Source of the DNA: a virus
Virus record (IMG/VR): IMGVR_UViG_3300030106_005509
Location: 1 to 64,000 of that record
Length of the DNA stretch: 64,000 bases
Reading direction: 5' to 3' (one strand)
Shown: piece after piece, positions 1 through 64,000 of the stretch
Numbering within the stretch: position 1 is the first letter of the stretch
Layout of the letters: the number at the start of each line of letters is the position of its first letter
Translations under genes and position numbers: made by a program
Notes under the pieces: generated by a model
Databases searched by the model: none
What the model was told of the DNA's origin: nothing
The model's input: only the letters and a program-made list of their open reading frames with translations

Positions 1-203
1 ATTTTAGGATTTTTTCTTTCAACCAGTCGAGCTTCCAACTCTCGCATATACTTCCAATTCTCTTGGACAGCTTCCCAAGCGGGCAGAGTGTTCTGCTCAA
101 TCAGTGTGCGGTTAGTATTGTAAAGCTCATCGAGCTTTTCGATGATGTTGGCAATGATTTGTTGATTGTCTTCTTTGCGGCATAGTACATATCGAGTAGT
201 CAT
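1..203 (-). CDS. small hypothetical (probably early) protein, truncated by the window edge
   Basis: ATG at 203 with GGAGA RBS upstream. Reads open as MTTRYVLCRKEDNQQIIANIIEKLDELYN... to position 1. Absent from the ORF track because it has no stop in the window. Confidence 0.7.
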   Translation of the reverse strand, partial: MTTRYVLCRKEDNQQIIANIIEKLDELYNTNRTLIEQNTLPAWEAVQENWKYMRELEARLVERKNPK

Positions 204-244
204 TTTGTTTTCTCCCAAAAACGTTTGTTGTTTTGTATGCTCTT

Positions 245-272
245 ATTATACATACTTATCGGCATTTGTCAA
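245..272 (-). promoter_or_regulatory. sigma-70-type leftward promoter
   Basis: Minus strand reads TTGACA-16 nt-TATAAT, with CGATA 6 nt upstream of the -10, directly ahead of the 203-> gene. Confidence 0.8.
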
Positions 273-333
273 TAGCTACATTAACAAAATTCTGAAATAA
301 TTCTAATTAATTCTGTACCATAAAAGTAAACGC

Positions 334-350
334 CATATACTACTATAACG
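334..350 (-). promoter_or_regulatory. leftward promoter-like element, copy 2
   Basis: Minus strand CGTTA-N6-TATATG, same geometry as the 245-261 element. Confidence 0.45.
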
Positions 351-423
351 CCAATTAGTGTATAAGCCATTGCATCTAAAATCTTATCTAACATTCTATT
401 ACCTTTTGATTAATTGTTTATCT

Positions 424-440
424 CTTATACTATACTATCG
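424..440 (-). promoter_or_regulatory. leftward promoter-like element, copy 3
   Basis: Minus strand CGATA-N6-TATAAG, same geometry as the 245-261 element. Confidence 0.5.
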
Positions 441-649
441 CCTATAGGTGTGACACATGTGGTCACTATCTATAAAAATTCTCAAAAAAAACCAAAATAA
501 AAAAAATGGCATAAATTAGGGTAAAATTCTGCTTTTTAGCTCAGCCTAAACCATTAGGGGGGGTTTTTCGTTAGTGAGATAGAGTCTCAATAGCATGGAT
601 ATTCGCGGGGGTGGTGCAGACAAAACTAAAGCGCTCTGCTTTCCATGTC

Positions 650-847
650 TTAGCTAATCCATCCTATTAGAAGCTTAGTGAGCCACTCGATTAGAATTGG
701 ACTGAACCACATCAGCAGCACAATAGAGATAACAAAAGCGACATCGCACCAATCGGTTGTTGGCGGTCTATGTCTCTCTCCCCAACGGTCTGAGCTTTTT
801 AGATGCCGCCTTGGGTCTTTTTTAGGCGGCTCATACGGATTAGACAT
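650..847 (-). CDS. small membrane protein
   Basis: 65 aa with N-terminal NPYEPP and one hydrophobic helix (VAFVISIVLLMWFSPILI). Start overlaps the stop of the 840-1295 gene. Confidence 0.65.
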   Translation of the reverse strand: MSNPYEPPKKDPRRHLKSSDRWGERHRPPTTDWCDVAFVISIVLLMWFSPILIEWLTKLLIGWIS

Positions 848-1295
848 TTATATTGCGCTTGTTTCCGTTTTTCTGCATCGCAACTTCGGGATCAATACCC
901 TTATTCAGACGATTGTAGAAAGCTGCGTATGAGACCTCGCACCTATCGTCGTCCACCCACTCTGAAATGTTCTTTTCTTCACCAAATGCCAGAATCTTTA
1001 CGTTTGATTTCATGTTGTTGGCATTTTCTTTCGGCGTCATCTCGCTTAGATTCTCTCTAGTGTTATTAAGACGGTCCTGATCTGCATGGTCAACGAAGAT
1101 ATATGGATTAGTAGTACCCAGAACCATTCTATGCATAGCCTTATGACGCCCTTTGATCTTAGTTACGGCATATCCATTCTTATTTACGTGCCAACTATAC
1201 TGACTTAGCAACGGATAATCCTCTGGACTAACCTTAGCGGCTTTACCAGCGCCCAAAATACCACCTAAATATATCTCTACGTAGTTATCACTCAT
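840..1295 (-). CDS. HNH endonuclease (homing-endonuclease-like, HNH_3 type)
   Basis: MHRMVLG...VDHADQDRLNNTRENL motif, plus a short C-terminal putative DNA-binding segment (GEEKNISEW...). Confidence 0.8.
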   Translation of the reverse strand: MSDNYVEIYLGGILGAGKAAKVSPEDYPLLSQYSWHVNKNGYAVTKIKGRHKAMHRMVLGTTNPYIFVDHADQDRLNNTRENLSEMTPKENANNMKSNVKILAFGEEKNISEWVDDDRCEVSYAAFYNRLNKGIDPEVAMQKNGNKRNINV

Positions 1296-1509
1296 CTTCT
1301 TTGTTCCTTTGTACCTGACATTTGCCTCTGCCAGACTTCTTATTTATTCCTTGCCTATACCTAGACTTCCGAACTTGATCAATCGTCACGCGCCCACCTT
1401 CATCACTTAAACTATAACGGATACGGGTGAGTTCGTCGGCTATCTGTTCGTCTTTTAGTATGTTAGCAAACTGTTTTACGTACTCGTGTTCTTGTTTGCT
1501 GAGTTTCAT
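1288..1509 (-). CDS. small putative helix-turn-helix protein
   Basis: 73 aa, KDEQIADELTR...VTIDQVRKSRYRQGI pattern; translationally coupled to the HNH gene. Confidence 0.6.
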   Translation of the reverse strand: MKLSKQEHEYVKQFANILKDEQIADELTRIRYSLSDEGGRVTIDQVRKSRYRQGINKKSGRGKCQVQRNKEDE

Positions 1510-1544
1510 GCAACACCTTAAATGTGTCTTATTAAAATCTTTTA

Positions 1545-1553
1545 GTGTATAAT
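1545..1553 (+). promoter_or_regulatory. putative late promoter GTGTATAAT
   Basis: Motif recurs in intergenic gaps ahead of structural operons. Confidence 0.7.
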
Positions 1554-1597
1554 ACTATACTGGCGACTTTTTAATTTTACACACTTGGAGCTAAAAC

Positions 1598-1777
1598 ATG
1601 TCAGACAAAGTTGGAATGAGTTTGTCTATTAAAGCCACTGCTAGCGTGGAATCATCTGTAAAAAAAGAACTTTTGGTTGAAGATCCAACTCAAGAAAAAG
1701 CACAAGCTATCTTAAGAGGTGAAAATGAAGATACCAAAGGGGATGAGCGAGAGCGAAGTTCTGGAAGTGATCAATAG
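1598..1777 (+). CDS. small hypothetical protein (59 aa)
   Basis: GGAG RBS at 1587-1590, ATG 1598, TAG 1775-1777; MSDKVGMSLSIKATAS...; just under the ORF-track size cutoff. Confidence 0.55.
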   Translation: MSDKVGMSLSIKATASVESSVKKELLVEDPTQEKAQAILRGENEDTKGDERERSSGSDQ

Positions 1778-2276
1778 GATTGCAGACAGATACGCATACA
1801 AATTCCGTTTTGGTTATTTTGAAGCTGAAGACATACGTCAAGAAGCCGTTATAATTGCTATGGAAGCTCTTGACAGGTATGAAGACGGTAGGCCATTAGA
1901 AAACTTTTTAGCAGTACACGTAAAAAACAGGCTTACAAACTTTAAAAGAGACAAATATTACAGACAGACGAAAGAAAATTCAGACGCACAGAAGAAACAC
2001 AACAACAGTAAGAAGTTTTTAATGGAACCTCTTGACATCTACAACATAAGAGATGAGCAGGAGATGAACATGAGGATAGATGACGAGTTTGTTGATGACT
2101 GTGAGCAAGATGAAATTATACAGATCATAAATATGAACCTAGATGTCGGTTTAAGATCTGATTATTTGCGCATAAAAGACGGTTGTTACGTCGCAAAGCC
2201 GCGCAGAGAAAAAATACTAGAAGAAATTAATAACATACTGAGAGATAACGGATATGAAGAAAGGGAGATTCTCTAA
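1725..2276 (+). CDS. phage-encoded sigma-70-family (region 2-like) transcription factor
   Basis: IADRYAYKF...EAEDIRQEAVIIAMEALDRYEDGRPLENFLAVHVKNRLTNFKR resembles sigma region 2. Start placed at ATG 1725 after GAGGTG. Confidence 0.75.
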   Translation: MKIPKGMSESEVLEVINRIADRYAYKFRFGYFEAEDIRQEAVIIAMEALDRYEDGRPLENFLAVHVKNRLTNFKRDKYYRQTKENSDAQKKHNNSKKFLMEPLDIYNIRDEQEMNMRIDDEFVDDCEQDEIIQIINMNLDVGLRSDYLRIKDGCYVAKPRREKILEEINNILRDNGYEEREIL

Positions 2277-3048
2277 ACAAGAGCAAGATTTCATAAAAAA
2301 CAATTATGAAACGCTCTCAATTGAGCAAATTGCTACTCAATTGGACAGAGACCCTGATTCTGTAGAGTCTTACGTGAACTCTAAATTGGGTAAGACGGCA
2401 ATCGACAAGCGAGAAATTGAAGCTTACTACGATTTGAAGTCAAGACCTTACTGGAGAGAGCTTGAAAGTCAGTTTTCTGAGCGAGAACTAGAGATACTCA
2501 TCTATCACTGGGGCCGAATAATCGGCCAATTCCGGGATGATGTCCTTCCCACCGAAGAATTACAGGTTTTAGATGCCATCAAGCTCGAAGTTTTAATGAA
2601 TCGCGCCCTCAAAGACCAACAAACCAACATGAGGGAGATAGATAAGTTCGAGGAACTCATCACTGACGAGAAGTTAAAGCCAATCGAAGTCCAAGATAAA
2701 GACTATATATTTAATCTAGAGAGACAAATCGCAATATGTAGAGCCGCCCAAGAGAGTTTGACTAGAGACTATAGAGATTTACAAACAAAAAAGTCCTCTA
2801 TGCTCAAAGATCTCAAAGCTACTAGAGAACAAAGAGTCAAAAGACTCGAAGACTCTAAGCAAACCTTTATTGGATGGGTGAGAAATCTCATAGCAGACCC
2901 TGAAGCGCGCCATGAGATGGGTATGGAAATGGAAAAGATGCGATTAGCAGCATACAAAGAGAAAGAAAGACTGTCAGAGTACCACCAATACGAAGACCAG
3001 TTAGTGGATCAACCATTTCTAACACCTGATACGGTAAAAGATGACTAA
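2254..3048 (+). CDS. hypothetical protein with N-terminal Myb/HTH-like segment and coiled coil; terminase small subunit candidate
   Basis: KKGRFSKQEQDFIKNNYETLSIEQIATQLDRDPDSV followed by a coiled coil; lies upstream of TerL. The TerS role is inferred only. Confidence 0.45.
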   Translation: MKKGRFSKQEQDFIKNNYETLSIEQIATQLDRDPDSVESYVNSKLGKTAIDKREIEAYYDLKSRPYWRELESQFSERELEILIYHWGRIIGQFRDDVLPTEELQVLDAIKLEVLMNRALKDQQTNMREIDKFEELITDEKLKPIEVQDKDYIFNLERQIAICRAAQESLTRDYRDLQTKKSSMLKDLKATREQRVKRLEDSKQTFIGWVRNLIADPEARHEMGMEMEKMRLAAYKEKERLSEYHQYEDQLVDQPFLTPDTVKDD

Positions 3049-3814
3049 AAAAATAGTTGTTGCTGGAATGCATAGGACAGGACATCACCCTATTGCAGTA
3101 TGGCTACTACACCAACAGAAAAACATATACGATTTTTCTATCAATACCATTGCCCCTTGGCTATTCCAAGTCCAAACAGATGATGGAACAAGTATTCTCG
3201 CTAACAATCCTCTTAAGCGAGGCCCGGAAGAACACACAGACAAACTGAAGTTTGATGATATCATAGCCGACATATCACCAAATAGGCTTATACTAACGCA
3301 TGAACAAGAGAAAATCTCTCAGGTAGCGTTATCTTGCGCACACTCTAGTGCGGTATCGGGTTCTAACATCAAACCAGAGATAGTAATTATACTACGTGAC
3401 TTTAAAAACTGGCTTGCCAGCTGTATAAAGATGTCACAAAGAGATAATAAACCAATAGAACAAATAGTAAACGATACAAAAGTAGAAAACTACATAGATC
3501 ACTTTAAGTACGTAAACAACGAAGAAACCCCCACACACCACATTCTCTATAACCAATGGGTTACTGATATAAATTACAGAGCAGAGATATGTGACAAGCT
3601 GGGTCTTAAGTTTACCGACGCCGCTATCAACCAACTATCTATATTTGGAGGCGGTAGCTCCTTTGACGGTATGAAGTATATAAAAACCGCTTGGGAGATG
3701 GATGTTAATACCAGATACAAAACAATGGAGTATGATCAAACATACCAAACACTATTACAAAAATATAAACATGTACTAGATATAAGTAACGAGGTATTCG
3801 GTAAACAAATATGA
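3041..3814 (+). CDS. sulfotransferase-like protein
   Basis: VVAGMHRTGHH (5'-PSB-like loop) and IILRDFKNWLAS (3'-PB-like motif). Confidence 0.6.
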   Translation: MTKKIVVAGMHRTGHHPIAVWLLHQQKNIYDFSINTIAPWLFQVQTDDGTSILANNPLKRGPEEHTDKLKFDDIIADISPNRLILTHEQEKISQVALSCAHSSAVSGSNIKPEIVIILRDFKNWLASCIKMSQRDNKPIEQIVNDTKVENYIDHFKYVNNEETPTHHILYNQWVTDINYRAEICDKLGLKFTDAAINQLSIFGGGSSFDGMKYIKTAWEMDVNTRYKTMEYDQTYQTLLQKYKHVLDISNEVFGKQI

Positions 3815-4860
3815 AAAGAGCAATTATATACGGGGTAACAGGACAAGACGGATCATACCTTTCTGAATTCCTACTTAATAAGGGATACAAGGTATATGGT
3901 GTTACACGAAGATCAAGTGTAGACAACACTGCCAGATTGCACATTTCTTTAACAAATAAACGTTTCGAGCTGGTTCAAGGCGATGTCACAGACATGTCTA
4001 GTATCTACCGGTTATTGAGCAACGTCCAACCACACGAAGTGTATAACCTAGCTGCTCAATCTCATGTGGGTACTTCCTTTGAACAACCAACTAATACTTG
4101 GAATGTGGTTGCTCAAGGTTGCATGAACATTCTAGAAACGATCAGGAGCATGTCGAAGCGTCCTCGTTTCTATCAAGCAAGCTCTAGCGAGATGTTTGGC
4201 GATAGCTTTGAGTGTGATGACTCAGATTGCTTAGAAGCCTATCAGGACGAGTATACGGTGTTTAATCCGCAGTCTCCCTACGCAGTGGCTAAGCTGGCCG
4301 CACATCAAGCTACAACGCTCTACAGGAACTCCTACGACATCTTCGCGTGTTCTGGCATATTGTTTAACCATGAGAGCGAAAGACGCGGAGAGAACTTCGT
4401 GACGCGCAAGGTGACGAAGTATATAGCTAAACTACATCAGGCATTGAATGAAGAGGGTGATATACCTATTTTAAGTCTAGGCAATCTTAATGTGGAACGG
4501 GATTGGGGCTATGCACCAGAATACGTAGAAGCCATGTGGCTCATGCTACAACAGGAGAATCCTGACGATTTTGTTATATCTACAGGAGAGACTTGGACTA
4601 TAGAAGACTTTGTAATAGAAGCATTTAGGTGTATAGATATATATGAGTACACAGATTATGTAAAAATAGATGAAAAACTGCGTAGACCTTCTGAAGTTTA
4701 TTATTTGAGGGGTAAAAGTGATAAGGCTAAGGAGCTACTTGGGTGGAGTCCTAAAGTAAGTTTTGAGCAGTTAGTAAAAATAATGGTGGATCATGATATA
4801 CAAGGTGGTTATGGATACGTCGAAGATCAGCTCTCTTATGGAGAGGTTTGGAATAAATGA
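3811..4860 (+). CDS. gmd: GDP-mannose 4,6-dehydratase
   Basis: GVTGQDGSYL, YNLAAQSHV, FYQASSSEMFG, SPYAVAK, GILFNHESERRGENFVTRK, RDWGYA signature motifs. Confidence 0.96.
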   Translation: MKRAIIYGVTGQDGSYLSEFLLNKGYKVYGVTRRSSVDNTARLHISLTNKRFELVQGDVTDMSSIYRLLSNVQPHEVYNLAAQSHVGTSFEQPTNTWNVVAQGCMNILETIRSMSKRPRFYQASSSEMFGDSFECDDSDCLEAYQDEYTVFNPQSPYAVAKLAAHQATTLYRNSYDIFACSGILFNHESERRGENFVTRKVTKYIAKLHQALNEEGDIPILSLGNLNVERDWGYAPEYVEAMWLMLQQENPDDFVISTGETWTIEDFVIEAFRCIDIYEYTDYVKIDEKLRRPSEVYYLRGKSDKAKELLGWSPKVSFEQLVKIMVDHDIQGGYGYVEDQLSYGEVWNK

Positions 4861-5053
4861 ATACGTCAAAAACAGATGTTATTTTTTTATCCAAGCAGAA
4901 GATCCAGACGAAGCTTGTCATCTAGCAATGAATAAGCTGAAAGAAGGCGTATTAAAATACAATCCTATAGATGCCGTAAAAGACATAGTAAAAGATTTTG
5001 ATAATACCACCAAGGTAATTAAAGCATCAAGAATAAAGCCGCGTAAAAGATGA
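4811..5053 (+). CDS. hypothetical protein
   Basis: ORF filling the gap between gmd and HNH; ATG 4811 after AAGGTGG (track start 4793). Confidence 0.6.
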   Translation: MDTSKISSLMERFGINEYVKNRCYFFIQAEDPDEACHLAMNKLKEGVLKYNPIDAVKDIVKDFDNTTKVIKASRIKPRKR

Positions 5054-5319
5054 AAAGAGACTATCACGATCCAGTTTATGCAAGCTGGCGCAAACAGGTA
5101 TATGAAAGAGACTCTTATGAGTGTCAAATGCCCGGATGTAATAGTAAAAAGAAGCGTCTTAATGCGCATCATATAATTAGGTGGGCAGATGCTCCTCATT
5201 TGCGTTACGATTTGAATAATGGAATAACGCTGTGTTGGAAATGCCACAAAGAAGTAACGGGAGCAGAACGGAACTATGCGAGTCTGTTTTGGGACATACT
5301 AAGAAACAATGAGAAGTGA
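5050..5319 (+). CDS. small HNH endonuclease (terminase-associated type)
   Basis: WRKQVYERDSYECQMPGC...AHHI...NGITLCWKCH; upstream of TerL. Confidence 0.85.
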   Translation: MKRDYHDPVYASWRKQVYERDSYECQMPGCNSKKKRLNAHHIIRWADAPHLRYDLNNGITLCWKCHKEVTGAERNYASLFWDILRNNEK

Positions 5320-5797
5320 ATACATAATATTAAGAGACACGAGAGAGAAGAACGGCTGGACTTTTCAATCGTTTGACCGCTGCAAAGCCGTGAAAGACTG
5401 GGGTTTGAAGACCGGCGACTACACGGCGAGAGGATTGGAAAAGAGCCTAGTAATTGAGCGCAAGGCCAGCACAGGCGAATTGGCTATGAATTTAGGGCAA
5501 AAGAGGAAGCCGTTTGAAGCAGAAATGGAGCGTATGTCTAATTTCCGATGGGCATACATAGTATGTGAGTTCTCGATTGACGACATTATGTCGTTCCCTG
5601 AGAACTCAGGAATACCAAAAAAGAGATGGCAGTACATGAGGATGAACGGAAAGTTTATATGGCGGAGAGTTAGGGAGTTGGAGGAAAAATATAACGTGGT
5701 GTTTCTATTCTGCGAAAACAAAGTGGATGCCGAAGAAAGAGTGTTTAGGATTTTTGATGAAGTTACGGAGATACTAATTCGTGAACAAGTCAGTTAA
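5309..5797 (+). CDS. ERCC4/XPF-type nuclease
   Basis: RDTRE...LKTGDY...VIERKASTGEL matches the ERCC4 GDxnERK motif set. Confidence 0.8.
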   Translation: MRSEYIILRDTREKNGWTFQSFDRCKAVKDWGLKTGDYTARGLEKSLVIERKASTGELAMNLGQKRKPFEAEMERMSNFRWAYIVCEFSIDDIMSFPENSGIPKKRWQYMRMNGKFIWRRVRELEEKYNVVFLFCENKVDAEERVFRIFDEVTEILIREQVS

Positions 5798-7745
5798 TAC
5801 ACTTAAAATATTAGAAGATGCATGGCTGAATCTAGACCAAGACAGCTCGAATATTGTAAATCCATTTGCAATTGAAACTGAAGAAGAGTTTCATATAAAG
5901 TTAACTTGGCTTTTGGCAAATCCAGAATACTTCTCTTTTATATGTAAACACATATTTAATGTAGAAATATTACCCTCGCAAGCTCTTTTCTTGCAAGAAA
6001 TGTGGTATAGAAAATTCCCAATGCTTATCGCTAGTCGTGGTTTTGGTAAGTCTTTCATACTATCTCTATATTCTATGCTTAGGGCTTTGCTAATGCCCGG
6101 AAGAAAGATAGTCATCGTTGGTGCTGCTTTCCGTCAATCTAAAGTTCTTTTTGAGTACATGGACACGATATGGCGAAATGCACCACTCTTAAGAGATATA
6201 GCCGGTGGCAATAGTGGACCGCGTAAAGATGTTGATATGTGCAGAATGATCATAGGCGACAGCACGGTAACATGCTTGCCTCTTGGCGATGGAAGTAAAA
6301 TTCGTGGTCAACGTGCTAATGACATTGTGGCTGATGAATTTGCATCTATACCTCGTGCAATTTTTGAAAACGTTGTAGCAGGTTTTGCTGCTGTATCAGC
6401 TTCACCGATAGAAAATGTCAAACGGATAGCGGCGGAAAAACAAGCTAAATCAAAAGGTATCCAATTAGATGATACTAGAGATGAGATGACCAAGCGCGGA
6501 AACCAGATTATTCTTTCTGGTACTGCTTACTATGACTTCAACCACTTTGCCGAATACTGGAAGAAATGGAAACAAATTATAAACAGTAAGGGCGATAAGA
6601 AGAAATTAGGAGAGGTGTTTGGCGAGGATGGAGTTCCTGATGACTTTGACTGGACTGAATATTCTATCATTAGGGTTCCTTTTGAGCTTTTGCCAGAAGG
6701 GTTCATGGATGCCGGTCAGGTAGCTAGATCTAAGGCCACCGTACACGCTGGTATATACCAAATGGAGTTTGGCGCTTGTTTCTCTAGTGATAGTAATGGC
6801 TTTTTCAAAAGATCGCTTATAGAGGCTTCTCCTGAGAATGAAATAAGCCTGCCTAGCGGTGAAGTTAACTTTCATGCCTCGATAAGAGGAAACCCAAAAG
6901 CTAGGTACGTGTATGGGATTGACCCTGCTTCTGAAGTAGACAACTTTTCGATTGTCGTTATGGAGTTGCACGAAGACCACTCAAGGATTGTTTATTGCTG
7001 GACTACCAACAGGTCTGAGCATAAAGAGAAGATAAAAGCGGGAGTTGTAAGCGAAACAGATTTCTATTCTTACTGTGCTAGAAAGATCAGAGACCTAATG
7101 AAGGTATTCCCTTGCGAGGAGATCGCTCTAGACGCTCAGGGTGGCGGTATAGCGATCATGGAGGCTCTACACGACAAGGATAAGATACAAGAGGGAGAGC
7201 TTCCCATATGGCCTACTATAGACGAGAAAAAAGAAAAAGATACCGATGGTCAAGCAGGACTACACATTGTCGAGCTTATACAGTTTGCTAAAGCGGATTG
7301 GGTTGGAGAGGCTAATCATGGGTTAAGAAAGGATTTTGAGGACAAGGTAGTGCTATTCCCCTACTTTGACTCCGCTACCATAGGTTTAGCTATATCCGAC
7401 GACAAACTAAAAAATAGGCTATATGACACGCTAGAGGATTGTGTGATGGAAATAGAAGAGCTTAAGGATGAACTCTCTATGATTATCATGTCACAGACAA
7501 ATTCTGGCAGAGATAAATGGGACACTCCTGAAGTCAAACTTCCGGGAGGAAGAAAAGACCGACTTAGAAAAGACCGTTACTCATCTTTAATTATGGCTAA
7601 CATGTCTGCAAGAAAGATAAGAAGAACCCCAACGCCACAAGAGTATAACGCCGTTGGCGGGTGGGCTGGAAAAACAGTATCTCAAAGTGGAGATGGTTTT
7701 ATAGGCCCTGCTTGGTTTACAGAAGGAATGAAAGATGTGTATTAA
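5781..7745 (+). CDS. terL: terminase large subunit
   Basis: Walker A ASRGFGKS, IRGQRA and Walker B IVADEF, LSGT motif III, nuclease YGIDPAS and C-terminal KDRYSS. Confidence 0.9.
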   Translation: MNKSVNTLKILEDAWLNLDQDSSNIVNPFAIETEEEFHIKLTWLLANPEYFSFICKHIFNVEILPSQALFLQEMWYRKFPMLIASRGFGKSFILSLYSMLRALLMPGRKIVIVGAAFRQSKVLFEYMDTIWRNAPLLRDIAGGNSGPRKDVDMCRMIIGDSTVTCLPLGDGSKIRGQRANDIVADEFASIPRAIFENVVAGFAAVSASPIENVKRIAAEKQAKSKGIQLDDTRDEMTKRGNQIILSGTAYYDFNHFAEYWKKWKQIINSKGDKKKLGEVFGEDGVPDDFDWTEYSIIRVPFELLPEGFMDAGQVARSKATVHAGIYQMEFGACFSSDSNGFFKRSLIEASPENEISLPSGEVNFHASIRGNPKARYVYGIDPASEVDNFSIVVMELHEDHSRIVYCWTTNRSEHKEKIKAGVVSETDFYSYCARKIRDLMKVFPCEEIALDAQGGGIAIMEALHDKDKIQEGELPIWPTIDEKKEKDTDGQAGLHIVELIQFAKADWVGEANHGLRKDFEDKVVLFPYFDSATIGLAISDDKLKNRLYDTLEDCVMEIEELKDELSMIIMSQTNSGRDKWDTPEVKLPGGRKDRLRKDRYSSLIMANMSARKIRRTPTPQEYNAVGGWAGKTVSQSGDGFIGPAWFTEGMKDVY

Positions 7746-7749
7746 TTTG

Positions 7750-7758
7750 GTGTATAAT
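7750..7758 (+). promoter_or_regulatory. putative late promoter GTGTATAAT
   Basis: Exact motif in the terL-portal gap. Confidence 0.7.
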
Positions 7759-7810
7759 CAATTAGATTAATCTTTCAATCATTCCAATTACATTCCAAAC
7801 GAGAAAAATA

Positions 7811-10006
7811 ATGGCAGAAGAAAATCAAGATATGCAAAAAGCACAAGGCTTTGTTACTTGGGCAGACGACTCTGGAAAACAACAAGCTCTAGTTGACACT
7901 TCAGATAACATAGATCACTACGACGGTATACAAAAAACCGTTGGTTATAGGAGAAGATCGTTCTTAGATCTAGAAACCAACCGCTCTGTTAGAGTTGGTT
8001 TTACTAGAGAAGACTATAACAGATTTAGAAGTGAAGAGGCTGTACCCTACAAACAAAAAGAAGCCATCCAGATGTGCATGGCTGCATACGATAAAGTCGG
8101 AATCATTAGGAATGTAATTGATTTGATGTCTGACTTTGCTTCTCAGGGCATAACTCTCGTACACCCAAACAAGAGAATAGAAAAGTTCTACAGGAAGTGG
8201 TTTCAAAAGATCAACGGTAAAGAAAGATCTGAAAGATTCTTAAATACCCTGTATAGATGCGGAAATGTAATTGTTAAAAGAAGAACGGCAAAGATAAGTA
8301 AGAAAGCCGAAAAAGAACTGAGGTCAGCAGCCTCAGATATGAGCATACAAGACTTACTGTTTAACAAGCGCGAAATACCTTGGAAGTTTGACTTTCTAAA
8401 CCCACTGTCAATCGAAGTTGTCGGTAATGAGCTAGCGACTTTTGTTGGTCAACCAAAATACGCTCTTAAGGTATCTAAAGTAATTAGACAGCAGGCAAAG
8501 CGCGGTATTGCAGGCACTGTTCCCTATAATGCAAAGCTCTCAGCTGTGCTTCCTCCAGATATTATAGACGCAATTAAAACCGGCAAAGAGTTAATACCTT
8601 TAGACGAAAACAAAGTCTCTGCATACTTCTACAAGAAAGATGACTGGTTGGTTTGGGCCAATCCTATGATATACGCAATTCTTGACGATATCGTAATGCT
8701 CGAAAAAATGAAGCTCGCAGACATATCCGCACTTGACGGCGCTATATCTAATATAAGACTTTGGAGTCTTGGCGATTTAGATAACAAAATACTACCAACT
8801 AAAAATGCAATCAATAAACTTAGAAATATACTAGCTAGTAATGTAGGTGGCGGAACTATGGACTTAGTATGGGGTCCTGAATTAAAGTTCACCGAGTCTA
8901 GTACACAAGTATATAGATTTTTAGGTAAAGAAAAATATGATCCAGTTCTTACGAATATATATGCAGGTCTCGGCATTCCACCTACACTTACCGGAATGGC
9001 CAGTGGTGGCGGAGGCAGCTTTACTAACAACTTTATTAGCCTTAAAACTCTTGTAGAAAGACTAGAGTATGGGCGCGATGTTTTAGTCTCTTGGTTAAAT
9101 ACCGAGCTTGAGATAGTTAGAAAAGCTATGGGCTTTAGATTACCGGCTACCATTCACTTTGACCAAATGGTTCTTGCTGACGAATCTTCAGAGAAAAACC
9201 TCCTAATACAACTGGCAGACAGAAACATTGTTAGTGCCGAAACAGTTGTTGAAAGATTTGGAGAAATTCCAGAGATCGAAAAAATCAGAATTAAAAGAGA
9301 AGAGCGAGAAAGAAAAGGGGAATCTATGCCTCAAAAAGCTGGCCCTTACCACAATCCGCAACACAAGAACGATATCGAAAAGATTGCTTTGCAAAAAGGA
9401 GATATTGGCGCGGAAGATCTCGGTATAATCCCTTCTGAAGAAACAGGCCCTCATCCGTTCACAAATCCCGAAGATAGAGTTAGTAGGGAGGTTAAAGATG
9501 AAGCCGCTGAGGAAGAGATGAGAAAGCAACAACAAAGAGAGAAAGAATTTGATCCAGTGGGTCGTCCTGAAGATGGGAGACCTAAAAATGCTAAGGATAG
9601 CGTCAAAAGAAAGCAAAAAGAAGTTCTTCCTAGAGAGACTGTGAAATCAGATTTTGTAAACTTACTGCTATGGACTAACAATGCGCAAAAAACAATATCC
9701 GAAATTGTGCATCCTGCCATCCTTGCACATTACAATAAAAAGAACCTCAGAGCGTTAAACAAGCAACAATCTGGAGAGTTAGAATATATAAAATTATGCG
9801 TGCTTTGTAATTTGAAACCTTACGAAGAGATAAATGCAGGTTTAGTTAATGACATTTTGAAAAGTGGATCTGGAGTAAATCAAACTGTAGCGAAAACAAT
9901 TACTTCGCTAAAAAGTGGATTTATTAAAACCAACAAGAGGCCACCTAACATTGATGAAAGAAAACAGATGGGCGCTAATGCCTATGCGTCGTTCCATACT
10001 ACCTAA
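7811..10006 (+). CDS. portal protein
   Basis: Directly follows terL; 731 aa; IIRNVIDLMSDF, YAGLGIPPTL and C-terminal GRP motif typical of portals. Confidence 0.8.
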   Translation: MAEENQDMQKAQGFVTWADDSGKQQALVDTSDNIDHYDGIQKTVGYRRRSFLDLETNRSVRVGFTREDYNRFRSEEAVPYKQKEAIQMCMAAYDKVGIIRNVIDLMSDFASQGITLVHPNKRIEKFYRKWFQKINGKERSERFLNTLYRCGNVIVKRRTAKISKKAEKELRSAASDMSIQDLLFNKREIPWKFDFLNPLSIEVVGNELATFVGQPKYALKVSKVIRQQAKRGIAGTVPYNAKLSAVLPPDIIDAIKTGKELIPLDENKVSAYFYKKDDWLVWANPMIYAILDDIVMLEKMKLADISALDGAISNIRLWSLGDLDNKILPTKNAINKLRNILASNVGGGTMDLVWGPELKFTESSTQVYRFLGKEKYDPVLTNIYAGLGIPPTLTGMASGGGGSFTNNFISLKTLVERLEYGRDVLVSWLNTELEIVRKAMGFRLPATIHFDQMVLADESSEKNLLIQLADRNIVSAETVVERFGEIPEIEKIRIKREERERKGESMPQKAGPYHNPQHKNDIEKIALQKGDIGAEDLGIIPSEETGPHPFTNPEDRVSREVKDEAAEEEMRKQQQREKEFDPVGRPEDGRPKNAKDSVKRKQKEVLPRETVKSDFVNLLLWTNNAQKTISEIVHPAILAHYNKKNLRALNKQQSGELEYIKLCVLCNLKPYEEINAGLVNDILKSGSGVNQTVAKTITSLKSGFIKTNKRPPNIDERKQMGANAYASFHTT

Positions 10007-10033
10007 TGTTTTTAGCATTTATTTTAAATAATG

Positions 10034-10042
10034 GTGTATAAT
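10034..10042 (+). promoter_or_regulatory. putative late promoter GTGTATAAT
   Basis: Exact motif between portal and protease; overlaps the track's 10031 ATG, so that start is unlikely. Confidence 0.7.
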
Positions 10043-10057
10043 TTTATGAGGTATTAT

Positions 10058-11647
10058 ATGAATATTCCAATATACAAAAAAGAAATCAACGATAATCTTG
10101 GTGAAAAAATATTAGCGAGCAATAGTCTTGCTTACGCTTCACTTGTCAGTGCATATGTACCAAGCGAAGAAGACCAAGAAGACATAAAAAAATTATTAGC
10201 TTCGGATAAAGCTGCTGCTGAAAATAAAGGTCAATTTGATCTTTACTATCTAAAGTCTATTCTTGTTTCTACAGGCTGGAACAAAAACGATGATGTTTTT
10301 GATTCTAACGAAGTTTGGGAAGCTAGGAATAGTCCTGAAGATAAACAATTCAACTTCATGCATAACGAGGCTGATATTATAGGGCATATTACTGGTTCCA
10401 CTGTTGTAGATACAGAAGGTAAGGAGTTAGAAGATCAGAGCATTATGCCTAGTTCTGATTTTGAAATCCGTACCAGTGCTGTTTTATACAATAGCTGGAC
10501 TGATTCAGAAAGAAAAGAGCGAATGCGAAAAATCATAGCTGGAATTGAATCCGGTGAGTGGTTTGTAAGCATGGAAGCTCTTTTCAATAATTTTGATTAT
10601 GCCGTTATATCACCTGATGGAGACAACAAGGTGATTGCAAGAGATGAAGAGTCTGCATTTCTAACTAAACATCTTAGAGCATATGGAGGAGAGGGACAGT
10701 ATGAAGGACACAGGGTAGGTAGACTACTACGGAACATCAATTTTTCTGGCAAGGGCTTGGTGAGTAACCCGGCTAATCCTAGAAGTGTTATCTTAGATGA
10801 TGGCGGTTCTAGAATTTTTTCTTTTGCCGGAGTTAATGAAACAAAATTAATTTCAGAATCAAATATTAAGGAGATATCTGATATGTCCGATAATGTATTA
10901 GAGAATCAAGTCGCAGAGCTAAAGGCAGAATTGGCAACCGCCAAAGAAGCCGCAGAAGCTTTGCGTGCTGAAGTTGCTGGTCAAAAAGATGAGGAATTTC
11001 AGTTAAAAATTGAAGCTTTTGAAGCTACTGTTGCTGAAAAAGACGAAGCTATTGCAGAAACTAAAGAAGCTCTAGAAGCTATTACAGCTAAAGTCACTGA
11101 GCTTGAAGAGGCTATTGCAAGTAAAGATGAAGAATTGGCTGCTGCCAATGAAAAGATTGAAGCCCACGAAGCTGAAAAGAAGGTGCTTGCTCGCAAGTCT
11201 ATGCTTCTTGAAGCTGGTTTAGAAGGCGAAGAAGCTGAAGCTGCTCTTGAAAAGTTTGCTGAAGCAAGTGACGAAATGTTTGGGGAAATCGTTCAGGTTA
11301 TGGCTGCTAGCCCTATGGGTAAAAAGCCAAAGGCTGAAGACAAACCCAAAAAGGATGACGAAGAAAAAGACGAAAAAGAACTTCCTCCTTTCATGAAGAA
11401 GAAGGGCGCTAAACCTATGGACGACAAGTCCAAGAATGCTGGAACGCCCCCTAAGAAGATGATGGCTGAAGAAGAAGCTGAAGAAGTTGAAGCTGATTTT
11501 TCAGAAGAAGTTCTTGAAGAAGTCGAAGTAGAAGCAGAAGCATCACTAACTGACGTTGGTGAAGACGCTGTTTTGGAAACAAGAACGGCTGCTAGCGCGT
11601 GGCTTGAAAGTAACGTTCTTCGTTCAACCGCTAAGGTTCAAGAGTAA
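10058..11647 (+). CDS. prohead protease with C-terminal acidic coiled-coil scaffold
   Basis: GAGGT RBS then ATG 10058. NKNDDVF...FMH...IIGH...VSME...FSGKGLVSNPA protease-like N half; Glu/Ala-rich coiled-coil C half; lies between portal and capsid genes. Confidence 0.75.
   Translation: MNIPIYKKEINDNLGEKILASNSLAYASLVSAYVPSEEDQEDIKKLLASDKAAAENKGQFDLYYLKSILVSTGWNKNDDVFDSNEVWEARNSPEDKQFNFMHNEADIIGHITGSTVVDTEGKELEDQSIMPSSDFEIRTSAVLYNSWTDSERKERMRKIIAGIESGEWFVSMEALFNNFDYAVISPDGDNKVIARDEESAFLTKHLRAYGGEGQYEGHRVGRLLRNINFSGKGLVSNPANPRSVILDDGGSRIFSFAGVNETKLISESNIKEISDMSDNVLENQVAELKAELATAKEAAEALRAEVAGQKDEEFQLKIEAFEATVAEKDEAIAETKEALEAITAKVTELEEAIASKDEELAAANEKIEAHEAEKKVLARKSMLLEAGLEGEEAEAALEKFAEASDEMFGEIVQVMAASPMGKKPKAEDKPKKDDEEKDEKELPPFMKKKGAKPMDDKSKNAGTPPKKMMAEEEAEEVEADFSEEVLEEVEVEAEASLTDVGEDAVLETRTAASAWLESNVLRSTAKVQE
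10883..11647 (+). CDS. putative nested scaffolding protein (in-frame internal start)
   Basis: AAGGAG at 10868-10873 precedes in-frame ATG 10883 (MSDNVLENQVAELKAEL...) exactly where the coiled coil begins. Confidence 0.6.
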   Translation: MSDNVLENQVAELKAELATAKEAAEALRAEVAGQKDEEFQLKIEAFEATVAEKDEAIAETKEALEAITAKVTELEEAIASKDEELAAANEKIEAHEAEKKVLARKSMLLEAGLEGEEAEAALEKFAEASDEMFGEIVQVMAASPMGKKPKAEDKPKKDDEEKDEKELPPFMKKKGAKPMDDKSKNAGTPPKKMMAEEEAEEVEADFSEEVLEEVEVEAEASLTDVGEDAVLETRTAASAWLESNVLRSTAKVQE

Positions 11648-11674
11648 TTTAGTTTTTTAATAGGAGTATATATC

Positions 11675-12187
11675 ATGGCTTTAAAAGCTGATAGACACGA
11701 ACTCGATGTCGATATTTCTTTCTTCTGGAACGCCGCCGCAGCTGAACGTGGTGGGGTTGTAGTTTTAGATGCCGTTGGCTCTGGTGCAGCAATGGACCAA
11801 GCTGGCGCAAAAGTAAAGTATGCCGTAGCAACTAACGCTTTGATTCCCGTTGGTATTCTGTTGAACGATGTTGTCAATCTTGACCTCACTCGTCAACACA
11901 TCAACTGGCATCAAGACGAAGTCCAAAAAGGTGGAAAAGTTTCTATCCTTAAAAAGGGTTACGTTGTGACCAATAAAATTTCTGGTACACCAGCTGCTGG
12001 TGAAGCTGCATTTGTGTGTGATGATACCGCTGGTAACATTGCTACCGATGCTGAAATTACTGATGGTAAGAAGATTATCATTGGTCGCTTCATGTCCAAA
12101 AAAGACGAAGATGACTATGCAAAGGTTGAAATTAATCTTCCAATGCCATTCCAGAATACTGACGACGATACTGTCGGTCTTGAGTAA
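11675..12187 (+). CDS. capsid decoration/cement protein
   Basis: 170-aa beta-rich protein immediately upstream of the MCP, AGGAG RBS. Confidence 0.65.
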   Translation: MALKADRHELDVDISFFWNAAAAERGGVVVLDAVGSGAAMDQAGAKVKYAVATNALIPVGILLNDVVNLDLTRQHINWHQDEVQKGGKVSILKKGYVVTNKISGTPAAGEAAFVCDDTAGNIATDAEITDGKKIIIGRFMSKKDEDDYAKVEINLPMPFQNTDDDTVGLE

Positions 12188-12217
12188 TAATCTAACCCTT
12201 AAATGGAGAATAGAATA

Positions 12218-13225
12218 ATGAATAGAATGAATCGACCTGATGATCATTTTATTGAGCTTATTAAGCGCTCCGGCAGTGCTGAAAAGGTAGTTGCCCTTGA
12301 AGCTCAACATGAACTCGCTACCGCACTAGAACAGCCTTTGAGAAAAGGTGTTTTGGTCGGTGACGTTTTAGATGGGATCTTTGAAAGACTCCCAATGGAA
12401 GCTGGAACTTCAGTGGAATTCCCACTGGATCTCTTAGCTCCCGGAACTGAGAACGAACACGTTGCGTATACAAATCCCGGACATGGGCGTATTCCAGAAC
12501 GTGCTGTCGAAGGCGATTACGTCATGGTTCCAACTTATACAGTTGGATCCTCGATTGATTACCTTCTTCGGTATGCTCGCGAAGCTCGCTGGGATGTTGT
12601 TGGTCGCGCAATGCAGGTTCTCGAAGCTGGTTTCGTAAAGAAGATGAACGACGATGGTTGGCACACCCTCTTAGCCGCTGGCGTTGACAGAAACATCTTG
12701 GTTTACGATGGCGATGCCGCTGATGGACAGTTCACAAAGAGACTCATTTCTTTGATGAAAACTGTCATGCGACGTAACGCTGGTGGTAACACTGGATCTT
12801 TGAATCGTGGACGTTTGACTGATCTCTACTTGTCTCCAGAAGCTCTGGAAGACATCCGTAACTGGGGCGTAGATCAAGTTGACGAAATCACACGACGCGA
12901 GATCTATCAAGCAGGCGACGATGCCGCTGCTATCACTCGCATCTTTGGTGTAAATCTGCACGACATGGATGAACTTGGCGAAGGTCAAGAATATCAGAAC
13001 TTCTACAGCAACCAACTTGCTGCCTCACTGAATGGTTCTGACCCTGAACTTGTAGTTGGTATTGATAGAACTGCCAATGACAGTTTCATCATGCCTATTA
13101 AGCAAGATGTCCAGATTTTTGAAGACGACGCACTTCATCGCCAACAGAGAGCTGGTTTTTACGGCTGGGCTGAAGTAGGATTTGCTGTACTTGATAACCG
13201 AAGAATCCTTCTTGGCTCCTTCTAA
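12218..13225 (+). CDS. major capsid protein (HK97-fold expected)
   Basis: ~335 aa, highly biased codon use, C-terminal GFYGWAEVGFAVLD, followed by a strong terminator; ATG 12218 after GGAGA. Confidence 0.85.
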   Translation: MNRMNRPDDHFIELIKRSGSAEKVVALEAQHELATALEQPLRKGVLVGDVLDGIFERLPMEAGTSVEFPLDLLAPGTENEHVAYTNPGHGRIPERAVEGDYVMVPTYTVGSSIDYLLRYAREARWDVVGRAMQVLEAGFVKKMNDDGWHTLLAAGVDRNILVYDGDAADGQFTKRLISLMKTVMRRNAGGNTGSLNRGRLTDLYLSPEALEDIRNWGVDQVDEITRREIYQAGDDAAAITRIFGVNLHDMDELGEGQEYQNFYSNQLAASLNGSDPELVVGIDRTANDSFIMPIKQDVQIFEDDALHRQQRAGFYGWAEVGFAVLDNRRILLGSF

Positions 13226-13248
13226 TCAGTAACGGCTTTCTGTCTAAG

Positions 13249-13282
13249 AACCGCCTCTAAGTTTTTTAGGGGCGGTTTTTTT
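13249..13282 (+). terminator. intrinsic terminator after MCP
   Basis: AACCGCCTCTAA-loop-TTAGGGGCGGTT followed by a T tract. Confidence 0.9.
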
Positions 13283-13289
13283 GTATATG

Positions 13290-13298
13290 GTGTATAAT
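13290..13298 (+). promoter_or_regulatory. putative late promoter GTGTATAAT
   Basis: Exact motif immediately after the MCP terminator. Confidence 0.75.
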
Positions 13299-13336
13299 AA
13301 TATGTATTTTATAGATTTTACTGTGGTTTTAATTAC

Positions 13337-13618
13337 ATGACAAAAAGAACAAAAAGCGAGCTATCAACACAGATAGAGACAGTTTTACCTAACAACTCTG
13401 CCGGACTTATTAGTCCAGCGGATGTAAGAGATTCTTTTACAGATACCGCAGATTCTGTTGTTTTTTGGGACAATTCAGTACCGTCCAGTGCAACAGAAAC
13501 TTGCAGTCCCGGAGAAATGCAATTTGGTGGGACCGCTATAAATGGCACAACAATATATCACCTCTATGTGTGCGTTGCGAGTAACACATGGAGAAGAATG
13601 GAGTTAACCTCCTTTTAG
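13337..13618 (+). CDS. small virion/fibre-associated protein
   Basis: N-terminus resembles that of the 23111 fibre; C-terminal LYVCVASNTWRR motif common in phage fibre proteins. Confidence 0.6.
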   Translation: MTKRTKSELSTQIETVLPNNSAGLISPADVRDSFTDTADSVVFWDNSVPSSATETCSPGEMQFGGTAINGTTIYHLYVCVASNTWRRMELTSF

Positions 13619-13632
13619 ATCGGAGATAAAAC

Positions 13633-14037
13633 ATGTCAGCACTTTCAAACTATCTAGAGAACGCCTTAATAAACCATGTATTAAGAAACACTGCTTATAC
13701 CACTCCCGGAACAAGTGTTTACGTGGGCCTTATTAAGTTCTACGAAACTGACAAATTAGAAGCTGGTACACTAACTCAAGAAGCAAGTGGTGGATCTTAT
13801 GCTAGGGTGCAAGTTACTTCTTGGGACGCACCTTCTAATGGAGCTACCCAAAATACTAGTGATGTAACATTCCCAACCTCCTCAGCAGATTGGGGGATGG
13901 TTTCCGGTGTTTTTGTTGCCGACGCTTCAAGCGGTGGTAACGTCTTACTTCACGGATCTTTAACGTCTGCAAGAGATGTAAAGAACGGCGATGTGTTCAA
14001 ATTTAATGCTGGCGATTTAGATATTACATTTGCCTAG
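13633..14037 (+). CDS. virion structural protein (fibre-associated)
   Basis: MSALSNYLENALINHVLR...GGSYAR...FPT...WG...GNVL pattern seen in phage structural modules. Confidence 0.7.
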   Translation: MSALSNYLENALINHVLRNTAYTTPGTSVYVGLIKFYETDKLEAGTLTQEASGGSYARVQVTSWDAPSNGATQNTSDVTFPTSSADWGMVSGVFVADASSGGNVLLHGSLTSARDVKNGDVFKFNAGDLDITFA

Positions 14038-14069
14038 TAAACTCTAAAACCTCTTGTTAGGGAGTTGCT

Positions 14070-14693
14070 ATGGCTCTAGTAATAAAAGACAGAGTAAAAG
14101 AAACCACAACAACTGACGGTTCAGGCACTATAAGCTTGGCTGGAGCTGTTGATGGTTTTCAGACATTTGTATCCGCAGTAGGAGATGGCAATACTACCTA
14201 CTACGCAATAGAAGATGCAAATGGCACTTCTTGGGAAGTCGGCATTGCCACAATAACTGACGGTTCTCCCGACACTCTCGCAAGAACTACAGTATTAGCT
14301 AGTTCAAACAGCAATAATGCACTCGATCTAACAGTCGGAACCCATACCGTTTTTGGTACATATCCTGCCGACAAAGCTGTTTTTCTTGATGCGGATGGAA
14401 AGTCTAACACCGCATCTCCTTATAACACAATCACTGGAGACACAACCTTGACCACTGCCAATGGTGTAGTCTTCGCAAATGCTAGCAGTGGGGAAGTTGA
14501 CGTTACTTTGTATACCGCAGATTCAAATGGTGGTATGCAGGTAATAGTTAAAAAAACGGACAGCAGCAGTAATGCTGTAAATATTTTAAGGGCTGGAAGC
14601 GACACCATAGACGGCTCAACTACTGTTTCACTTTTACACCAGAATGAATCTGTTACATTGGTATCGGATAATAGCAATTGGTTTATAGTATAA
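14070..14693 (+). CDS. fibre-like virion protein
   Basis: MALVIKDRVKETTTT...WEVG...TLARTTVLASSN; Thr/Ser-rich. Confidence 0.7.
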   Translation: MALVIKDRVKETTTTDGSGTISLAGAVDGFQTFVSAVGDGNTTYYAIEDANGTSWEVGIATITDGSPDTLARTTVLASSNSNNALDLTVGTHTVFGTYPADKAVFLDADGKSNTASPYNTITGDTTLTTANGVVFANASSGEVDVTLYTADSNGGMQVIVKKTDSSSNAVNILRAGSDTIDGSTTVSLLHQNESVTLVSDNSNWFIV

Positions 14694-14694
14694 A

Positions 14695-14703
14695 GTGTAT
14701 ATT
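14695..14703 (+). promoter_or_regulatory. late-promoter variant GTGTATATT
   Basis: One mismatch to GTGTATAAT, in the short gap before the 14740 gene. Confidence 0.5.
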
Positions 14704-14739
14704 ACTACAGAAACATCAACTTCCTAGCGGAGAAATAAT

Positions 14740-16584
14740 ATGACATATTCACCTTTTGGGATTGGTATTGAAACACTAGGTACATCCCAAGTTTCAAAGT
14801 TTGTAAGTGTTGATAGCAATGGCGATCTCATCATACCAGATAGTGACAAATTTAAGTTTGGTACTGGTAGTGATATGCAAGTATATCACGATGGCTCTCA
14901 TGGTTATCTCACAAACGCTACTGGCACTTTAAAACTAGCAACAGAAACAAGTGGTATAGCAATATCAATTGGTCACACCACATCTGAAGTCACTGTTAAT
15001 GATAACTTGACTGTCACAGGTGACCTTACGGTAAATGGTACTACAACTACTATTAACTCAACAACAATGACTGTTGATGATTTAAATATAGTTCTTGCGT
15101 CTGGAGCTTCTGATTCATCTGCTGCTGACGGCGCTGGTATTACAATTGATGGGGCTAGCGCTTCATTGATCTATGACCATACTGGAACTCAGTGGGAGTT
15201 TAATAAAAACGTAGAGTTTGCCGGTAAATTACTTCCAAACGCAGATGCCACCTACGACTTGGGTAGCACGAGTCTTGGTTGGAACGACCTACACATAGGT
15301 TCTGGCGGCGTTATTAACTTCGCTAATGGCGACGTAACAGTAACACACTCTTCAAATACTCTTACCGTAGCTGGCGGAACATTAGCTACAGCAGCTCTCA
15401 CAGCGACCACAGGTACGTTCTCAGGCGTTTTGAAGACCGACGACACTACAGACGCTACAAGCACCACAGACGGCTCTCTACAGACCGATGGCGGTCTTAG
15501 CGTTGCAAAAGATGCTGTTATCGGTGACGACCTTATCTTGTTGTCGGACTCTTCTGTCATTCACTTTGGTGGTGACAAAGAAATTACGCTTAGTCATGTA
15601 GCAGATACGGGTCTTACCCTAAAGCATACAGCTACGGCAGACGACAAACCAGTTACGCTTACTCTTGCTACTGGCGAAACCGACATAGCTGCTAACGATG
15701 TCATTGGTATTATTAACTTCCAAGCTCCAGACGAAGGTACTGGAACAGACGCTATCTTAGTAGCTGCTGGAATTGCTGCTGTTTCAGAAGGTGATTTCGC
15801 AAACGATAATAATGCTACGAAGCTCAGTTTCAGAACAGCGGCTAGTGAAGCAGCTTCTGAAAAGATGTCTCTATCTAGTGGTGGTAATCTTACAGTCGCT
15901 GGTGACATTACTGTTTCTGGTAGTGACATTATACTTGATGATGGTGGATCTCTTAAAGAGGGTGGTGGTACTGCTGCCTTTACCTTTGATGGAAGTGGTC
16001 ACGTTACCAAGATCGGTCAAGATAGCCCATCTAATGGCGAATTCTTGAAATACGACGGTAGTAAATGGGTAGCAGCCGCAGCTACTGTTAGCAGTCTTGC
16101 TGCTGATGATATTAGTGCTGGTGACGCCGCTATAAATCTTACTACAACTAGTGGAAATATCACTATAGACGCTCAAGATGGCGACTCAGACATTATCTTC
16201 AAGGGTACTGATGGAAGTAGTGACACAACGTTCTTAACACTTGATGGTAGTGATGCTGGAGCTGCTATATTTAACAGCACTGTAAAGGGTAGTGTCTTTA
16301 TTGACTCAGTAGAAATTATAACAAACGATGCCGTTACTGTAAGTAAAGGCTTCACTGGAGTTACTACTGGCGGATCGACTAGAGTCGCTACCTTACCAGC
16401 AGCTGTTTCAGGCAATGTTGGTGCAATGTACACCATTAAAAAGCTAGACAGCGGATCTGGTAGTGTGCAGGTTGCTAGAGCTGGCAGTGACACAATTGAT
16501 GGAGGAACTAGTGTTGTTCTTTACCATCAGCACGAAAGTGTAACTGTTATTGTTGGAGCTGCTTCTACTTGGTACATCATGTAA
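14740..16584 (+). CDS. tail/head fibre protein
   Basis: 614 aa, Thr/Gly/Asp/Ser-rich, VTGDLTVNGTTTTINST and YDLGSTSLGW fibre motifs. Confidence 0.7.
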   Translation: MTYSPFGIGIETLGTSQVSKFVSVDSNGDLIIPDSDKFKFGTGSDMQVYHDGSHGYLTNATGTLKLATETSGIAISIGHTTSEVTVNDNLTVTGDLTVNGTTTTINSTTMTVDDLNIVLASGASDSSAADGAGITIDGASASLIYDHTGTQWEFNKNVEFAGKLLPNADATYDLGSTSLGWNDLHIGSGGVINFANGDVTVTHSSNTLTVAGGTLATAALTATTGTFSGVLKTDDTTDATSTTDGSLQTDGGLSVAKDAVIGDDLILLSDSSVIHFGGDKEITLSHVADTGLTLKHTATADDKPVTLTLATGETDIAANDVIGIINFQAPDEGTGTDAILVAAGIAAVSEGDFANDNNATKLSFRTAASEAASEKMSLSSGGNLTVAGDITVSGSDIILDDGGSLKEGGGTAAFTFDGSGHVTKIGQDSPSNGEFLKYDGSKWVAAAATVSSLAADDISAGDAAINLTTTSGNITIDAQDGDSDIIFKGTDGSSDTTFLTLDGSDAGAAIFNSTVKGSVFIDSVEIITNDAVTVSKGFTGVTTGGSTRVATLPAAVSGNVGAMYTIKKLDSGSGSVQVARAGSDTIDGGTSVVLYHQHESVTVIVGAASTWYIM

Positions 16585-16602
16585 TTTTAGGAGTTTTTGG
16601 TA

Positions 16603-18270
16603 ATGGCGCATTCAATCACGTTACAAAACCTATCAGATACTGATATTATCAATAATGACATATTAGGTCAAATTTGTTTTGCTGCACCTAACGAGGCTGG
16701 AGGAACCGACTCAATATTAGTATCGGCCTCTATATTCGCTAGATCAGAAGGCACTTTTGCTGCTGATAATAATGCTACTGAGTTGGTTTTTGTAACCGCC
16801 GCTAGTGAATCTGCCTCTCCCGGAGCGACTAATTATGATATGACCTTAAGCTCTGGTGGAAATCTTACTTTAGCTGGCAATCTAGAACTCGGACACGCGA
16901 GTGATACTACGATAGCAAGAAGTAGTGCTGGAGTAATAACAGTAGAGGGAACAGAGGTTATTTTGGCCGGTGCGGTCACTGCGATAACCTCTCTCCTTGC
17001 TACTGATATTAAGATTGGTGAGGACGCCCAAACAGCAATTGATTTTGAAACTGCTAATGAAATTCATTTTGACGCTGATAATGCTGAAAGAGTAAAAATA
17101 GATTCTAATGGATTAACCATGACTAGTGGTGATATCTATACCGACAAAATTAGGCGAGCCTCAGATAGTAGTACTACTACAAAAATACTTCTTAATGATG
17201 AGGTATTAAAGCTATACGCCGGTCATTCATCAAACAATATCTGCACGATAGACTCTACCGGATTAACTATTGACAATGGTAGCTTGGAGACGGCTACTAT
17301 TGATTATACTGATGGCGATAATGCAATGACCATCGCTGATGGTGGTAAAGTTACATTTGCCGCAGGATTTGCTGTAGGTTCAGATGCGGCTGGAGACATT
17401 CTTTATCATAATGGCACTAGCTATGTTAGGCTTGGCATAGGATCTGATGGTCAAGTGTTGACTGTCAACGATGCCGGAAACGCACCTCAGTGGGAAAATG
17501 CTTCTGGCGGTGGTAGTGGTGATATAACAGGAGTAACCTTAGCTGGAGACTCTGGTTCTGCTGCCGACACTTCAGGAAATGCAGACATTACTATCGCTGG
17601 TGGTAATGGCATAACTACTTCAGGTAGTAGTGCTACTTTGACTGTCGCTCTTGATGCAGCTCTAACTACAGTCACTTCTTTGTTAGCCTCAAATATTAAA
17701 ATTGGTGAAGATGATCAGACAAAGATTGATTTTGAAACCGCAGATGAAATTCACTTTTACGCTGCCAATGTAGAGCAGGTATATCTTGCAGATAACATTT
17801 TTGGTCCACAGTCTGACAGTGATGTTGACTTGGGAAGTAATAGCGTAAGGTGGAAAGATGCTTATATTGACAGTATAACCACCACGGGTAAGATAACTGC
17901 CGGTGGTTCTATTAATCAAGGTATTACAAGCGCTACCGAAGATGCTACAGTCGTTATAGACCTAAGTTCTGGTAACTATTTTAATATAACTTTAGGCGCA
18001 AACGTATCAGACATAGATTTTACCAATGGAACAGATGGTCAAAGATTTTTAATTAGATTTACTCAGCCCGGAGGTGCTAACTATAGTATCGCCTATAATG
18101 CTGTCACTCATGACCAAGATGGTGGTGGAAGTCCTGCCAGCGTTACAATTAAATGGGCTGGAGGAATAACACACACTATGACTAGAACAAATGCAAAGGC
18201 TGATACTGTAGGATTTATTATTAATGATGAAAATGCATTTGATGGGTTTATAGTAGGACAAAATCTATAA
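16603..18270 (+). CDS. tail/head fibre protein
   Basis: AGGAG RBS, ATG 16603; internal repeats, GSDGQVLT and DLGSNSVRWK fibre motifs. Confidence 0.7.
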   Translation: MAHSITLQNLSDTDIINNDILGQICFAAPNEAGGTDSILVSASIFARSEGTFAADNNATELVFVTAASESASPGATNYDMTLSSGGNLTLAGNLELGHASDTTIARSSAGVITVEGTEVILAGAVTAITSLLATDIKIGEDAQTAIDFETANEIHFDADNAERVKIDSNGLTMTSGDIYTDKIRRASDSSTTTKILLNDEVLKLYAGHSSNNICTIDSTGLTIDNGSLETATIDYTDGDNAMTIADGGKVTFAAGFAVGSDAAGDILYHNGTSYVRLGIGSDGQVLTVNDAGNAPQWENASGGGSGDITGVTLAGDSGSAADTSGNADITIAGGNGITTSGSSATLTVALDAALTTVTSLLASNIKIGEDDQTKIDFETADEIHFYAANVEQVYLADNIFGPQSDSDVDLGSNSVRWKDAYIDSITTTGKITAGGSINQGITSATEDATVVIDLSSGNYFNITLGANVSDIDFTNGTDGQRFLIRFTQPGGANYSIAYNAVTHDQDGGGSPASVTIKWAGGITHTMTRTNAKADTVGFIINDENAFDGFIVGQNL

Positions 18271-18677
18271 TGGCAAGAAACACAGTAGAGGTAGTAAGCG
18301 ATAAAGCAGTAAGTAGTTGTTCGGGGTCTGGACCTAGCTACACCATCAATTATTCAGCAAAAGTTACTTGGGATCCCGGCGATGCCGGTCCTCCCGCCAT
18401 ACCTGTTCAGGTTGGAGATAATGTCACTGCTTATAAGATGACAGCTGGAGATGGAGCGCATGGAGATGGAGGAACTGATGTCTCTACTTACACATACCTT
18501 GTCACAGGAATAACAGACGGAGATACATTAACACTTAAATATATTACTGATAGTAATGGGGATGGAGATGACTCTCCTTGTGACCTACCTTCTGGAACAG
18601 GAAGTTCAGCATCTCCTAATAAAGCTCCACATGACTTCACAAGAGATTTAGGACCAGCTTTTAATTTGTTTTTATAA
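18270..18677 (+). CDS. hypothetical virion-associated protein
   Basis: 135 aa Gly/Asp/Thr-rich, coupled to the upstream fibre gene. Confidence 0.55.
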   Translation: MARNTVEVVSDKAVSSCSGSGPSYTINYSAKVTWDPGDAGPPAIPVQVGDNVTAYKMTAGDGAHGDGGTDVSTYTYLVTGITDGDTLTLKYITDSNGDGDDSPCDLPSGTGSSASPNKAPHDFTRDLGPAFNLFL

Positions 18678-18686
18678 GAGAGAATT

Positions 18687-19748
18687 ATGGACAGATGTCA
18701 GTGCGAGTCGTGGGGATTTTGCTCGTTTTTCCAGCAAGAGATGACTTACGAACCTCCTAACTGGCAGTGGTGTCAAAACGCCACACCAGAAGAAAGAAAA
18801 AAATACAAGATAGCAGTTGAGAAGAAACATAAAAGAAGAGCTACTGGGCCTTGGTGTTATCCAGACAACCTAAGTATTAGATTTTCTACGGTGTCTTCTT
18901 TAGTTGACGACATAAAAAAACACCTACTACCGAAACTTGCAAAGCTAGAAATAAAAGGGGTGGTTGGTATTCCAAGATCTGGAATGTTACCAGCAACTCT
19001 GTGTGCTTTGTGGCTAAACGTACCTATGTATTCAGTTGCGGAGGACGGAAGCTTGCATTTAATGTCAAATGCTTCAGGCTTTGGCGGCTTGAGGATGTCC
19101 AAGTTTAAGGAGAGACAGGGCGATATTCTTTTGATAGACGACACGCTTTCAAGCGGTGGTTCTATGAAAGAGGCTTTGGAAAGCATAAAGACAGACGAAA
19201 AGATAATAACATGCGCTGTTTATGCTAACCCTAAAAACATTGAAAAGATAGACGTTTACGGTATTGATTTGCATCATCCATACATATTGGATTGGTGCTT
19301 TTTTAATACGTCGTACATGGAAAAAAGCTATTTAGACTTTGATGGAATTCTTTCACCAGATGTTCCTTCAAACATAGCAAACGACGAGAGTAAGTATGTT
19401 GAATATATAGCTAACGTAGCACCTATACAGTATAGACTTCCTCGTCTTTATAAGATCAAAGGGATAGTAACAGCGAGATTAGAAAAATACAGAAAGGTGA
19501 CAGAGTGGTGGCTTGACAAGCATGAAATAGAATATGAAGAGCTTCACATGTTTCCAACAGAAAGACAGCAAGAAAGGGACGCAAACCATATAGAAGAGTC
19601 TTCCAGTTTTAAGTCTGACATATACAAAAAAAGCGATGCTTTTATTTTTGTTGAGAGTCACAAATTAGAAGCAAAGAAGATACACGAGAAGTCGGGTAAA
19701 GTTGTTATATGTCCTGATGATGAAAGGATATGGGTAAAACGTGACTAG
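18687..19748 (+). CDS. phosphoribosyltransferase-like / HAD-like fusion protein
   Basis: GIPRSG and LLIDDTLSSGGSM (PRPP-binding loop); YLDFDGIL and IVTAR (HAD motifs I/II); Cys-rich N-terminus. Confidence 0.75.
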   Translation: MDRCQCESWGFCSFFQQEMTYEPPNWQWCQNATPEERKKYKIAVEKKHKRRATGPWCYPDNLSIRFSTVSSLVDDIKKHLLPKLAKLEIKGVVGIPRSGMLPATLCALWLNVPMYSVAEDGSLHLMSNASGFGGLRMSKFKERQGDILLIDDTLSSGGSMKEALESIKTDEKIITCAVYANPKNIEKIDVYGIDLHHPYILDWCFFNTSYMEKSYLDFDGILSPDVPSNIANDESKYVEYIANVAPIQYRLPRLYKIKGIVTARLEKYRKVTEWWLDKHEIEYEELHMFPTERQQERDANHIEESSSFKSDIYKKSDAFIFVESHKLEAKKIHEKSGKVVICPDDERIWVKRD

Positions 19749-20340
19749 TGTTATAATCCCGTTTTCTAGTTCTAGATTTATTCATGTACCAAAGACCGGC
19801 GGAACTTGGGCATTAGAAGCCATGAGTTCAATAGGTTTAAAGTATGAGGTTATAAATCCAAGAAAAGATATAAGAGGTGGTCATACTGGATTTTACTACA
19901 AGCAACGAGGAGCATTTTCCTTTGGGTTTGTTAGAAATCCTTTTGACTGGTACAAGTCATTTTATAAGTTTAATAAAGGTCTTAGCTCTAGAACAAAAGG
20001 GCAACTAGGTATAAAAAGATGGAATCTAGAAGACATAAATGAGTTTGTCTTTGATTCGATTGAAAATGGACATAATCTGTCTGAGCAGTTAAGGTACTTT
20101 TTTGGACATTTTTACGAAATAAGTTTTATAGGTAAATATGAAAACCTATGCGAGGATTTGATAAAAGCTCTTTATTTATCTGGAGAGTTTTTTGACGTTG
20201 GTTATGAGGATACTATAAGAGAGTTTAGCAATACTATTGTTAACTCTAGTGAAGGTTTGGAATGCGGAGAATACTCGACAGAAGCAAAGAATGCAATATT
20301 TAGAGCGGACAGAAAAATATTCAGAAGATTTGATTATTAA
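19741..20340 (+). CDS. sulfotransferase family protein
   Basis: FIHVPKTGGTW, FVRNPFDWYKS and FIGKYENLCEDL motifs. Confidence 0.85.
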   Translation: MTSVIIPFSSSRFIHVPKTGGTWALEAMSSIGLKYEVINPRKDIRGGHTGFYYKQRGAFSFGFVRNPFDWYKSFYKFNKGLSSRTKGQLGIKRWNLEDINEFVFDSIENGHNLSEQLRYFFGHFYEISFIGKYENLCEDLIKALYLSGEFFDVGYEDTIREFSNTIVNSSEGLECGEYSTEAKNAIFRADRKIFRRFDY

Positions 20341-20906
20341 TGGACAAAATTAAAATAGCACAGACAAGAGAAGAGCTGTACTTATCAATACCTAAAGGTG
20401 GCGTAGGGGCAGAGCTTGGTGTTTGCAAAGGTTCAAATGCCGCGATACTCTTCCAATACACAAAGCCTACGAAGATGTACTTGGTTGATATATGGACTGA
20501 GTCATGTCCCGATGGTCAGGAGTGGCATCCACAGCTTATACCAAGCTACGGGAATCATTATGAAATGGTTGCGGACATCTTCTCAGAAGAAATTACTTTA
20601 GGAAGAGCTGAACTTATAAAAGATTATAGTACTGAGTTTTTGTGTGATCTACAGGATAATTCTCTGGACTGGGTTTATTTAGATTCAAATCACGATTATG
20701 AAGTTGTGTCTGCCGAGATAGAAATTTCACTACTAAAAGTAAAGAGTGGTGGATATATCATGGGTCATGATTACTGCAATTTTATGGAGAACACTTGGGG
20801 AACCTCAGTTGTAAGAGCTGTAAACGAGAGGATTCAAAACGGGGACATATTCATGGAAGCTATAAGTGAAGACACATGGCCTTCTTATTTATGCAGAGTT
20901 TTGTAA
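20340..20906 (+). CDS. class I SAM-dependent methyltransferase (Methyltransf_24-like)
   Basis: GAELGVCKG, LVDIW, LDWVYLDSNHDYE, VKSGGYIMGHDY. Confidence 0.85.
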   Translation: MDKIKIAQTREELYLSIPKGGVGAELGVCKGSNAAILFQYTKPTKMYLVDIWTESCPDGQEWHPQLIPSYGNHYEMVADIFSEEITLGRAELIKDYSTEFLCDLQDNSLDWVYLDSNHDYEVVSAEIEISLLKVKSGGYIMGHDYCNFMENTWGTSVVRAVNERIQNGDIFMEAISEDTWPSYLCRVL

Positions 20907-21698
20907 ATGGAAGTAACTTTTGTAATACAAGGACCAATTACTTGTGAAACAATGAAAACAGTAGAGGTCTGTAGGAAGTATGGAGAAGTTATAGTGTCCT
21001 GTTGGGATAACGATTGTCCAAGATTAATAAAAAAACTTAGCAAGCAAGTTAAGGTGGTCAAGAATAAGTTTTTTAACCCTAAAGGATACAACTTTCAAAA
21101 CATACAATATCATATAGCAACATTTTTACAAGGTGTTAAAGAAGCAAAAACAGAGTATGTAATAAAAATAAGATCTGACGAATACTTTACTGATATGTCT
21201 AAATTGATAGAAACTGTCAGCAAAAATAAAGATAAGATTACAACTTGTAATTTTTTATTTAGACCAGATGTATTGTTTCATCCATCGGATCATATTATAG
21301 CAGGAAAAAAGAAAAGCTTGTTTGCGATGCTTATATGGAGTATGGATTTTATAAAAAAATTTAAAGAAGACAAACCTGTTAGTGTAAAAAAAATAGGTTT
21401 AAAAAGCGATCTTTTTTATAAGGATGTAACAGCAGAACTTACATTTTGCATATCCTACCTAAAAGGAAAAGGTATTGATATTATCAACGACATTAAAGAT
21501 ATGGATAATGACGAACTTAAAAAATACCACAAAAAAATAATCAACAATCATTATGCTTTAATCAGAGCTTCAGATATGGGAAATTTTTTGCTCAGATTTA
21601 AAGGAAACCCGGATATAACAGGACCAACGGCATTTACGAATGAACAGGACTTTTTAAATTACGAGTTACCTTCGATAAAATCAATGAAAGAGTTATAA
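20907..21698 (+). CDS. WavE-like polysaccharide/LPS synthesis protein
   Basis: TFVIQGPI, VIVSCWD, YVIKIRSDE, FHPSDHIIAG resemble WavE family motifs; visibly AT-rich. Confidence 0.65.
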   Translation: MEVTFVIQGPITCETMKTVEVCRKYGEVIVSCWDNDCPRLIKKLSKQVKVVKNKFFNPKGYNFQNIQYHIATFLQGVKEAKTEYVIKIRSDEYFTDMSKLIETVSKNKDKITTCNFLFRPDVLFHPSDHIIAGKKKSLFAMLIWSMDFIKKFKEDKPVSVKKIGLKSDLFYKDVTAELTFCISYLKGKGIDIINDIKDMDNDELKKYHKKIINNHYALIRASDMGNFLLRFKGNPDITGPTAFTNEQDFLNYELPSIKSMKEL

Positions 21699-22277
21699 AT
21701 GCTCGGTTTTAATTCAATAAGTTCTAATCCATTCTCAGCAGTGTCAGTTACGGCTTCGAGTAATGCTGTCGCAAAGATAGTCGTTGGACCTGCTTTTAGT
21801 AGGGGTTTTGATATAGGCTTCGAGAGAGGCCCAACACTTATTGCTACAGCCACTATAACTCAAGAAGTTTTACACTCTAGCCTACACCTTTCTGCCACTG
21901 GTACTGTGGAGAAGTTAGGCGTGACTAATATTCCGGTTATTGTAAGCGCTGCTTTTAACTGGGCTGATACCGCTTACCTTCAAAGTCAGGCAAGTTTATC
22001 CGCAAATAGTGTATTATTATTAGGAGGGGTAGCTGATATAACTTTCCCCTCTACGATATCTGCCAAGCTTACGAATGCGTTTGACAACTCAGATATCGTT
22101 GACCTGACTTTATATTTAGACAAACAAATGGACTTGTCTGCGTATATAGAAAAAATGCCAGAACTAGCACTTTATTTAGACAAACAAAAGCCGGTTGATT
22201 TGTATATAGATAAAATTATTAACAAATCTCAATACATAAATAAGCAGTCAAGCTTTGATTTGATGAGAGAGAGATAA
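21699..22277 (+). CDS. virion structural protein
   Basis: MLGFNSISSNPFS N-terminus; C-terminal 10-aa periodic Y[LI][DEN]K repeats. Confidence 0.6.
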   Translation: MLGFNSISSNPFSAVSVTASSNAVAKIVVGPAFSRGFDIGFERGPTLIATATITQEVLHSSLHLSATGTVEKLGVTNIPVIVSAAFNWADTAYLQSQASLSANSVLLLGGVADITFPSTISAKLTNAFDNSDIVDLTLYLDKQMDLSAYIEKMPELALYLDKQKPVDLYIDKIINKSQYINKQSSFDLMRER

Positions 22278-22278
22278 T

Positions 22279-22590
22279 ATGCCAGCCAACGAAGTACACC
22301 AAAATGACGTAGGAACTAAGTTCCTCGTGACAATAAAAGATGGCAGTGACGCTGTAAACGTCTCTAGCGCCACAAGCACAAAACAAATTATTTTTAAAAA
22401 ACCATCAGGAACAAGCATGACAAAAAGCGCTTCGTTTAATACTGACGGAACAGATGGCAAGATATACTACACTGCTGTTGCTGATGACTTAGATGAGATT
22501 GGCACATATGAAATACAGGGAAAGGTAGTTATTACAGACGGAACTTTTTATACGGACATACAAACGTTTAAAGTTCATAGAAATCTATAA
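22279..22590 (+). CDS. BppU-N-like / Ig-like virion protein
   Basis: FKKPSG...DGKIYY...DLDEIGTYEIQGKV pattern. Confidence 0.6.
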   Translation: MPANEVHQNDVGTKFLVTIKDGSDAVNVSSATSTKQIIFKKPSGTSMTKSASFNTDGTDGKIYYTAVADDLDEIGTYEIQGKVVITDGTFYTDIQTFKVHRNL

Positions 22591-22601
22591 AGGGGCGAAA
22601 C

Positions 22602-23111
22602 ATGGCTTGGCAAAATGAAATGAGTATAATTGTTCGTCACTTGATCAATGATCTTGACTCATCTAGTTACACATTTACAGATAGTAGATTAGAAGAAAGC
22701 ATACTAGTAGCTGCTCAGTTAGTACTAATTGAAATAGATTTTGATAAGTCATACACGATAGACGTAGATGCAGCTTCAATATCACCAGACCCAACAACAT
22801 CCGGCGACAAAGACAACTCATTTATAAATCTAGTTTCACTAAAAACCGGCACTATACTACTTGGTAGTGAGCTTAAAACACACTCGCTAAATGCTATTGC
22901 ACTCAAAGATGGCCCTTCCTCCTTAGATCTAAGAGGAATAGTAAGTAGTCTAAAAATACTTTTTGATGACATAAATAAAAAGTATGAAGATGCAAAAGTA
23001 GAGTTCAAGATGAACGGTATTGTAGGCCAAGCTATACTCGGCCCATACTCACCGGGTAGCGATGGTGTCGCCAGAATGCACTTAGGTAGAAGATCAGGAT
23101 ACTTTGAATAA
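22602..23111 (+). CDS. putative head-tail adaptor
   Basis: IVRHLINDLD...FTDSRL N-terminus typical of head-to-tail connectors; position in the module. Confidence 0.55.
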   Translation: MAWQNEMSIIVRHLINDLDSSSYTFTDSRLEESILVAAQLVLIEIDFDKSYTIDVDAASISPDPTTSGDKDNSFINLVSLKTGTILLGSELKTHSLNAIALKDGPSSLDLRGIVSSLKILFDDINKKYEDAKVEFKMNGIVGQAILGPYSPGSDGVARMHLGRRSGYFE

Positions 23112-25384
23112 TGGCAGAATATACACAAAATTCACTTAAATCAAAAATAGATGCTGACCTAGCTGATAATCAAGCTGGAGGTATCACAGCAGAAACATTA
23201 AGAACCACCCTGAAGCACATGGTGGATTCTGTTATACCAATTTCTGCTAGTGGCTCTGATATATATTTTATAAACGACATTGACATTAGAGATAATGGCG
23301 TTGCGATAGCAGATCAAAATATAGGAACCATAAAATCTCAATGGAATAACAATGACGTTTCATCTATAAACTTTTTCTCAGGCTCTGATACCACAAACAA
23401 AGACGATGGATACATAGTATTCAAAACTGCTGCGTCTGGAGTCTCTTCGACCACAGGTGGAGAAAGCTTGGTAAAAAGACTTGAGATAAGTAAATCCGGC
23501 CAAACCTTGATTTATGGTAGCGGAAATACACTCCCAAGTATGGAAATAAGAAGTATTAATGCTTCTGGTGTTAATATCCTACTGGAAAAATCTGTTGGCA
23601 ACCTAGCTGTGCCTACAAATCAGTCTTTCTATGCAGGGCATTGGGACTCCTCAACATCTTCCTTCACACCTAGAATTGCTTTCAATACTAACGGTAGGTT
23701 TGGTGTTGGTACTACCTATCCACAAAGCCAGATACATGTAAGTGCTTCTGGTGCAGCGATGAGGGTTGATTCGGAGGTTGATTCCAATGACTATGCATCT
23801 ATAAAGATAAACAAATATAAAACTAACTCATCTACGTATGACTCAAACAATCTTAATGTAGGCTTTGGTCTTGGTGTCGCCAGTGCTGCCAGTGGTGTTG
23901 GTTACTTTTTTGTAGCTAGAGATACCAATAGAAATGATGCAGTTAGAGCCAGCGAATCACTCATGGTGGTTGATAGTGGCGGCCATGTTGGTATAGGCAC
24001 TAGATATCCAAAAGAAAGACTAGAGGTTGGGGATAGTCTTGGTAAGATCACTGCTAGTGGAGATGGTCATGCAGTATCAATATCTTCAAAGACAGGCGAT
24101 TCTCATCTTTATATAGGTTCTGGTGACGGTAGAGCTTACCTCTCAAATTATGCAGATATAAGATGGGAAGGCGATAATCACAGACTAGTTATAGATACAA
24201 AAAGCGCTCAAGTACCCAGAGCGCAATCGTTTGTTATTGACTCAACAAATGGCAACATTGGAGTAGGCCATTCAGGAATAAGCGTTGAACACACTTGGAG
24301 ACCAAACCATAACTTCCATGTCTCTGGAAGCGGAACTCCAACAACCTTAACGCTTGAAAACTCTCTCAATACAAACACAGCAATACACATAGGTAAGAAT
24401 ACAGATGGTAGCGGCATATTAACTTATGCGTCTACTGATAATGAAAAGGGTCATTGGGCCACTATAGGTTATAAGTCTTCTAACTCCTCTTTGAAGATCA
24501 ATAACTCAGGATCCTTTGTTCCTTCTCATTTAACTATTGATAGAAGAGGAAATGTTGGTATTAATACCGACTCTCCATATCATTCTACTGTTCTAGGCAA
24601 GGACAGGTTGCATGTTTATGGTGAAAATACCTCGATGATTATTGGAGACCCATTTGGTGGAAGCAACTCAGCTCTAAGATTTGTTGGTTCTAGATCAACA
24701 AACAACACTGCTTACATACAAGCGGGAACTAGTGCCGCAGACACAAATGCAAAACTAAACATAACTAGATTTGATGCGGAAGGCAGTAACCTTCACAAGA
24801 TGGAGGTCTATGCAGATTCTACTAAATTCCGTGGATCTGGCGTGTTTAACGAAGTTAGTGTACAAGGCAACATATTGCTAAACGATAACTGGTTAAGTAA
24901 CGACGGAGGAAATGAAGGTATAAAAATAACAGACGACGGAAAAGTCGGATTGAATACCACTCCTTCATATGAATTACAGTTAAGTAGTAATTCTGCTGCA
25001 AAACCAATAAGTTCTGTATGGACTGTAGTATCAGACCAAAGAGTCAAAACAGATATAAACACCATAGAAGGTGCTTTGGATAAAATAGGCTCATTGAGAC
25101 CAGTCAAATTTAAATATACAGAAAGCTATTGTGATTGTACAGCTGGGGTTACACCTGATAATGACTACTACAACTTTATTGCACAAGAAGTTGAACAACA
25201 TTTTCCAGAGGCTGTTATTAATAGCGGACATGACCTAAAAGATCATGATACACATGAAGTGATTGTGGAGGATGTAAAATCTCTTGATAACCATATAATT
25301 AATGTTTACCTAGTTGCTGCTGTCAAAGAGCTTAAAGCTGAACTTGATGCGGCTAAACAAAGAATTTCAGAATTAGAATCCTAA
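23111..25384 (+). CDS. tail fibre with C-terminal intramolecular chaperone (peptidase S74)
   Basis: Repeated G[NH]VGI[GN]T..P fibre motifs; WTVVSDQRVKTDI...FIAQEV...FPEAV...AVKEL chaperone signature. Confidence 0.85.
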   Translation: MAEYTQNSLKSKIDADLADNQAGGITAETLRTTLKHMVDSVIPISASGSDIYFINDIDIRDNGVAIADQNIGTIKSQWNNNDVSSINFFSGSDTTNKDDGYIVFKTAASGVSSTTGGESLVKRLEISKSGQTLIYGSGNTLPSMEIRSINASGVNILLEKSVGNLAVPTNQSFYAGHWDSSTSSFTPRIAFNTNGRFGVGTTYPQSQIHVSASGAAMRVDSEVDSNDYASIKINKYKTNSSTYDSNNLNVGFGLGVASAASGVGYFFVARDTNRNDAVRASESLMVVDSGGHVGIGTRYPKERLEVGDSLGKITASGDGHAVSISSKTGDSHLYIGSGDGRAYLSNYADIRWEGDNHRLVIDTKSAQVPRAQSFVIDSTNGNIGVGHSGISVEHTWRPNHNFHVSGSGTPTTLTLENSLNTNTAIHIGKNTDGSGILTYASTDNEKGHWATIGYKSSNSSLKINNSGSFVPSHLTIDRRGNVGINTDSPYHSTVLGKDRLHVYGENTSMIIGDPFGGSNSALRFVGSRSTNNTAYIQAGTSAADTNAKLNITRFDAEGSNLHKMEVYADSTKFRGSGVFNEVSVQGNILLNDNWLSNDGGNEGIKITDDGKVGLNTTPSYELQLSSNSAAKPISSVWTVVSDQRVKTDINTIEGALDKIGSLRPVKFKYTESYCDCTAGVTPDNDYYNFIAQEVEQHFPEAVINSGHDLKDHDTHEVIVEDVKSLDNHIINVYLVAAVKELKAELDAAKQRISELES

Positions 25385-25397
25385 TAAGGAGATAAAT

Positions 25398-25604
25398 ATG
25401 GCTGACGTAGCTGATCATGCACAAAAAAACGTAAGCGCAATTAATAACGGTGCTGTTGTAGTTGGTTCTCCAAAAGCAGCTGGTACTGATGCGATTGGCA
25501 GTAATTTTACTATTGACGCTACCCAAAATGACGCTGGTACAACTGGCGGTCTTGAAGGCAAGCTTACAGATAGATTTGACGAAGTAACTTATTACACATC
25601 ATAA
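25398..25604 (+). CDS. small hypothetical virion protein
   Basis: AAGGAG RBS, 68 aa. Confidence 0.65.
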   Translation: MADVADHAQKNVSAINNGAVVVGSPKAAGTDAIGSNFTIDATQNDAGTTGGLEGKLTDRFDEVTYYTS

Positions 25605-25614
25605 GGAATAAACA

Positions 25615-25911
25615 ATGACAGCTGTTCCTAATTTTTTAACAGGTAGAAAGAGTAGCATTGGAACCACTGCGCTTCAATTAACTACTAATACCACCAAAGC
25701 TGACAGAGGTGTTCAGGTTACAGCGGCTGCTGGTAACTCTGCAACTATATATGTCGGTTTACATAACGTAACAGCGGACTCAGCAGATGATACCGATGGT
25801 TTCCCATTGGCAGCTGGAGAGTCCATACTAGTTCCTGTCAGAGATGCGACAAAAATATATGTCGTAGCTTCTAGCGGTTCTAGTAGTAAAGTATTTTTCA
25901 TGCTTGTATAG
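25615..25911 (+). CDS. small beta-rich virion protein
   Basis: A..GN.ATIYVG...GFPLAAGES pattern common in phage structural genes. Confidence 0.65.
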   Translation: MTAVPNFLTGRKSSIGTTALQLTTNTTKADRGVQVTAAAGNSATIYVGLHNVTADSADDTDGFPLAAGESILVPVRDATKIYVVASSGSSSKVFFMLV

Positions 25912-25921
25912 GGAGTCCGCA

Positions 25922-26674
25922 ATGGAACTCATCTTAAAAATAGATGATGTAGCTGGCGACAATACATACAAAGATGGAGATATAGTACAGGCTTTTTCAA
26001 ATGAGCGAATACTCTTATGTCACGCTCAAATAAAGTGCCATGTAAGTAATTTCCCTTTGGATACTGTCACCGGTCTTCGTCCAAACGATGGACTTCTCAT
26101 GAAGTTCATGGAGAAAACCAACAAGTTTAAATTCGTTAGAGTTAATGACTCTCAAGTCAAAAAGGTTAATCTAGTAACTTTAGAAGAGGAAGTGTTGGAA
26201 CACGATTCACACACCTTCTTAAAAGATAGATTTACAGACTCTAACCATTTAATATTTGGGGAAAGCGGTTCAGAAATTTGGTACTCAACCAATAGAGCGC
26301 CAAACATAGATGCTATATGGAATGATATAGAGACTCATACCGACTATCTAAAGGACGATCATTTTTCTTGGCCGTTAACAAGTCTAGAAAAAAGACACTT
26401 CTATGCCATGAACTGTAGAGGAAATGCTGGAGGGACAGTACAGGAACTTTCCGGCGGCACTGTAAATGAACGCCACTTCAAAGCAGTTACTGAAGATGAA
26501 GTTATTGTTGCTAAGAGAAGGTGGCATGTTCCTTACTGGGATATCTCAGGCGTAGACGTAGACAGCGTAAGAGACAAAGAAAAAGAAATTGACGGCAGGG
26601 TAAGTAGAGAAGAAAGACCTTTTATAGATGATATCACTGTAGACAAAGTTGAAGCGGGGATAATAGTAATATAA
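25922..26674 (+). CDS. hypothetical protein
   Basis: GGGAG RBS then ATG 25922 (track start 25904); coupled to the next gene. Confidence 0.7.
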   Translation: MELILKIDDVAGDNTYKDGDIVQAFSNERILLCHAQIKCHVSNFPLDTVTGLRPNDGLLMKFMEKTNKFKFVRVNDSQVKKVNLVTLEEEVLEHDSHTFLKDRFTDSNHLIFGESGSEIWYSTNRAPNIDAIWNDIETHTDYLKDDHFSWPLTSLEKRHFYAMNCRGNAGGTVQELSGGTVNERHFKAVTEDEVIVAKRRWHVPYWDISGVDVDSVRDKEKEIDGRVSREERPFIDDITVDKVEAGIIVI

Positions 26675-27780
26675 TGGCAACTGTTACAAAAAGCATAGGC
26701 ACTTCTTCCCGTGACTACAGCACAATAGCTGCATGGGAAGCAGATTTAGATAGCTCCTCAATATATTCAAGTGGTGACGATGCTGTTGGTGAACTTTATA
26801 ACGACAGTGTTTTTGTTGAGGATATTGATATAGATGGTGGGGGTAGCATTGGTTTAGACACCATAACACTTACATCTTCAGATACTGAAGGCAATAGGCA
26901 CAGAGGTATCAAAAACTCAGGACCTATAGTCAGGCATAATTCTTCTAGTAGAGACTTTATTGAAGTTGCAGGTAATGCGACTGTCGATAGCGTGACAATA
27001 TCTTTTATTGAGTTTGACGGAGATGATGACTCAGTAAGTAATGGTGACGACAAACACTGTATCAAGTATACAGGGGCAACTGAACTTTACTTTCAAAATA
27101 ACTTACTTCATAGCTGGGGTTCTGGGCAGGACGCGTCAGACACACGCACCTTTAAAGTAGAGGGTGACAAAACAGTATTCACTAATAATTTTATATTTAA
27201 TATACATGGTGGATCTGGTCACACTTGGTATGTGTTTATGGGCAATTCTTCTTCAGCAAAAGAGTGTTTGATATTAAACAATAGTTTTTACGATATAGAT
27301 AAGCAAAGCGCAGCAAATTCATATCTGTTTAGCCATGTTCATACACATGCAAATTCCAGAATAAGAAACAATGTTATTATGGATGAAAACTTAACAGCTG
27401 TGATTGGAACCGGAACCAAGCACGGATCCGCTGTAACCGACTATGTATGCTACGACGCTTCAAGTCTTACAGGATTCACAAACGTTGTTGAAGACACTTC
27501 TTCCAACGCTTTTTCAGATAATACTGTTTCAGATCCAAATTTACATTTAAAGTCAATAAGTAATTGTATAGATGCTGGTGTAGACCTTGGAGCATCGCCA
27601 ACTAATGTCGCGGTTGATATAGACGGCAGAAACAGACATACCGAAGAAGATACTTGGGACTTGGGCGCAGATGAATACACAGCCGCATCTATAACCGGAA
27701 AAAGAGATGGATTTTTAAAACCGAATTACTCCTCTAGGATTGCATTCATATTAGTTGATCCATCATCCGAAATTATATAG
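26674..27780 (+). CDS. parallel beta-helix (pectin-lyase-like) virion protein
   Basis: Repeated xNNx strands; C-terminal LHLK...CIDAG...DIDG..R...WDLGADE (choice-of-anchor Q-like). Confidence 0.65.
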   Translation: MATVTKSIGTSSRDYSTIAAWEADLDSSSIYSSGDDAVGELYNDSVFVEDIDIDGGGSIGLDTITLTSSDTEGNRHRGIKNSGPIVRHNSSSRDFIEVAGNATVDSVTISFIEFDGDDDSVSNGDDKHCIKYTGATELYFQNNLLHSWGSGQDASDTRTFKVEGDKTVFTNNFIFNIHGGSGHTWYVFMGNSSSAKECLILNNSFYDIDKQSAANSYLFSHVHTHANSRIRNNVIMDENLTAVIGTGTKHGSAVTDYVCYDASSLTGFTNVVEDTSSNAFSDNTVSDPNLHLKSISNCIDAGVDLGASPTNVAVDIDGRNRHTEEDTWDLGADEYTAASITGKRDGFLKPNYSSRIAFILVDPSSEII

Positions 27781-27787
27781 GTGAAAA

Positions 27788-28279
27788 ATGGCTATTAACA
27801 TACCAGCAAGCGTATTTGAAAAATTAAACGAAGCAATCTTGCTTTTTAATAGAACTTGTACTCTTGTATACCCAGAAAGAAAAGACAGGTGTGGAAACTG
27901 TATACAAAATACAATAGGTGGAAGATCTGTAAATACCTATAGATCTGGAGGTCCTATTCCTTTTAACAGGGGTTCTTTGTGTCCACTTTGTGGAGGAAAA
28001 GGTGTTAAGTTAGTAGAAGAAACAAAGAGCATTGAAATGAGAGTCTATCATAATAGGAGAGACTTTATTAATGTGGGTTTTAATGCAGATATCCCAAGTA
28101 ATGTTATACAAACCATAGGATATATGTCCGACTACGATGACATTATCAAGGCTAAAGAATTACTGGTAGACGTTGGGTCTTACAGGCAGGGCAGGTACAA
28201 AAGAATGTCAGAGCCTTTTGTTCAAGGGTTTAAACAAAACCCAACCCAATATGTAGTTGTTTACTGGGAAAGAGTATAG
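27788..28279 (+). CDS. putative head-closure/neck protein with Zn-finger-like motif
   Basis: CGNC...CPLCGGKG; position between adaptor and tail genes. Confidence 0.55.
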   Translation: MAINIPASVFEKLNEAILLFNRTCTLVYPERKDRCGNCIQNTIGGRSVNTYRSGGPIPFNRGSLCPLCGGKGVKLVEETKSIEMRVYHNRRDFINVGFNADIPSNVIQTIGYMSDYDDIIKAKELLVDVGSYRQGRYKRMSEPFVQGFKQNPTQYVVVYWERV

Positions 28280-28280
28280 T

Positions 28281-28961
28281 ATGGCGAAGTCCAAAGCAAG
28301 CCTAGTAGTAAAAACATCTAGAGCTTCTCAGAGAAGGTATATTGCAAAAAGCCTAGCTGACCAAGCAAATAAAGCTTTTAAAAGGTCGGCTAGGTCTTCT
28401 TTGCTTGCTGTGAGCAACGTTGTTTTCGCCGCCGTTCTTTACTCTGAAGAAATGCAGAGCTTAAAGTCTGGTTTACTAAAAGCTGAGCTTGGGCTAACAG
28501 ATGGAATAGCTAACTCTGCACCAAACGCAATAGCCTCCATAGTGGCAGACCAAGTAGAGTTAAAACCTAAAAGAGTGAGTGTTGCCGGAAATAGCTTGAG
28601 AGGCGGCATGGAACTGAACATCATGCCTACAACAGCTTACTCTCAAATACTAGGAATACCACAAGGATCATACACATACTACTCAGTAAGATATAAAAAA
28701 GCTGTAACAATAAACTGGCTTGAATGGCTGCTAGCAAAAGGCGACTCAATACTCGTAGCTAATTTCGACTTTGTTAGTAGTTCAAAGGGAAGAAGCGGCA
28801 TGGGTACTATGCAAAAAGATGCTGGTAGTTGGAATGTTCCTAGTAACTATTCTGGTACATACACAGATAATTTTATAACTAGAGCGTTGGAATCTAAAGG
28901 TGTTCAGTCAGAAATAACAAATATCATAGAAAACAATGTGATTAGGTACTGGGGAATATAA
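28281..28961 (+). CDS. putative neck/tail-completion protein
   Basis: Basic 226-aa protein, WLEWLL...DNFITRA; position before the tail terminator. Confidence 0.5.
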   Translation: MAKSKASLVVKTSRASQRRYIAKSLADQANKAFKRSARSSLLAVSNVVFAAVLYSEEMQSLKSGLLKAELGLTDGIANSAPNAIASIVADQVELKPKRVSVAGNSLRGGMELNIMPTTAYSQILGIPQGSYTYYSVRYKKAVTINWLEWLLAKGDSILVANFDFVSSSKGRSGMGTMQKDAGSWNVPSNYSGTYTDNFITRALESKGVQSEITNIIENNVIRYWGI

Positions 28962-28962
28962 A

Positions 28963-29976
28963 ATGGCCAAAGATTACCTAAACTTAAATAAGGTAGACAA
29001 CGCTGGCGATAGCACAGTAAGCTCCTTAATAAAAGACAATACAATAGAATTTTTTGACTGGGCCATCATCAATGGTGGTGGTTTTTTCAATGTTAATATT
29101 CCTACATCTGGACACTACGGCGGAGACAAACACAAGCTTAGACTTGTAGATGATCCTCGTTACAACAGTGGTCAAGTGTGGGAGGGTTTTAGATCTAATT
29201 GGGTTTGGCAGAGCGGTCTTGAATGTGAAACACAACCATTAGTCACAAACAAATGGCATAATCCGGGAATATCTGGAGTGTTTGTTAATGGTAGTTTTTA
29301 TGCTTCAGGAGATTCTACTTATGGACATCATATAGATTATCCTAGGGGTAGAGTGGTGTTTGATAGTGCTATAAGTACTACATCATCTATCACTGCTGAA
29401 TTTAGTTATAAGTGGGTAAATGTTGTACCCGCAGATAAGGAATTTTTTAGGGAAGTTCAGTATAGGTCGCAAAGAGCAGACGGCGACTTTACTTACACAG
29501 GATCTGGAGATTATTCTCAGCTTGCTGATAATAGACTTCAATTACCAGCGATAGCTGTGGATGTTACAAAAAGAAGAAATTTGGAACCATATGCTTTGGG
29601 CGCATTGACACACTATATCAACACTGATGTGGTTTTTCATGTGCTTGCGGAGGACTCGTACACTAGAGACAAACTTGTAGACATGGTTTCTTTGCAAGAA
29701 GAAAAAGTTGTTTATATGTTCGATAGTGATCGTATAGGTAGAAATGATGCATTTCCTTTAGATTATAGGGGTCAGGTAAGACCTAGTGGTCTTTCTTACC
29801 CAGATTTAATTAAGCCTAGTGGTCATAGCGGAGAATCTCTAGAGAAAAAAGGATACAGATGGGAGTATTCGGATGGAAAAATGACGTTTAGAGACGCCAG
29901 AATACAGGAAGGCAGCGAGATAAATCCTAACTTATACCACGGTGTAGTTAGACTCAATGCGGAAGTAATAAAGTAA
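28963..29976 (+). CDS. putative tail terminator/neck protein
   Basis: IDYPRGRVVFD and QLPAIAV motifs; immediately upstream of the tail tube gene. Confidence 0.55.
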   Translation: MAKDYLNLNKVDNAGDSTVSSLIKDNTIEFFDWAIINGGGFFNVNIPTSGHYGGDKHKLRLVDDPRYNSGQVWEGFRSNWVWQSGLECETQPLVTNKWHNPGISGVFVNGSFYASGDSTYGHHIDYPRGRVVFDSAISTTSSITAEFSYKWVNVVPADKEFFREVQYRSQRADGDFTYTGSGDYSQLADNRLQLPAIAVDVTKRRNLEPYALGALTHYINTDVVFHVLAEDSYTRDKLVDMVSLQEEKVVYMFDSDRIGRNDAFPLDYRGQVRPSGLSYPDLIKPSGHSGESLEKKGYRWEYSDGKMTFRDARIQEGSEINPNLYHGVVRLNAEVIK

Positions 29977-29993
29977 ATAAAAGCACCCAAATG

Positions 29994-30002
29994 GTGTATA
30001 AT
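29994..30002 (+). promoter_or_regulatory. putative late promoter GTGTATAAT
   Basis: Exact motif ahead of the major tail protein. Confidence 0.75.
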
Positions 30003-30042
30003 AAATTGGTAGAATATAACCCTAAATTTAGGAGAGTATAAA

Positions 30043-30966
30043 ATGGCAACAAGAGTCTATTGGGCAATTTCAGCATTAGGTGTTGCTCCAGATGGTTCCA
30101 CCTCTGCTACTCAATCTGAATTCGTTTCAGGTATCCAGAGTGTTGGTATTACAACGACTTTTAATCTAGAGCAGGTTTTCCAACTTGGTCAACTTTCTCT
30201 GTATCAAGACGTTGAAGAAGTGCCTGACGTAGAAGTTACTGTTGAAAGAGTACTGGACGGTTTCGACTGTATGTACACAAGAGTAATGGGTACAGGTACT
30301 ATATCTGAGAATCAAGACGTAAAGAAAGACATCTATTTTAACGTTTATAGTGATGCTAATAACGAAGTTGGCGACGGAAACCCAGAAGCTGGTGTACACT
30401 GTTCTGGTATGTACTGTTCTTCAGCTACTTTCACATTCCCCTCTGATGGTAACTTGACAGAGTCTATTTCTCTGGTAGGTAACCATGCGACTTGGAGCAG
30501 TTCCGCACAAATCGGTGATGCACCTTCAACAGCTATGAGTGGGTCTGTCAAACGTAGACAGAACGTTACAAATATCAGTGCAATTAGAAGTGCCTTGTCT
30601 GAACTTGCTTCCGACGCTCAAATTACTAACATTACAGTTAGTGTTGACTTTGGTCGTGAACAAATTAACGTGCTTGGACAGAAGCTTCCATATCACAGAT
30701 ATGTTACATACCCTGTGGAAGTTACCTGTGAAGTTGAAACTCTTGCTAGAGGTAGTGCTAATGTTAGTGCTGCTCCAGAGCAAGATAACACAACTGAGCA
30801 AAGCATCGAGATTATAGCTGGTGGACATACATTTAATCTTGGAAGCAAGAATAAATTACAGTCTTACACCTACGGAGGTGGTTCAACAGGTGGTGAAAAC
30901 GCCACAATTACCTACTCTTATCGTAACTTTAATGACTTAACAGTCACTGAAGTAGCAAGCGGCTAG
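30043..30966 (+). CDS. major tail (tube) protein
   Basis: 307-aa beta-rich acidic protein with its own promoter motif, AGGAG RBS, biased codons and a downstream hairpin; upstream of chaperones and TMP. Confidence 0.7.
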   Translation: MATRVYWAISALGVAPDGSTSATQSEFVSGIQSVGITTTFNLEQVFQLGQLSLYQDVEEVPDVEVTVERVLDGFDCMYTRVMGTGTISENQDVKKDIYFNVYSDANNEVGDGNPEAGVHCSGMYCSSATFTFPSDGNLTESISLVGNHATWSSSAQIGDAPSTAMSGSVKRRQNVTNISAIRSALSELASDAQITNITVSVDFGREQINVLGQKLPYHRYVTYPVEVTCEVETLARGSANVSAAPEQDNTTEQSIEIIAGGHTFNLGSKNKLQSYTYGGGSTGGENATITYSYRNFNDLTVTEVASG

Positions 30967-30993
30967 TGTAGAATTAAAATTGATTGACACTAT

Positions 30994-31021
30994 AGGGTGC
31001 GGCGAAAGCCGCGCCCTTCTT
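30994..31021 (+). terminator. GC-rich GAAA-tetraloop hairpin (terminator-like, weak U tract)
   Basis: AGGGTGCGGC-GAAA-GCCGCGCCCT then TCTT. Confidence 0.65.
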
Positions 31022-31100
31022 GTCAGTACGAATTGCTGCGATAGCCATATTTTTACATATAGGATAGTTTTTTGGCAAGTAGTCGTACTGACCTTTTTTT
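31022..31100 (+). other. long stem-loop with T tract (second terminator or structured RNA element)
   Basis: GTCAGTACGA (31022-31031) pairs perfectly with TCGTACTGAC (31083-31092), with inner TTGC/GCAA pairing, followed by T7. Confidence 0.6.
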
Positions 31101-31109
31101 AGGAATAAA

Positions 31110-32135
31110 ATGGACAGCTATGAAAAACAACTTTTGGTGGCTAGGATAAAATGCGGTTATTACATTTATAAAGATAAGAACATCACTTTAAAAATAACAC
31201 CGCCCACAAAAGAACAGCAGTATGAGTCACTAATTGTTTATAAGCAAGCTTACGAAGATGCTTTAAAAGACGGAAACATGGTAAAGTCTGAAGTCCTTGA
31301 GATGTTAGAATCTCAGAGTCTTTGGGACGATGAACATGAAGAGCTTCTTGAAGACTTGTCCAAAGAAGAAGAAAACTTAAAGAAAGAGTTGTTTAAGAAC
31401 TTCTTTAAAGATTCCGAAAAAAGAGATATAAAATTTAATCTTAGCAAAGTTAAAAAAGCTCAGACCAAACTTAGGTCTATTAGACATTCATATGACTTTT
31501 TAACTTGTGAAGGTATAGCGACATACGCGAAAGCAATTTGGATAGTAGAAAATACCACTACTTATCTAGACAACAAAAAATACAAATTTTTAGAAGTACC
31601 TGTCACGGAAGTTCTAAAAAAATTTAATCAAGACAGTATAACTGACGAAGAATTTAGAGAGTTAGCAAGGACTTCTCCTTGGAGAAATACTTGGAATTGC
31701 AATAACAGTTGTGCATATGTTTTTTCAGAGTCGGTCTCTGATTTAACACCAAACCAGATGGCTTTGATAAGCTACTCTGTTATGTATGACAACATATATC
31801 AGTCGCAGGAATGTCCACCAGACGAGGTGGTAGAAGACAACGACGCTATTGATGGATGGTTGATTATACAAAGAGAAAAAAGAGGCAAAAAACAAAAAGA
31901 AAGCCTGCTTGAAAACTTGCACAAAAAACATGAAAGTGCAAAAGACATTTTTGTTATGGCAGAAAATAGAGAAGATGCAGACAGGATAAGTGAACTTAAT
32001 GGAGATATTGGCAAACATATAAGAGCCAGTAGACTAGTTAAACTTAAGAAAGAAGGGACTGTAGCTCACCATGCATTTTCTGACATACAAGCGGATCTTA
32101 AAGGGCAATTAATGGAAGCAGGTGCAGAATTTTAG
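31110..32135 (+). CDS. putative tail assembly chaperone
   Basis: Helical, charged 341-aa protein between tail tube and TMP. Confidence 0.5.
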   Translation: MDSYEKQLLVARIKCGYYIYKDKNITLKITPPTKEQQYESLIVYKQAYEDALKDGNMVKSEVLEMLESQSLWDDEHEELLEDLSKEEENLKKELFKNFFKDSEKRDIKFNLSKVKKAQTKLRSIRHSYDFLTCEGIATYAKAIWIVENTTTYLDNKKYKFLEVPVTEVLKKFNQDSITDEEFRELARTSPWRNTWNCNNSCAYVFSESVSDLTPNQMALISYSVMYDNIYQSQECPPDEVVEDNDAIDGWLIIQREKRGKKQKESLLENLHKKHESAKDIFVMAENREDADRISELNGDIGKHIRASRLVKLKKEGTVAHHAFSDIQADLKGQLMEAGAEF

Positions 32136-32144
32136 GAGAGAAAA

Positions 32145-32546
32145 ATGGATGATTCTTATAACGAATTAGTTAGAAAATCTCAAAGTTACAAAGAAAACAG
32201 AGATACAAAATATAAACAAGTTTCTAAGGAAAGATTGCTAAAGATATCGCAAAAGAAAATACAAACAACTATGATTGGTGCTTTAAGCACAATTGAAAAG
32301 TACTTTGGTTTTCTTTGGGGTCATGAGACTTCCGATGGTGAATTAACACCAGAGCAGAGCCACATGAAGCAGCAGTTTGAAGAGGTTAGGGCCGAAATAT
32401 TAGATAGAGGCAATAATCAGATTAGAAACTTAGAAGCTGAATTTGTTAATTATGATATTAGCTGGTTAAGATATCAAATGAAATTACCGGTAAAGCCAGT
32501 TAATTTGGACCATGAAAATCAAGGAGATGAAGATGGCAAAGAGTAG
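32145..32546 (+). CDS. hypothetical protein (tail assembly region)
   Basis: AGGAG RBS, 133 aa. Confidence 0.7.
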   Translation: MDDSYNELVRKSQSYKENRDTKYKQVSKERLLKISQKKIQTTMIGALSTIEKYFGFLWGHETSDGELTPEQSHMKQQFEEVRAEILDRGNNQIRNLEAEFVNYDISWLRYQMKLPVKPVNLDHENQGDEDGKE

Positions 32547-33489
32547 GAACAAAATTGAATCTAATGACGCAGATGGAAATAAGAAGGTCTTATACCTCAT
32601 TGATCCTGATGCAAAAATTAATAAGGAAGCACAGCTTGCTTACAACAGAGCTTTTAGAGACGCGCTACAATCTGGTGCTATTTTAAGACAAAAGCTTGAT
32701 GACGTTCTCAGAGATCAAGAAATCTGGGACGATAAGAAGCAAGAACGATACAACCAAATTTTGAAAACCTTAAATGATAATGAAAAGGCTATCAAAAAAG
32801 GCGGTATTAAACTTTCTGAAGCTAAGGATATAGCTGAAGAGATGGCTGTTGTTAGAGCAGAATTTAGAGCTTTGATCGCTGAGAGAAGTTCTATGGATGG
32901 CAACACAGCTGAGGGACAGGCAGACAACGCAAGATTCAATTTCCTTGTCTATGCTTGCACCAAAGACCTTAAGAATCAACCAGTATTTTCTAGTGTAGAC
33001 GAATACGAAGAAAATGCAACTGAGCCATACGCTCTTGAAGCAGCAAAACAGCTTGCAGAGAAAATGTACGGCTTGGACGCAAACTACGAAAACACACTTC
33101 CTGAAAATGAATTCTTAATCAATTATGGTTTTGTAAACGACAACCTTCAATACATTGATAGCGAAGGCAAATTAATCACGGCTGACGGACAGCACGTAAG
33201 TGAAGACGGCAGACTGATTGAGTGGCAAGAAGATGGGTCATTCATATATATAGATGGCGACGGAAATAAACTAACCGAAGATGGGGAATACGATGTTGAA
33301 TTTTCTCCGTTTTTGGACGACGAAGGAGAGCCTGTAGAGAAGGCTGTTTCTGAATCGGAAGAAGTCTCTGAAGAAGCTTCAGAAGAAGCATCTGACGAAA
33401 CTGAGGAAGCTGAGGAGTCTAAAGAAAAGGAACCTGCCCCAAAGAGAGGCAGAAGATCTAAAAAGACAACTGTAAACAGCAACGAATAG
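32533..33489 (+). CDS. putative tail assembly chaperone with acidic tail
   Basis: AAGGAG RBS then ATG 32533; immediately upstream of TMP. Confidence 0.55.
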   Translation: MAKSRNKIESNDADGNKKVLYLIDPDAKINKEAQLAYNRAFRDALQSGAILRQKLDDVLRDQEIWDDKKQERYNQILKTLNDNEKAIKKGGIKLSEAKDIAEEMAVVRAEFRALIAERSSMDGNTAEGQADNARFNFLVYACTKDLKNQPVFSSVDEYEENATEPYALEAAKQLAEKMYGLDANYENTLPENEFLINYGFVNDNLQYIDSEGKLITADGQHVSEDGRLIEWQEDGSFIYIDGDGNKLTEDGEYDVEFSPFLDDEGEPVEKAVSESEEVSEEASEEASDETEEAEESKEKEPAPKRGRRSKKTTVNSNE

Positions 33490-33500
33490 TAAACGGAAAG

Positions 33501-33548
33501 TAGACGCGACGATAAACACAACTGTCTATCGGTGCGTCTATTTTTTTT
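33501..33548 (+). terminator. intrinsic terminator directly upstream of the TMP gene
   Basis: TAGACGC...CGATA...TATCG...GCGTCTA hairpin followed by T8. Confidence 0.75.
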
Positions 33549-33559
33549 GAGAGGTAGAT

Positions 33560-36500
33560 ATGGCTAAACCGTTTGTATTAACAACACAACTACAGATACA
33601 GATACCAAACCTTAACCAAGTTGTCAGTCAGCTTAACAAGGGGTTAGGTAATGTAAATGTTCCTGTTAATATTAATATACCTAAAAATGCCAACACTCAG
33701 CTTACTAATTTAAACAAAAACGTCAAGAACGCTGGAGCCTCTGCTCGCGGTGCAGCAAAAAACTTTGACTCCATGAGAAACTCTCTTAGGGGTGCGCTTA
33801 CTTATATAGCTAAGTACGACGCCGCTAGAGAGATTTTCAATCTATTTGCACAAACACTTAGAGATGGTGTTTCTTCTGCAATAGCTTTTGAAAAAGAAAT
33901 GGTTAAGGTCAGTCAAGTTACTGGTCAAACCATGAAACAATTAAGGGGTTTGGAGCGAGAGATAACCAGAGTTTCTACAGGCTTTGGGGTCTCTTCAGGA
34001 TCTTTAATTAAAACCTCTAGGGTATTAGCTCAGACTGGTATGTCTGCTAGAGATGCTAGGATAGCTCTTGAAGCCCTCGCTAAAACAACTCTGGCCGCTA
34101 CGTTTGACGATATTACATCTACCACAGAAACCGCCATTGCTGCAATGAGGCAGTTTGGTATAGCCTCGACAGACTTAGAAAAGACGCTTGGTAAAATTAA
34201 CTCCTTAGCAGCTAACTTTGCTGTTGAGGCTGGTGATATCGGCGTAGCCATCAGGCGTGCTGGTGGTGCGTTCAAAGCTGCCGGTGGAAGTCTTGATGAA
34301 CTTAATGCTCTCTTCACCGCTGTTCGTTCTACCACTCGTGAAACAGCGGAAACTATTGCTACTGGTTTTAGAACTATCTTTACCAGAATACAAAGACCAA
34401 AAACTATACAGTTCTTAAAACAGTTAGGTATAGAACTGCAAAATGTAGAAGGTCAGTTCGTAGGACCGTTTGAGGCTGTAAGAAAATTAAATATAGCTCT
34501 TAAAAGTCTAGACCCCAAAGACGTTAGATACTCACAGATCATTGAACAGCTTGGTGGTTTCAGGCAGGTCTCTAAAGTTATACCACTTATTCAACAATTT
34601 GGTCAGGCACAGAAAGCCCTAAATGTATCTCAGCAAGGTGGTACTAGTCTTGCTAGAGACGCTGCAAAAGCACAACAGAGTCTTGCAGTCCAGTTGACAA
34701 AGGTCAAAGAAGAATACATGGCTCTGTTTAGAGAGATATTTGGCGGTCAAGGAATGCAAACCGTCATAAAGACCACGCTTAAACTAGCCTCCGCTTTCGC
34801 TAGAGTTGTAGATTCTCTTTCTCCTATAATACCTCTTATTGCAACTATAGGTGCTGCCAAGTTAGGTCAGTTTGCTCTCTTTGGAAGTCTTGGCAGAGGT
34901 AGAAAACAGGGAGGTAGAATAAATAGGTTTGCTACTGGTGGTATGGTTCCCGGAAAAGGAAATAGCGATAGCGTTCCTGCCATGCTTACTCCCGGAGAGT
35001 TTGTAATACGTAAAAGTTCTGTAAGAACAATTGGCGCCAACCGTTTGCAAAAGATGAACAGATACGGTAACGGCGGAACTGTAGAAAGAGGTCAAGTACA
35101 ACGAGTCGCCAACAGAAAAGCTTCTCTAAAAAATAAATATGATATTGGCGAAGGTGGTATTCACGATAAATACAGAGCCAAATTGACAATTAAAACTTTC
35201 GACCCCAATGATAAAGAGGTGGGTCGCAAAGCTATTGAAGCCGAAGCAAAAGAAGCAAAAGCATATGGTCAAAAAAGATATCAAGCCCTTCTTAAAACCA
35301 GTGGGGATGAAAAGAGGTCTGCGATAAGAGCTGGTGCTTTGATGCGGAAAAGATTTGGTCTTTCAGGATTCATAGGTAAAAGGACAAGTGGTCAATCTAA
35401 ATTTTTTACGTCTAAAACTCCAAGACAATCACAAGGTGTTACGAACAACCTCGTGGGAGGAATCCATGAAAGAAATGTAAGTGGATGGGCAAAGAAAAAT
35501 TACAAGAGCGCAAGAGTTGGTAAGCTTCCAGACGCAGACGGAATGGATTTTAGAGTTGGTAACAGCGGCGTTCTCATCGAAGCGAAGAGCCTAAAGAGAA
35601 AATTAAATAGAGACGAGATCATAGCAAAAGGTTTACTCGCTAAAGCCGTCAGTAAAAACTATCAAGACAAAGTTTCGCAAGATGTTAATTTAAAAGAACT
35701 TGTATATGCTGAAGCGCCAGCGAGCCTGAAAAAATCTGGGTTTACCAAGAGGAATAGAGGAGGAGGCATATCATCAACAGATACAGTTCCCGCACTCCTT
35801 ACTCCCGGCGAATTCGTAATCAATAGAAAGTCCGCAGCTAAGATTGGTTACGGCAACCTTAACAATGCAAATAGATTTGGTAAAACACCTAAAGGATTTG
35901 CTGCTGGTGGAATAGTAGGCGTACAGAAATTCAATAACGGTGGAGAAGCAAGAAGTCCCCGTCTTGGTTTAGGCGTTTTTGTTGCACTACAAACAATATT
36001 GCCACAGTTAGCAGAAGCTTTTAAATCAGCCGATGGAGAAGTTACCGATCTTTCTATGGGGCTTGACGCGGCAAGCCAAGGCTTGATGACATTTGCTACA
36101 TTGAGCTTTGCTACTGGTGATTTGCTAGAAGGTTTTGGTGGCAAAGTAAAGTTTGCTGCAACAGGCTTATTGGCTGTAGGGGCAGCTGCATTTGCTGCTT
36201 ATCAGTATGAAAAACAAAGAGGGATGGAGAGAGAGAAGCGTGCTGTTAAAAACCTTGAAGAAGGAGGTTTTCAATCTGAAACGCGAACAGCAGGTCTTAG
36301 GCGTCAATTCATAGACGCTAGGAGGCAACAAACTGAGGGTGCTGGCGGAGCTGCTGGTCGTGTAGCTGGAGCTGCTGGTGGCGCTTATGCTGGAATGAAA
36401 GCTGGAGCATTAATAGGAGGATTGACTCCAGCTGGCCCAGTTGGTGCTTTGGTTGGAGGTATACTTGGAGCTATAGGAGGAGGTATCGCTGGATATTTTG

Positions 36501-39500
36501 GTGGCGGTGCTATTGGAGAAGCAATAGGAAAATTAAACTTTGATGAAGCTGGAGCTATAAGAGAGTTTAATGAAAAAGTTAAGTCGTTAAAACTTGGCGT
36601 GTCGATAGACGGGTTAACAAACTCCTTAAAAGCTTTTTCTGAAGGAAGAGCTTCTATTGGCGCTATAGCCTCTACTGTTAGAAGCGGTATAAAAAGTCTA
36701 CAAAGAGGCTTCTTTGATGTTAGCACCGAAGAAGGTCTTGAGCGATTTAGAGGCCAACTACAAAAAACTTTACCAGCACTTTCCGAGTATATAAACAAAG
36801 CTGCATCTTCTGCAAAAAGCATGGCTGAGTTTGATGCGATCATAGGTGACGAGGCTTTAAATGCATTCTCGCAACTTAGCGGACAAAGCATTCCAGAGTT
36901 AAGAAGACAAATACAAGAAAATATAGCGCAAAGAAAGAAAAGCGCCGCTGCTCAAAAAGCAAACATAGCAGCAATTCAAGCATCAAACAAAGTCCTCTAC
37001 AGAGCAAGAGATGCTGGTACTGCATTTATGGAACTAGAAAGAAGACTTGTTTCCTTCGACAATGTAATGTCTGGTGTTGAAGCTTCTATAAACAACACCT
37101 TCTCTGGGCTTTCGATTGGCAAGATCGCTCCCAACTTTGATGACATAACTAACATATTTGATATGTCTGCCTTTACTGCTCAGGTAGATAGCCTATCAGG
37201 TGTACTTGGAGAGTCGGGACAATCTTTGGGTCAAGACCTCAAAAACTTTGCCGCCCTTAACTCTCTTCTTCCTAACATATTAACAGAAGCCGCTGGAGAA
37301 ATTGGAATTGGTGGCGCTAGAGCTTCTGAAATTATAGAGTCTAAATTAATGGCTGCTGATCCGGGAGGGATTATAGGCGCTGAGTTTAGAAGGGTTATTG
37401 CACAAAGAGTTCAGGCCATTGCCGAGATGGGTGAAGGTGGCGAAGGTAAGTTTGCTAATAGAATAAGAACAGATATTGAAGGTGTTGTAAGAGACCTCAC
37501 TAAAGGCATGTCTGAAACTGCTGAAGCTTTCCAAAAAGCTGCTCAGTTTATAGATAGTGCAAATCAAAGATTAGCTAAGGCGTACAACTTAAGAACTCAA
37601 CTTGAGTTAAAACAAGCTAGACAGCTTTATGACATTATAGGTCTTCAGGCTGAAAACGCTGAAAGAATGTCAAAGGCCAGACGCCAACCAGTCAATGCTG
37701 ATGCTGATTTAAATACGTTTAATAACCAACAAAACGCAATCTTAAGCGGAACTGCCATAAGCGGCTTGGGTTCAAGCGTAACTATAGTTTCAAACGAATT
37801 TAACAGGCTAAAGCAAAGAATAAAAGAAAGTGATGCTGCACTTGCAAATCTCGGAATTGCAGCAGATTCTAGTGGTGACCTGTTAGAAAACAATAGAGCT
37901 TTAATTGACGAAAACGCAGCTCTAAAATCGCAATTTGAAAAAACAAAACAAGTTCTTGAGAACTATGCTAACGTACAAGCTAGAGTAGCAAAAGTTCAAG
38001 AAGAAATTGCAAATGCTCAAGCCAGACAAGATAAAGCAAAAGCTGTAGCTGAAAATATAGCCTTTGGTACAGATCAAGAAAGACTAAAAATCTTTAGAAG
38101 CTTTAAAGCCGCAGAAATTGTGGCTTCTAGAGGTCTAGCAGCCTTACCTCAACAATTTAGAGGCGATGCTAGGAACATGTTATCACAGTTTGCTGATGCT
38201 CCAATATTTGGAGGGAAAACAGGTCAGCAGATACTAGACCGAGAAACCGCCAATCTGTTTAAGCATTTTCCACCTAATATAAGAAAAGCTTTAATGGCGG
38301 AGTTTGCAGACGCAAGAACAGATGAGCAGAAGTTCTTAGATAGGCTAGACAAGATTCAGCAAGACGCTGTAAAAGCTCAATTTGCTTTCCTTGAGGGTAT
38401 GCGTGGGGATAGCAAAGACCTAAAAGAAACCATAGCAAAGCTCAACGCAACTCTTGCAAATGACTTAAGGACTATATTCCAACAACAAGAAAATAGAGCT
38501 TTGGCAAGAGAGGTGTCTGAGAGCAAAGGCACGCTAGCTAACTCTAAAGCCCAGCTTGAAAAGTTAAAAGAAATAAGAAGTGCTGGAATACCCGTTCAAG
38601 ACCCGGCTGTTTTAAACGCTGTTAGAAGCAATGTAGCTGGCATAAAAGCTCTCAAAGACGCTAGACAAAATCTTGCTAGGTTTACGGGAGCGCAGGAATT
38701 TGGTATCAATCTTAGAAGCCAAGAGAATAGATTTACAGGCTTTGCTGCGGCTGATTCAGGCAGAGACAATCTAAAAGCCATAAAAGTGTTAGGCGCACAA
38801 CTTAGACAGCAGTTTGGCGCAGATGTTGGAAACCAATTACTACAAAAAGCAATTGATGCTCTTGCTCAATTTAGGGTAGAGAACCCAGAGGCGACAGGCG
38901 CAGAAATAGCTAAGGTCATCGGAGACACGATTAGTGGCGCTGGACTATCGGGTGCTAGTAGCGCACAAGGCATTATTGATGAAACAATGGCAAATCTTAA
39001 TGCTGCTGGTCTTGGGCCATATGTAGATACATTGGTTAACAATGTAGACATGATATCTACAGCCTTGGCAGCATTTCCAAGTGAAGCAAGTTGGTCTTCA
39101 TTAGAAGAGTCTATAATAAGAACCACAACCACTATAAACAACGCAAACGCTGCTATTGCTGCTAATAGTCCGGCGGGAGCTGTTAAGCTGGCGTCAGGTG
39201 GAAGTATATTTTCTCCACACGGAACAGACACCGTCCCTGCTATGTTAACACCCGGCGAATTTGTCGTTAACAGAAAAGCTGCTCAAAGAAACATGGGTGC
39301 GCTGTCGGCTCTTAATAGTGGAAAAACCCAATACTTAGCTGGTGGTGGTAAAGTTGGTGATTACTTTGGAACCCAAGCCGTCAGAGAGGATGGCAAAAAA
39401 GTAGAAGATGTATGGGGGTCTCACAATAAAGCTGCTGAGGCAATTGCGTCGTGGTATAAAAAACAGACTTCAAGCAGTGGTGCAGGTTCTGTATTTGACT

Positions 39501-42500
39501 CATCCAGACACTACATGGCTAAAAAGTACGCTGACCAAGACATGGCTGGAATAGCCAAAAATATACTCAAGTCAAAAGACAACGGCGATGGAATCCCTAT
39601 GAAAGACCCTCAGTATAGGGCGATGGGGGCTGGAGCTGAAAGAAAATCTTATAGTGGTAAGTATGCAAACTTACCAAAAGCCGTTAAGAATTATTTTCAA
39701 AGCGGATTCTTAGGCGTCAATGGATATAGCTATGGCCAAATGAGTGGTATAGAAGCCTTAGACTATTTTAAGTACGGCACTAGAATGTTCATGGATGGTG
39801 CTGGGAGTGGTGCAACTGGCAGGAATTACGGCGGTCAAGCTCTAGGTGAATATAAGACTATTGGTAATTTACAAAAAGCAGCAGGAAAAAGCAGAGAGAA
39901 TCAAGCAAGCAAACTATACGAAAAAGTAGTAGAGTGGGCTGAAGATAAAGCCTTTAGTAGAAAAACAATGAAGGTTGGTCTCTATAGATTCCCGCTTAAA
40001 AAATCAAAAATAGAAGCCTATGATGATCCAGACACTAATATAAGTGTTGATGGGTTCACGTACCCTAATATTCAACCGGGTGACATATTAGAGAACGATC
40101 CGCAGCTATACGATCTATTCACAGGCGGCAGTCCGGGAGGCAGAAAGCTAGGAGTTGTTTCTTCTGGCTGGGTTCCTGTTGGAGACGCATCTGAAGCTGG
40201 TGCTGGATTTACAGGAGGTCAGTTTTTCCCCGGTAATGAGCTTGAAGAAGTTTACAAGAACTTAGAAGGGTGGATATTTAACTCAGGCTCTCAATATAGC
40301 AAATTTGTTAAAGAGTATCTCACCGGAAATGCTGGAAGAACTGAACTAGCTGTTGTTCGACAGGCTTTTGGTGAGTTTGACAAAATCTGGGGTGGGCTAA
40401 AGCCTAAAAATTGGAAAACCCCAGCAGGATATAATTTAGCAAACGAACCTAGAGCTAACTTTAGTTATATCAAAGGTCTTGTTGAACGTAGACTTTCAAC
40501 AACAGAAAAACAGCTTGCTGACAGTTTTCCATTTAATCCCATGGATATAGATACTTGGGGTTCAGCAATAACTAGCAACACAAGACCTGTCGCTGCGCTT
40601 CAAGAACATTCTCAAAATAGAAGTGATCTATATCAGAAGATGAAAGACTTCTATGCGCAGTTTAAGTTTAAAAATGCACAAGACCCAACGCTTGCATTTG
40701 GTAAAGCTTTTGAAATTGTTCAAGACGATCTTAAAACTGGAGTTAAGGGATACGACGCTAATAATTTTATAAGATTAGCCAACAAAAATGTAGCAGGTCA
40801 ACAAGACGAAAAACAAAGACGCGAAGAAAAGCTAGAGTCCGTCGCAACCGCTATGAAAAACGTGAAAGGTCTCCCTACTGGACTTGGGGCGTTATCAGAA
40901 CACATAGCACAATCCATTAAAGGATTCAAAGCAGCAGGCAACTTCACTAAAATTCCTATGTACGCTAAAAGATCGTCAGCATCTTTGAGAGGTGTTAGAG
41001 ACTTCTGGCAGGCTAAGGATTGGGGCCAAGGAGAGACAAAAGCTTTATATCCTTGGTTAAGCGCTTTGGCTACTGAATTAAGCAGATGGGTAAGCGGCGG
41101 TCTTGTTACAGGAGCTGGAGCTGATAAAAAGGGCGCGTTTATAAACCTAAACGACGCCGAGGTTTTCCGTCAATTAGCAAGAATACAAGACGCTAGAAAT
41201 CAAGGTAAGAATATAGAAGAAGGCGTTGAGGTATTAAAGAAAAACCAGCTGGGAGAAATAATCCAAAGCTTTGAAGGTCCTAGCTTAATGGGTCGTATAG
41301 CGAGGATAGCCAGAAATAAACCTAATGCTTGGTATAACGTAGGTTTTGGTGATGAGTTTCCTTACTATGGAACTTTTGGTTTCGACTCTGTATCAGAAGC
41401 TGTAGGCAAACTTCAAGAAGAAGTAAAGAGAAGTTTTGAAAATACAATACTCATATACAATGAGCAATTTAAAGCAGGTCAAAGACCATTCCAAGCGGCT
41501 AATAAAAATCCTCTACTAATGGCTACGGGTGGTAAAGTTCCCCAACGTTTAGCTTCTGGTGGCGGTGTCTTCGCGTCACGAGGAACCGATACAGTTCCGG
41601 CGATGCTTACACCGGGTGAGTTTGTTGTTAATAAAGATGCGGCCTCTAAAAACAAAGGAGCTTTACAAGCTATTAATAGCGGCCAAACACAATACCTTGC
41701 CGGTGGAGGTGAAGTGCAAGCATGGAAGATGAGAGGTTTTGAATCGACTGGAGGGGTTGGTAATAAAATACTTGCAAGAAACTGGCGGGATACAGCTGCA
41801 AAATACTATCCAGATAAAGAGTTGCCAATGTTATCAACTCCAGCAAGTATAAAATATTCTGGGCCAGACAGAAACCGTGCCGCCATGTCGATGGGCCACC
41901 TCATGCGTCTTGAAGAGATAGCTGGATGGGACATACTTAAATTTCGCGAATATAGAGATAAAATACTTAATTTAAAACTTGCAGACCTTGGGGTTGATCC
42001 TTATGAAATATATCCAAAAGCGCAATCAGGAAGTATTGATCATGAATACGAAGGACAGTCACAAAAACGAGATTTACCAGTTATTTCCAAAACGGGAGAA
42101 GTAAGGCATGTAAATGCTTTAAGAGGTCAGGCGGGACAAAAGCTATTTGGGCATCTGACTAGTGATCCTGTAGCTTATCTTGCGAACTTTAAAAGAGATG
42201 ACTTTTACGAGTATGGAGCAACTGGTGGATATACCGTTAGGGATGCTAACAGATACAGTAGTTTTGATTTAAGAGACAAAGCAAATCCCGGAGGAAAATA
42301 TCGTTTGGTAGGACCTCCTAAAGGTAAGCTACCATCAATTGGAAACATATTTCAGGGTATGCGTGCAAAAGATCAAAAGGCGAGTGGCGATGCTGCTGCG
42401 CTTGCAGATAAAGAGCTAATCGCAATGCAACAGCTAGTTGCAGCTAGAGGTAGCTTCTACGGAGGCGACAGATTTGGTGATATAGAGACCAAAGCCTTTG

Positions 42501-45500
42501 CGTATATGAATAGGGACATGGATGGTGGAGAGTTTGTAGATGTACTTTCCGAAAAAGCTTTATCCAGCATACTTGCTAAAAGCGATATATCGCCTGAAAA
42601 CAAAGAGATTCTAGGTAGAAAATGGGCGAATGTTCACACAAGATTTAAGCGCCAGACTAAGCATGTCATAAGGGGAACAGGGATGGTAGATCCCGAAAAC
42701 CCCGCTTTGACAAAATACGGAGGAGGCGCATCAAGTTTCGAGAGCAAGCTAACTCAATCCTACGCAAAGCTACGTCAGCTAGCGCAAGAGAATTCGGTAA
42801 GCGAAGCTCACCGGGTCAAACTTACGTATGGAGGGATGACTCCAGAACGTATGCGTGGCGGCTTAGAAGGTGACGAAAAGGCTATTATTCCTTTAAATGA
42901 TCCAAACATACTCGATATTATCGAATCGCAAGCAGGGTCTCACTGGAGAAACAACAGCCTGCTTCATATGACACAGCTGAAAAACGATTTGGAAAAAAGA
43001 GTAGCTGGCGGCTCTCTTGGTCCTGAAGACCTGTCGGGTGCGCAAGCGCGATTAAAACAATACGAAGAGTCGATGATATGGGCTAGGTATCTTGAAACGA
43101 TTAGGATGCAGCCCGGCCAATATGGTAAATACATACTTAGAGACATAGAACAACTTTCTGAAACAAGAGCTGGAGGTTTAGACAAACAAACCTTTAACCA
43201 AATGCAAGTGCAGAAAGAGCGTCAGGCAAGAGGTAGAAGTCTTGAACTGACAGCTAAGCATTCAGGACTTTCAGGACTGGTTGATTACTTAGGCTATGCC
43301 TTTAGTCCTTTTGAGCAATTTGAAGATCAAATGCTTAAAAGCAAAGTTGCTGAAATGAGGGATCAAGGATATTCAGAATCACAGATCGCCAGTTTTGTGG
43401 GCGAGGTGAAAAAACATAACTCAATCGCTACCGCCATGACAGAAAGTGTAGCGGCTAATCCGGTGACTAAAGCTCTCGGTAAAGTTGGCATCAGTATGGA
43501 GCAAGTGCTTGGGTCTGGATTGCAAGCACTAAAAGGTTTCTACCATCTATCAGCGGGTGAAGAAAGAGCAGCAGCAATAGAGTTTGGAGCTGCGGCAGTT
43601 AGTTTTGATGAAGGTCTTAACGCTCTTGAAGCTTTGCCCGATTGGAACAAACAGCATGTAAGCAAGGTTGAAGAAAGATGGAAGGCCGAACTTGGGTTAA
43701 GCGATAAAGAGGTTGGAAATAGATCACGCGCTCTTATGATGGCTGATATAGCATCTATGTTCGTTGTGCCTCCGGGACTGCTTGCAAAAGCTGTAACGGC
43801 GCCGATAAAGCTTGGGAGGAAATTGACACCAACAGTAGTAAGAGCAGCTATTGCTACACAAAGAACCGCCAAGAAAACTCTGTTCGGAGCTGGAGAAACA
43901 GGTGCGGCTTTATCTAGAGGTGGAAAATCTGGCGCAGGTTTGCCTAAATATATTGGTGACGATTTTGCAACCGCAGGGAAGCTAACACCGAATCAAATCG
44001 CAAAAGCGGAAGTAGTCACCGATTTACGTGGGCCTGTAAGACCAAAGTCGGGTGTGCAGCATAGCGCTAATAATCCAATTAGACAAAATGCCATTGCTAA
44101 TTATAACAGGGCAAATCCCGAATCAATGGTAAGTAAATTTGATGAGCTTCCAGCATGGGCTAAGCGAGACGCTGTGAATGCGGAGACCGCAGCACGAAAA
44201 CTTGGAGAAATGCGAGATAGTCTTGGCACTTTCTTCAAAAAAATGACAGACACAGACAAATCAGTCGTAAAAGGAGGTGTAACAGCTGACGCTCTTAGTG
44301 TAAATAAAAGAACAGGTGTAGCAACACCATACAAGAAAACTCCTTTCCAAGATGCGGATGCTATGTCGGGGGTAGTGTCAAAAGCTGATGCTGATGCAGC
44401 TATAACAAAAACTCTTAAAGACGCAGAAACTACCGGAATGATTGATGATATCTCTGCGGGTATAGACGCTGATAGAGCAATAGTTAGAAAAACAATTGAT
44501 GATGCTATTGTGCGTCCTAAAATTAGTCAGCAAGAAATTGTACGAGCCAACATGGAGCAAACTAGGATACCTCGTCATGGAGGAATAGTTGAAGGACCTG
44601 CTGGTCCAGTTGCGTTAGACCCTAGTCAAGCCGGTTCTCGCTTTGCGACAACAAAAGCTGATGTTATCTCTGTTGGAGGTGTTGGAGACGATGTTACTAG
44701 AGGTGCTACAAAAACTACAGGTCCACACTCACGGTTCGATGCTCACCTACAGTCTCAGAAAAAATTAGCAGACATAAGGTCGCAACTTAAAGATCCAAAC
44801 TTAACCCCTGAACGAATGGCAGCGCTTAAGCGTCTTGAGTCTCGTTATAGTGGCTCTATCCAAGCAAGAAGTACAAAAGCCACCGATATCTCGGGTCCCA
44901 CAGGTCTACAAGGCACAGGATTAAGTACTCGTCGTAATGTTATTGATAGGGCAGTGGCGAGAGAAAAAGTTGTCAATAACATTGTAGAATCAGCTACGGA
45001 CAACACGATTCCAAGAGCTACCCAGACCAAATTCACTCCTGCATCCACCGCCGCAGACCCTGCGACTACAGCAAAAACAAAAACTTTTGCTGGAAAGATG
45101 AATGAAAAAGGCCGAGGGTCAATACGTAAAGAAGATTTGGATACTGTTGAGATGAGGACTAAAACAAGTCCTGATGATGCGTATATAGATCAGGCGGCTA
45201 TGCAGCAACAAGCTATTAATATACAAAAACAGTTACAACAATTTGAGGCAACTCAAGTAGCATCGACTCCAACAACTGCTGGGGGTAGAAGTGCCAAACG
45301 AGCCGCAAATCAACAGGCAAGTGATAATGCGGCAGCACTGGCAGCAAAGAGGAAGGAGCTTTATGAAGCAGCAGGCTTTGGTTCTGAAAAAGAATATAGA
45401 AAAGCTCTCGAAAAAGCCCAAGCTAATTCAATGTTTGATACATCTAAAGGAAACGTAGATGTAAGAACAGCAGATGTACAGGCAAGTGATGAAGCAATCG

Positions 45501-46801
45501 CTCTTAATCGTGACAGGAAAAGACTTTTCAACATAAGAGAGAGACTCCAAGACAGAAGAAGTTTAAGTGGTGAAGAATTACAAAGATTGGAGCAACTGGA
45601 GTCAACTTATGATAAACAAGTTAAGTACGCGAAAGGTTTACTTGAAGGAAAAATAGCACGCGGTGAACGTCTTACTTACACGCGTAAGGCAAAACAAGCT
45701 GCGGAAGCTGAAGAAATGATAACGATTTACCGTGGTCTTGGAGATGATGGTGGCGAGGCCCTTTCCAATTGGTGGACTACAGACTTAGAAAAGGCAATGA
45801 GTTTCACAGGGAGAGAATCTGGGTCTTTGGTTTCTGTCAAAATTCCAAAATCAGCTGTGAAAAAATTTGATGTTAAGAGTCTTAACGAAAGCCTTCAACT
45901 GCAAAAACAAATGGATGCTGGTGGAATTTCTCAAGATGCATTTGATGCTTTGGGGGTTTCTAAGTCTAGGTTGGAAGAGATTGAAAGAATCGCGATTGCT
46001 GCTAAGGGCCAGAAGGAGACAGATTTTGGTCTAGAAATGTTCTTCTCACAAGATTTTCTTAATCAGTTGAAAGGCTCGAAAATGAAGAGGCTTGACGTTG
46101 CTGATTTGGGTCTGGGTCCGACAGCGAAGAGGCCAAAAATGCCGAAAGGTGCGCAAGGATCTATGCCTTCCCCTGAACAGATGAAAGAGTTTACGAAGCT
46201 CAACCGTAAGGTCACTGCGGACCATTTTAAACGTAAAGAAACAATATTAGATGCGGCGAAAGATTTATTTAAGACTCAGGGATATGCTAAGGGTGGCATT
46301 GTATCTTACTTTAATTCTGGTGGACCGGCTATGGGAACAGATACGATTCCTGCAATGCTCACACCCGGAGAGTTTGTTGTAAGAAAAGCCGCTGTAGATT
46401 CTGTAGGTGTAGAAACACTTAGAGCTATAAATAATATGGGCAAAGGCTCAACAAGTTCTAAGCCTAAGAAAAGAGCTGGAGTTAACTACTTAGCTAATGG
46501 TGGTCAAGGTGAAGCCTCTGGGTTGAGAATGCCAACTCTAGATGTAAAAGACTTTAATACAGCTATAAGTAAATTTGATAGCTCTGTTGATAGACTTGAA
46601 AAAATATTCGGCAACGGCATACAAATGACGCACAATTTTGAGGACATGAATGTTATTGTAACAGTAAACGGAAACTTTGGTGATGATGACGGTGAATTAA
46701 GTAACGGAATGCAGAGAAGAATTAACAGAGAAGTTAGAAAGGGTATAAATGACTTTATAGACAGGTCATTCCCAGATATACCTAGAATGGACATAGCTTA
46801 A
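33560..46801 (+). CDS. giant tape measure protein (4413 aa) with repeated TPGEFV modules and inserted cargo domains
   Basis: TP901-like TMP core near the N-terminus (FEKEMVKVSQVTG...ETIATGFRTIFTRI), glycine-zipper/TM segments, five D(T/S)(V/I)PA(M/L)LTPGEFV repeats; position after tail chaperones. Confidence 0.9.
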   Translation: MAKPFVLTTQLQIQIPNLNQVVSQLNKGLGNVNVPVNINIPKNANTQLTNLNKNVKNAGASARGAAKNFDSMRNSLRGALTYIAKYDAAREIFNLFAQTLRDGVSSAIAFEKEMVKVSQVTGQTMKQLRGLEREITRVSTGFGVSSGSLIKTSRVLAQTGMSARDARIALEALAKTTLAATFDDITSTTETAIAAMRQFGIASTDLEKTLGKINSLAANFAVEAGDIGVAIRRAGGAFKAAGGSLDELNALFTAVRSTTRETAETIATGFRTIFTRIQRPKTIQFLKQLGIELQNVEGQFVGPFEAVRKLNIALKSLDPKDVRYSQIIEQLGGFRQVSKVIPLIQQFGQAQKALNVSQQGGTSLARDAAKAQQSLAVQLTKVKEEYMALFREIFGGQGMQTVIKTTLKLASAFARVVDSLSPIIPLIATIGAAKLGQFALFGSLGRGRKQGGRINRFATGGMVPGKGNSDSVPAMLTPGEFVIRKSSVRTIGANRLQKMNRYGNGGTVERGQVQRVANRKASLKNKYDIGEGGIHDKYRAKLTIKTFDPNDKEVGRKAIEAEAKEAKAYGQKRYQALLKTSGDEKRSAIRAGALMRKRFGLSGFIGKRTSGQSKFFTSKTPRQSQGVTNNLVGGIHERNVSGWAKKNYKSARVGKLPDADGMDFRVGNSGVLIEAKSLKRKLNRDEIIAKGLLAKAVSKNYQDKVSQDVNLKELVYAEAPASLKKSGFTKRNRGGGISSTDTVPALLTPGEFVINRKSAAKIGYGNLNNANRFGKTPKGFAAGGIVGVQKFNNGGEARSPRLGLGVFVALQTILPQLAEAFKSADGEVTDLSMGLDAASQGLMTFATLSFATGDLLEGFGGKVKFAATGLLAVGAAAFAAYQYEKQRGMEREKRAVKNLEEGGFQSETRTAGLRRQFIDARRQQTEGAGGAAGRVAGAAGGAYAGMKAGALIGGLTPAGPVGALVGGILGAIGGGIAGYFGGGAIGEAIGKLNFDEAGAIREFNEKVKSLKLGVSIDGLTNSLKAFSEGRASIGAIASTVRSGIKSLQRGFFDVSTEEGLERFRGQLQKTLPALSEYINKAASSAKSMAEFDAIIGDEALNAFSQLSGQSIPELRRQIQENIAQRKKSAAAQKANIAAIQASNKVLYRARDAGTAFMELERRLVSFDNVMSGVEASINNTFSGLSIGKIAPNFDDITNIFDMSAFTAQVDSLSGVLGESGQSLGQDLKNFAALNSLLPNILTEAAGEIGIGGARASEIIESKLMAADPGGIIGAEFRRVIAQRVQAIAEMGEGGEGKFANRIRTDIEGVVRDLTKGMSETAEAFQKAAQFIDSANQRLAKAYNLRTQLELKQARQLYDIIGLQAENAERMSKARRQPVNADADLNTFNNQQNAILSGTAISGLGSSVTIVSNEFNRLKQRIKESDAALANLGIAADSSGDLLENNRALIDENAALKSQFEKTKQVLENYANVQARVAKVQEEIANAQARQDKAKAVAENIAFGTDQERLKIFRSFKAAEIVASRGLAALPQQFRGDARNMLSQFADAPIFGGKTGQQILDRETANLFKHFPPNIRKALMAEFADARTDEQKFLDRLDKIQQDAVKAQFAFLEGMRGDSKDLKETIAKLNATLANDLRTIFQQQENRALAREVSESKGTLANSKAQLEKLKEIRSAGIPVQDPAVLNAVRSNVAGIKALKDARQNLARFTGAQEFGINLRSQENRFTGFAAADSGRDNLKAIKVLGAQLRQQFGADVGNQLLQKAIDALAQFRVENPEATGAEIAKVIGDTISGAGLSGASSAQGIIDETMANLNAAGLGPYVDTLVNNVDMISTALAAFPSEASWSSLEESIIRTTTTINNANAAIAANSPAGAVKLASGGSIFSPHGTDTVPAMLTPGEFVVNRKAAQRNMGALSALNSGKTQYLAGGGKVGDYFGTQAVREDGKKVEDVWGSHNKAAEAIASWYKKQTSSSGAGSVFDSSRHYMAKKYADQDMAGIAKNILKSKDNGDGIPMKDPQYRAMGAGAERKSYSGKYANLPKAVKNYFQSGFLGVNGYSYGQMSGIEALDYFKYGTRMFMDGAGSGATGRNYGGQALGEYKTIGNLQKAAGKSRENQASKLYEKVVEWAEDKAFSRKTMKVGLYRFPLKKSKIEAYDDPDTNISVDGFTYPNIQPGDILENDPQLYDLFTGGSPGGRKLGVVSSGWVPVGDASEAGAGFTGGQFFPGNELEEVYKNLEGWIFNSGSQYSKFVKEYLTGNAGRTELAVVRQAFGEFDKIWGGLKPKNWKTPAGYNLANEPRANFSYIKGLVERRLSTTEKQLADSFPFNPMDIDTWGSAITSNTRPVAALQEHSQNRSDLYQKMKDFYAQFKFKNAQDPTLAFGKAFEIVQDDLKTGVKGYDANNFIRLANKNVAGQQDEKQRREEKLESVATAMKNVKGLPTGLGALSEHIAQSIKGFKAAGNFTKIPMYAKRSSASLRGVRDFWQAKDWGQGETKALYPWLSALATELSRWVSGGLVTGAGADKKGAFINLNDAEVFRQLARIQDARNQGKNIEEGVEVLKKNQLGEIIQSFEGPSLMGRIARIARNKPNAWYNVGFGDEFPYYGTFGFDSVSEAVGKLQEEVKRSFENTILIYNEQFKAGQRPFQAANKNPLLMATGGKVPQRLASGGGVFASRGTDTVPAMLTPGEFVVNKDAASKNKGALQAINSGQTQYLAGGGEVQAWKMRGFESTGGVGNKILARNWRDTAAKYYPDKELPMLSTPASIKYSGPDRNRAAMSMGHLMRLEEIAGWDILKFREYRDKILNLKLADLGVDPYEIYPKAQSGSIDHEYEGQSQKRDLPVISKTGEVRHVNALRGQAGQKLFGHLTSDPVAYLANFKRDDFYEYGATGGYTVRDANRYSSFDLRDKANPGGKYRLVGPPKGKLPSIGNIFQGMRAKDQKASGDAAALADKELIAMQQLVAARGSFYGGDRFGDIETKAFAYMNRDMDGGEFVDVLSEKALSSILAKSDISPENKEILGRKWANVHTRFKRQTKHVIRGTGMVDPENPALTKYGGGASSFESKLTQSYAKLRQLAQENSVSEAHRVKLTYGGMTPERMRGGLEGDEKAIIPLNDPNILDIIESQAGSHWRNNSLLHMTQLKNDLEKRVAGGSLGPEDLSGAQARLKQYEESMIWARYLETIRMQPGQYGKYILRDIEQLSETRAGGLDKQTFNQMQVQKERQARGRSLELTAKHSGLSGLVDYLGYAFSPFEQFEDQMLKSKVAEMRDQGYSESQIASFVGEVKKHNSIATAMTESVAANPVTKALGKVGISMEQVLGSGLQALKGFYHLSAGEERAAAIEFGAAAVSFDEGLNALEALPDWNKQHVSKVEERWKAELGLSDKEVGNRSRALMMADIASMFVVPPGLLAKAVTAPIKLGRKLTPTVVRAAIATQRTAKKTLFGAGETGAALSRGGKSGAGLPKYIGDDFATAGKLTPNQIAKAEVVTDLRGPVRPKSGVQHSANNPIRQNAIANYNRANPESMVSKFDELPAWAKRDAVNAETAARKLGEMRDSLGTFFKKMTDTDKSVVKGGVTADALSVNKRTGVATPYKKTPFQDADAMSGVVSKADADAAITKTLKDAETTGMIDDISAGIDADRAIVRKTIDDAIVRPKISQQEIVRANMEQTRIPRHGGIVEGPAGPVALDPSQAGSRFATTKADVISVGGVGDDVTRGATKTTGPHSRFDAHLQSQKKLADIRSQLKDPNLTPERMAALKRLESRYSGSIQARSTKATDISGPTGLQGTGLSTRRNVIDRAVAREKVVNNIVESATDNTIPRATQTKFTPASTAADPATTAKTKTFAGKMNEKGRGSIRKEDLDTVEMRTKTSPDDAYIDQAAMQQQAINIQKQLQQFEATQVASTPTTAGGRSAKRAANQQASDNAAALAAKRKELYEAAGFGSEKEYRKALEKAQANSMFDTSKGNVDVRTADVQASDEAIALNRDRKRLFNIRERLQDRRSLSGEELQRLEQLESTYDKQVKYAKGLLEGKIARGERLTYTRKAKQAAEAEEMITIYRGLGDDGGEALSNWWTTDLEKAMSFTGRESGSLVSVKIPKSAVKKFDVKSLNESLQLQKQMDAGGISQDAFDALGVSKSRLEEIERIAIAAKGQKETDFGLEMFFSQDFLNQLKGSKMKRLDVADLGLGPTAKRPKMPKGAQGSMPSPEQMKEFTKLNRKVTADHFKRKETILDAAKDLFKTQGYAKGGIVSYFNSGGPAMGTDTIPAMLTPGEFVVRKAAVDSVGVETLRAINNMGKGSTSSKPKKRAGVNYLANGGQGEASGLRMPTLDVKDFNTAISKFDSSVDRLEKIFGNGIQMTHNFEDMNVIVTVNGNFGDDDGELSNGMQRRINREVRKGINDFIDRSFPDIPRMDIA
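34967..46378 (+). repeat. five dispersed copies of the TPGEFV module inside TMP
   Basis: Core 13-codon copies at 34967, 35780, 39227, 41588 and 46340, all in the TMP frame. Confidence 0.95.
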
Positions 46802-46812
46802 AGGAATAACCA

Positions 46813-49290
46813 ATGGCTGATTCTTCAAAAGATCTCGGCTTAGTCATGTTTGGAAGCGTTGCTCGCATGACGGAGAGGGAGATATTTCCAAGCGGTGTCA
46901 ATAGGGAATTTGGATACTGGCGAGGAAGTGAAAACAAAAAGATCGTAAATAAGTTTAATAAGCTTTATATGCCTCTTGAGGGTAGCGGTCTGTATTCTGG
47001 TTCTCCTGTTGTAAAAGCTAAAAAAGATACTGCAAGCAATGCTAGTGGATTAAGTTGTGACCCAGAAGGTTGCGCTTGGATGTTTGATGGTTCTGATTGG
47101 TCTTTATATGAAGACCTATGTGGGTTAAGACCTACAGCATACGATGCTACTTGTGGATGCACAGAACCTCCTGAAGGCGGTGGTTTTATGGGCGACATAA
47201 AATCGACTGCATGTGTTGGCGGTGTTGGTGGAGGTGGAGGTTCAACCGCTGATGGAGACTCTGCTGGTGACGGATTTGCTGTATGGCAAAGAGCCGGAGA
47301 CCTCGTAGATATAATTGGTCAAGAGGCTATACAAGAAAGATGTCTATTCCTTTCCCAACGAGCTAATGTAAATCTTGGAAGCGGCGTTAGTCTAGCAAAC
47401 GCAAAAGGGTTTACTGTCTATTCAAAAATACTACCTAGTGGTGATATCAGTGATACAATCATCCTAGCTCAACACAAAGAAAACCCAGCAAAATTCGTTC
47501 TTGGTTGTGACTTTGATGGTAGGTTCTATATTCGTGCCGATGGAAATATAGAAGGTGCAAACACTGCTTTTACTGCTAAGTCAGCAAAGAGTTATCAAGA
47601 ATACAAATATCCTGCGCATGTAGTTGGTGTTTTTGCTTCTGGAGACTCAAAACTAAAGATATATGTAAATGGTATTAATGAGGGCGAGTCTCAGGTATTT
47701 AAAAGAGATCTAAGCGGTGCTGACAATACAGACATTATTTTAGGTAAAAGAGGTTTTGCTATATCTGAACGTGGTTACACGGGATGGGTAGATGAAGTAG
47801 GTATTAGTAGCAAGAGCTTTAGTGACGAAGAAGTTAGTCAGTTTTATAATAGCACTTTTGGCGTTACAGATATTATTAAAAGTTACTCTCCTCCTACAGG
47901 AGCTGCTTTTGACGCTGGATTATTTGCTGCTGACTTTGATGCTAAAGATAAAGACTTCATAGAATTTACCGTAGCTTCTGGTAATAGCGAAGGCGCTCTT
48001 GGTGGAGCTTTTGACCCAAATCTTTGGGGTAATTCTAATTACGCTGTATCTTCTGTGTTAAGTATTAGGATTGAAGAAGCGCCGCCAAACTTCCATCAGT
48101 TAGATACCGTAGCTGTTGATGTGTGGGTTGAAAATGCCACAAACCATCCAAGCGGAGCAAAATTCACAGCAGCGCTAGTGCATAAAGATGCAGAAAAACC
48201 TATCAATACAAGCAGGAGTCTCAATTGGTACGCTAGTGGCGTAATGATTCCTTCTGGAGATAGACAAAAAATAACTTTTGAAGCGCCACTAAATGGGTCG
48301 GATACTTTCTTCCCAGACGGCGCTATCCCTTTCAAAGATGATTTTGGAAAACATAATTTAGACCTTACAGTATTCTATCCAGAGTACGACCATCCATACG
48401 ATGCTGAATTCAAAATATATTCTACCAAAATAAGATATACGTCGTTTGACAGGTATCTTGGATTCAACAACATTGACGGATCTATATTAAATGGAGCGTC
48501 TTTAGGATTAAATAACGGTCAAGACCAACCCCTGTTTGTGGATGGGGGTTTGAAGGCTAAGGCTTCTGGTGATTTGAGACTTACTGTGTTTGCAGACAAA
48601 GCAGCACAGAGTATGCCTTTGGTTTTAAACCAAGATGCTAAAACTAGCATGGGCGATACGGGTCATGGGTATCTAACTGCAAATGGCGCGGTCTTGATAA
48701 ACCAGAATATGAACCTTAGTCTTCTTGGCGCTATTGAAAGAATGACTAAGACGTTGTTTATTGGTGGTAAAGTATTCACCGTAAACAACAACTTAAATTT
48801 GGAAACTAAGGGTGGTGTTAATATATATCCATATATACAAAAAACACTTCCCATCTTAATTGCTACAGAGCCGGGTTCTGGAATTTTTGAAGCTAGCATG
48901 AATCTAGCTCTCCCCAAAGTCAATCCGGCTAAGTTAAATGTTGACTTCCCTCAGTTTATTGAGGGTGAGCGACCAGTTGCAACAATGCCTCTGTATGTAA
49001 AAACAGCAGAGAGTGGAGTTACAACATTCCCGATATCATTATTAGGACCTTCTGTATATAAGAAGAATGAATCTATGAATCTTTATATGCAACCTGATAG
49101 TCCACAATTTTTAGCCAGAGGAAAGAGGCTTTCTGGGTCTCCCACAGTTAAGCAAAATAGTAATTTTGATTTAGTAACAGTAGGTAAAGCTACTTCAAGT
49201 GGAACTATGGATTTAGTGATAACATCCGTAAAGGCTAGTGGTAATTGGAATACAACTTTATACAGTCAAGGTTTTAGAACTACAGATTAG
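46813..49290 (+). CDS. tail-tip protein with LamG/concanavalin-like domain
   Basis: HVVGVF...LKIYVNG...IILG...GWVDEVGI LamG pattern; Cys-rich insert; C-terminal short beta repeats. Confidence 0.7.
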   Translation: MADSSKDLGLVMFGSVARMTEREIFPSGVNREFGYWRGSENKKIVNKFNKLYMPLEGSGLYSGSPVVKAKKDTASNASGLSCDPEGCAWMFDGSDWSLYEDLCGLRPTAYDATCGCTEPPEGGGFMGDIKSTACVGGVGGGGGSTADGDSAGDGFAVWQRAGDLVDIIGQEAIQERCLFLSQRANVNLGSGVSLANAKGFTVYSKILPSGDISDTIILAQHKENPAKFVLGCDFDGRFYIRADGNIEGANTAFTAKSAKSYQEYKYPAHVVGVFASGDSKLKIYVNGINEGESQVFKRDLSGADNTDIILGKRGFAISERGYTGWVDEVGISSKSFSDEEVSQFYNSTFGVTDIIKSYSPPTGAAFDAGLFAADFDAKDKDFIEFTVASGNSEGALGGAFDPNLWGNSNYAVSSVLSIRIEEAPPNFHQLDTVAVDVWVENATNHPSGAKFTAALVHKDAEKPINTSRSLNWYASGVMIPSGDRQKITFEAPLNGSDTFFPDGAIPFKDDFGKHNLDLTVFYPEYDHPYDAEFKIYSTKIRYTSFDRYLGFNNIDGSILNGASLGLNNGQDQPLFVDGGLKAKASGDLRLTVFADKAAQSMPLVLNQDAKTSMGDTGHGYLTANGAVLINQNMNLSLLGAIERMTKTLFIGGKVFTVNNNLNLETKGGVNIYPYIQKTLPILIATEPGSGIFEASMNLALPKVNPAKLNVDFPQFIEGERPVATMPLYVKTAESGVTTFPISLLGPSVYKKNESMNLYMQPDSPQFLARGKRLSGSPTVKQNSNFDLVTVGKATSSGTMDLVITSVKASGNWNTTLYSQGFRTTD

Positions 49291-49298
49291 GTGACAAT

Positions 49299-51236
49299 AT
49301 GCCAGTTTATTTTAGAGGTGACGATCCAGACCAAGATTGTTATTTGACACCAGCTCCTTTTGTAAGTATAGACAAAAATTACGAAAGAGCTGGCGATGGT
49401 CAAATACTTGGAGTTAGATATGTAATAACTTTAGAAGGCAGTATGGTTGCTGATAGAGGATCTCCGTCTACTCATGAAGACGCAACTAATGGATGGTTGA
49501 CAGACAGTGCGGACAAGATCATTAACGATCATGTACATGCCCACTCTTATACTGACATTATGAAAAAGCAGCAGCTTATGAGAAAGCTGTTTTCTAAACG
49601 TAATGAAGGTGGAATTTTATATATATCCGCTCCGTTTACCGGAGGCGCAACAATAAGTTGTCATGTAGAAATAATTGGTGTTAGTTTTCCGCAGCAGCCA
49701 CCGGGACAAGTTCTTGTTCAACCATACAGTATAACATTTGAAACCTCTGCTCTTAGCGGTGCTGGTATAACTGACCCAGACGACATGAGTATCAAACATC
49801 AGCTTGTGTCTGCTGCTTCTGAGAATTGGGATATACAGGAAGATACTGGCAGGAATTTTATAAACCATAAAGATGACGGAGGGTTCAAAAACACATATGG
49901 AACTTACACCGTGACCCATACTATTAGCGCTACCGGCAGAAGAAAATTTAGCAGTGATAATAGAGGAATGCAACCAGAAGCGTTTGGTAGAGACGCTGGA
50001 CGTAGTTCGGAAGACGGATTTTTTAACAGGTTAGATACTGATGGTCAAGCTTGGGAACAGGCTAGAGATTTTTGCCGTAGAAAGTTGATGCATGGTGTTC
50101 ATATTCACAATCCTTCCAGTAGTGATGGAATAGACCTTACAAAATATGGGGCAAATATACCGTGGGAGTTAGATGATGAACACGACCTTACGGGAGCCAC
50201 GATAGATGGTTACTATGCCTTTAACTACACAAAGACGGAATCCATTGGAGAGATGGATGGGACTTTTAGTGTAACCGAGACGTTTGATTTACTTCCACAA
50301 AACACCATAGCTATAGAGACTATGGAGGTACAAAAAGGTAGAGATGCAGGACATGGTAAGTCAACGGTAACAATAACCGGAACTATTGAAGGTGTGAACC
50401 TAGCACCTGTAATAGACGGAAAAATAAAAACAGCAAACTCTACTCATAATTTAGAATCAGCAAAAGCTAATAATAATGGATTTGATAAATTTACCAACGC
50501 AAAGACTAGGCTAGGCCAGATAAAACCAATACTTTACCTTCATGCTAGAGAGTTTACTGGCGATACAGGAATATTGCCAACACCAGTTTCAAGCAACATA
50601 TCAAGAAATCCATCAGCTGGAATTATAAATTACAGTTATACCTTTGAGAATAGAAAATATTATATACCATTTTGCCGGGCAGAAACCGTTACATTAAATG
50701 ACACTTATCCGGGACATATAATTGCTCAACATCAAGTCATAGGACGAAAGACTGGACCTGTACTGCAAGATATAGGCACTCAAGGGCCTTGGAAAAGAAA
50801 CATGTCTATAACTTGCGTTGTCGATGTTGATAGTCAAAAATTTTGCGTAGACTCTGGCGGCGATAGAACTTTGCATGAAAATAAAACAGACTGTGAGGCA
50901 ATATCAGGAAACACTTGGGCTACAAATCCAAACTACATAGCAACTGATTATAGTGATGCAAATACTAAAAAACCAAGCATGGTTGATACGGCGGTAGTAG
51001 GCACGTTAAGTCAAAGAACCGCTATAAGAAATGTAGTAAATACATTTAAACCTGACAGTGCTTCTGCAAGAGCTATTTTTGCAGACACAGCACCTACAGA
51101 AACTTGGGACCCTCAAAGTGGATCTTGGAGTTATAGTATTGGATGGACTTATGAGTTAGCAGAAAGTTACATCTGCAATGAAGATGTAGATAATATAACT
51201 GGTGGTGACAACAATTATCCGGGAACACCTAAGTAG
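49299..51236 (+). CDS. tail-tip (distal tail-like) protein
   Basis: 645-aa beta-rich protein downstream of TMP; function from position only. Confidence 0.5.
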   Translation: MPVYFRGDDPDQDCYLTPAPFVSIDKNYERAGDGQILGVRYVITLEGSMVADRGSPSTHEDATNGWLTDSADKIINDHVHAHSYTDIMKKQQLMRKLFSKRNEGGILYISAPFTGGATISCHVEIIGVSFPQQPPGQVLVQPYSITFETSALSGAGITDPDDMSIKHQLVSAASENWDIQEDTGRNFINHKDDGGFKNTYGTYTVTHTISATGRRKFSSDNRGMQPEAFGRDAGRSSEDGFFNRLDTDGQAWEQARDFCRRKLMHGVHIHNPSSSDGIDLTKYGANIPWELDDEHDLTGATIDGYYAFNYTKTESIGEMDGTFSVTETFDLLPQNTIAIETMEVQKGRDAGHGKSTVTITGTIEGVNLAPVIDGKIKTANSTHNLESAKANNNGFDKFTNAKTRLGQIKPILYLHAREFTGDTGILPTPVSSNISRNPSAGIINYSYTFENRKYYIPFCRAETVTLNDTYPGHIIAQHQVIGRKTGPVLQDIGTQGPWKRNMSITCVVDVDSQKFCVDSGGDRTLHENKTDCEAISGNTWATNPNYIATDYSDANTKKPSMVDTAVVGTLSQRTAIRNVVNTFKPDSASARAIFADTAPTETWDPQSGSWSYSIGWTYELAESYICNEDVDNITGGDNNYPGTPK

Positions 51237-51245
51237 GGGTAAACA

Positions 51246-54200
51246 ATGCCAATAAATTCATCTTATGATAAAGAATATCTGTTTCAACAGACTTTTCTGG
51301 GTGCATCTATAAAAAGCTGGAACACAAGTATTGGGTTCAACAGTAACAGTACCACCATGAATATTATATTGGTAGAAGATCAATTTTTCTACAGGGGTGC
51401 TAACGCTGTAGATGAAGGATACCATATCTGGGATGAAGATGGCTTTCCAGATGGAGCAGACAAAAATTACACAGCAACCGGAGACAAATTTTTCGCACCT
51501 GTGACCGGTGAGCCTGCTTACTTCACATATTATAAATCATCTGTTCCTAGCTGTGGAGCTTGTTATGACACAAGCGTTGGAAAGAAAGACGACATTCTTT
51601 CTAACTATACAGAAAAAAGCGGAAACGAAAGCGAAGCTGATTGTAAAGCTGCTGGTTTTACTTGGATTAAACCGTCTAACTCAAAGAAGGCAAAGCAAAA
51701 AGAAAGAGGGATAATAACAGAAGTATTTGAGTTTAACGGAATAGTAAGCTCATATAAAAAATACAGTGGAACTGACGGTGTTAGATATGAAGTTATTTTA
51801 GAAGATCCAAGAAAGATGCTTGAAGGTTCTCAAGTTATTTTGGGTGGCTATGCAGGAACCACACCCCCTCCAGACAGATCTTTTGGAATGATAGATAAGT
51901 TTGACGATGGAGACTATTCTAATGTAAGAACTCTAAGCAATGGCTATATGGGTTATTACAACATAATAAACGCCTTTGGTTACTATGAGCATTTTAACTT
52001 TGGAACAGCTTTAACAAATGCAAATGGCTTCTTGTGGAGAAGAGCATTAGACGCATGTCAAAAAATATTGCAGGGAAAATATGATATAGTTGGAGGCGCG
52101 GACTTAGAGAGAATGGGTGGTCCTCTCTATTACATGAGAGATACAAGAAGCGCCCAACAAATAAAAGCCAGTGAACCTATTGATGTTCATAGGTATAAAG
52201 TTGATTTGTCAGAACTAGATAATCTCAGTGACACTAATGGCGGCTTGCTTCCTGACCTGTATAGATTGCAAGGACAAAAAGCCTCATTGCTATCAATAGT
52301 ACAAACTATATGTGAAACAGCAGGCGCTGACTTCTTTGTTAAGCTTGACAAAACTACAGCTAGAACTAAAAAAGATGATGATAGAGAATATTCCGGCGTT
52401 GTTAAAATTGTGCCGCTTCCTAAGAACGCTCCGATTGAATACGGAAAGATTAGAAAAGTAATAGAAGAAGCTCACACAGATGAAGCTTGTGGGGCGACTG
52501 CTACACACCCTTGGGCAAATAGAATATCCAGCGAAAGCATGGGTTATGAATTTAGAGACCCTCTCTGTGGCGTAATGATGCTTGGTGACAAAAGAACAAA
52601 AGTTGCTGGCGTTACCGCTATGGGTTGGTTTCCATCTATTAATGGGGGTATGATTCGTGAAAGATTTGCTGTTGGTTCTGACAAGCTAAAAGAAATGCTT
52701 CCTGCTGTAGAGCATGACGGAGTAACCTTTGCTAATCCCGGATGGTATCATCCATTCAATCTTCCATACACAAAAGGCTTAAGTGCAGATCAAGTTGGAT
52801 TAGGCGTTCTACCTCCCGCTGCAAATATACCTTACTCTCCAGCTCCTGCGTCAAATGATGACTATATTGCTTGGGGCAAAGCTTTAGTGCCGGACATGCA
52901 TACTGACACTGGTGCTGCAAATTTAGCAGGACCTTTAGCTCCGGGAACTAAAGCTTCATTTCAACCTTCAGGAGCTTGGGGTGATGGACTATTAGATATA
53001 TTTCCTTGTTGGGGTTTTCTAAAAGGCATTGACAGGATGCAAGGACCTTTTGCAAATATAAACTTGCTACAGTTAAAAGCTGAAGGTATTCCAATCAAAG
53101 GGGGATTTGCTGACGACAATGTTTACAATGATTATGATACTAATGAAGGAATATTTACTATATTTGAATACTATAATCCGTATTCTTCAGTTCCTATATT
53201 TGGAAAAAGTAAAACTATTACTTCTGTTGGTGGCGTTAGTCAGTTAGTAAAAAATCATTTAGTTTACAGTGTGTCAACGGCTCTAGAATTTAATGAAGAC
53301 CAAGCACTTAGGCGAGCTATGAGACAGCCAAAATGCTTTGTAGGCCCCGGAGGGATTGCAAACGCACCCTGTTGGCAAGACGACGTTTTACCCGGCTCAC
53401 CAATCCCTGTTGAATACCCTGTATGCAAATCAAATCCTTATCATGCAGCTTGCTACACCCACGGAAAACCGGGACCAACTTACAGATATAAGCTAATAAA
53501 TCAAAAGTGGGACAATAGAAGTACTATATATGTAAACCCAGATTGCGTTTGTAAAGAGAGAGATCTTATAAATGGAGATTGGGAACACAAGCATTGTCAT
53601 GCTGATTATACAGAAGACAAAAACGGAGTTAAAACGGCGCTTCCTAAAGACCAACAAACGACAGCTGGTGATTACTATAAGCTGGGAGGAAGTAATTCAA
53701 AGCTCGCTAGATTTTGTTTTGAAAATCCTGTTTACCAAGTTCCAAGAATCCAAGGCGGAAAAGCTATGGTTCAGGCAGTTAAAAATCCTGAAGTTTATAA
53801 AGGCTGGTTGAAATCTTGGGACTGGTACATACCTGCTGTAAATGTTATTCCCATTGATTTAGCAGGAACAGGTTGGACTGGAGGACCAATAGGATCAAAT
53901 GGAAACTACTCTCATTTCTACTACACTACAGTAACAGCTTTAAGGGCAGCTATAAAAGGTTACAAAGACTGGTTTGAATATACAACAATTTTTGAGCCTT
54001 GGCTTCATTGTAAATTTAATCTAGACAGCTGTCCGATGACCTTAGAGATGGATATTGAAAATCACAACAGAAATGATTTAAGTGGAGGTATACAAGCGGA
54101 ACTTTTTCAAGACCCAGAGACAGGTAAGGAAACAGCCGGAGACATAACATACGGAACAGGATATGTTGTCCATAGTTTCAATAGATGGCTTGGACAAAAC

Positions 54201-55661
54201 AGGACGGGAGTTCATAAAGATGCTAATGCCGGAACAGATGGCAGGTTTAAGGAAGTAGAGCTAAAAAACGAACAAGCCCAACCTTTTGGAATCCCGGTTC
54301 TTCAGGGTCATTCAATTCAACAAAATAGTTTACTTGACGAGGTATTTAAGAGAGTCAAGAGAGTTGCAGATGAGTTTTACGGCAAGAAGTACTTAGTGCC
54401 TTTACCCTTCACACCTAATGAAGTTGAGCAACACCTCAGACAAGTATCTGACGAAGCTTTTGAATTTGAAAGTTCTTGGGAGCCTACTTCTGAAGGAGGA
54501 TGGGTTGATGTTGATATATCAACTCCAGAAATAGGAAAAAGATACCCTCAAAATGCTAGCTTCTTTAGTCAAAATGGAAAGTTGCTTCCTTTTGCTGTGT
54601 TCCCAACACATCATATGCAAGTTATGAATAAAAAACTTACCTCTATTAAAGTGGATGGTAAACTTCCCTCCGCTGGAGATCCAAGAGAAATACATGTCAC
54701 CACTAACCATCCCGGAAATAGTTTAGGTGGGGGAAGCGTAGGAAAAACATACATAAAAACATCAGTAGATTCTCAAGTATACTGGCTTTGGAATCCTACA
54801 ACATATGCAATACAAACAGGAAGAGCTACAAGTGGAAGCTTAAAACCTTACGCTTTAATAACACTAAACAAACATGTAGATTGCGGCATATTTGATGTTG
54901 CTGCATATCCATCTATAGTTAGCAAAAGAGACTACATAGGTCTAGGTTATGCAACCAATTTTCAACCGCTTCTTACAGAACCTCAAGATGTGGTCAACAC
55001 AAACAGGACTATCATAAAATGGTCTGATTGGTTTCATGTCGGTGGTGAAAATCAAGACGATGGAAAAAATATGTTTGGATCTGATGCTAACCACCCGTAC
55101 AGTAAAAGTAAGGGGTGGGTAATTGGTGACTATGAAACTGAAGGCACAGGAAGATTTGGGTTGGCTCCTGCTAGGATGAAACCTTGGACAGCAGCTGTAC
55201 CTCTAAAAAGCAATAGATACAGATGGGGACCTTGGGCTGAGGGAAGAGGCTTTGGTAAAGCAGAACTAGAAATTGATAGTACCTTTGCTCCAGAGAATTT
55301 TGGTGGTTTTGATTTGATGGAACAAGCTGCAATCGCAAAATTGCAAGCGGCTGTAGAACCTGCTGGAGCTGCAAATGGTGTTGCTATCGAATCTGGTTCT
55401 GTAAGTTTAGCTGGACTTCCCACTATAGGAACAGATGTGAAAGAACCCACTATCACAGGCTTGCAGCTTTTTGACACAGGTCCTTATATATCAGATGTTT
55501 CTATAGACATAGGAGCAAACGGCGTAAGAACTACATACAATATGAAGACACAAAGAAAAGCACATAAGCTAAACGAAATATATGAAAATAGAATGAGGAA
55601 AAATGCTCAAGACTTTATGAAGCTTTCTCACGAAATAATACAAGGTTATAATCCAAGGTAA
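51246..55661 (+). CDS. large tail-tip/hub protein
   Basis: 1471 aa; FLGASI...FNGIV...LEDPR and LLSIVQTICETAGADF hub-like segments; Cys-rich inserts. Confidence 0.55.
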   Translation: MPINSSYDKEYLFQQTFLGASIKSWNTSIGFNSNSTTMNIILVEDQFFYRGANAVDEGYHIWDEDGFPDGADKNYTATGDKFFAPVTGEPAYFTYYKSSVPSCGACYDTSVGKKDDILSNYTEKSGNESEADCKAAGFTWIKPSNSKKAKQKERGIITEVFEFNGIVSSYKKYSGTDGVRYEVILEDPRKMLEGSQVILGGYAGTTPPPDRSFGMIDKFDDGDYSNVRTLSNGYMGYYNIINAFGYYEHFNFGTALTNANGFLWRRALDACQKILQGKYDIVGGADLERMGGPLYYMRDTRSAQQIKASEPIDVHRYKVDLSELDNLSDTNGGLLPDLYRLQGQKASLLSIVQTICETAGADFFVKLDKTTARTKKDDDREYSGVVKIVPLPKNAPIEYGKIRKVIEEAHTDEACGATATHPWANRISSESMGYEFRDPLCGVMMLGDKRTKVAGVTAMGWFPSINGGMIRERFAVGSDKLKEMLPAVEHDGVTFANPGWYHPFNLPYTKGLSADQVGLGVLPPAANIPYSPAPASNDDYIAWGKALVPDMHTDTGAANLAGPLAPGTKASFQPSGAWGDGLLDIFPCWGFLKGIDRMQGPFANINLLQLKAEGIPIKGGFADDNVYNDYDTNEGIFTIFEYYNPYSSVPIFGKSKTITSVGGVSQLVKNHLVYSVSTALEFNEDQALRRAMRQPKCFVGPGGIANAPCWQDDVLPGSPIPVEYPVCKSNPYHAACYTHGKPGPTYRYKLINQKWDNRSTIYVNPDCVCKERDLINGDWEHKHCHADYTEDKNGVKTALPKDQQTTAGDYYKLGGSNSKLARFCFENPVYQVPRIQGGKAMVQAVKNPEVYKGWLKSWDWYIPAVNVIPIDLAGTGWTGGPIGSNGNYSHFYYTTVTALRAAIKGYKDWFEYTTIFEPWLHCKFNLDSCPMTLEMDIENHNRNDLSGGIQAELFQDPETGKETAGDITYGTGYVVHSFNRWLGQNRTGVHKDANAGTDGRFKEVELKNEQAQPFGIPVLQGHSIQQNSLLDEVFKRVKRVADEFYGKKYLVPLPFTPNEVEQHLRQVSDEAFEFESSWEPTSEGGWVDVDISTPEIGKRYPQNASFFSQNGKLLPFAVFPTHHMQVMNKKLTSIKVDGKLPSAGDPREIHVTTNHPGNSLGGGSVGKTYIKTSVDSQVYWLWNPTTYAIQTGRATSGSLKPYALITLNKHVDCGIFDVAAYPSIVSKRDYIGLGYATNFQPLLTEPQDVVNTNRTIIKWSDWFHVGGENQDDGKNMFGSDANHPYSKSKGWVIGDYETEGTGRFGLAPARMKPWTAAVPLKSNRYRWGPWAEGRGFGKAELEIDSTFAPENFGGFDLMEQAAIAKLQAAVEPAGAANGVAIESGSVSLAGLPTIGTDVKEPTITGLQLFDTGPYISDVSIDIGANGVRTTYNMKTQRKAHKLNEIYENRMRKNAQDFMKLSHEIIQGYNPR

Positions 55662-55665
55662 AAAC

Positions 55666-57498
55666 ATGAGTGCAGATTCAGATAGAGAAAGAAGAAGTCA
55701 AGAAGACAAGCAGACTGTAGAGAGTCAAGTTAAAGATATTCTGCAAAAGGGTCTTGAGGGTAAGCATCAAAATTATGGAGCGGCACTGTTCACCGGCTCG
55801 CTTACAGAAGCAGACGCTTCACCAGTTGCAGCAAAGAACAATGACGGAATTGACTTGATTCCTGTAGATGCTACCTTTCCAAACGGTTTTGCAACAAATA
55901 TGTCCTACGCTTCGGTGGGAACTACAGACACAAATTCTTACGTTAAAAAAATGCAAACCGGCAAACGCAATGCTGGTAGCGGTGGATTTACTGACAAGCA
56001 AACTTGGCAATCAACTGCGGCTATGAGTCAAGACGGGTTATTACTGCCTTTCTCAACAACTTTCGTTCAGAGAAACCCAGCAGGTATTCTAGCGGAGCTT
56101 GCTAAGCCTGAACAAGAAGGAAGACCAAGCACTATAGACGGAAGACTTCCTCCCTATGAGTTTCCTACGACGTTAATAGACGGTGGAGATATAACTAACG
56201 GGGTGGTAACATCTTTAACTTTGAATCCTTTTGCTCAAGGTCATAGTATAACAAAAGTTAACAGAGGTGAAACACCCGGAAACATAGATGTTAGAAATGC
56301 TTCTGGTGGTGGCGGTAGTGAATTACCACTAGGTCAAGGTCAGAGTTTTCCTAAAAATGCTTCTAGACCAATGTCACTTAGAGGTCCTTTAGTTTTAACT
56401 GGTTGGGGATACGATACGGAAGGCAAACCAACACCTAACTTCAAAAAAGAAGCAGGCCAAAGAGATGCTACGCCTAGATCTCCCACTTTTGGTAAAGCTA
56501 TAGTACCCGGTTTTTTAGATAAACCTAAACAAGACAAACACTTTCTAACAGGTCATATGGCAACAATAGACCGTTGGAAAACAGGTCCTGTAGATCTTAG
56601 GTGGGACAGAACTAGAAAAGTATGGGTATCTCCCGGAACAAATAAAGTTTATCTATGTAAAGCTACTAGATGTATTTTGCCTACATCTGGACCTGATGGT
56701 CTTAATTCATTTAATTTTGGTGTAAATAATGTAGTAGGTGGTCTTAGACAGTATGGAAATCCATGTCCTAATAAAGCATGTAGGTATGATACATACTTCC
56801 CAAAAAGTGAACAGTATCCTGATATTGAAATATATGACCCTGAAGACAAGCAGTGGTGTGGTAACTGTCAAGTAAAAGATACGGTCAATGGTCCTCGTGT
56901 TCATTGTGAGGATCCTAGCACGGGGTGTGTGCCTTTTTATGATGCTGTTGTTATTAGGTCAATGGCTCACATAACATCTGGAAAAAATGTAAAGTCAGAT
57001 TGTGGGGATAAATTCAAAAGAACGCAATCTTCCGATCCTTACAGTAAAAGAATGGGCAATCCATGTCATGGATGGGGTTCTAGCTATGATGGCAAGTTGC
57101 AATATCTAGCAGATAAAGTTGTTGGACCAAATAAAGAATATCAAGAAGAAGCTTACGACATTTTATACGAAAGAATTCTAATAGAGAATCCTTTAAGTCA
57201 AGGACTTATGCTTGGAGACTCATTCCTGAGTTATGATACAGGTAGAAGAATAACACTCACATACACAAGAACTGATGGAGATGGTTGTGGAAAGGGTGGA
57301 AACCCAGTAACTGTGACGGAGAGTTTGCCTGTGCATGTTATACTACAAGCTGAGTTTGTCGGTGTAGAATTAGTCACAGACGCTCACTGTGAAGCTGGCG
57401 AGATGGGTGCTTGTACAAGAAAGATCATGGCTCAAGGTATGGTAACTTCTAAGGACTGTGGTCCTGATGAAGACTTACCTGCGAGTACAGTTAGTTAA
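55666..57498 (+). CDS. tail-tip associated protein, Cys-rich C half
   Basis: LRGPLVLTGWGYDTEGKP...WKTGPVDLRWD; many Cys in the C-terminal half. Confidence 0.6.
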   Translation: MSADSDRERRSQEDKQTVESQVKDILQKGLEGKHQNYGAALFTGSLTEADASPVAAKNNDGIDLIPVDATFPNGFATNMSYASVGTTDTNSYVKKMQTGKRNAGSGGFTDKQTWQSTAAMSQDGLLLPFSTTFVQRNPAGILAELAKPEQEGRPSTIDGRLPPYEFPTTLIDGGDITNGVVTSLTLNPFAQGHSITKVNRGETPGNIDVRNASGGGGSELPLGQGQSFPKNASRPMSLRGPLVLTGWGYDTEGKPTPNFKKEAGQRDATPRSPTFGKAIVPGFLDKPKQDKHFLTGHMATIDRWKTGPVDLRWDRTRKVWVSPGTNKVYLCKATRCILPTSGPDGLNSFNFGVNNVVGGLRQYGNPCPNKACRYDTYFPKSEQYPDIEIYDPEDKQWCGNCQVKDTVNGPRVHCEDPSTGCVPFYDAVVIRSMAHITSGKNVKSDCGDKFKRTQSSDPYSKRMGNPCHGWGSSYDGKLQYLADKVVGPNKEYQEEAYDILYERILIENPLSQGLMLGDSFLSYDTGRRITLTYTRTDGDGCGKGGNPVTVTESLPVHVILQAEFVGVELVTDAHCEAGEMGACTRKIMAQGMVTSKDCGPDEDLPASTVS

Positions 57499-57508
57499 AG
57501 GTAAATAG

Positions 57509-60500
57509 ATGGGGATTGGGGACAATTTTGACACATCTAATATTGGACTAAGGAACGCTAGAACCGGCAGGAAATCTGGCCATGGACACTCATGGATGGA
57601 CGATAATGGCGGTCATCCTTGTAATATAGGTTGTGGATGTAAAGAAGTTTTCTACGGCGCTGAAGGCAATTGCTCTTTGCCTCCTGAGATTAGAGTCTCT
57701 ATTCTACAAGTCCCTTCTTACTGTTCAGATAATAATACTGATCCAGAAACCACAAACAATGTTACTACTGTTTTTGGTGAGTCTGCTACTGCTGATAAGA
57801 CCGCAACACAATGCGAAGCTAATAATGGCGTGTGCAAAAAAGATGGAGCTGAAATCTTTCAGTTCAACAGAGAAGGCACAATAATAGAAATAGTTGATAA
57901 GTACACCTGTGAGGACCCTGTCGCCGGAGGTACTTGGGAGACTAGCGGTACATTTCATAAAACAAGCAGAACGGTAGCAAGAGCAAAACAAGAATCTGCG
58001 GACTCTTTCTTACTCAGGTATAAGAACGGAGCATGGAGAGGAAGAAGAGCTTGTAGACAAACTCCAGACCCCTATCTAAATGATAGTGGCAGTTCGTACA
58101 GAATGTTTGGCAAAGAAGGTCATATTTATGATCCTGTAGGTGGAGCAACACCCGGAGCTAGGTTTGGGCGCACTAGTCGTGGTAAAGGCACTGTACCTAG
58201 AATTGATAGTATGCTTGGGGAAGCTCCACGAGAAGCAAAGTTTGGAACGCACTCTTTAAGAAGCTTCCTTATAGAATGGCTTCCTAACGATGTTCCATAC
58301 GGCACGGCTGAACCCGTACACATCCAGAAGATGAAAAACATAATCTTGATGGGTTCTGAAGAGACAGATACAGATATCATGGACAAACTTGGTGCGTCTT
58401 TTGATGAAATTGACGTTCCAGACGAAGACCCTATCAATAAAGTGACAGCCAAAGCCGGTAAATTAACTAAAGTAATAGCAACCGCTAATCCTTTCCTCGA
58501 AAATTACAAAGAAGCCATAGCTGTTTTGCACGAATCTAATGATTCTTATGATGAAAATCTGGGATGTTTGCAAAACGGCGAAAGATTTCATATACCACAC
58601 GCTTGTGCTAGACTGCTTCCAAATGGCGACATGGAAATGGCCTCTAAGAGATATCAAGTTTGTTACAAAGAGGTATGTACTGGAGCAAATGAAACCAGTA
58701 AATTAGCCTGTGAGGGAAAAGGTGGCGCTTGGGACATTCAATTCATTAGCGATTCTGAACCAACAGCAGGTCATGAAACGTCTTGCGAAGCTAGTGGAGG
58801 TAAAACATTTACAGGATTAAAGTATTTAGATGAATCTGAATGTGCTGAAGAAGCAAAATGTTTGACTGAAGATGATGACGAGGAATCTTCTACATTCGGT
58901 GAATTAATAGACGCTGAAGACGATGATGGAAATGTAATAACTGATAAATATGAGTGTTTAGCCAGAAGTATTGGAAATACTTATAAAGAGTTAGATCCAG
59001 CTGATATTCCATCTGTTGGCGACTTTGGGGGAACTGTAGAGCCTATAAATCACTGGACTCATGAGTGGCAAGAGTTGCACACTGATGACGCAGCAGCCAT
59101 AACTAACAAGCTTGACTTAATTATTGGAAGCTCCTATTCTGCGGGGAATGCTTGCTGTGATGGTCATATTGATAGAAAATCTCCGGGTTGGCATAACAGT
59201 ATAAGAAATGCTAACCAGTATGGATCTAGAGCCGCTGAAGTTCAAAATACCTGCACGGGAGAATATGAAGAAGTAACACTTATACCGGGAAGACCTAGCG
59301 GTAGTGTAGTAGATCTTTTAGGAGGAACTGGAGGAGGTCCTTCGTTCCACTCATCCCAAAGAGCTGACCAAGCTCAGTATGACGATATATCTATGGGTGG
59401 ATTTACTTTAGTCCACAAGCCTTGCACTTTTTACGGTAACTGTTTTGCTGAAGGAGCGGAAGATGCTGGTGTTGGTCAGGTAACTGTGCTAAGAATACCT
59501 ATGGATCAGATAATGAACTGCTCCAATTTAAGGCTAACAGATGCTCAAGACAAAACGTTTGGATGGAAAGAGCAGTTTGGTTGGTGGGGAAATCCAGCAG
59601 GCTTCTATCCCGGAGATCCTCAAGAAGAAAAAGACATACCATTTACCGGCAGACACCTTAATTACTGCCATACAAGAGGTGGAATGGGTGACGGCAATGA
59701 CGACGGAATTGCTGATTGGACTTCTATAGGTAAGCAAACCCATAGTTTTTACGGCAATGCTGGAGGTGAACATTGGGACACTCATGGAAATACAAACTTT
59801 AATTTTGGAAGTTGCGCAATAGCTCTATACTGGGAAAACCAGATGGGGTTAGTGCCTCACAATTCAAGATCCTTCCACAAACCCGGCGATTGGGCATTAA
59901 GAAAACTAAACCTTCAACCTCAACCCTTCAAGGCTACAGAAGCTAAGCAAAACTCTTATAAAAGTTTGAGAGAAGCTCAGAGAGATAAAAACCTCTTTGA
60001 CCTTTGGTTAAATAGTTTCTTTCTAGGGGGCGATATTGATCAAGTCCTTGTTTCAGGAATACTAGGAGGTCAGCGATTACACTGGCACAGTCTTGCTTAT
60101 TGGTTCGAGCATGATTGGATTGCCTACGACCTATTTCGAGATGCACAAGGTAAAATCCGCGTAGGGGATCTAAAGGTTCACTTTAAACGTATAGGTGACG
60201 AATTAAAACGAGCAAACGCCGGTAAAATGGGAAGGTTTGACCATGGCGGTATGGGTTCGACGGGAGGCCCAAGACAATATCCAATATGGAATATATTTGA
60301 TCACCCAAGAAAAAGAACCGATGGATGGTTGGAAGATGGTGAGTATCCAGACGACCATTGGGAAAAAGATAACGGCTTTAAAGAAGGTTATACTTGGCAC
60401 TTAATAACACACGCCAAGACTATACTAGGCCCTCACGCGTCCATGATGGCTGATGTTTATCACAATAGAAAAGAAAAAGGAAAAATACATGACAGTTTAG

Positions 60501-63500
60501 ACTACTGGGGAAGAACTGGGCTTTATCCAACAGCCGATGAACCAAGCTACGTAGTCAATACCTGTTTAGGAGCTGGTCCCGGAGAAAAGATAATAGAAGC
60601 CGCTTCAAACACCACGCCAATTGTTGTAAGAAGCACTGGTCATAGCCTTAAAGATGGAGACCATATACAAGTTAAAGAAGTTTCTGGGAATTTGTCTGCC
60701 AATGTAATGACTCTTAGAGAGTTTATGGAGGAACAGTGGGGTAAAAAACTAGCCGCAAAGTGCAAAGCGGAAACCTGTGATGATCCTTATTATCCATTTG
60801 CTGTATGTCCTTGTAATGGGTCAAAATCTTATAAAGATGATTCTGGTGTAGATCATTGCAGTGGGGTGATAATAGATGGCGAAGATCCTCTTCCAGCAGA
60901 CTTTTTTGTAGTAAAAGTCATTAATTCTGATGAATTTGCTTTATACACATGTGATGGATTTCCTGTAGATGGAAGAGTAAACACTTTAATTGGCGCAGAC
61001 TTTGCAAAATGCGAATCTTCAAACCCAGATCTATTTCCTAGATTATGTGCTTCAACTTTTTCTTCTGCTCATGAAGTTCCTACAACTAATTCCACTGTAA
61101 CCTTGAATAACGGTAAGTATGAAGTCGTCAGTGCAGCAGAAACAAAGTTTGAAAATGAATCAACCTGTCAGTCATATGGAAACTGTCTTCTTTTCAATCC
61201 GCCTTATGGAACTGGAACAACCCTTACAGAATCTGAATGTAGCTTATTAGCTAGTCAATATGATCACATTGATGTCGATGTTAAAGATGGCGCAGTCACC
61301 TATAAATACTACGAGTTAACCGGCGGTGCAGGACCAGCCTGTGGAAATGAGTGTTTTGAACCTTTACAATGGATAACTGAAAAAAATCTAGAAGCCATGC
61401 AGGGTAAGGGTACAGATCCAGAAGAGGGAGGATTGTCTAACTATCCATACTGCCCATTCACCGGCTATTGGCGTCAAAGTGATATAGTAGACCCGTATAT
61501 GGGACCGCCTAAAAATGATTACAGAATAGGCTGGAAAGAATTCTATAAAAAAGATACATCAAAAGCTGAAGACTATTATGTATGGATGGATCAAGAAGAG
61601 ACATGCCCTGTCTGCTGTGATCATTTCATGCCTAAAAAATTAAAAGCAACAGTAGCTGGTCATGCAGCTCACGGCGCTAGTACCATGCTAAACAGCTTGA
61701 TGTTAATAGGTAGTGTTACTACGACAATGCATGATCCTGATTCTGATGTCTGTATGGAAAGACCTAGTGGGAGTAACGGCGGATGGTCAGAAAGCTCAGA
61801 TATTAAAGATGGAATGTCTGGTGTCCCAGCAGAAGAAAGTTGGCAAGACCAATGTAATAGTGATGATGAGACTGAAAGAGAATTAGTAAAAGGCAAAAAA
61901 CAACAAGAAGTTCCTTGCGGTATTAATAAATGCACAGGTGAATTCCATCCTCATGTCATAAATTACTGGGGACTGCCTGTAGGTGGAGAGTTCTGTTGTG
62001 ATTGTGGAACTTATAACACAGAGCCTTTGAATTGGGGTCCTAACAATAAGCCTGCTGGTCCGGGACATCATAAGTGTTTTAAGTGCAGTAATGCTATAAG
62101 ATTTAATGACAACTGGACAGGTCTCGGAGGCCACATATCACATCCAGACAGTTCTGTGTGGGAGTGGGCAACTTCAGGCGCTTTGGTAGATAAAAACCGC
62201 GCTCTATGCTGTGAAGCTGAATGTAATCCGGGAGCAGGAGCTGGAACTTACCCAACTGCTCAAATGGTCATGGATGCTGCTCCTGATGGATGCAATCATA
62301 CAATAGGAAGCCTTACATGTAAGACTATGGATGTTGGCGGTGGCGGCGGAGAGGGCGGCGACGATGGAGAAGGCGAAGGCGGCGATGATGGTGGCGACGG
62401 TGGCGACGGTGGCGACGGTGGTGGCGGTGGTGACGATCCCGGTGATGCCGATGGCGGTGATGATAGCGGCGGTAGCACTTACGAAATGTGCATTTGCGGT
62501 GAAGACACTGGAGAAGCAAGTCAAGAAGGGATACCATGTTTCGGTTTCCCAAATGGAAGACCGATGAAATGCGAGCCTCCTGAAATTACAGGCTACCAAA
62601 TGGCGGGATGTCCATCAGGCAAAGGAGAAGTACATAGCAACGCAGAAGCACAGGGAGATGGATGTGGAGATCCAAACGTCTTTGCAATGCCAACAACTGA
62701 GTGTTATGATTTCGTACCTCGTCAAGGAATAGGCTACACAGGAGGTGATTATGATATCAAAGATGGTTGTTCAGGTCTTAGCTCAACGACAATCGACCTG
62801 AATTACAATGGCTCTCACTGGGTTTCTAACTGGGAACCCATGATGGGGGATTCTCCCTCTACTAGAAAATTAGGTAGCGGCAAAACACACACCGAATTTG
62901 TTGGGGGAATGTCTTGCAATCACTATCCAAATGTTGGCGCTCAATCAATATGTGCTGCTGGATATCCCGGATGTGTGGCTTATGACAAAGATACGTGTAA
63001 GGTTTGTGGCGGTAAATGGTTAAATCCAGAACCATTCCGATTAGCAGAGTCTACAGGTGGCGATTCAGATTTACCTATGGATGGAAATTGCGGCCAATGC
63101 GCAACAAGAAGCTTTACCGGCTATATAAAAGGTAGCAATTTAGGCCCTCCAGTTCCAACTCCATCAAAAGACGCTTTCCTAATGAGATTCCGTCTTGGGT
63201 GTGGAGGAAACTTCCAGCAATACTATGGCTCGGATGTGTTAAAAAATGGTGATTACTATCAAAACAACCAACTTAACATGTACATTGAAGTCAGTTCGTG
63301 TAAGTATAATTCCTGCAACAAACTAGCAGCCTTCAACGCCTTCAGACCTCCATGCCCTAACTCTTTAATAATAAACGACCCTAAAAATTCTGGCGGGCTG
63401 ACCGTCGATAGGGATGGAAAAATAGAGGACACTATATCAAGAACGATATCTGGAGGTAGTGGAGGAGATTTCAAATTAGCTGTCAATGGAGGAGATCCAT

Positions 63501-64000
63501 ACTGGAACGTACCTCAGTGTATCATTAATGGTCCTACTTCTGGTATCACAGGTTATTGCAGGTATAAGGTTCGTGGTCCTGCGGGAAGCGATGCCGCTCC
63601 AAATACTATAAAACCTTTTGATTGCAACAAACCCGCACCTCCAATAGAAGAATTACATCAAACTACTACTGTTGCCTATTGTCACTCTCTTGATGATGAG
63701 GGAACCTGCGAAGGAAAAGAGTTAGATGAATTTTGTTACGCAGAAGCATTCCCAGAGGGCTGTACTGGTGAGTTCATTCCCGGAGGGCGAGGGGCTGAAT
63801 TTTCAGGCACAGAATGGGATATGGACAATTGTCCAGCACAGCCAGCTGATCTTGATTGGGTTGGTAGCACTCCTACTGTAGATCTTCGCCGTCATGTAAA
63901 TCCTTCTGCTGGGTTTAACGATTGTTATAGCATAGGCTCCAATATTGATTTTGTATTTTCAGACCCAAGTGTTTGTGATGCTGCTTTTCCATGTACAGAG
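57509..64000 (+). CDS. giant Cys/Gly/Asp-rich virion protein (>=2164 aa), truncated by the window edge
   Basis: ATG 57509 after AAGGT. The frame reads open wherever I translated it (MGIGDNFDTSNIGLRNARTG... to ...DPSVCDAAFPCTE). Its absence from the ORF track is consistent with no stop before 64000. Confidence 0.85.
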   Translation, partial: MGIGDNFDTSNIGLRNARTGRKSGHGHSWMDDNGGHPCNIGCGCKEVFYGAEGNCSLPPEIRVSILQVPSYCSDNNTDPETTNNVTTVFGESATADKTATQCEANNGVCKKDGAEIFQFNREGTIIEIVDKYTCEDPVAGGTWETSGTFHKTSRTVARAKQESADSFLLRYKNGAWRGRRACRQTPDPYLNDSGSSYRMFGKEGHIYDPVGGATPGARFGRTSRGKGTVPRIDSMLGEAPREAKFGTHSLRSFLIEWLPNDVPYGTAEPVHIQKMKNIILMGSEETDTDIMDKLGASFDEIDVPDEDPINKVTAKAGKLTKVIATANPFLENYKEAIAVLHESNDSYDENLGCLQNGERFHIPHACARLLPNGDMEMASKRYQVCYKEVCTGANETSKLACEGKGGAWDIQFISDSEPTAGHETSCEASGGKTFTGLKYLDESECAEEAKCLTEDDDEESSTFGELIDAEDDDGNVITDKYECLARSIGNTYKELDPADIPSVGDFGGTVEPINHWTHEWQELHTDDAAAITNKLDLIIGSSYSAGNACCDGHIDRKSPGWHNSIRNANQYGSRAAEVQNTCTGEYEEVTLIPGRPSGSVVDLLGGTGGGPSFHSSQRADQAQYDDISMGGFTLVHKPCTFYGNCFAEGAEDAGVGQVTVLRIPMDQIMNCSNLRLTDAQDKTFGWKEQFGWWGNPAGFYPGDPQEEKDIPFTGRHLNYCHTRGGMGDGNDDGIADWTSIGKQTHSFYGNAGGEHWDTHGNTNFNFGSCAIALYWENQMGLVPHNSRSFHKPGDWALRKLNLQPQPFKATEAKQNSYKSLREAQRDKNLFDLWLNSFFLGGDIDQVLVSGILGGQRLHWHSLAYWFEHDWIAYDLFRDAQGKIRVGDLKVHFKRIGDELKRANAGKMGRFDHGGMGSTGGPRQYPIWNIFDHPRKRTDGWLEDGEYPDDHWEKDNGFKEGYTWHLITHAKTILGPHASMMADVYHNRKEKGKIHDSLDYWGRTGLYPTADEPSYVVNTCLGAGPGEKIIEAASNTTPIVVRSTGHSLKDGDHIQVKEVSGNLSANVMTLREFMEEQWGKKLAAKCKAETCDDPYYPFAVCPCNGSKSYKDDSGVDHCSGVIIDGEDPLPADFFVVKVINSDEFALYTCDGFPVDGRVNTLIGADFAKCESSNPDLFPRLCASTFSSAHEVPTTNSTVTLNNGKYEVVSAAETKFENESTCQSYGNCLLFNPPYGTGTTLTESECSLLASQYDHIDVDVKDGAVTYKYYELTGGAGPACGNECFEPLQWITEKNLEAMQGKGTDPEEGGLSNYPYCPFTGYWRQSDIVDPYMGPPKNDYRIGWKEFYKKDTSKAEDYYVWMDQEETCPVCCDHFMPKKLKATVAGHAAHGASTMLNSLMLIGSVTTTMHDPDSDVCMERPSGSNGGWSESSDIKDGMSGVPAEESWQDQCNSDDETERELVKGKKQQEVPCGINKCTGEFHPHVINYWGLPVGGEFCCDCGTYNTEPLNWGPNNKPAGPGHHKCFKCSNAIRFNDNWTGLGGHISHPDSSVWEWATSGALVDKNRALCCEAECNPGAGAGTYPTAQMVMDAAPDGCNHTIGSLTCKTMDVGGGGGEGGDDGEGEGGDDGGDGGDGGDGGGGGDDPGDADGGDDSGGSTYEMCICGEDTGEASQEGIPCFGFPNGRPMKCEPPEITGYQMAGCPSGKGEVHSNAEAQGDGCGDPNVFAMPTTECYDFVPRQGIGYTGGDYDIKDGCSGLSSTTIDLNYNGSHWVSNWEPMMGDSPSTRKLGSGKTHTEFVGGMSCNHYPNVGAQSICAAGYPGCVAYDKDTCKVCGGKWLNPEPFRLAESTGGDSDLPMDGNCGQCATRSFTGYIKGSNLGPPVPTPSKDAFLMRFRLGCGGNFQQYYGSDVLKNGDYYQNNQLNMYIEVSSCKYNSCNKLAAFNAFRPPCPNSLIINDPKNSGGLTVDRDGKIEDTISRTISGGSGGDFKLAVNGGDPYWNVPQCIINGPTSGITGYCRYKVRGPAGSDAAPNTIKPFDCNKPAPPIEELHQTTTVAYCHSLDDEGTCEGKELDEFCYAEAFPEGCTGEFIPGGRGAEFSGTEWDMDNCPAQPADLDWVGSTPTVDLRRHVNPSAGFNDCYSIGSNIDFVFSDPSVCDAAFPCTE
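62336..62477 (+). repeat. GC-rich (GGC/GGT/GAC/GAT) low-complexity repeat encoding a Gly-Asp/Glu linker
   Basis: GGGGGEGGDDGEGEGGDDGGDGGDGGDGGGGGDDPGDADGGDDSGG in the 57509 frame; includes tandem GGTGGCGAC units. Confidence 0.85.

What the first reader, a model, noticed from the sequence alone, without database searches (positions are those of the whole stretch)
33560..46801. Tape measure protein built as a modular polyprotein: repeated 'AxGG-TPGEFV-GG' modules bracket ruler and cargo segments
Seen: the 4413-aa TMP carries five copies of D(T/S)(V/I)PA(M/L)LTPGEFV (34967, 35780, 39227, 41588, 46340). Each copy is flanked by short xxxGG motifs (FATGG/YGNGG; RNRGG/FAAGG/FNNGG; LASGG/LAGGG; MATGG/LASGG/LAGGG; YAKGG/FNSGG/LANGG). 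Copies 3 and 4 match closely over ~54 aa. The modules separate helical/TM ruler segments (aa ~1-455 and ~795-1875) from non-ruler segments (~35075-35750, ~39350-41510, ~41710-46280). Established: TMPs are ejected into the host on infection, are often proteolytically processed, and a single such motif is common in TMP C-termini. Inference: here the module is multiplied and used as a processing, docking or recombination unit, so the tail lumen would deliver several effectors at DNA entry. This would be a TMP-borne polymorphic effector system.
Basis: partly seen in the sequence, partly recalled or inferred. Interest (0 to 1): 0.9.

Follow-up and report, generated by a model that had tools for sequence, protein, structure and literature searches.

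The report
Giant tape measure with repeated junction modules
The 4,413-residue tail "ruler" protein of an uncultured marine phage repeats five times a short glycine-flanked module that phage lambda's ruler carries once near its cutting zone, and the stretches fenced by these modules evolve far faster than the rest, so the tail may carry extra proteins into the host, though neither cutting nor any activity is shown.

Summary
ORF 33560-46801 (+) is one 4,413-aa TP901-type tape measure protein (TMP). It has exactly five copies of D[TS][VI]PA[ML]LTPGEFV at the stated coordinates, each inside a 65-82-aa module flanked by hxxGG motifs.

The module is a distant homologue of lambda gpH aa 732-784, which lies in gpH's glycine-rich C-terminal cleavage zone. 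It also matches mycobacteriophage Douge TMP (twice) and, weakly, the predicted "hook" of JBD30 TMP. No Pfam or NCBIfam model matched it on its own.

It is widespread: 19,912 representative proteins match, and the top 150 are 2,122-7,872 aa with 4-11 copies. In relatives, the backbone (S1, ruler S3, tail S6) and the modules are conserved. The bays (S2, S4, S5) diverge two to three times faster or become unalignable, and identity switches within about 20 aa of module edges. In other family members the bays hold real enzymes (ADP-ribosyltransferase, SLT, NlpC/P60, LysM).

In this window no bay has a recognisable domain, both structure predictions failed, and cleavage and delivery are untested. 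Bay lengths are conserved, and published cases suggest embedded segments still count as ruler.

This scan has already reported the same class on at least eight other genomes. My paper searches found no description of it in print.

The parts
33560..46801 (+). Whole tape measure gene, 4413 aa (P0001)
   Evidence: PF10145 at aa 135-333, E 7.7e-26. TIGR01760 at aa 98-433, E 2.5e-33.
33560..34891 (+). S1, aa 1-444: conserved TP901-type N-terminal TMP domain ending in a hydrophobic helix (aa 423-441)
   Evidence: Segment cluster 0 is shared by 216 of 272 proteins. 92% identical to P0274.
34892..35137 (+). M1, aa 445-526: junction module 1 (FATGG ... DSVPAMLTPGEFV ... YGNGG)
35138..35713 (+). S2, aa 527-718: first bay. 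Its C-terminal half carries a conserved E...D...ExK pattern (GGIHER, GMDF, IEAK)
   Evidence: Alignment of 5 sequences. No Pfam hit. Unalignable in P0257, which is 70% identical up to aa 505 and 51% from aa 723. 36% identical to P0274.
35714..35950 (+). M2, aa 719-797: junction module 2
35951..39151 (+). S3, aa 798-1864: glycine-rich stretch (aa about 926-990, read from the translation as glycine-zipper-like; no tool tested this) followed by a helical ruler-like segment
   Evidence: Segment cluster 8 is shared with 29 other proteins. 89% identical to P0003 and 66% to P0274.
39152..39349 (+). M3, aa 1865-1930: junction module 3
39350..41518 (+). S4, aa 1931-2653: second bay, aromatic-rich (11.8% W+Y+F), unknown fold
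   Evidence: Composition. Homologues only in P0003 (90%), P0254 (39%) and P0274 (38%). AF2 mean pLDDT 36.2.
41519..41713 (+). M4, aa 2654-2718: junction module 4
41714..46264 (+). S5, aa 2719-4235: third and largest bay, the fastest-diverging part. It contains a conserved island at aa 3480-3638, and its last ~180 aa (4050-4226) are replaced in P0003
   Evidence: No family match.
46265..46510 (+). M5, aa 4236-4317: junction module 5
46511..46798 (+). S6, aa 4318-4413: conserved C-terminal tail. By position it is the counterpart of the hub-bound C-terminus of lambda gpHC, T5 pb2C and Douge TMP
   Evidence: 100% identical to P0003 and 95% to P0274. In 269 family members the tail after the last module has a median length of 118 aa. 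The role is inferred from papers.
32145..33489 (+). Two overlapping ORFs (32145-32546 and 32512-33489) directly upstream, in the usual position of tail assembly chaperones
   Evidence: No family match. A frameshift is not shown.
46813..49290 (+). Next gene, 825 aa, with a ConA-like lectin domain (Laminin_G_3, aa 184-342). Probably a distal tail or baseplate protein

Best explanation
This is the tail tape measure protein of an uncultured marine siphophage-like virus (136-kb record). It follows a plan that is widespread in metagenomes:
- a conserved TP901-type N-terminal domain (S1);
- a long helical ruler with a glycine-rich stretch (S3);
- a short conserved C-terminal tail (S6) that by analogy plugs the baseplate hub;
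- three fast-evolving bays (S2, S4, S5).

Every border between backbone and bay, or between bay and bay, is closed by one copy of a ~70-aa module: hxxGG, then DTVPAMLTPGEFV, a helix, L..xN, then hxxGG. This is the same module that lambda gpH carries once at aa 732-784, in its glycine-rich cleavage zone.

Shown:
- the anatomy;
- the homology of the module;
- selection on the peptide rather than on the DNA;
- the alternation of conserved and fast-diverging blocks;
- identity switches at module edges;
- real enzymes in the bays of other family members.

Inferred:
- The module is a protein-level junction device. It most likely acts as a docking 'hook' for the baseplate lumen and/or marks a processing site, as proposed in print for JBD30 and seen next to the T5 pb2 and lambda gpH cleavage sites.
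- Because the TMP leaves the tail C-terminus first, S6, S5 and S4 would enter the cell envelope ahead of the presumed channel-forming S3/S1, either as one chain or as released pieces.
- The bays are therefore accessory ejected proteins whose content changes quickly.
- They probably still count towards tail length. At 1.5-1.6 A per residue the tail would be about 0.65-0.7 um. Ruler and cargo are not alternatives.
For: TMP identity: PF10145 and TIGR01760. PHROG tail tape measure families match aa 42-461.

Module:
- Five copies, found only in this ORF of the record.
- An 18-sequence module profile hits PDB chains of Douge TMP (E 1.5e-7, two stretches), lambda gpH 729-784 (E 2.9e-4) and JBD30 TMP 1018-1067 (E 0.086, weak).
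- hhalign against gpH 701-853 gives 95.2% probability, E 2.9e-8, aligned to gpH 732-784.

What the papers say (passages read):
- gpH is cut in the glycine-rich region near its C-terminus into gpH* and a ~14-kDa gpHC. The site and the catalyst are unknown, and gpH ~690-817 is unresolved (PMC12617516).
- JBD30 residues 1022-1066 are predicted to be a hook of two helices and a beta-hairpin, with cleavage proposed at 1066 (PMC11445458).
- T5 pb2 is cut after R1127, and the 43 residues before the cut anchor in the opened hub (PMC10038345).

Selection acts on the peptide: M3 and M4 are 75% identical in protein but share only 9 of 32 identical codons at identical residues. No two modules of this gene share more than 14 nt.

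Spread: 19,912 of 1.84 billion representatives match at E<=1e-3 and 1,082 at E<=1e-30. The best 150 are 2,122-7,872 aa with 4-11 stretches.

Alternating conservation (% identity):
- W vs P0274: S1 92, M1 77, S2 36, M2 87, S3 66, M3 79, S4 38, M4 77, S5 29-42, M5 87, S6 95.
- W vs P0003: S3 89, S4 90, M4 92, then S5a 42 and S5c 39, then M5 94 and S6 100.
- In 20-aa windows against P0003, identity is 18/20 at aa 2700-2719 and 2/6 at 2720-2739; it is 9/20 at 4220-4239 and 18/20 at 4240-4259.
- W vs P0257: 70% to aa 505, nothing between 506 and 722, then 51% from 723.

Family plan: among 30 proteins that share this ruler cluster there are 0-3 variable bays before the ruler and 0-3 after it. Some of these proteins are cut at a contig end. 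Of 431 segment clusters, 323 are singletons.

Enzymes in bays of other members:
- P0157: ADPrib_exo_Tox at 1015-1164, between modules 812-869 and 1199-1256.
- P0211 and P0213: SLT.
- P0221: a weak, sub-cutoff NlpC/P60 match (22.3 bits, cut-off 23) with SLT in one bay and LysM in the next.

Bays differ from the ruler in composition and helical periodicity.
Against: - No bay of this protein matches any Pfam, NCBIfam or PDB sequence. The ESM Atlas gave nothing usable.
- AF2 models of S4 and of M1-S2-M2 have mean pLDDT 36.2 and 34.1, so no fold, enzyme or otherwise, is shown.
- Of 13 giant family members scanned, 12 show PF10145 and, across all 13, the only other matches are five families found in one member each: three EF-hand models, Peptidase_M78 and C19orf12. 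Enzymes in bays are therefore the exception among recognisable domains.
- Bay lengths are conserved in the close lineage: S5 is 1517, 1485 and 1489 aa and S4 is 723, 722 and 718 aa. This fits a length constraint better than free cargo exchange.
- Within that lineage S2 and S4 stay collinear, so they diverge in place rather than being swapped.
- S5b is poor in aromatics and rich in proline, like a spacer.
- No JAB or NlpC/P60 peptidase is found in the record. No cleavage is known at any internal module of any TMP.
- In Douge, which has two modules, 269.6 nm for 1699 aa gives 1.59 A per residue. The whole chain therefore behaves as a ruler.
- The match to the JBD30 hook is weak (E 0.086), and T5 pb2 is not matched at all.
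Confidence: 0.5

Rival explanations
1. Pure ruler. The whole 4,413-aa chain only measures a very long tail (about 0.65 um). The bays are low-constraint filler in which only length and solubility matter. The modules are structural joints, for example register marks, oligomerisation points or chaperone- or tube-binding sites. They are neither cut nor involved in delivery.
For: - Douge TMP has two modules: 269.6 nm for 1699 aa gives 1.59 A per residue.
- Deleting 114 aa of an embedded motif in the TM4 TMP shortens the tail by about 20 nm.
- The abstract of PMC10770324 says the P23-45 5,002-aa TMP defines an extremely long tail.
- Bay lengths are conserved while the sequence drifts.
- There are no domain hits in the bays here, and in 12 of 13 giant relatives the recognisable content is PF10145.
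- AF2 confidence is low.
- S5b has a spacer-like composition.
Against: - S4 has 11.8% aromatics. Across 39%-identical homologues its invariant columns include many W, Y, F, G and P residues, which looks like a folded domain.
- S2 and S5 lack the amphipathic-helix periodicity of S1, S3b and S6.
- Relatives carry real enzymes in the same positions.
- The number of bays varies from 0 to 3 on each side of a shared ruler family.
- The module is under strong peptide-level selection.
- This reading does not exclude cargo, since TM4's motif is both ruler and enzyme.
Confidence: 0.25
2. Self-cleaving polyprotein. The module itself is an autoproteolytic element, for example using the conserved Asp and Glu of DT..PGEFV or the conserved Asn of L..xN. 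The TMP matures into six separate proteins during tail assembly.
For: - Lambda gpH is cut close to its single module, and the catalyst is unknown (PMC12617516).
- No candidate tail peptidase is found in this record.
- Conserved positions across the 18 aligned modules: E36 and V38 invariant; P29, P34, G35, L52 and N56 at 90% or more. D26 is invariant only among the window's own five copies.
Against: - Nothing tested here shows catalysis.
- Lambda's copy has M, not N, at the Asn position (alignment).
- The AF2 model of two modules is unfolded.
- Douge keeps a TMP density through the whole tube with two modules.
- An earlier follow-up of this scan on another genome also found no sign of a protease (e1-5733060).
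Confidence: 0.12
3. Artefact: a chimeric assembly or several genes read through by mistake, with the repeats arising from mis-joined contigs.
For: Repeats can mislead assemblers. Contigs laid at 85% likeness show 'joints' between S1 and module cores, for example 34567 to 46339.
Against: - The 13.2-kb frame has no stop in 40% G+C DNA.
- The modules share at most 14 nt, too little to mis-assemble.
- Independent contigs with 0-2 differences bridge the junctions.
- P0274 (4391 aa) has five modules at nearly the same places.
- The 'joints' have short sides (21-41 nt) and fit relatives' conserved parts.
- Promoter-like and terminator-like sites are not above shuffled expectation: 22 against 27.4, and 11 against 14.1.
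Confidence: 0.02

Closest known systems
Phage lambda tape measure gpH and its maturation to gpH* plus gpHC
   Same: The module is homologous to gpH aa 732-784. Like M5, it lies about 70-100 aa from the C-terminus, in a glycine-rich zone where gpH is cut. The C-terminal tail binds the hub protein as a trimer (PMC12617516, passages).
   Different: Lambda has one copy, a TMP_2-type N-terminus and no bays. Here there are five copies and a TP901-type N-terminus. The curated lambda models do not match this protein: PF09718 covers gpH 627-701 and TIGR01541 covers 472-813. Lambda's exact cut site is unknown.
Phage T5 pb2 (cut into pb2* and pb2C)
   Same: A TMP cut after R1127 during tail assembly, which separates an enzyme-bearing C-terminal piece that leaves first. 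The 43 residues before the cut anchor in the opened hub (PMC10038345, passages).
   Different: There is no detectable sequence match of the module to pb2. T5 has one cut and one small muralytic cargo.
Pseudomonas phage JBD30 gp46 and mycobacteriophage Douge gp16 TMPs
   Same: Douge carries the module twice, at aa 964-1028 and about 1413-1458. JBD30 aa 1018-1067 matches weakly and coincides with the authors' predicted hook at 1022-1066.
   Different: Only the last 33-42 residues of these TMPs are resolved, so the module has no solved structure. They have one or two copies and no large variable bays have been described.
TMPs with embedded enzymes: TM4 gp17 (peptidoglycan hydrolase motif) and Thermus phage P23-45 gp96 (5,002 aa, N-terminal virion RNA polymerase)
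   Same: Enzymes built into a TMP and carried by the tail. TM4's motif also counts as ruler (PMC1796659; PMC10770324, abstract and passages).
   Different: Those papers describe no repeated junction module. Here no enzyme is recognisable, and the extra segments sit after the ruler rather than at the N-terminus.
Polymorphic toxin systems and phage 'polyvalent proteins' (concepts recalled; papers seen only as search listings)
   Same: A conserved delivery scaffold with fast-changing payload segments. One family member carries an ADP-ribosyltransferase.
   Different: No toxin domain, releasing peptidase or immunity gene is seen here. The payload is internal and fenced on both sides, not a C-terminal tip.

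Membership tests
TP901-type phage tail tape measure protein (PF10145 / TIGR01760) | N-terminal PhageMin_Tail / tape_meas_TP901 domain above the curated cut-offs | tested here: met
   PF10145: 91.6 bits against a cut-off of 33.2, aa 135-333. TIGR01760: 115.5 bits against 28.8, aa 98-433.
TP901-type phage tail tape measure protein (PF10145 / TIGR01760) | Sits in the tail gene block, between chaperone-position ORFs and distal tail genes | tested here: inconclusive
   All genes lie on one strand, overlapping ORFs sit upstream, and a lectin-domain protein sits downstream. The neighbours have almost no family matches.
TP901-type phage tail tape measure protein (PF10145 / TIGR01760) | Protein length sets tail length | not testable with these tools
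   No virion images exist. Precedents only.
gpH-type C-terminal junction module (lambda gpH aa 732-784) | Sequence homology to the gpH segment | tested here: met
   Profile against PDB sequences: gpH 729-784, E 2.9e-4. hhalign: 95.2% probability, E 2.9e-8.
gpH-type C-terminal junction module (lambda gpH aa 732-784) | One copy lies about 70-150 aa before the C-terminus | tested here: met
   M5 is followed by 96 aa. The median across 269 family members is 118 aa.
gpH-type C-terminal junction module (lambda gpH aa 732-784) | Proteolytic cut next to the module | not testable with these tools
   Needs proteomics. Lambda's own site is unmapped.
Pfam Tape_meas_lam_C (PF09718) / NCBIfam TIGR01541 | Match to the curated model | tested here: not met
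   No match for the whole protein or for 18 modules. In gpH, PF09718 covers 627-701 and TIGR01541 covers 472-813.
Polymorphic toxin system | Recognisable toxin domain at a variable end | tested here: not met
   No toxin family matches S2, S4 or S5. The end of S5 (4050-4226) is replaced in P0003 but is of unknown kind.
Polymorphic toxin system | Cognate immunity gene next to the toxin | not tested
   The next gene is a lectin-domain tail protein. No search for immunity genes was made.
PD-(D/E)xK nuclease fold (candidate for the C-terminal half of S2) | Conserved acidic residue, then D, then (D/E)xK on successive strands | tested here: met
   The D (G[MA]DF) and ExK ([IVM]E[AVI]K) are kept in all 5 aligned sequences. 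The upstream E (GG[IL]xE[RK]) is kept in the 4 that cover it, because P0003 begins after it.
PD-(D/E)xK nuclease fold (candidate for the C-terminal half of S2) | alpha-beta-beta-beta-alpha-beta core fold or a family match | tested here: inconclusive
   No Pfam hit. The AF2 model places helix, two strands and helix there, but pLDDT is below 50, so no fold search was run.
ADP-ribosyltransferase (considered for aa about 4040-4100, 'IYRG...WWTTD') | R, S-T-S and ExE motifs with family-like spacing, or a family match | tested here: not met
   No Pfam match at E<=5. By eye the spacing is too short and no ExE follows. Dropped.

The most novel reading that the evidence does not exclude
The gpH-type module is a general 'junction and release' device of long phage tails. 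Each copy docks in the baseplate lumen and is then cut, so a single TMP gene yields an ordered train of proteins. These are fed into the host C-terminus first, ahead of the DNA, and phages re-equip the train by exchanging whatever lies between two modules. This window would be a five-module example whose bays hold three unknown, fast-evolving host-directed proteins. The same mechanism would explain the 50-year-old unexplained cleavage of lambda gpH.
Probability: 0.25. Interest if true: 0.85.

Novelty: new variant of a known kind. Interest (0 to 1): 0.6.

Why it matters
TMPs are known to be ejected ahead of the DNA, to be cut in lambda and T5, and occasionally to carry an enzyme. What I did not find in print is that one small module, present once in lambda beside its unmapped cut, is multiplied in thousands of metagenomic TMPs and fences blocks that evolve or are exchanged much faster than the scaffold.

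If the module is a docking or cutting device, three things follow:
- The lambda gpH cleavage question gets a concrete, mutable target.
- There would be a rule for reading giant 'dark' TMPs as ordered sets of ejected proteins.
- Tail-delivered payloads could be engineered around a natural scaffold.

If the module is only a structural joint, the finding still explains how very long rulers are built and why parts of them are free to drift.

This particular window adds a clean example. Two close relatives (P0003 and P0274) show the alternation of conserved and fast blocks at module edges. It adds no function for the bays.

Tried and rejected
- **Structure prediction.** S4 (alignment of 3 sequences) gave mean pLDDT 36.2. 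M1-S2-M2 (alignment of 2) gave 34.1. Both are too poor, so no fold search was run.
- **Complex prediction** of M5-S6 as three copies gave no verdict, with scores of 0.01 and 0.00. It is not evidence either way.
- **ESM Atlas.** No usable hit for S4. For S5a the best score was 0.81, to unnamed viral clusters, which is a lead only. One search failed on length and was re-sent as a window reference.
- **Family and PDB sequence searches of the bays** found nothing above the cut-offs.
- **IMG/VR scans** with S4 and S5a found no relative. A third scan failed on a frame slip and was not repeated.
- **A metagenome scan with S4** found no relative, so DNA of P0003 and P0274 was not obtained and no dN/dS could be computed.
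- **ART-like reading of aa 4040-4100:** dropped. There was no family hit and the motif spacing is wrong.
- **Peptidase search.** No JAB or NlpC/P60 peptidase (lambda gpK-like) was found in the record.
- **Internal promoters or terminators** are not above shuffled expectation.
- **DNA-level recombination or gene conversion between modules:** rejected.
- **Nodularia phage kac65v151 TMP** (3,282 aa) as a cultured test case: it has only two adjacent modules (aa 861-999) and a different plan, so it was not used.
- **'Joints' and loose ends at module cores** in the laid contigs are read as relatives' conserved parts, not as deletion variants. Parts of the gene without contig cover in X11 are not interpreted.
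- **Paper searches.** Those for a published description of multiplied modules or cargo bays in TMPs gave none. The search returned mostly unrelated papers.
JBD30 Appendix Fig. S8 and T5 fig. S5G, which bear on the hook and the cut site, were not seen.


Full report
**What is there**

The window belongs to a virus record of 136,411 bp, estimated 90% complete. ORF 33560-46801 (+) encodes 4,413 aa without a stop. Its N-terminus is a TP901-type tape measure domain: PF10145 at aa 135-333 (E 7.7e-26), TIGR01760 at aa 98-433, and PHROG tape measure families over aa 42-461.

It occurs in none of 2000 shuffles. A module HMM sets the borders at M1 445-526, M2 719-797, M3 1865-1930, M4 2654-2718 and M5 4236-4317. 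Of 13 [FYLM][ANST]xGG motifs in the protein, 11 lie in these 374 residues. The module occurs nowhere else in the record.

Contigs from other marine runs, with 0-2 differences, bridge the junctions M1-S2-M2, M3, M4 and M5/S6. P0274 (4,391 aa) has five modules at almost the same places. The gene is therefore real.

**What the module is**

No Pfam or NCBIfam model matches it. PHROGs match it only under families of unknown function.

A profile of 18 modules, taken from the window, four IMG/VR relatives and a Nodularia phage, gave these hits among PDB sequences:

| Target | Region | E-value |
|---|---|---|
| Mycobacteriophage Douge TMP | two stretches | 1.5e-7 |
| Lambda gpH | 729-784 | 2.9e-4 |
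| JBD30 TMP | 1018-1067 | 0.086 (weak) |

hhalign against gpH 701-853 gives 95.2% probability (E 2.9e-8), aligned to gpH 732-784. In gpH, Pfam's Tape_meas_lam_C covers 627-701, not the module. TIGR01541 spans 472-813.

From passages I read:
- gpH is cut in the glycine-rich region near its C-terminus into gpH* and a ~14-kDa gpHC. Site and catalyst are unknown, gpH ~690-817 is unresolved, and 818-849 binds the gpI trimer (PMC12617516).
- JBD30 residues 1022-1066 are predicted to form a hook, with cleavage proposed at 1066 (PMC11445458).
- T5 pb2 is cut after R1127, and the 43 residues before the cut anchor in the opened hub (PMC10038345).
- In Douge only residues 1658-1699 are resolved (PMC13033339).

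The module therefore has no solved structure. Its role is hypothesised in print only for single copies.

**Selection acts on the peptide**

M3 and M4 are 75% identical as protein but use the same codon at only 9 of 32 identical residues. No two modules of this gene share more than 14 nt, and across relatives the maximum is 17 nt. This rules out recent duplication, gene conversion and a role as a DNA recombination site. It points to a function of the peptide itself.

**How widespread it is**

The five-copy profile matches 19,912 of 1.84 billion representative proteins at E<=1e-3, and 1,082 at E<=1e-30. The best 150 are 2,122-7,872 aa with 4-11 stretches. Among proteins of 145-2000 aa, 4,550 of 8,000 scored candidates match at E<=1e-10, and most listed ones carry PF10145.

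I collected 273 proteins, a set biased towards high scorers. Module counts per protein are:

| Modules | 2 | 3 | 4 | 5 | 6 | 7 | 8 | 9 | 10 |
|---|---|---|---|---|---|---|---|---|---|
| Proteins | 5 | 110 | 66 | 46 | 24 | 12 | 8 | 1 | 1 |

Cutting 272 of them at the modules gives 1,366 segments in 431 clusters, 323 of which are singletons. The basic plan is:
- an N-terminal domain of about 460 aa;
- a module;
- a bay of about 290 aa;
- a module;
- a ruler of about 1000-1100 aa (4.4% aromatics);
- a module;
- a tail of about 100 aa.

Thirty proteins share this window's ruler cluster. They have 0-3 variable bays before the ruler and 0-3 after it, though some of them are cut at a contig end.

**Relatives of this protein**

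Percent identity to the window's protein, block by block:

| Block | P0274 | P0003, 5'-truncated |
|---|---|---|
| S1 | 92 | not covered |
| M1 | 77 | not covered |
| S2 | 36 | 37 (last 57 aa only) |
| M2 | 87 | 90 |
| S3 | 66 | 89 |
| M3 | 79 | 98 |
| S4 | 38 | 90 |
| M4 | 77 | 92 |
| S5 | 29-42 | S5a 42, S5b 68, S5c 39 |
| M5 | 87 | 94 |
| S6 | 95 | 100 |

- Against P0003, identity falls from 18/20 (aa 2700-2719) to 2/6 (aa 2720-2739). It rises from 9/20 (aa 4220-4239) to 18/20 (aa 4240-4259).
- Against P0257, identity is 70% to aa 505, nothing aligns between 506 and 722, and it is 51% from 723.
- P0086 shares S3 and S6 but has three unrelated bays.
- IMG/VR relatives L004, L005 and L006 have TMPs of 2,829, 3,292 and 2,919 aa. 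They share only S1, the modules and part of S3.

**Two qualifications**

Within the close lineage S2 and S4 stay collinear, so they diverge in place rather than being swapped. Bay lengths are also kept: S5 is 1517, 1485 and 1489 aa, and S4 is 723, 722 and 718 aa.

**Are the bays cargo?**

In other family members they can be:
- P0157 has an ADP-ribosyltransferase domain (E 8.1e-20) between two modules.
- P0211 and P0213 have SLT.
- P0221 has a weak, sub-cutoff NlpC/P60 match with SLT in one bay and LysM in the next.

But of 13 giant members scanned, 12 match PF10145, and the only other matches are five families found in one member each.

In this window nothing matches S2, S4 or S5, and both AF2 runs failed with pLDDT of 36.2 and 34.1.

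Indirect signs that the bays are not ruler:
- S4 has 11.8% aromatics against 5.6% in S3b.
- S4's invariant columns across 39%-identical homologues include many W, Y, F, G and P residues.
- The amphipathic-helix periodicity index is 2.19, 1.93 and 2.57 for S1, S3b and S6, against 0.84 for S2, 1.09-1.15 for S5 and 1.66 for S4.
- The C-terminal half of S2 keeps an E...D...ExK pattern across the aligned sequences. This is a candidate PD-(D/E)xK core, and its fold is unverified.

**Ruler against cargo is a false choice**

Douge has two modules, a 269.6-nm tube and 1699 aa, which gives 1.59 A per residue. Removing a 114-aa enzyme motif from the TM4 TMP shortens the tail by about 20 nm. The P23-45 5,002-aa TMP carries a virion RNA polymerase and is said to define an extremely long tail (abstract; passages).

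By inference this phage's tail is about 0.65-0.7 um and the bays lie in the lumen in a non-native state.

**Most likely working**

This part is inference. The TMP leaves the tail C-terminus first, so S6, S5 and S4 would precede the presumed channel-forming S3 and S1. The modules would act as hub-docking hooks and/or processing sites, and the bays would be accessory ejected proteins under fast evolution. I put this at 0.5.

The rivals are:
- pure ruler with filler: 0.25;
- self-cleaving polyprotein: 0.12;
- artefact: 0.02.

**Context**

This scan has already reported the same class on at least eight other genomes. I reached the lambda link independently. The P23-45 precedent came from those notes and I checked it in the paper.

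My paper searches found no published description of multiplied gpH-type modules fencing variable bays.

Noticed in passing
window 33560-46801: There is not a single cysteine in the 4,413 residues.
   Followed up: no
window 43997-44473 (aa 3480-3638): A conserved island lies inside the fast-diverging bay S5. It is 76% identical to P0274 while both flanks are unalignable, and about 82% identical to P0003 over aa 3501-3600. No family match.
   Followed up: partly
window 46813-49290: The gene after the TMP (825 aa) has a ConA-like lectin domain (Laminin_G_3, aa 184-342, E 1.2e-10). It is probably a distal tail or baseplate protein with a sugar-binding insert.
   Followed up: no
window 57509-64000: An ORF of at least 2,164 aa runs off the window's end, downstream of further large ORFs of 645, 1,471 and 610 aa. 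None of the four that were scanned (825, 645, 1,471 and 610 aa) matches a PHROG family. The open-ended ORF itself was not scanned.
   Followed up: no
window 32145-33489: Two ORFs overlap by 35 nt just upstream of the TMP, in the usual chaperone position. The second is in the +1 frame and has its own ATG. No slippery site was examined.
   Followed up: partly
L009 (phage lambda gene H): Pfam Tape_meas_lam_C covers gpH 627-701 and stops short of the module at 732-784, so the module is not modelled by Pfam in lambda either. TIGR01541 spans 472-813.
   Followed up: yes
hits H35/H36 (Synechococcus phage S-SCSM1, 164241-164384): The module also occurs in a gene annotated as lysozyme or endolysin in a 229-kb cyanophage. 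It may be a TMP-like or other virion protein with a lytic domain.
   Followed up: no
window 39000-47000: Near-identical DNA is held by marine metagenome runs from several studies between 2014 and 2019. Seven runs hold at least half of the sampled words, two of which may be the source. The phage is recurrent in seawater.
   Followed up: partly
window 5781-7745: The large terminase candidate matches Terminase_6N only just below the cut-off (21.6 against 22 bits). The portal and capsid candidates match nothing. The phage is very distant from described ones, and the best cultured TMP match is SPbeta YomI at 24% identity.
   Followed up: no
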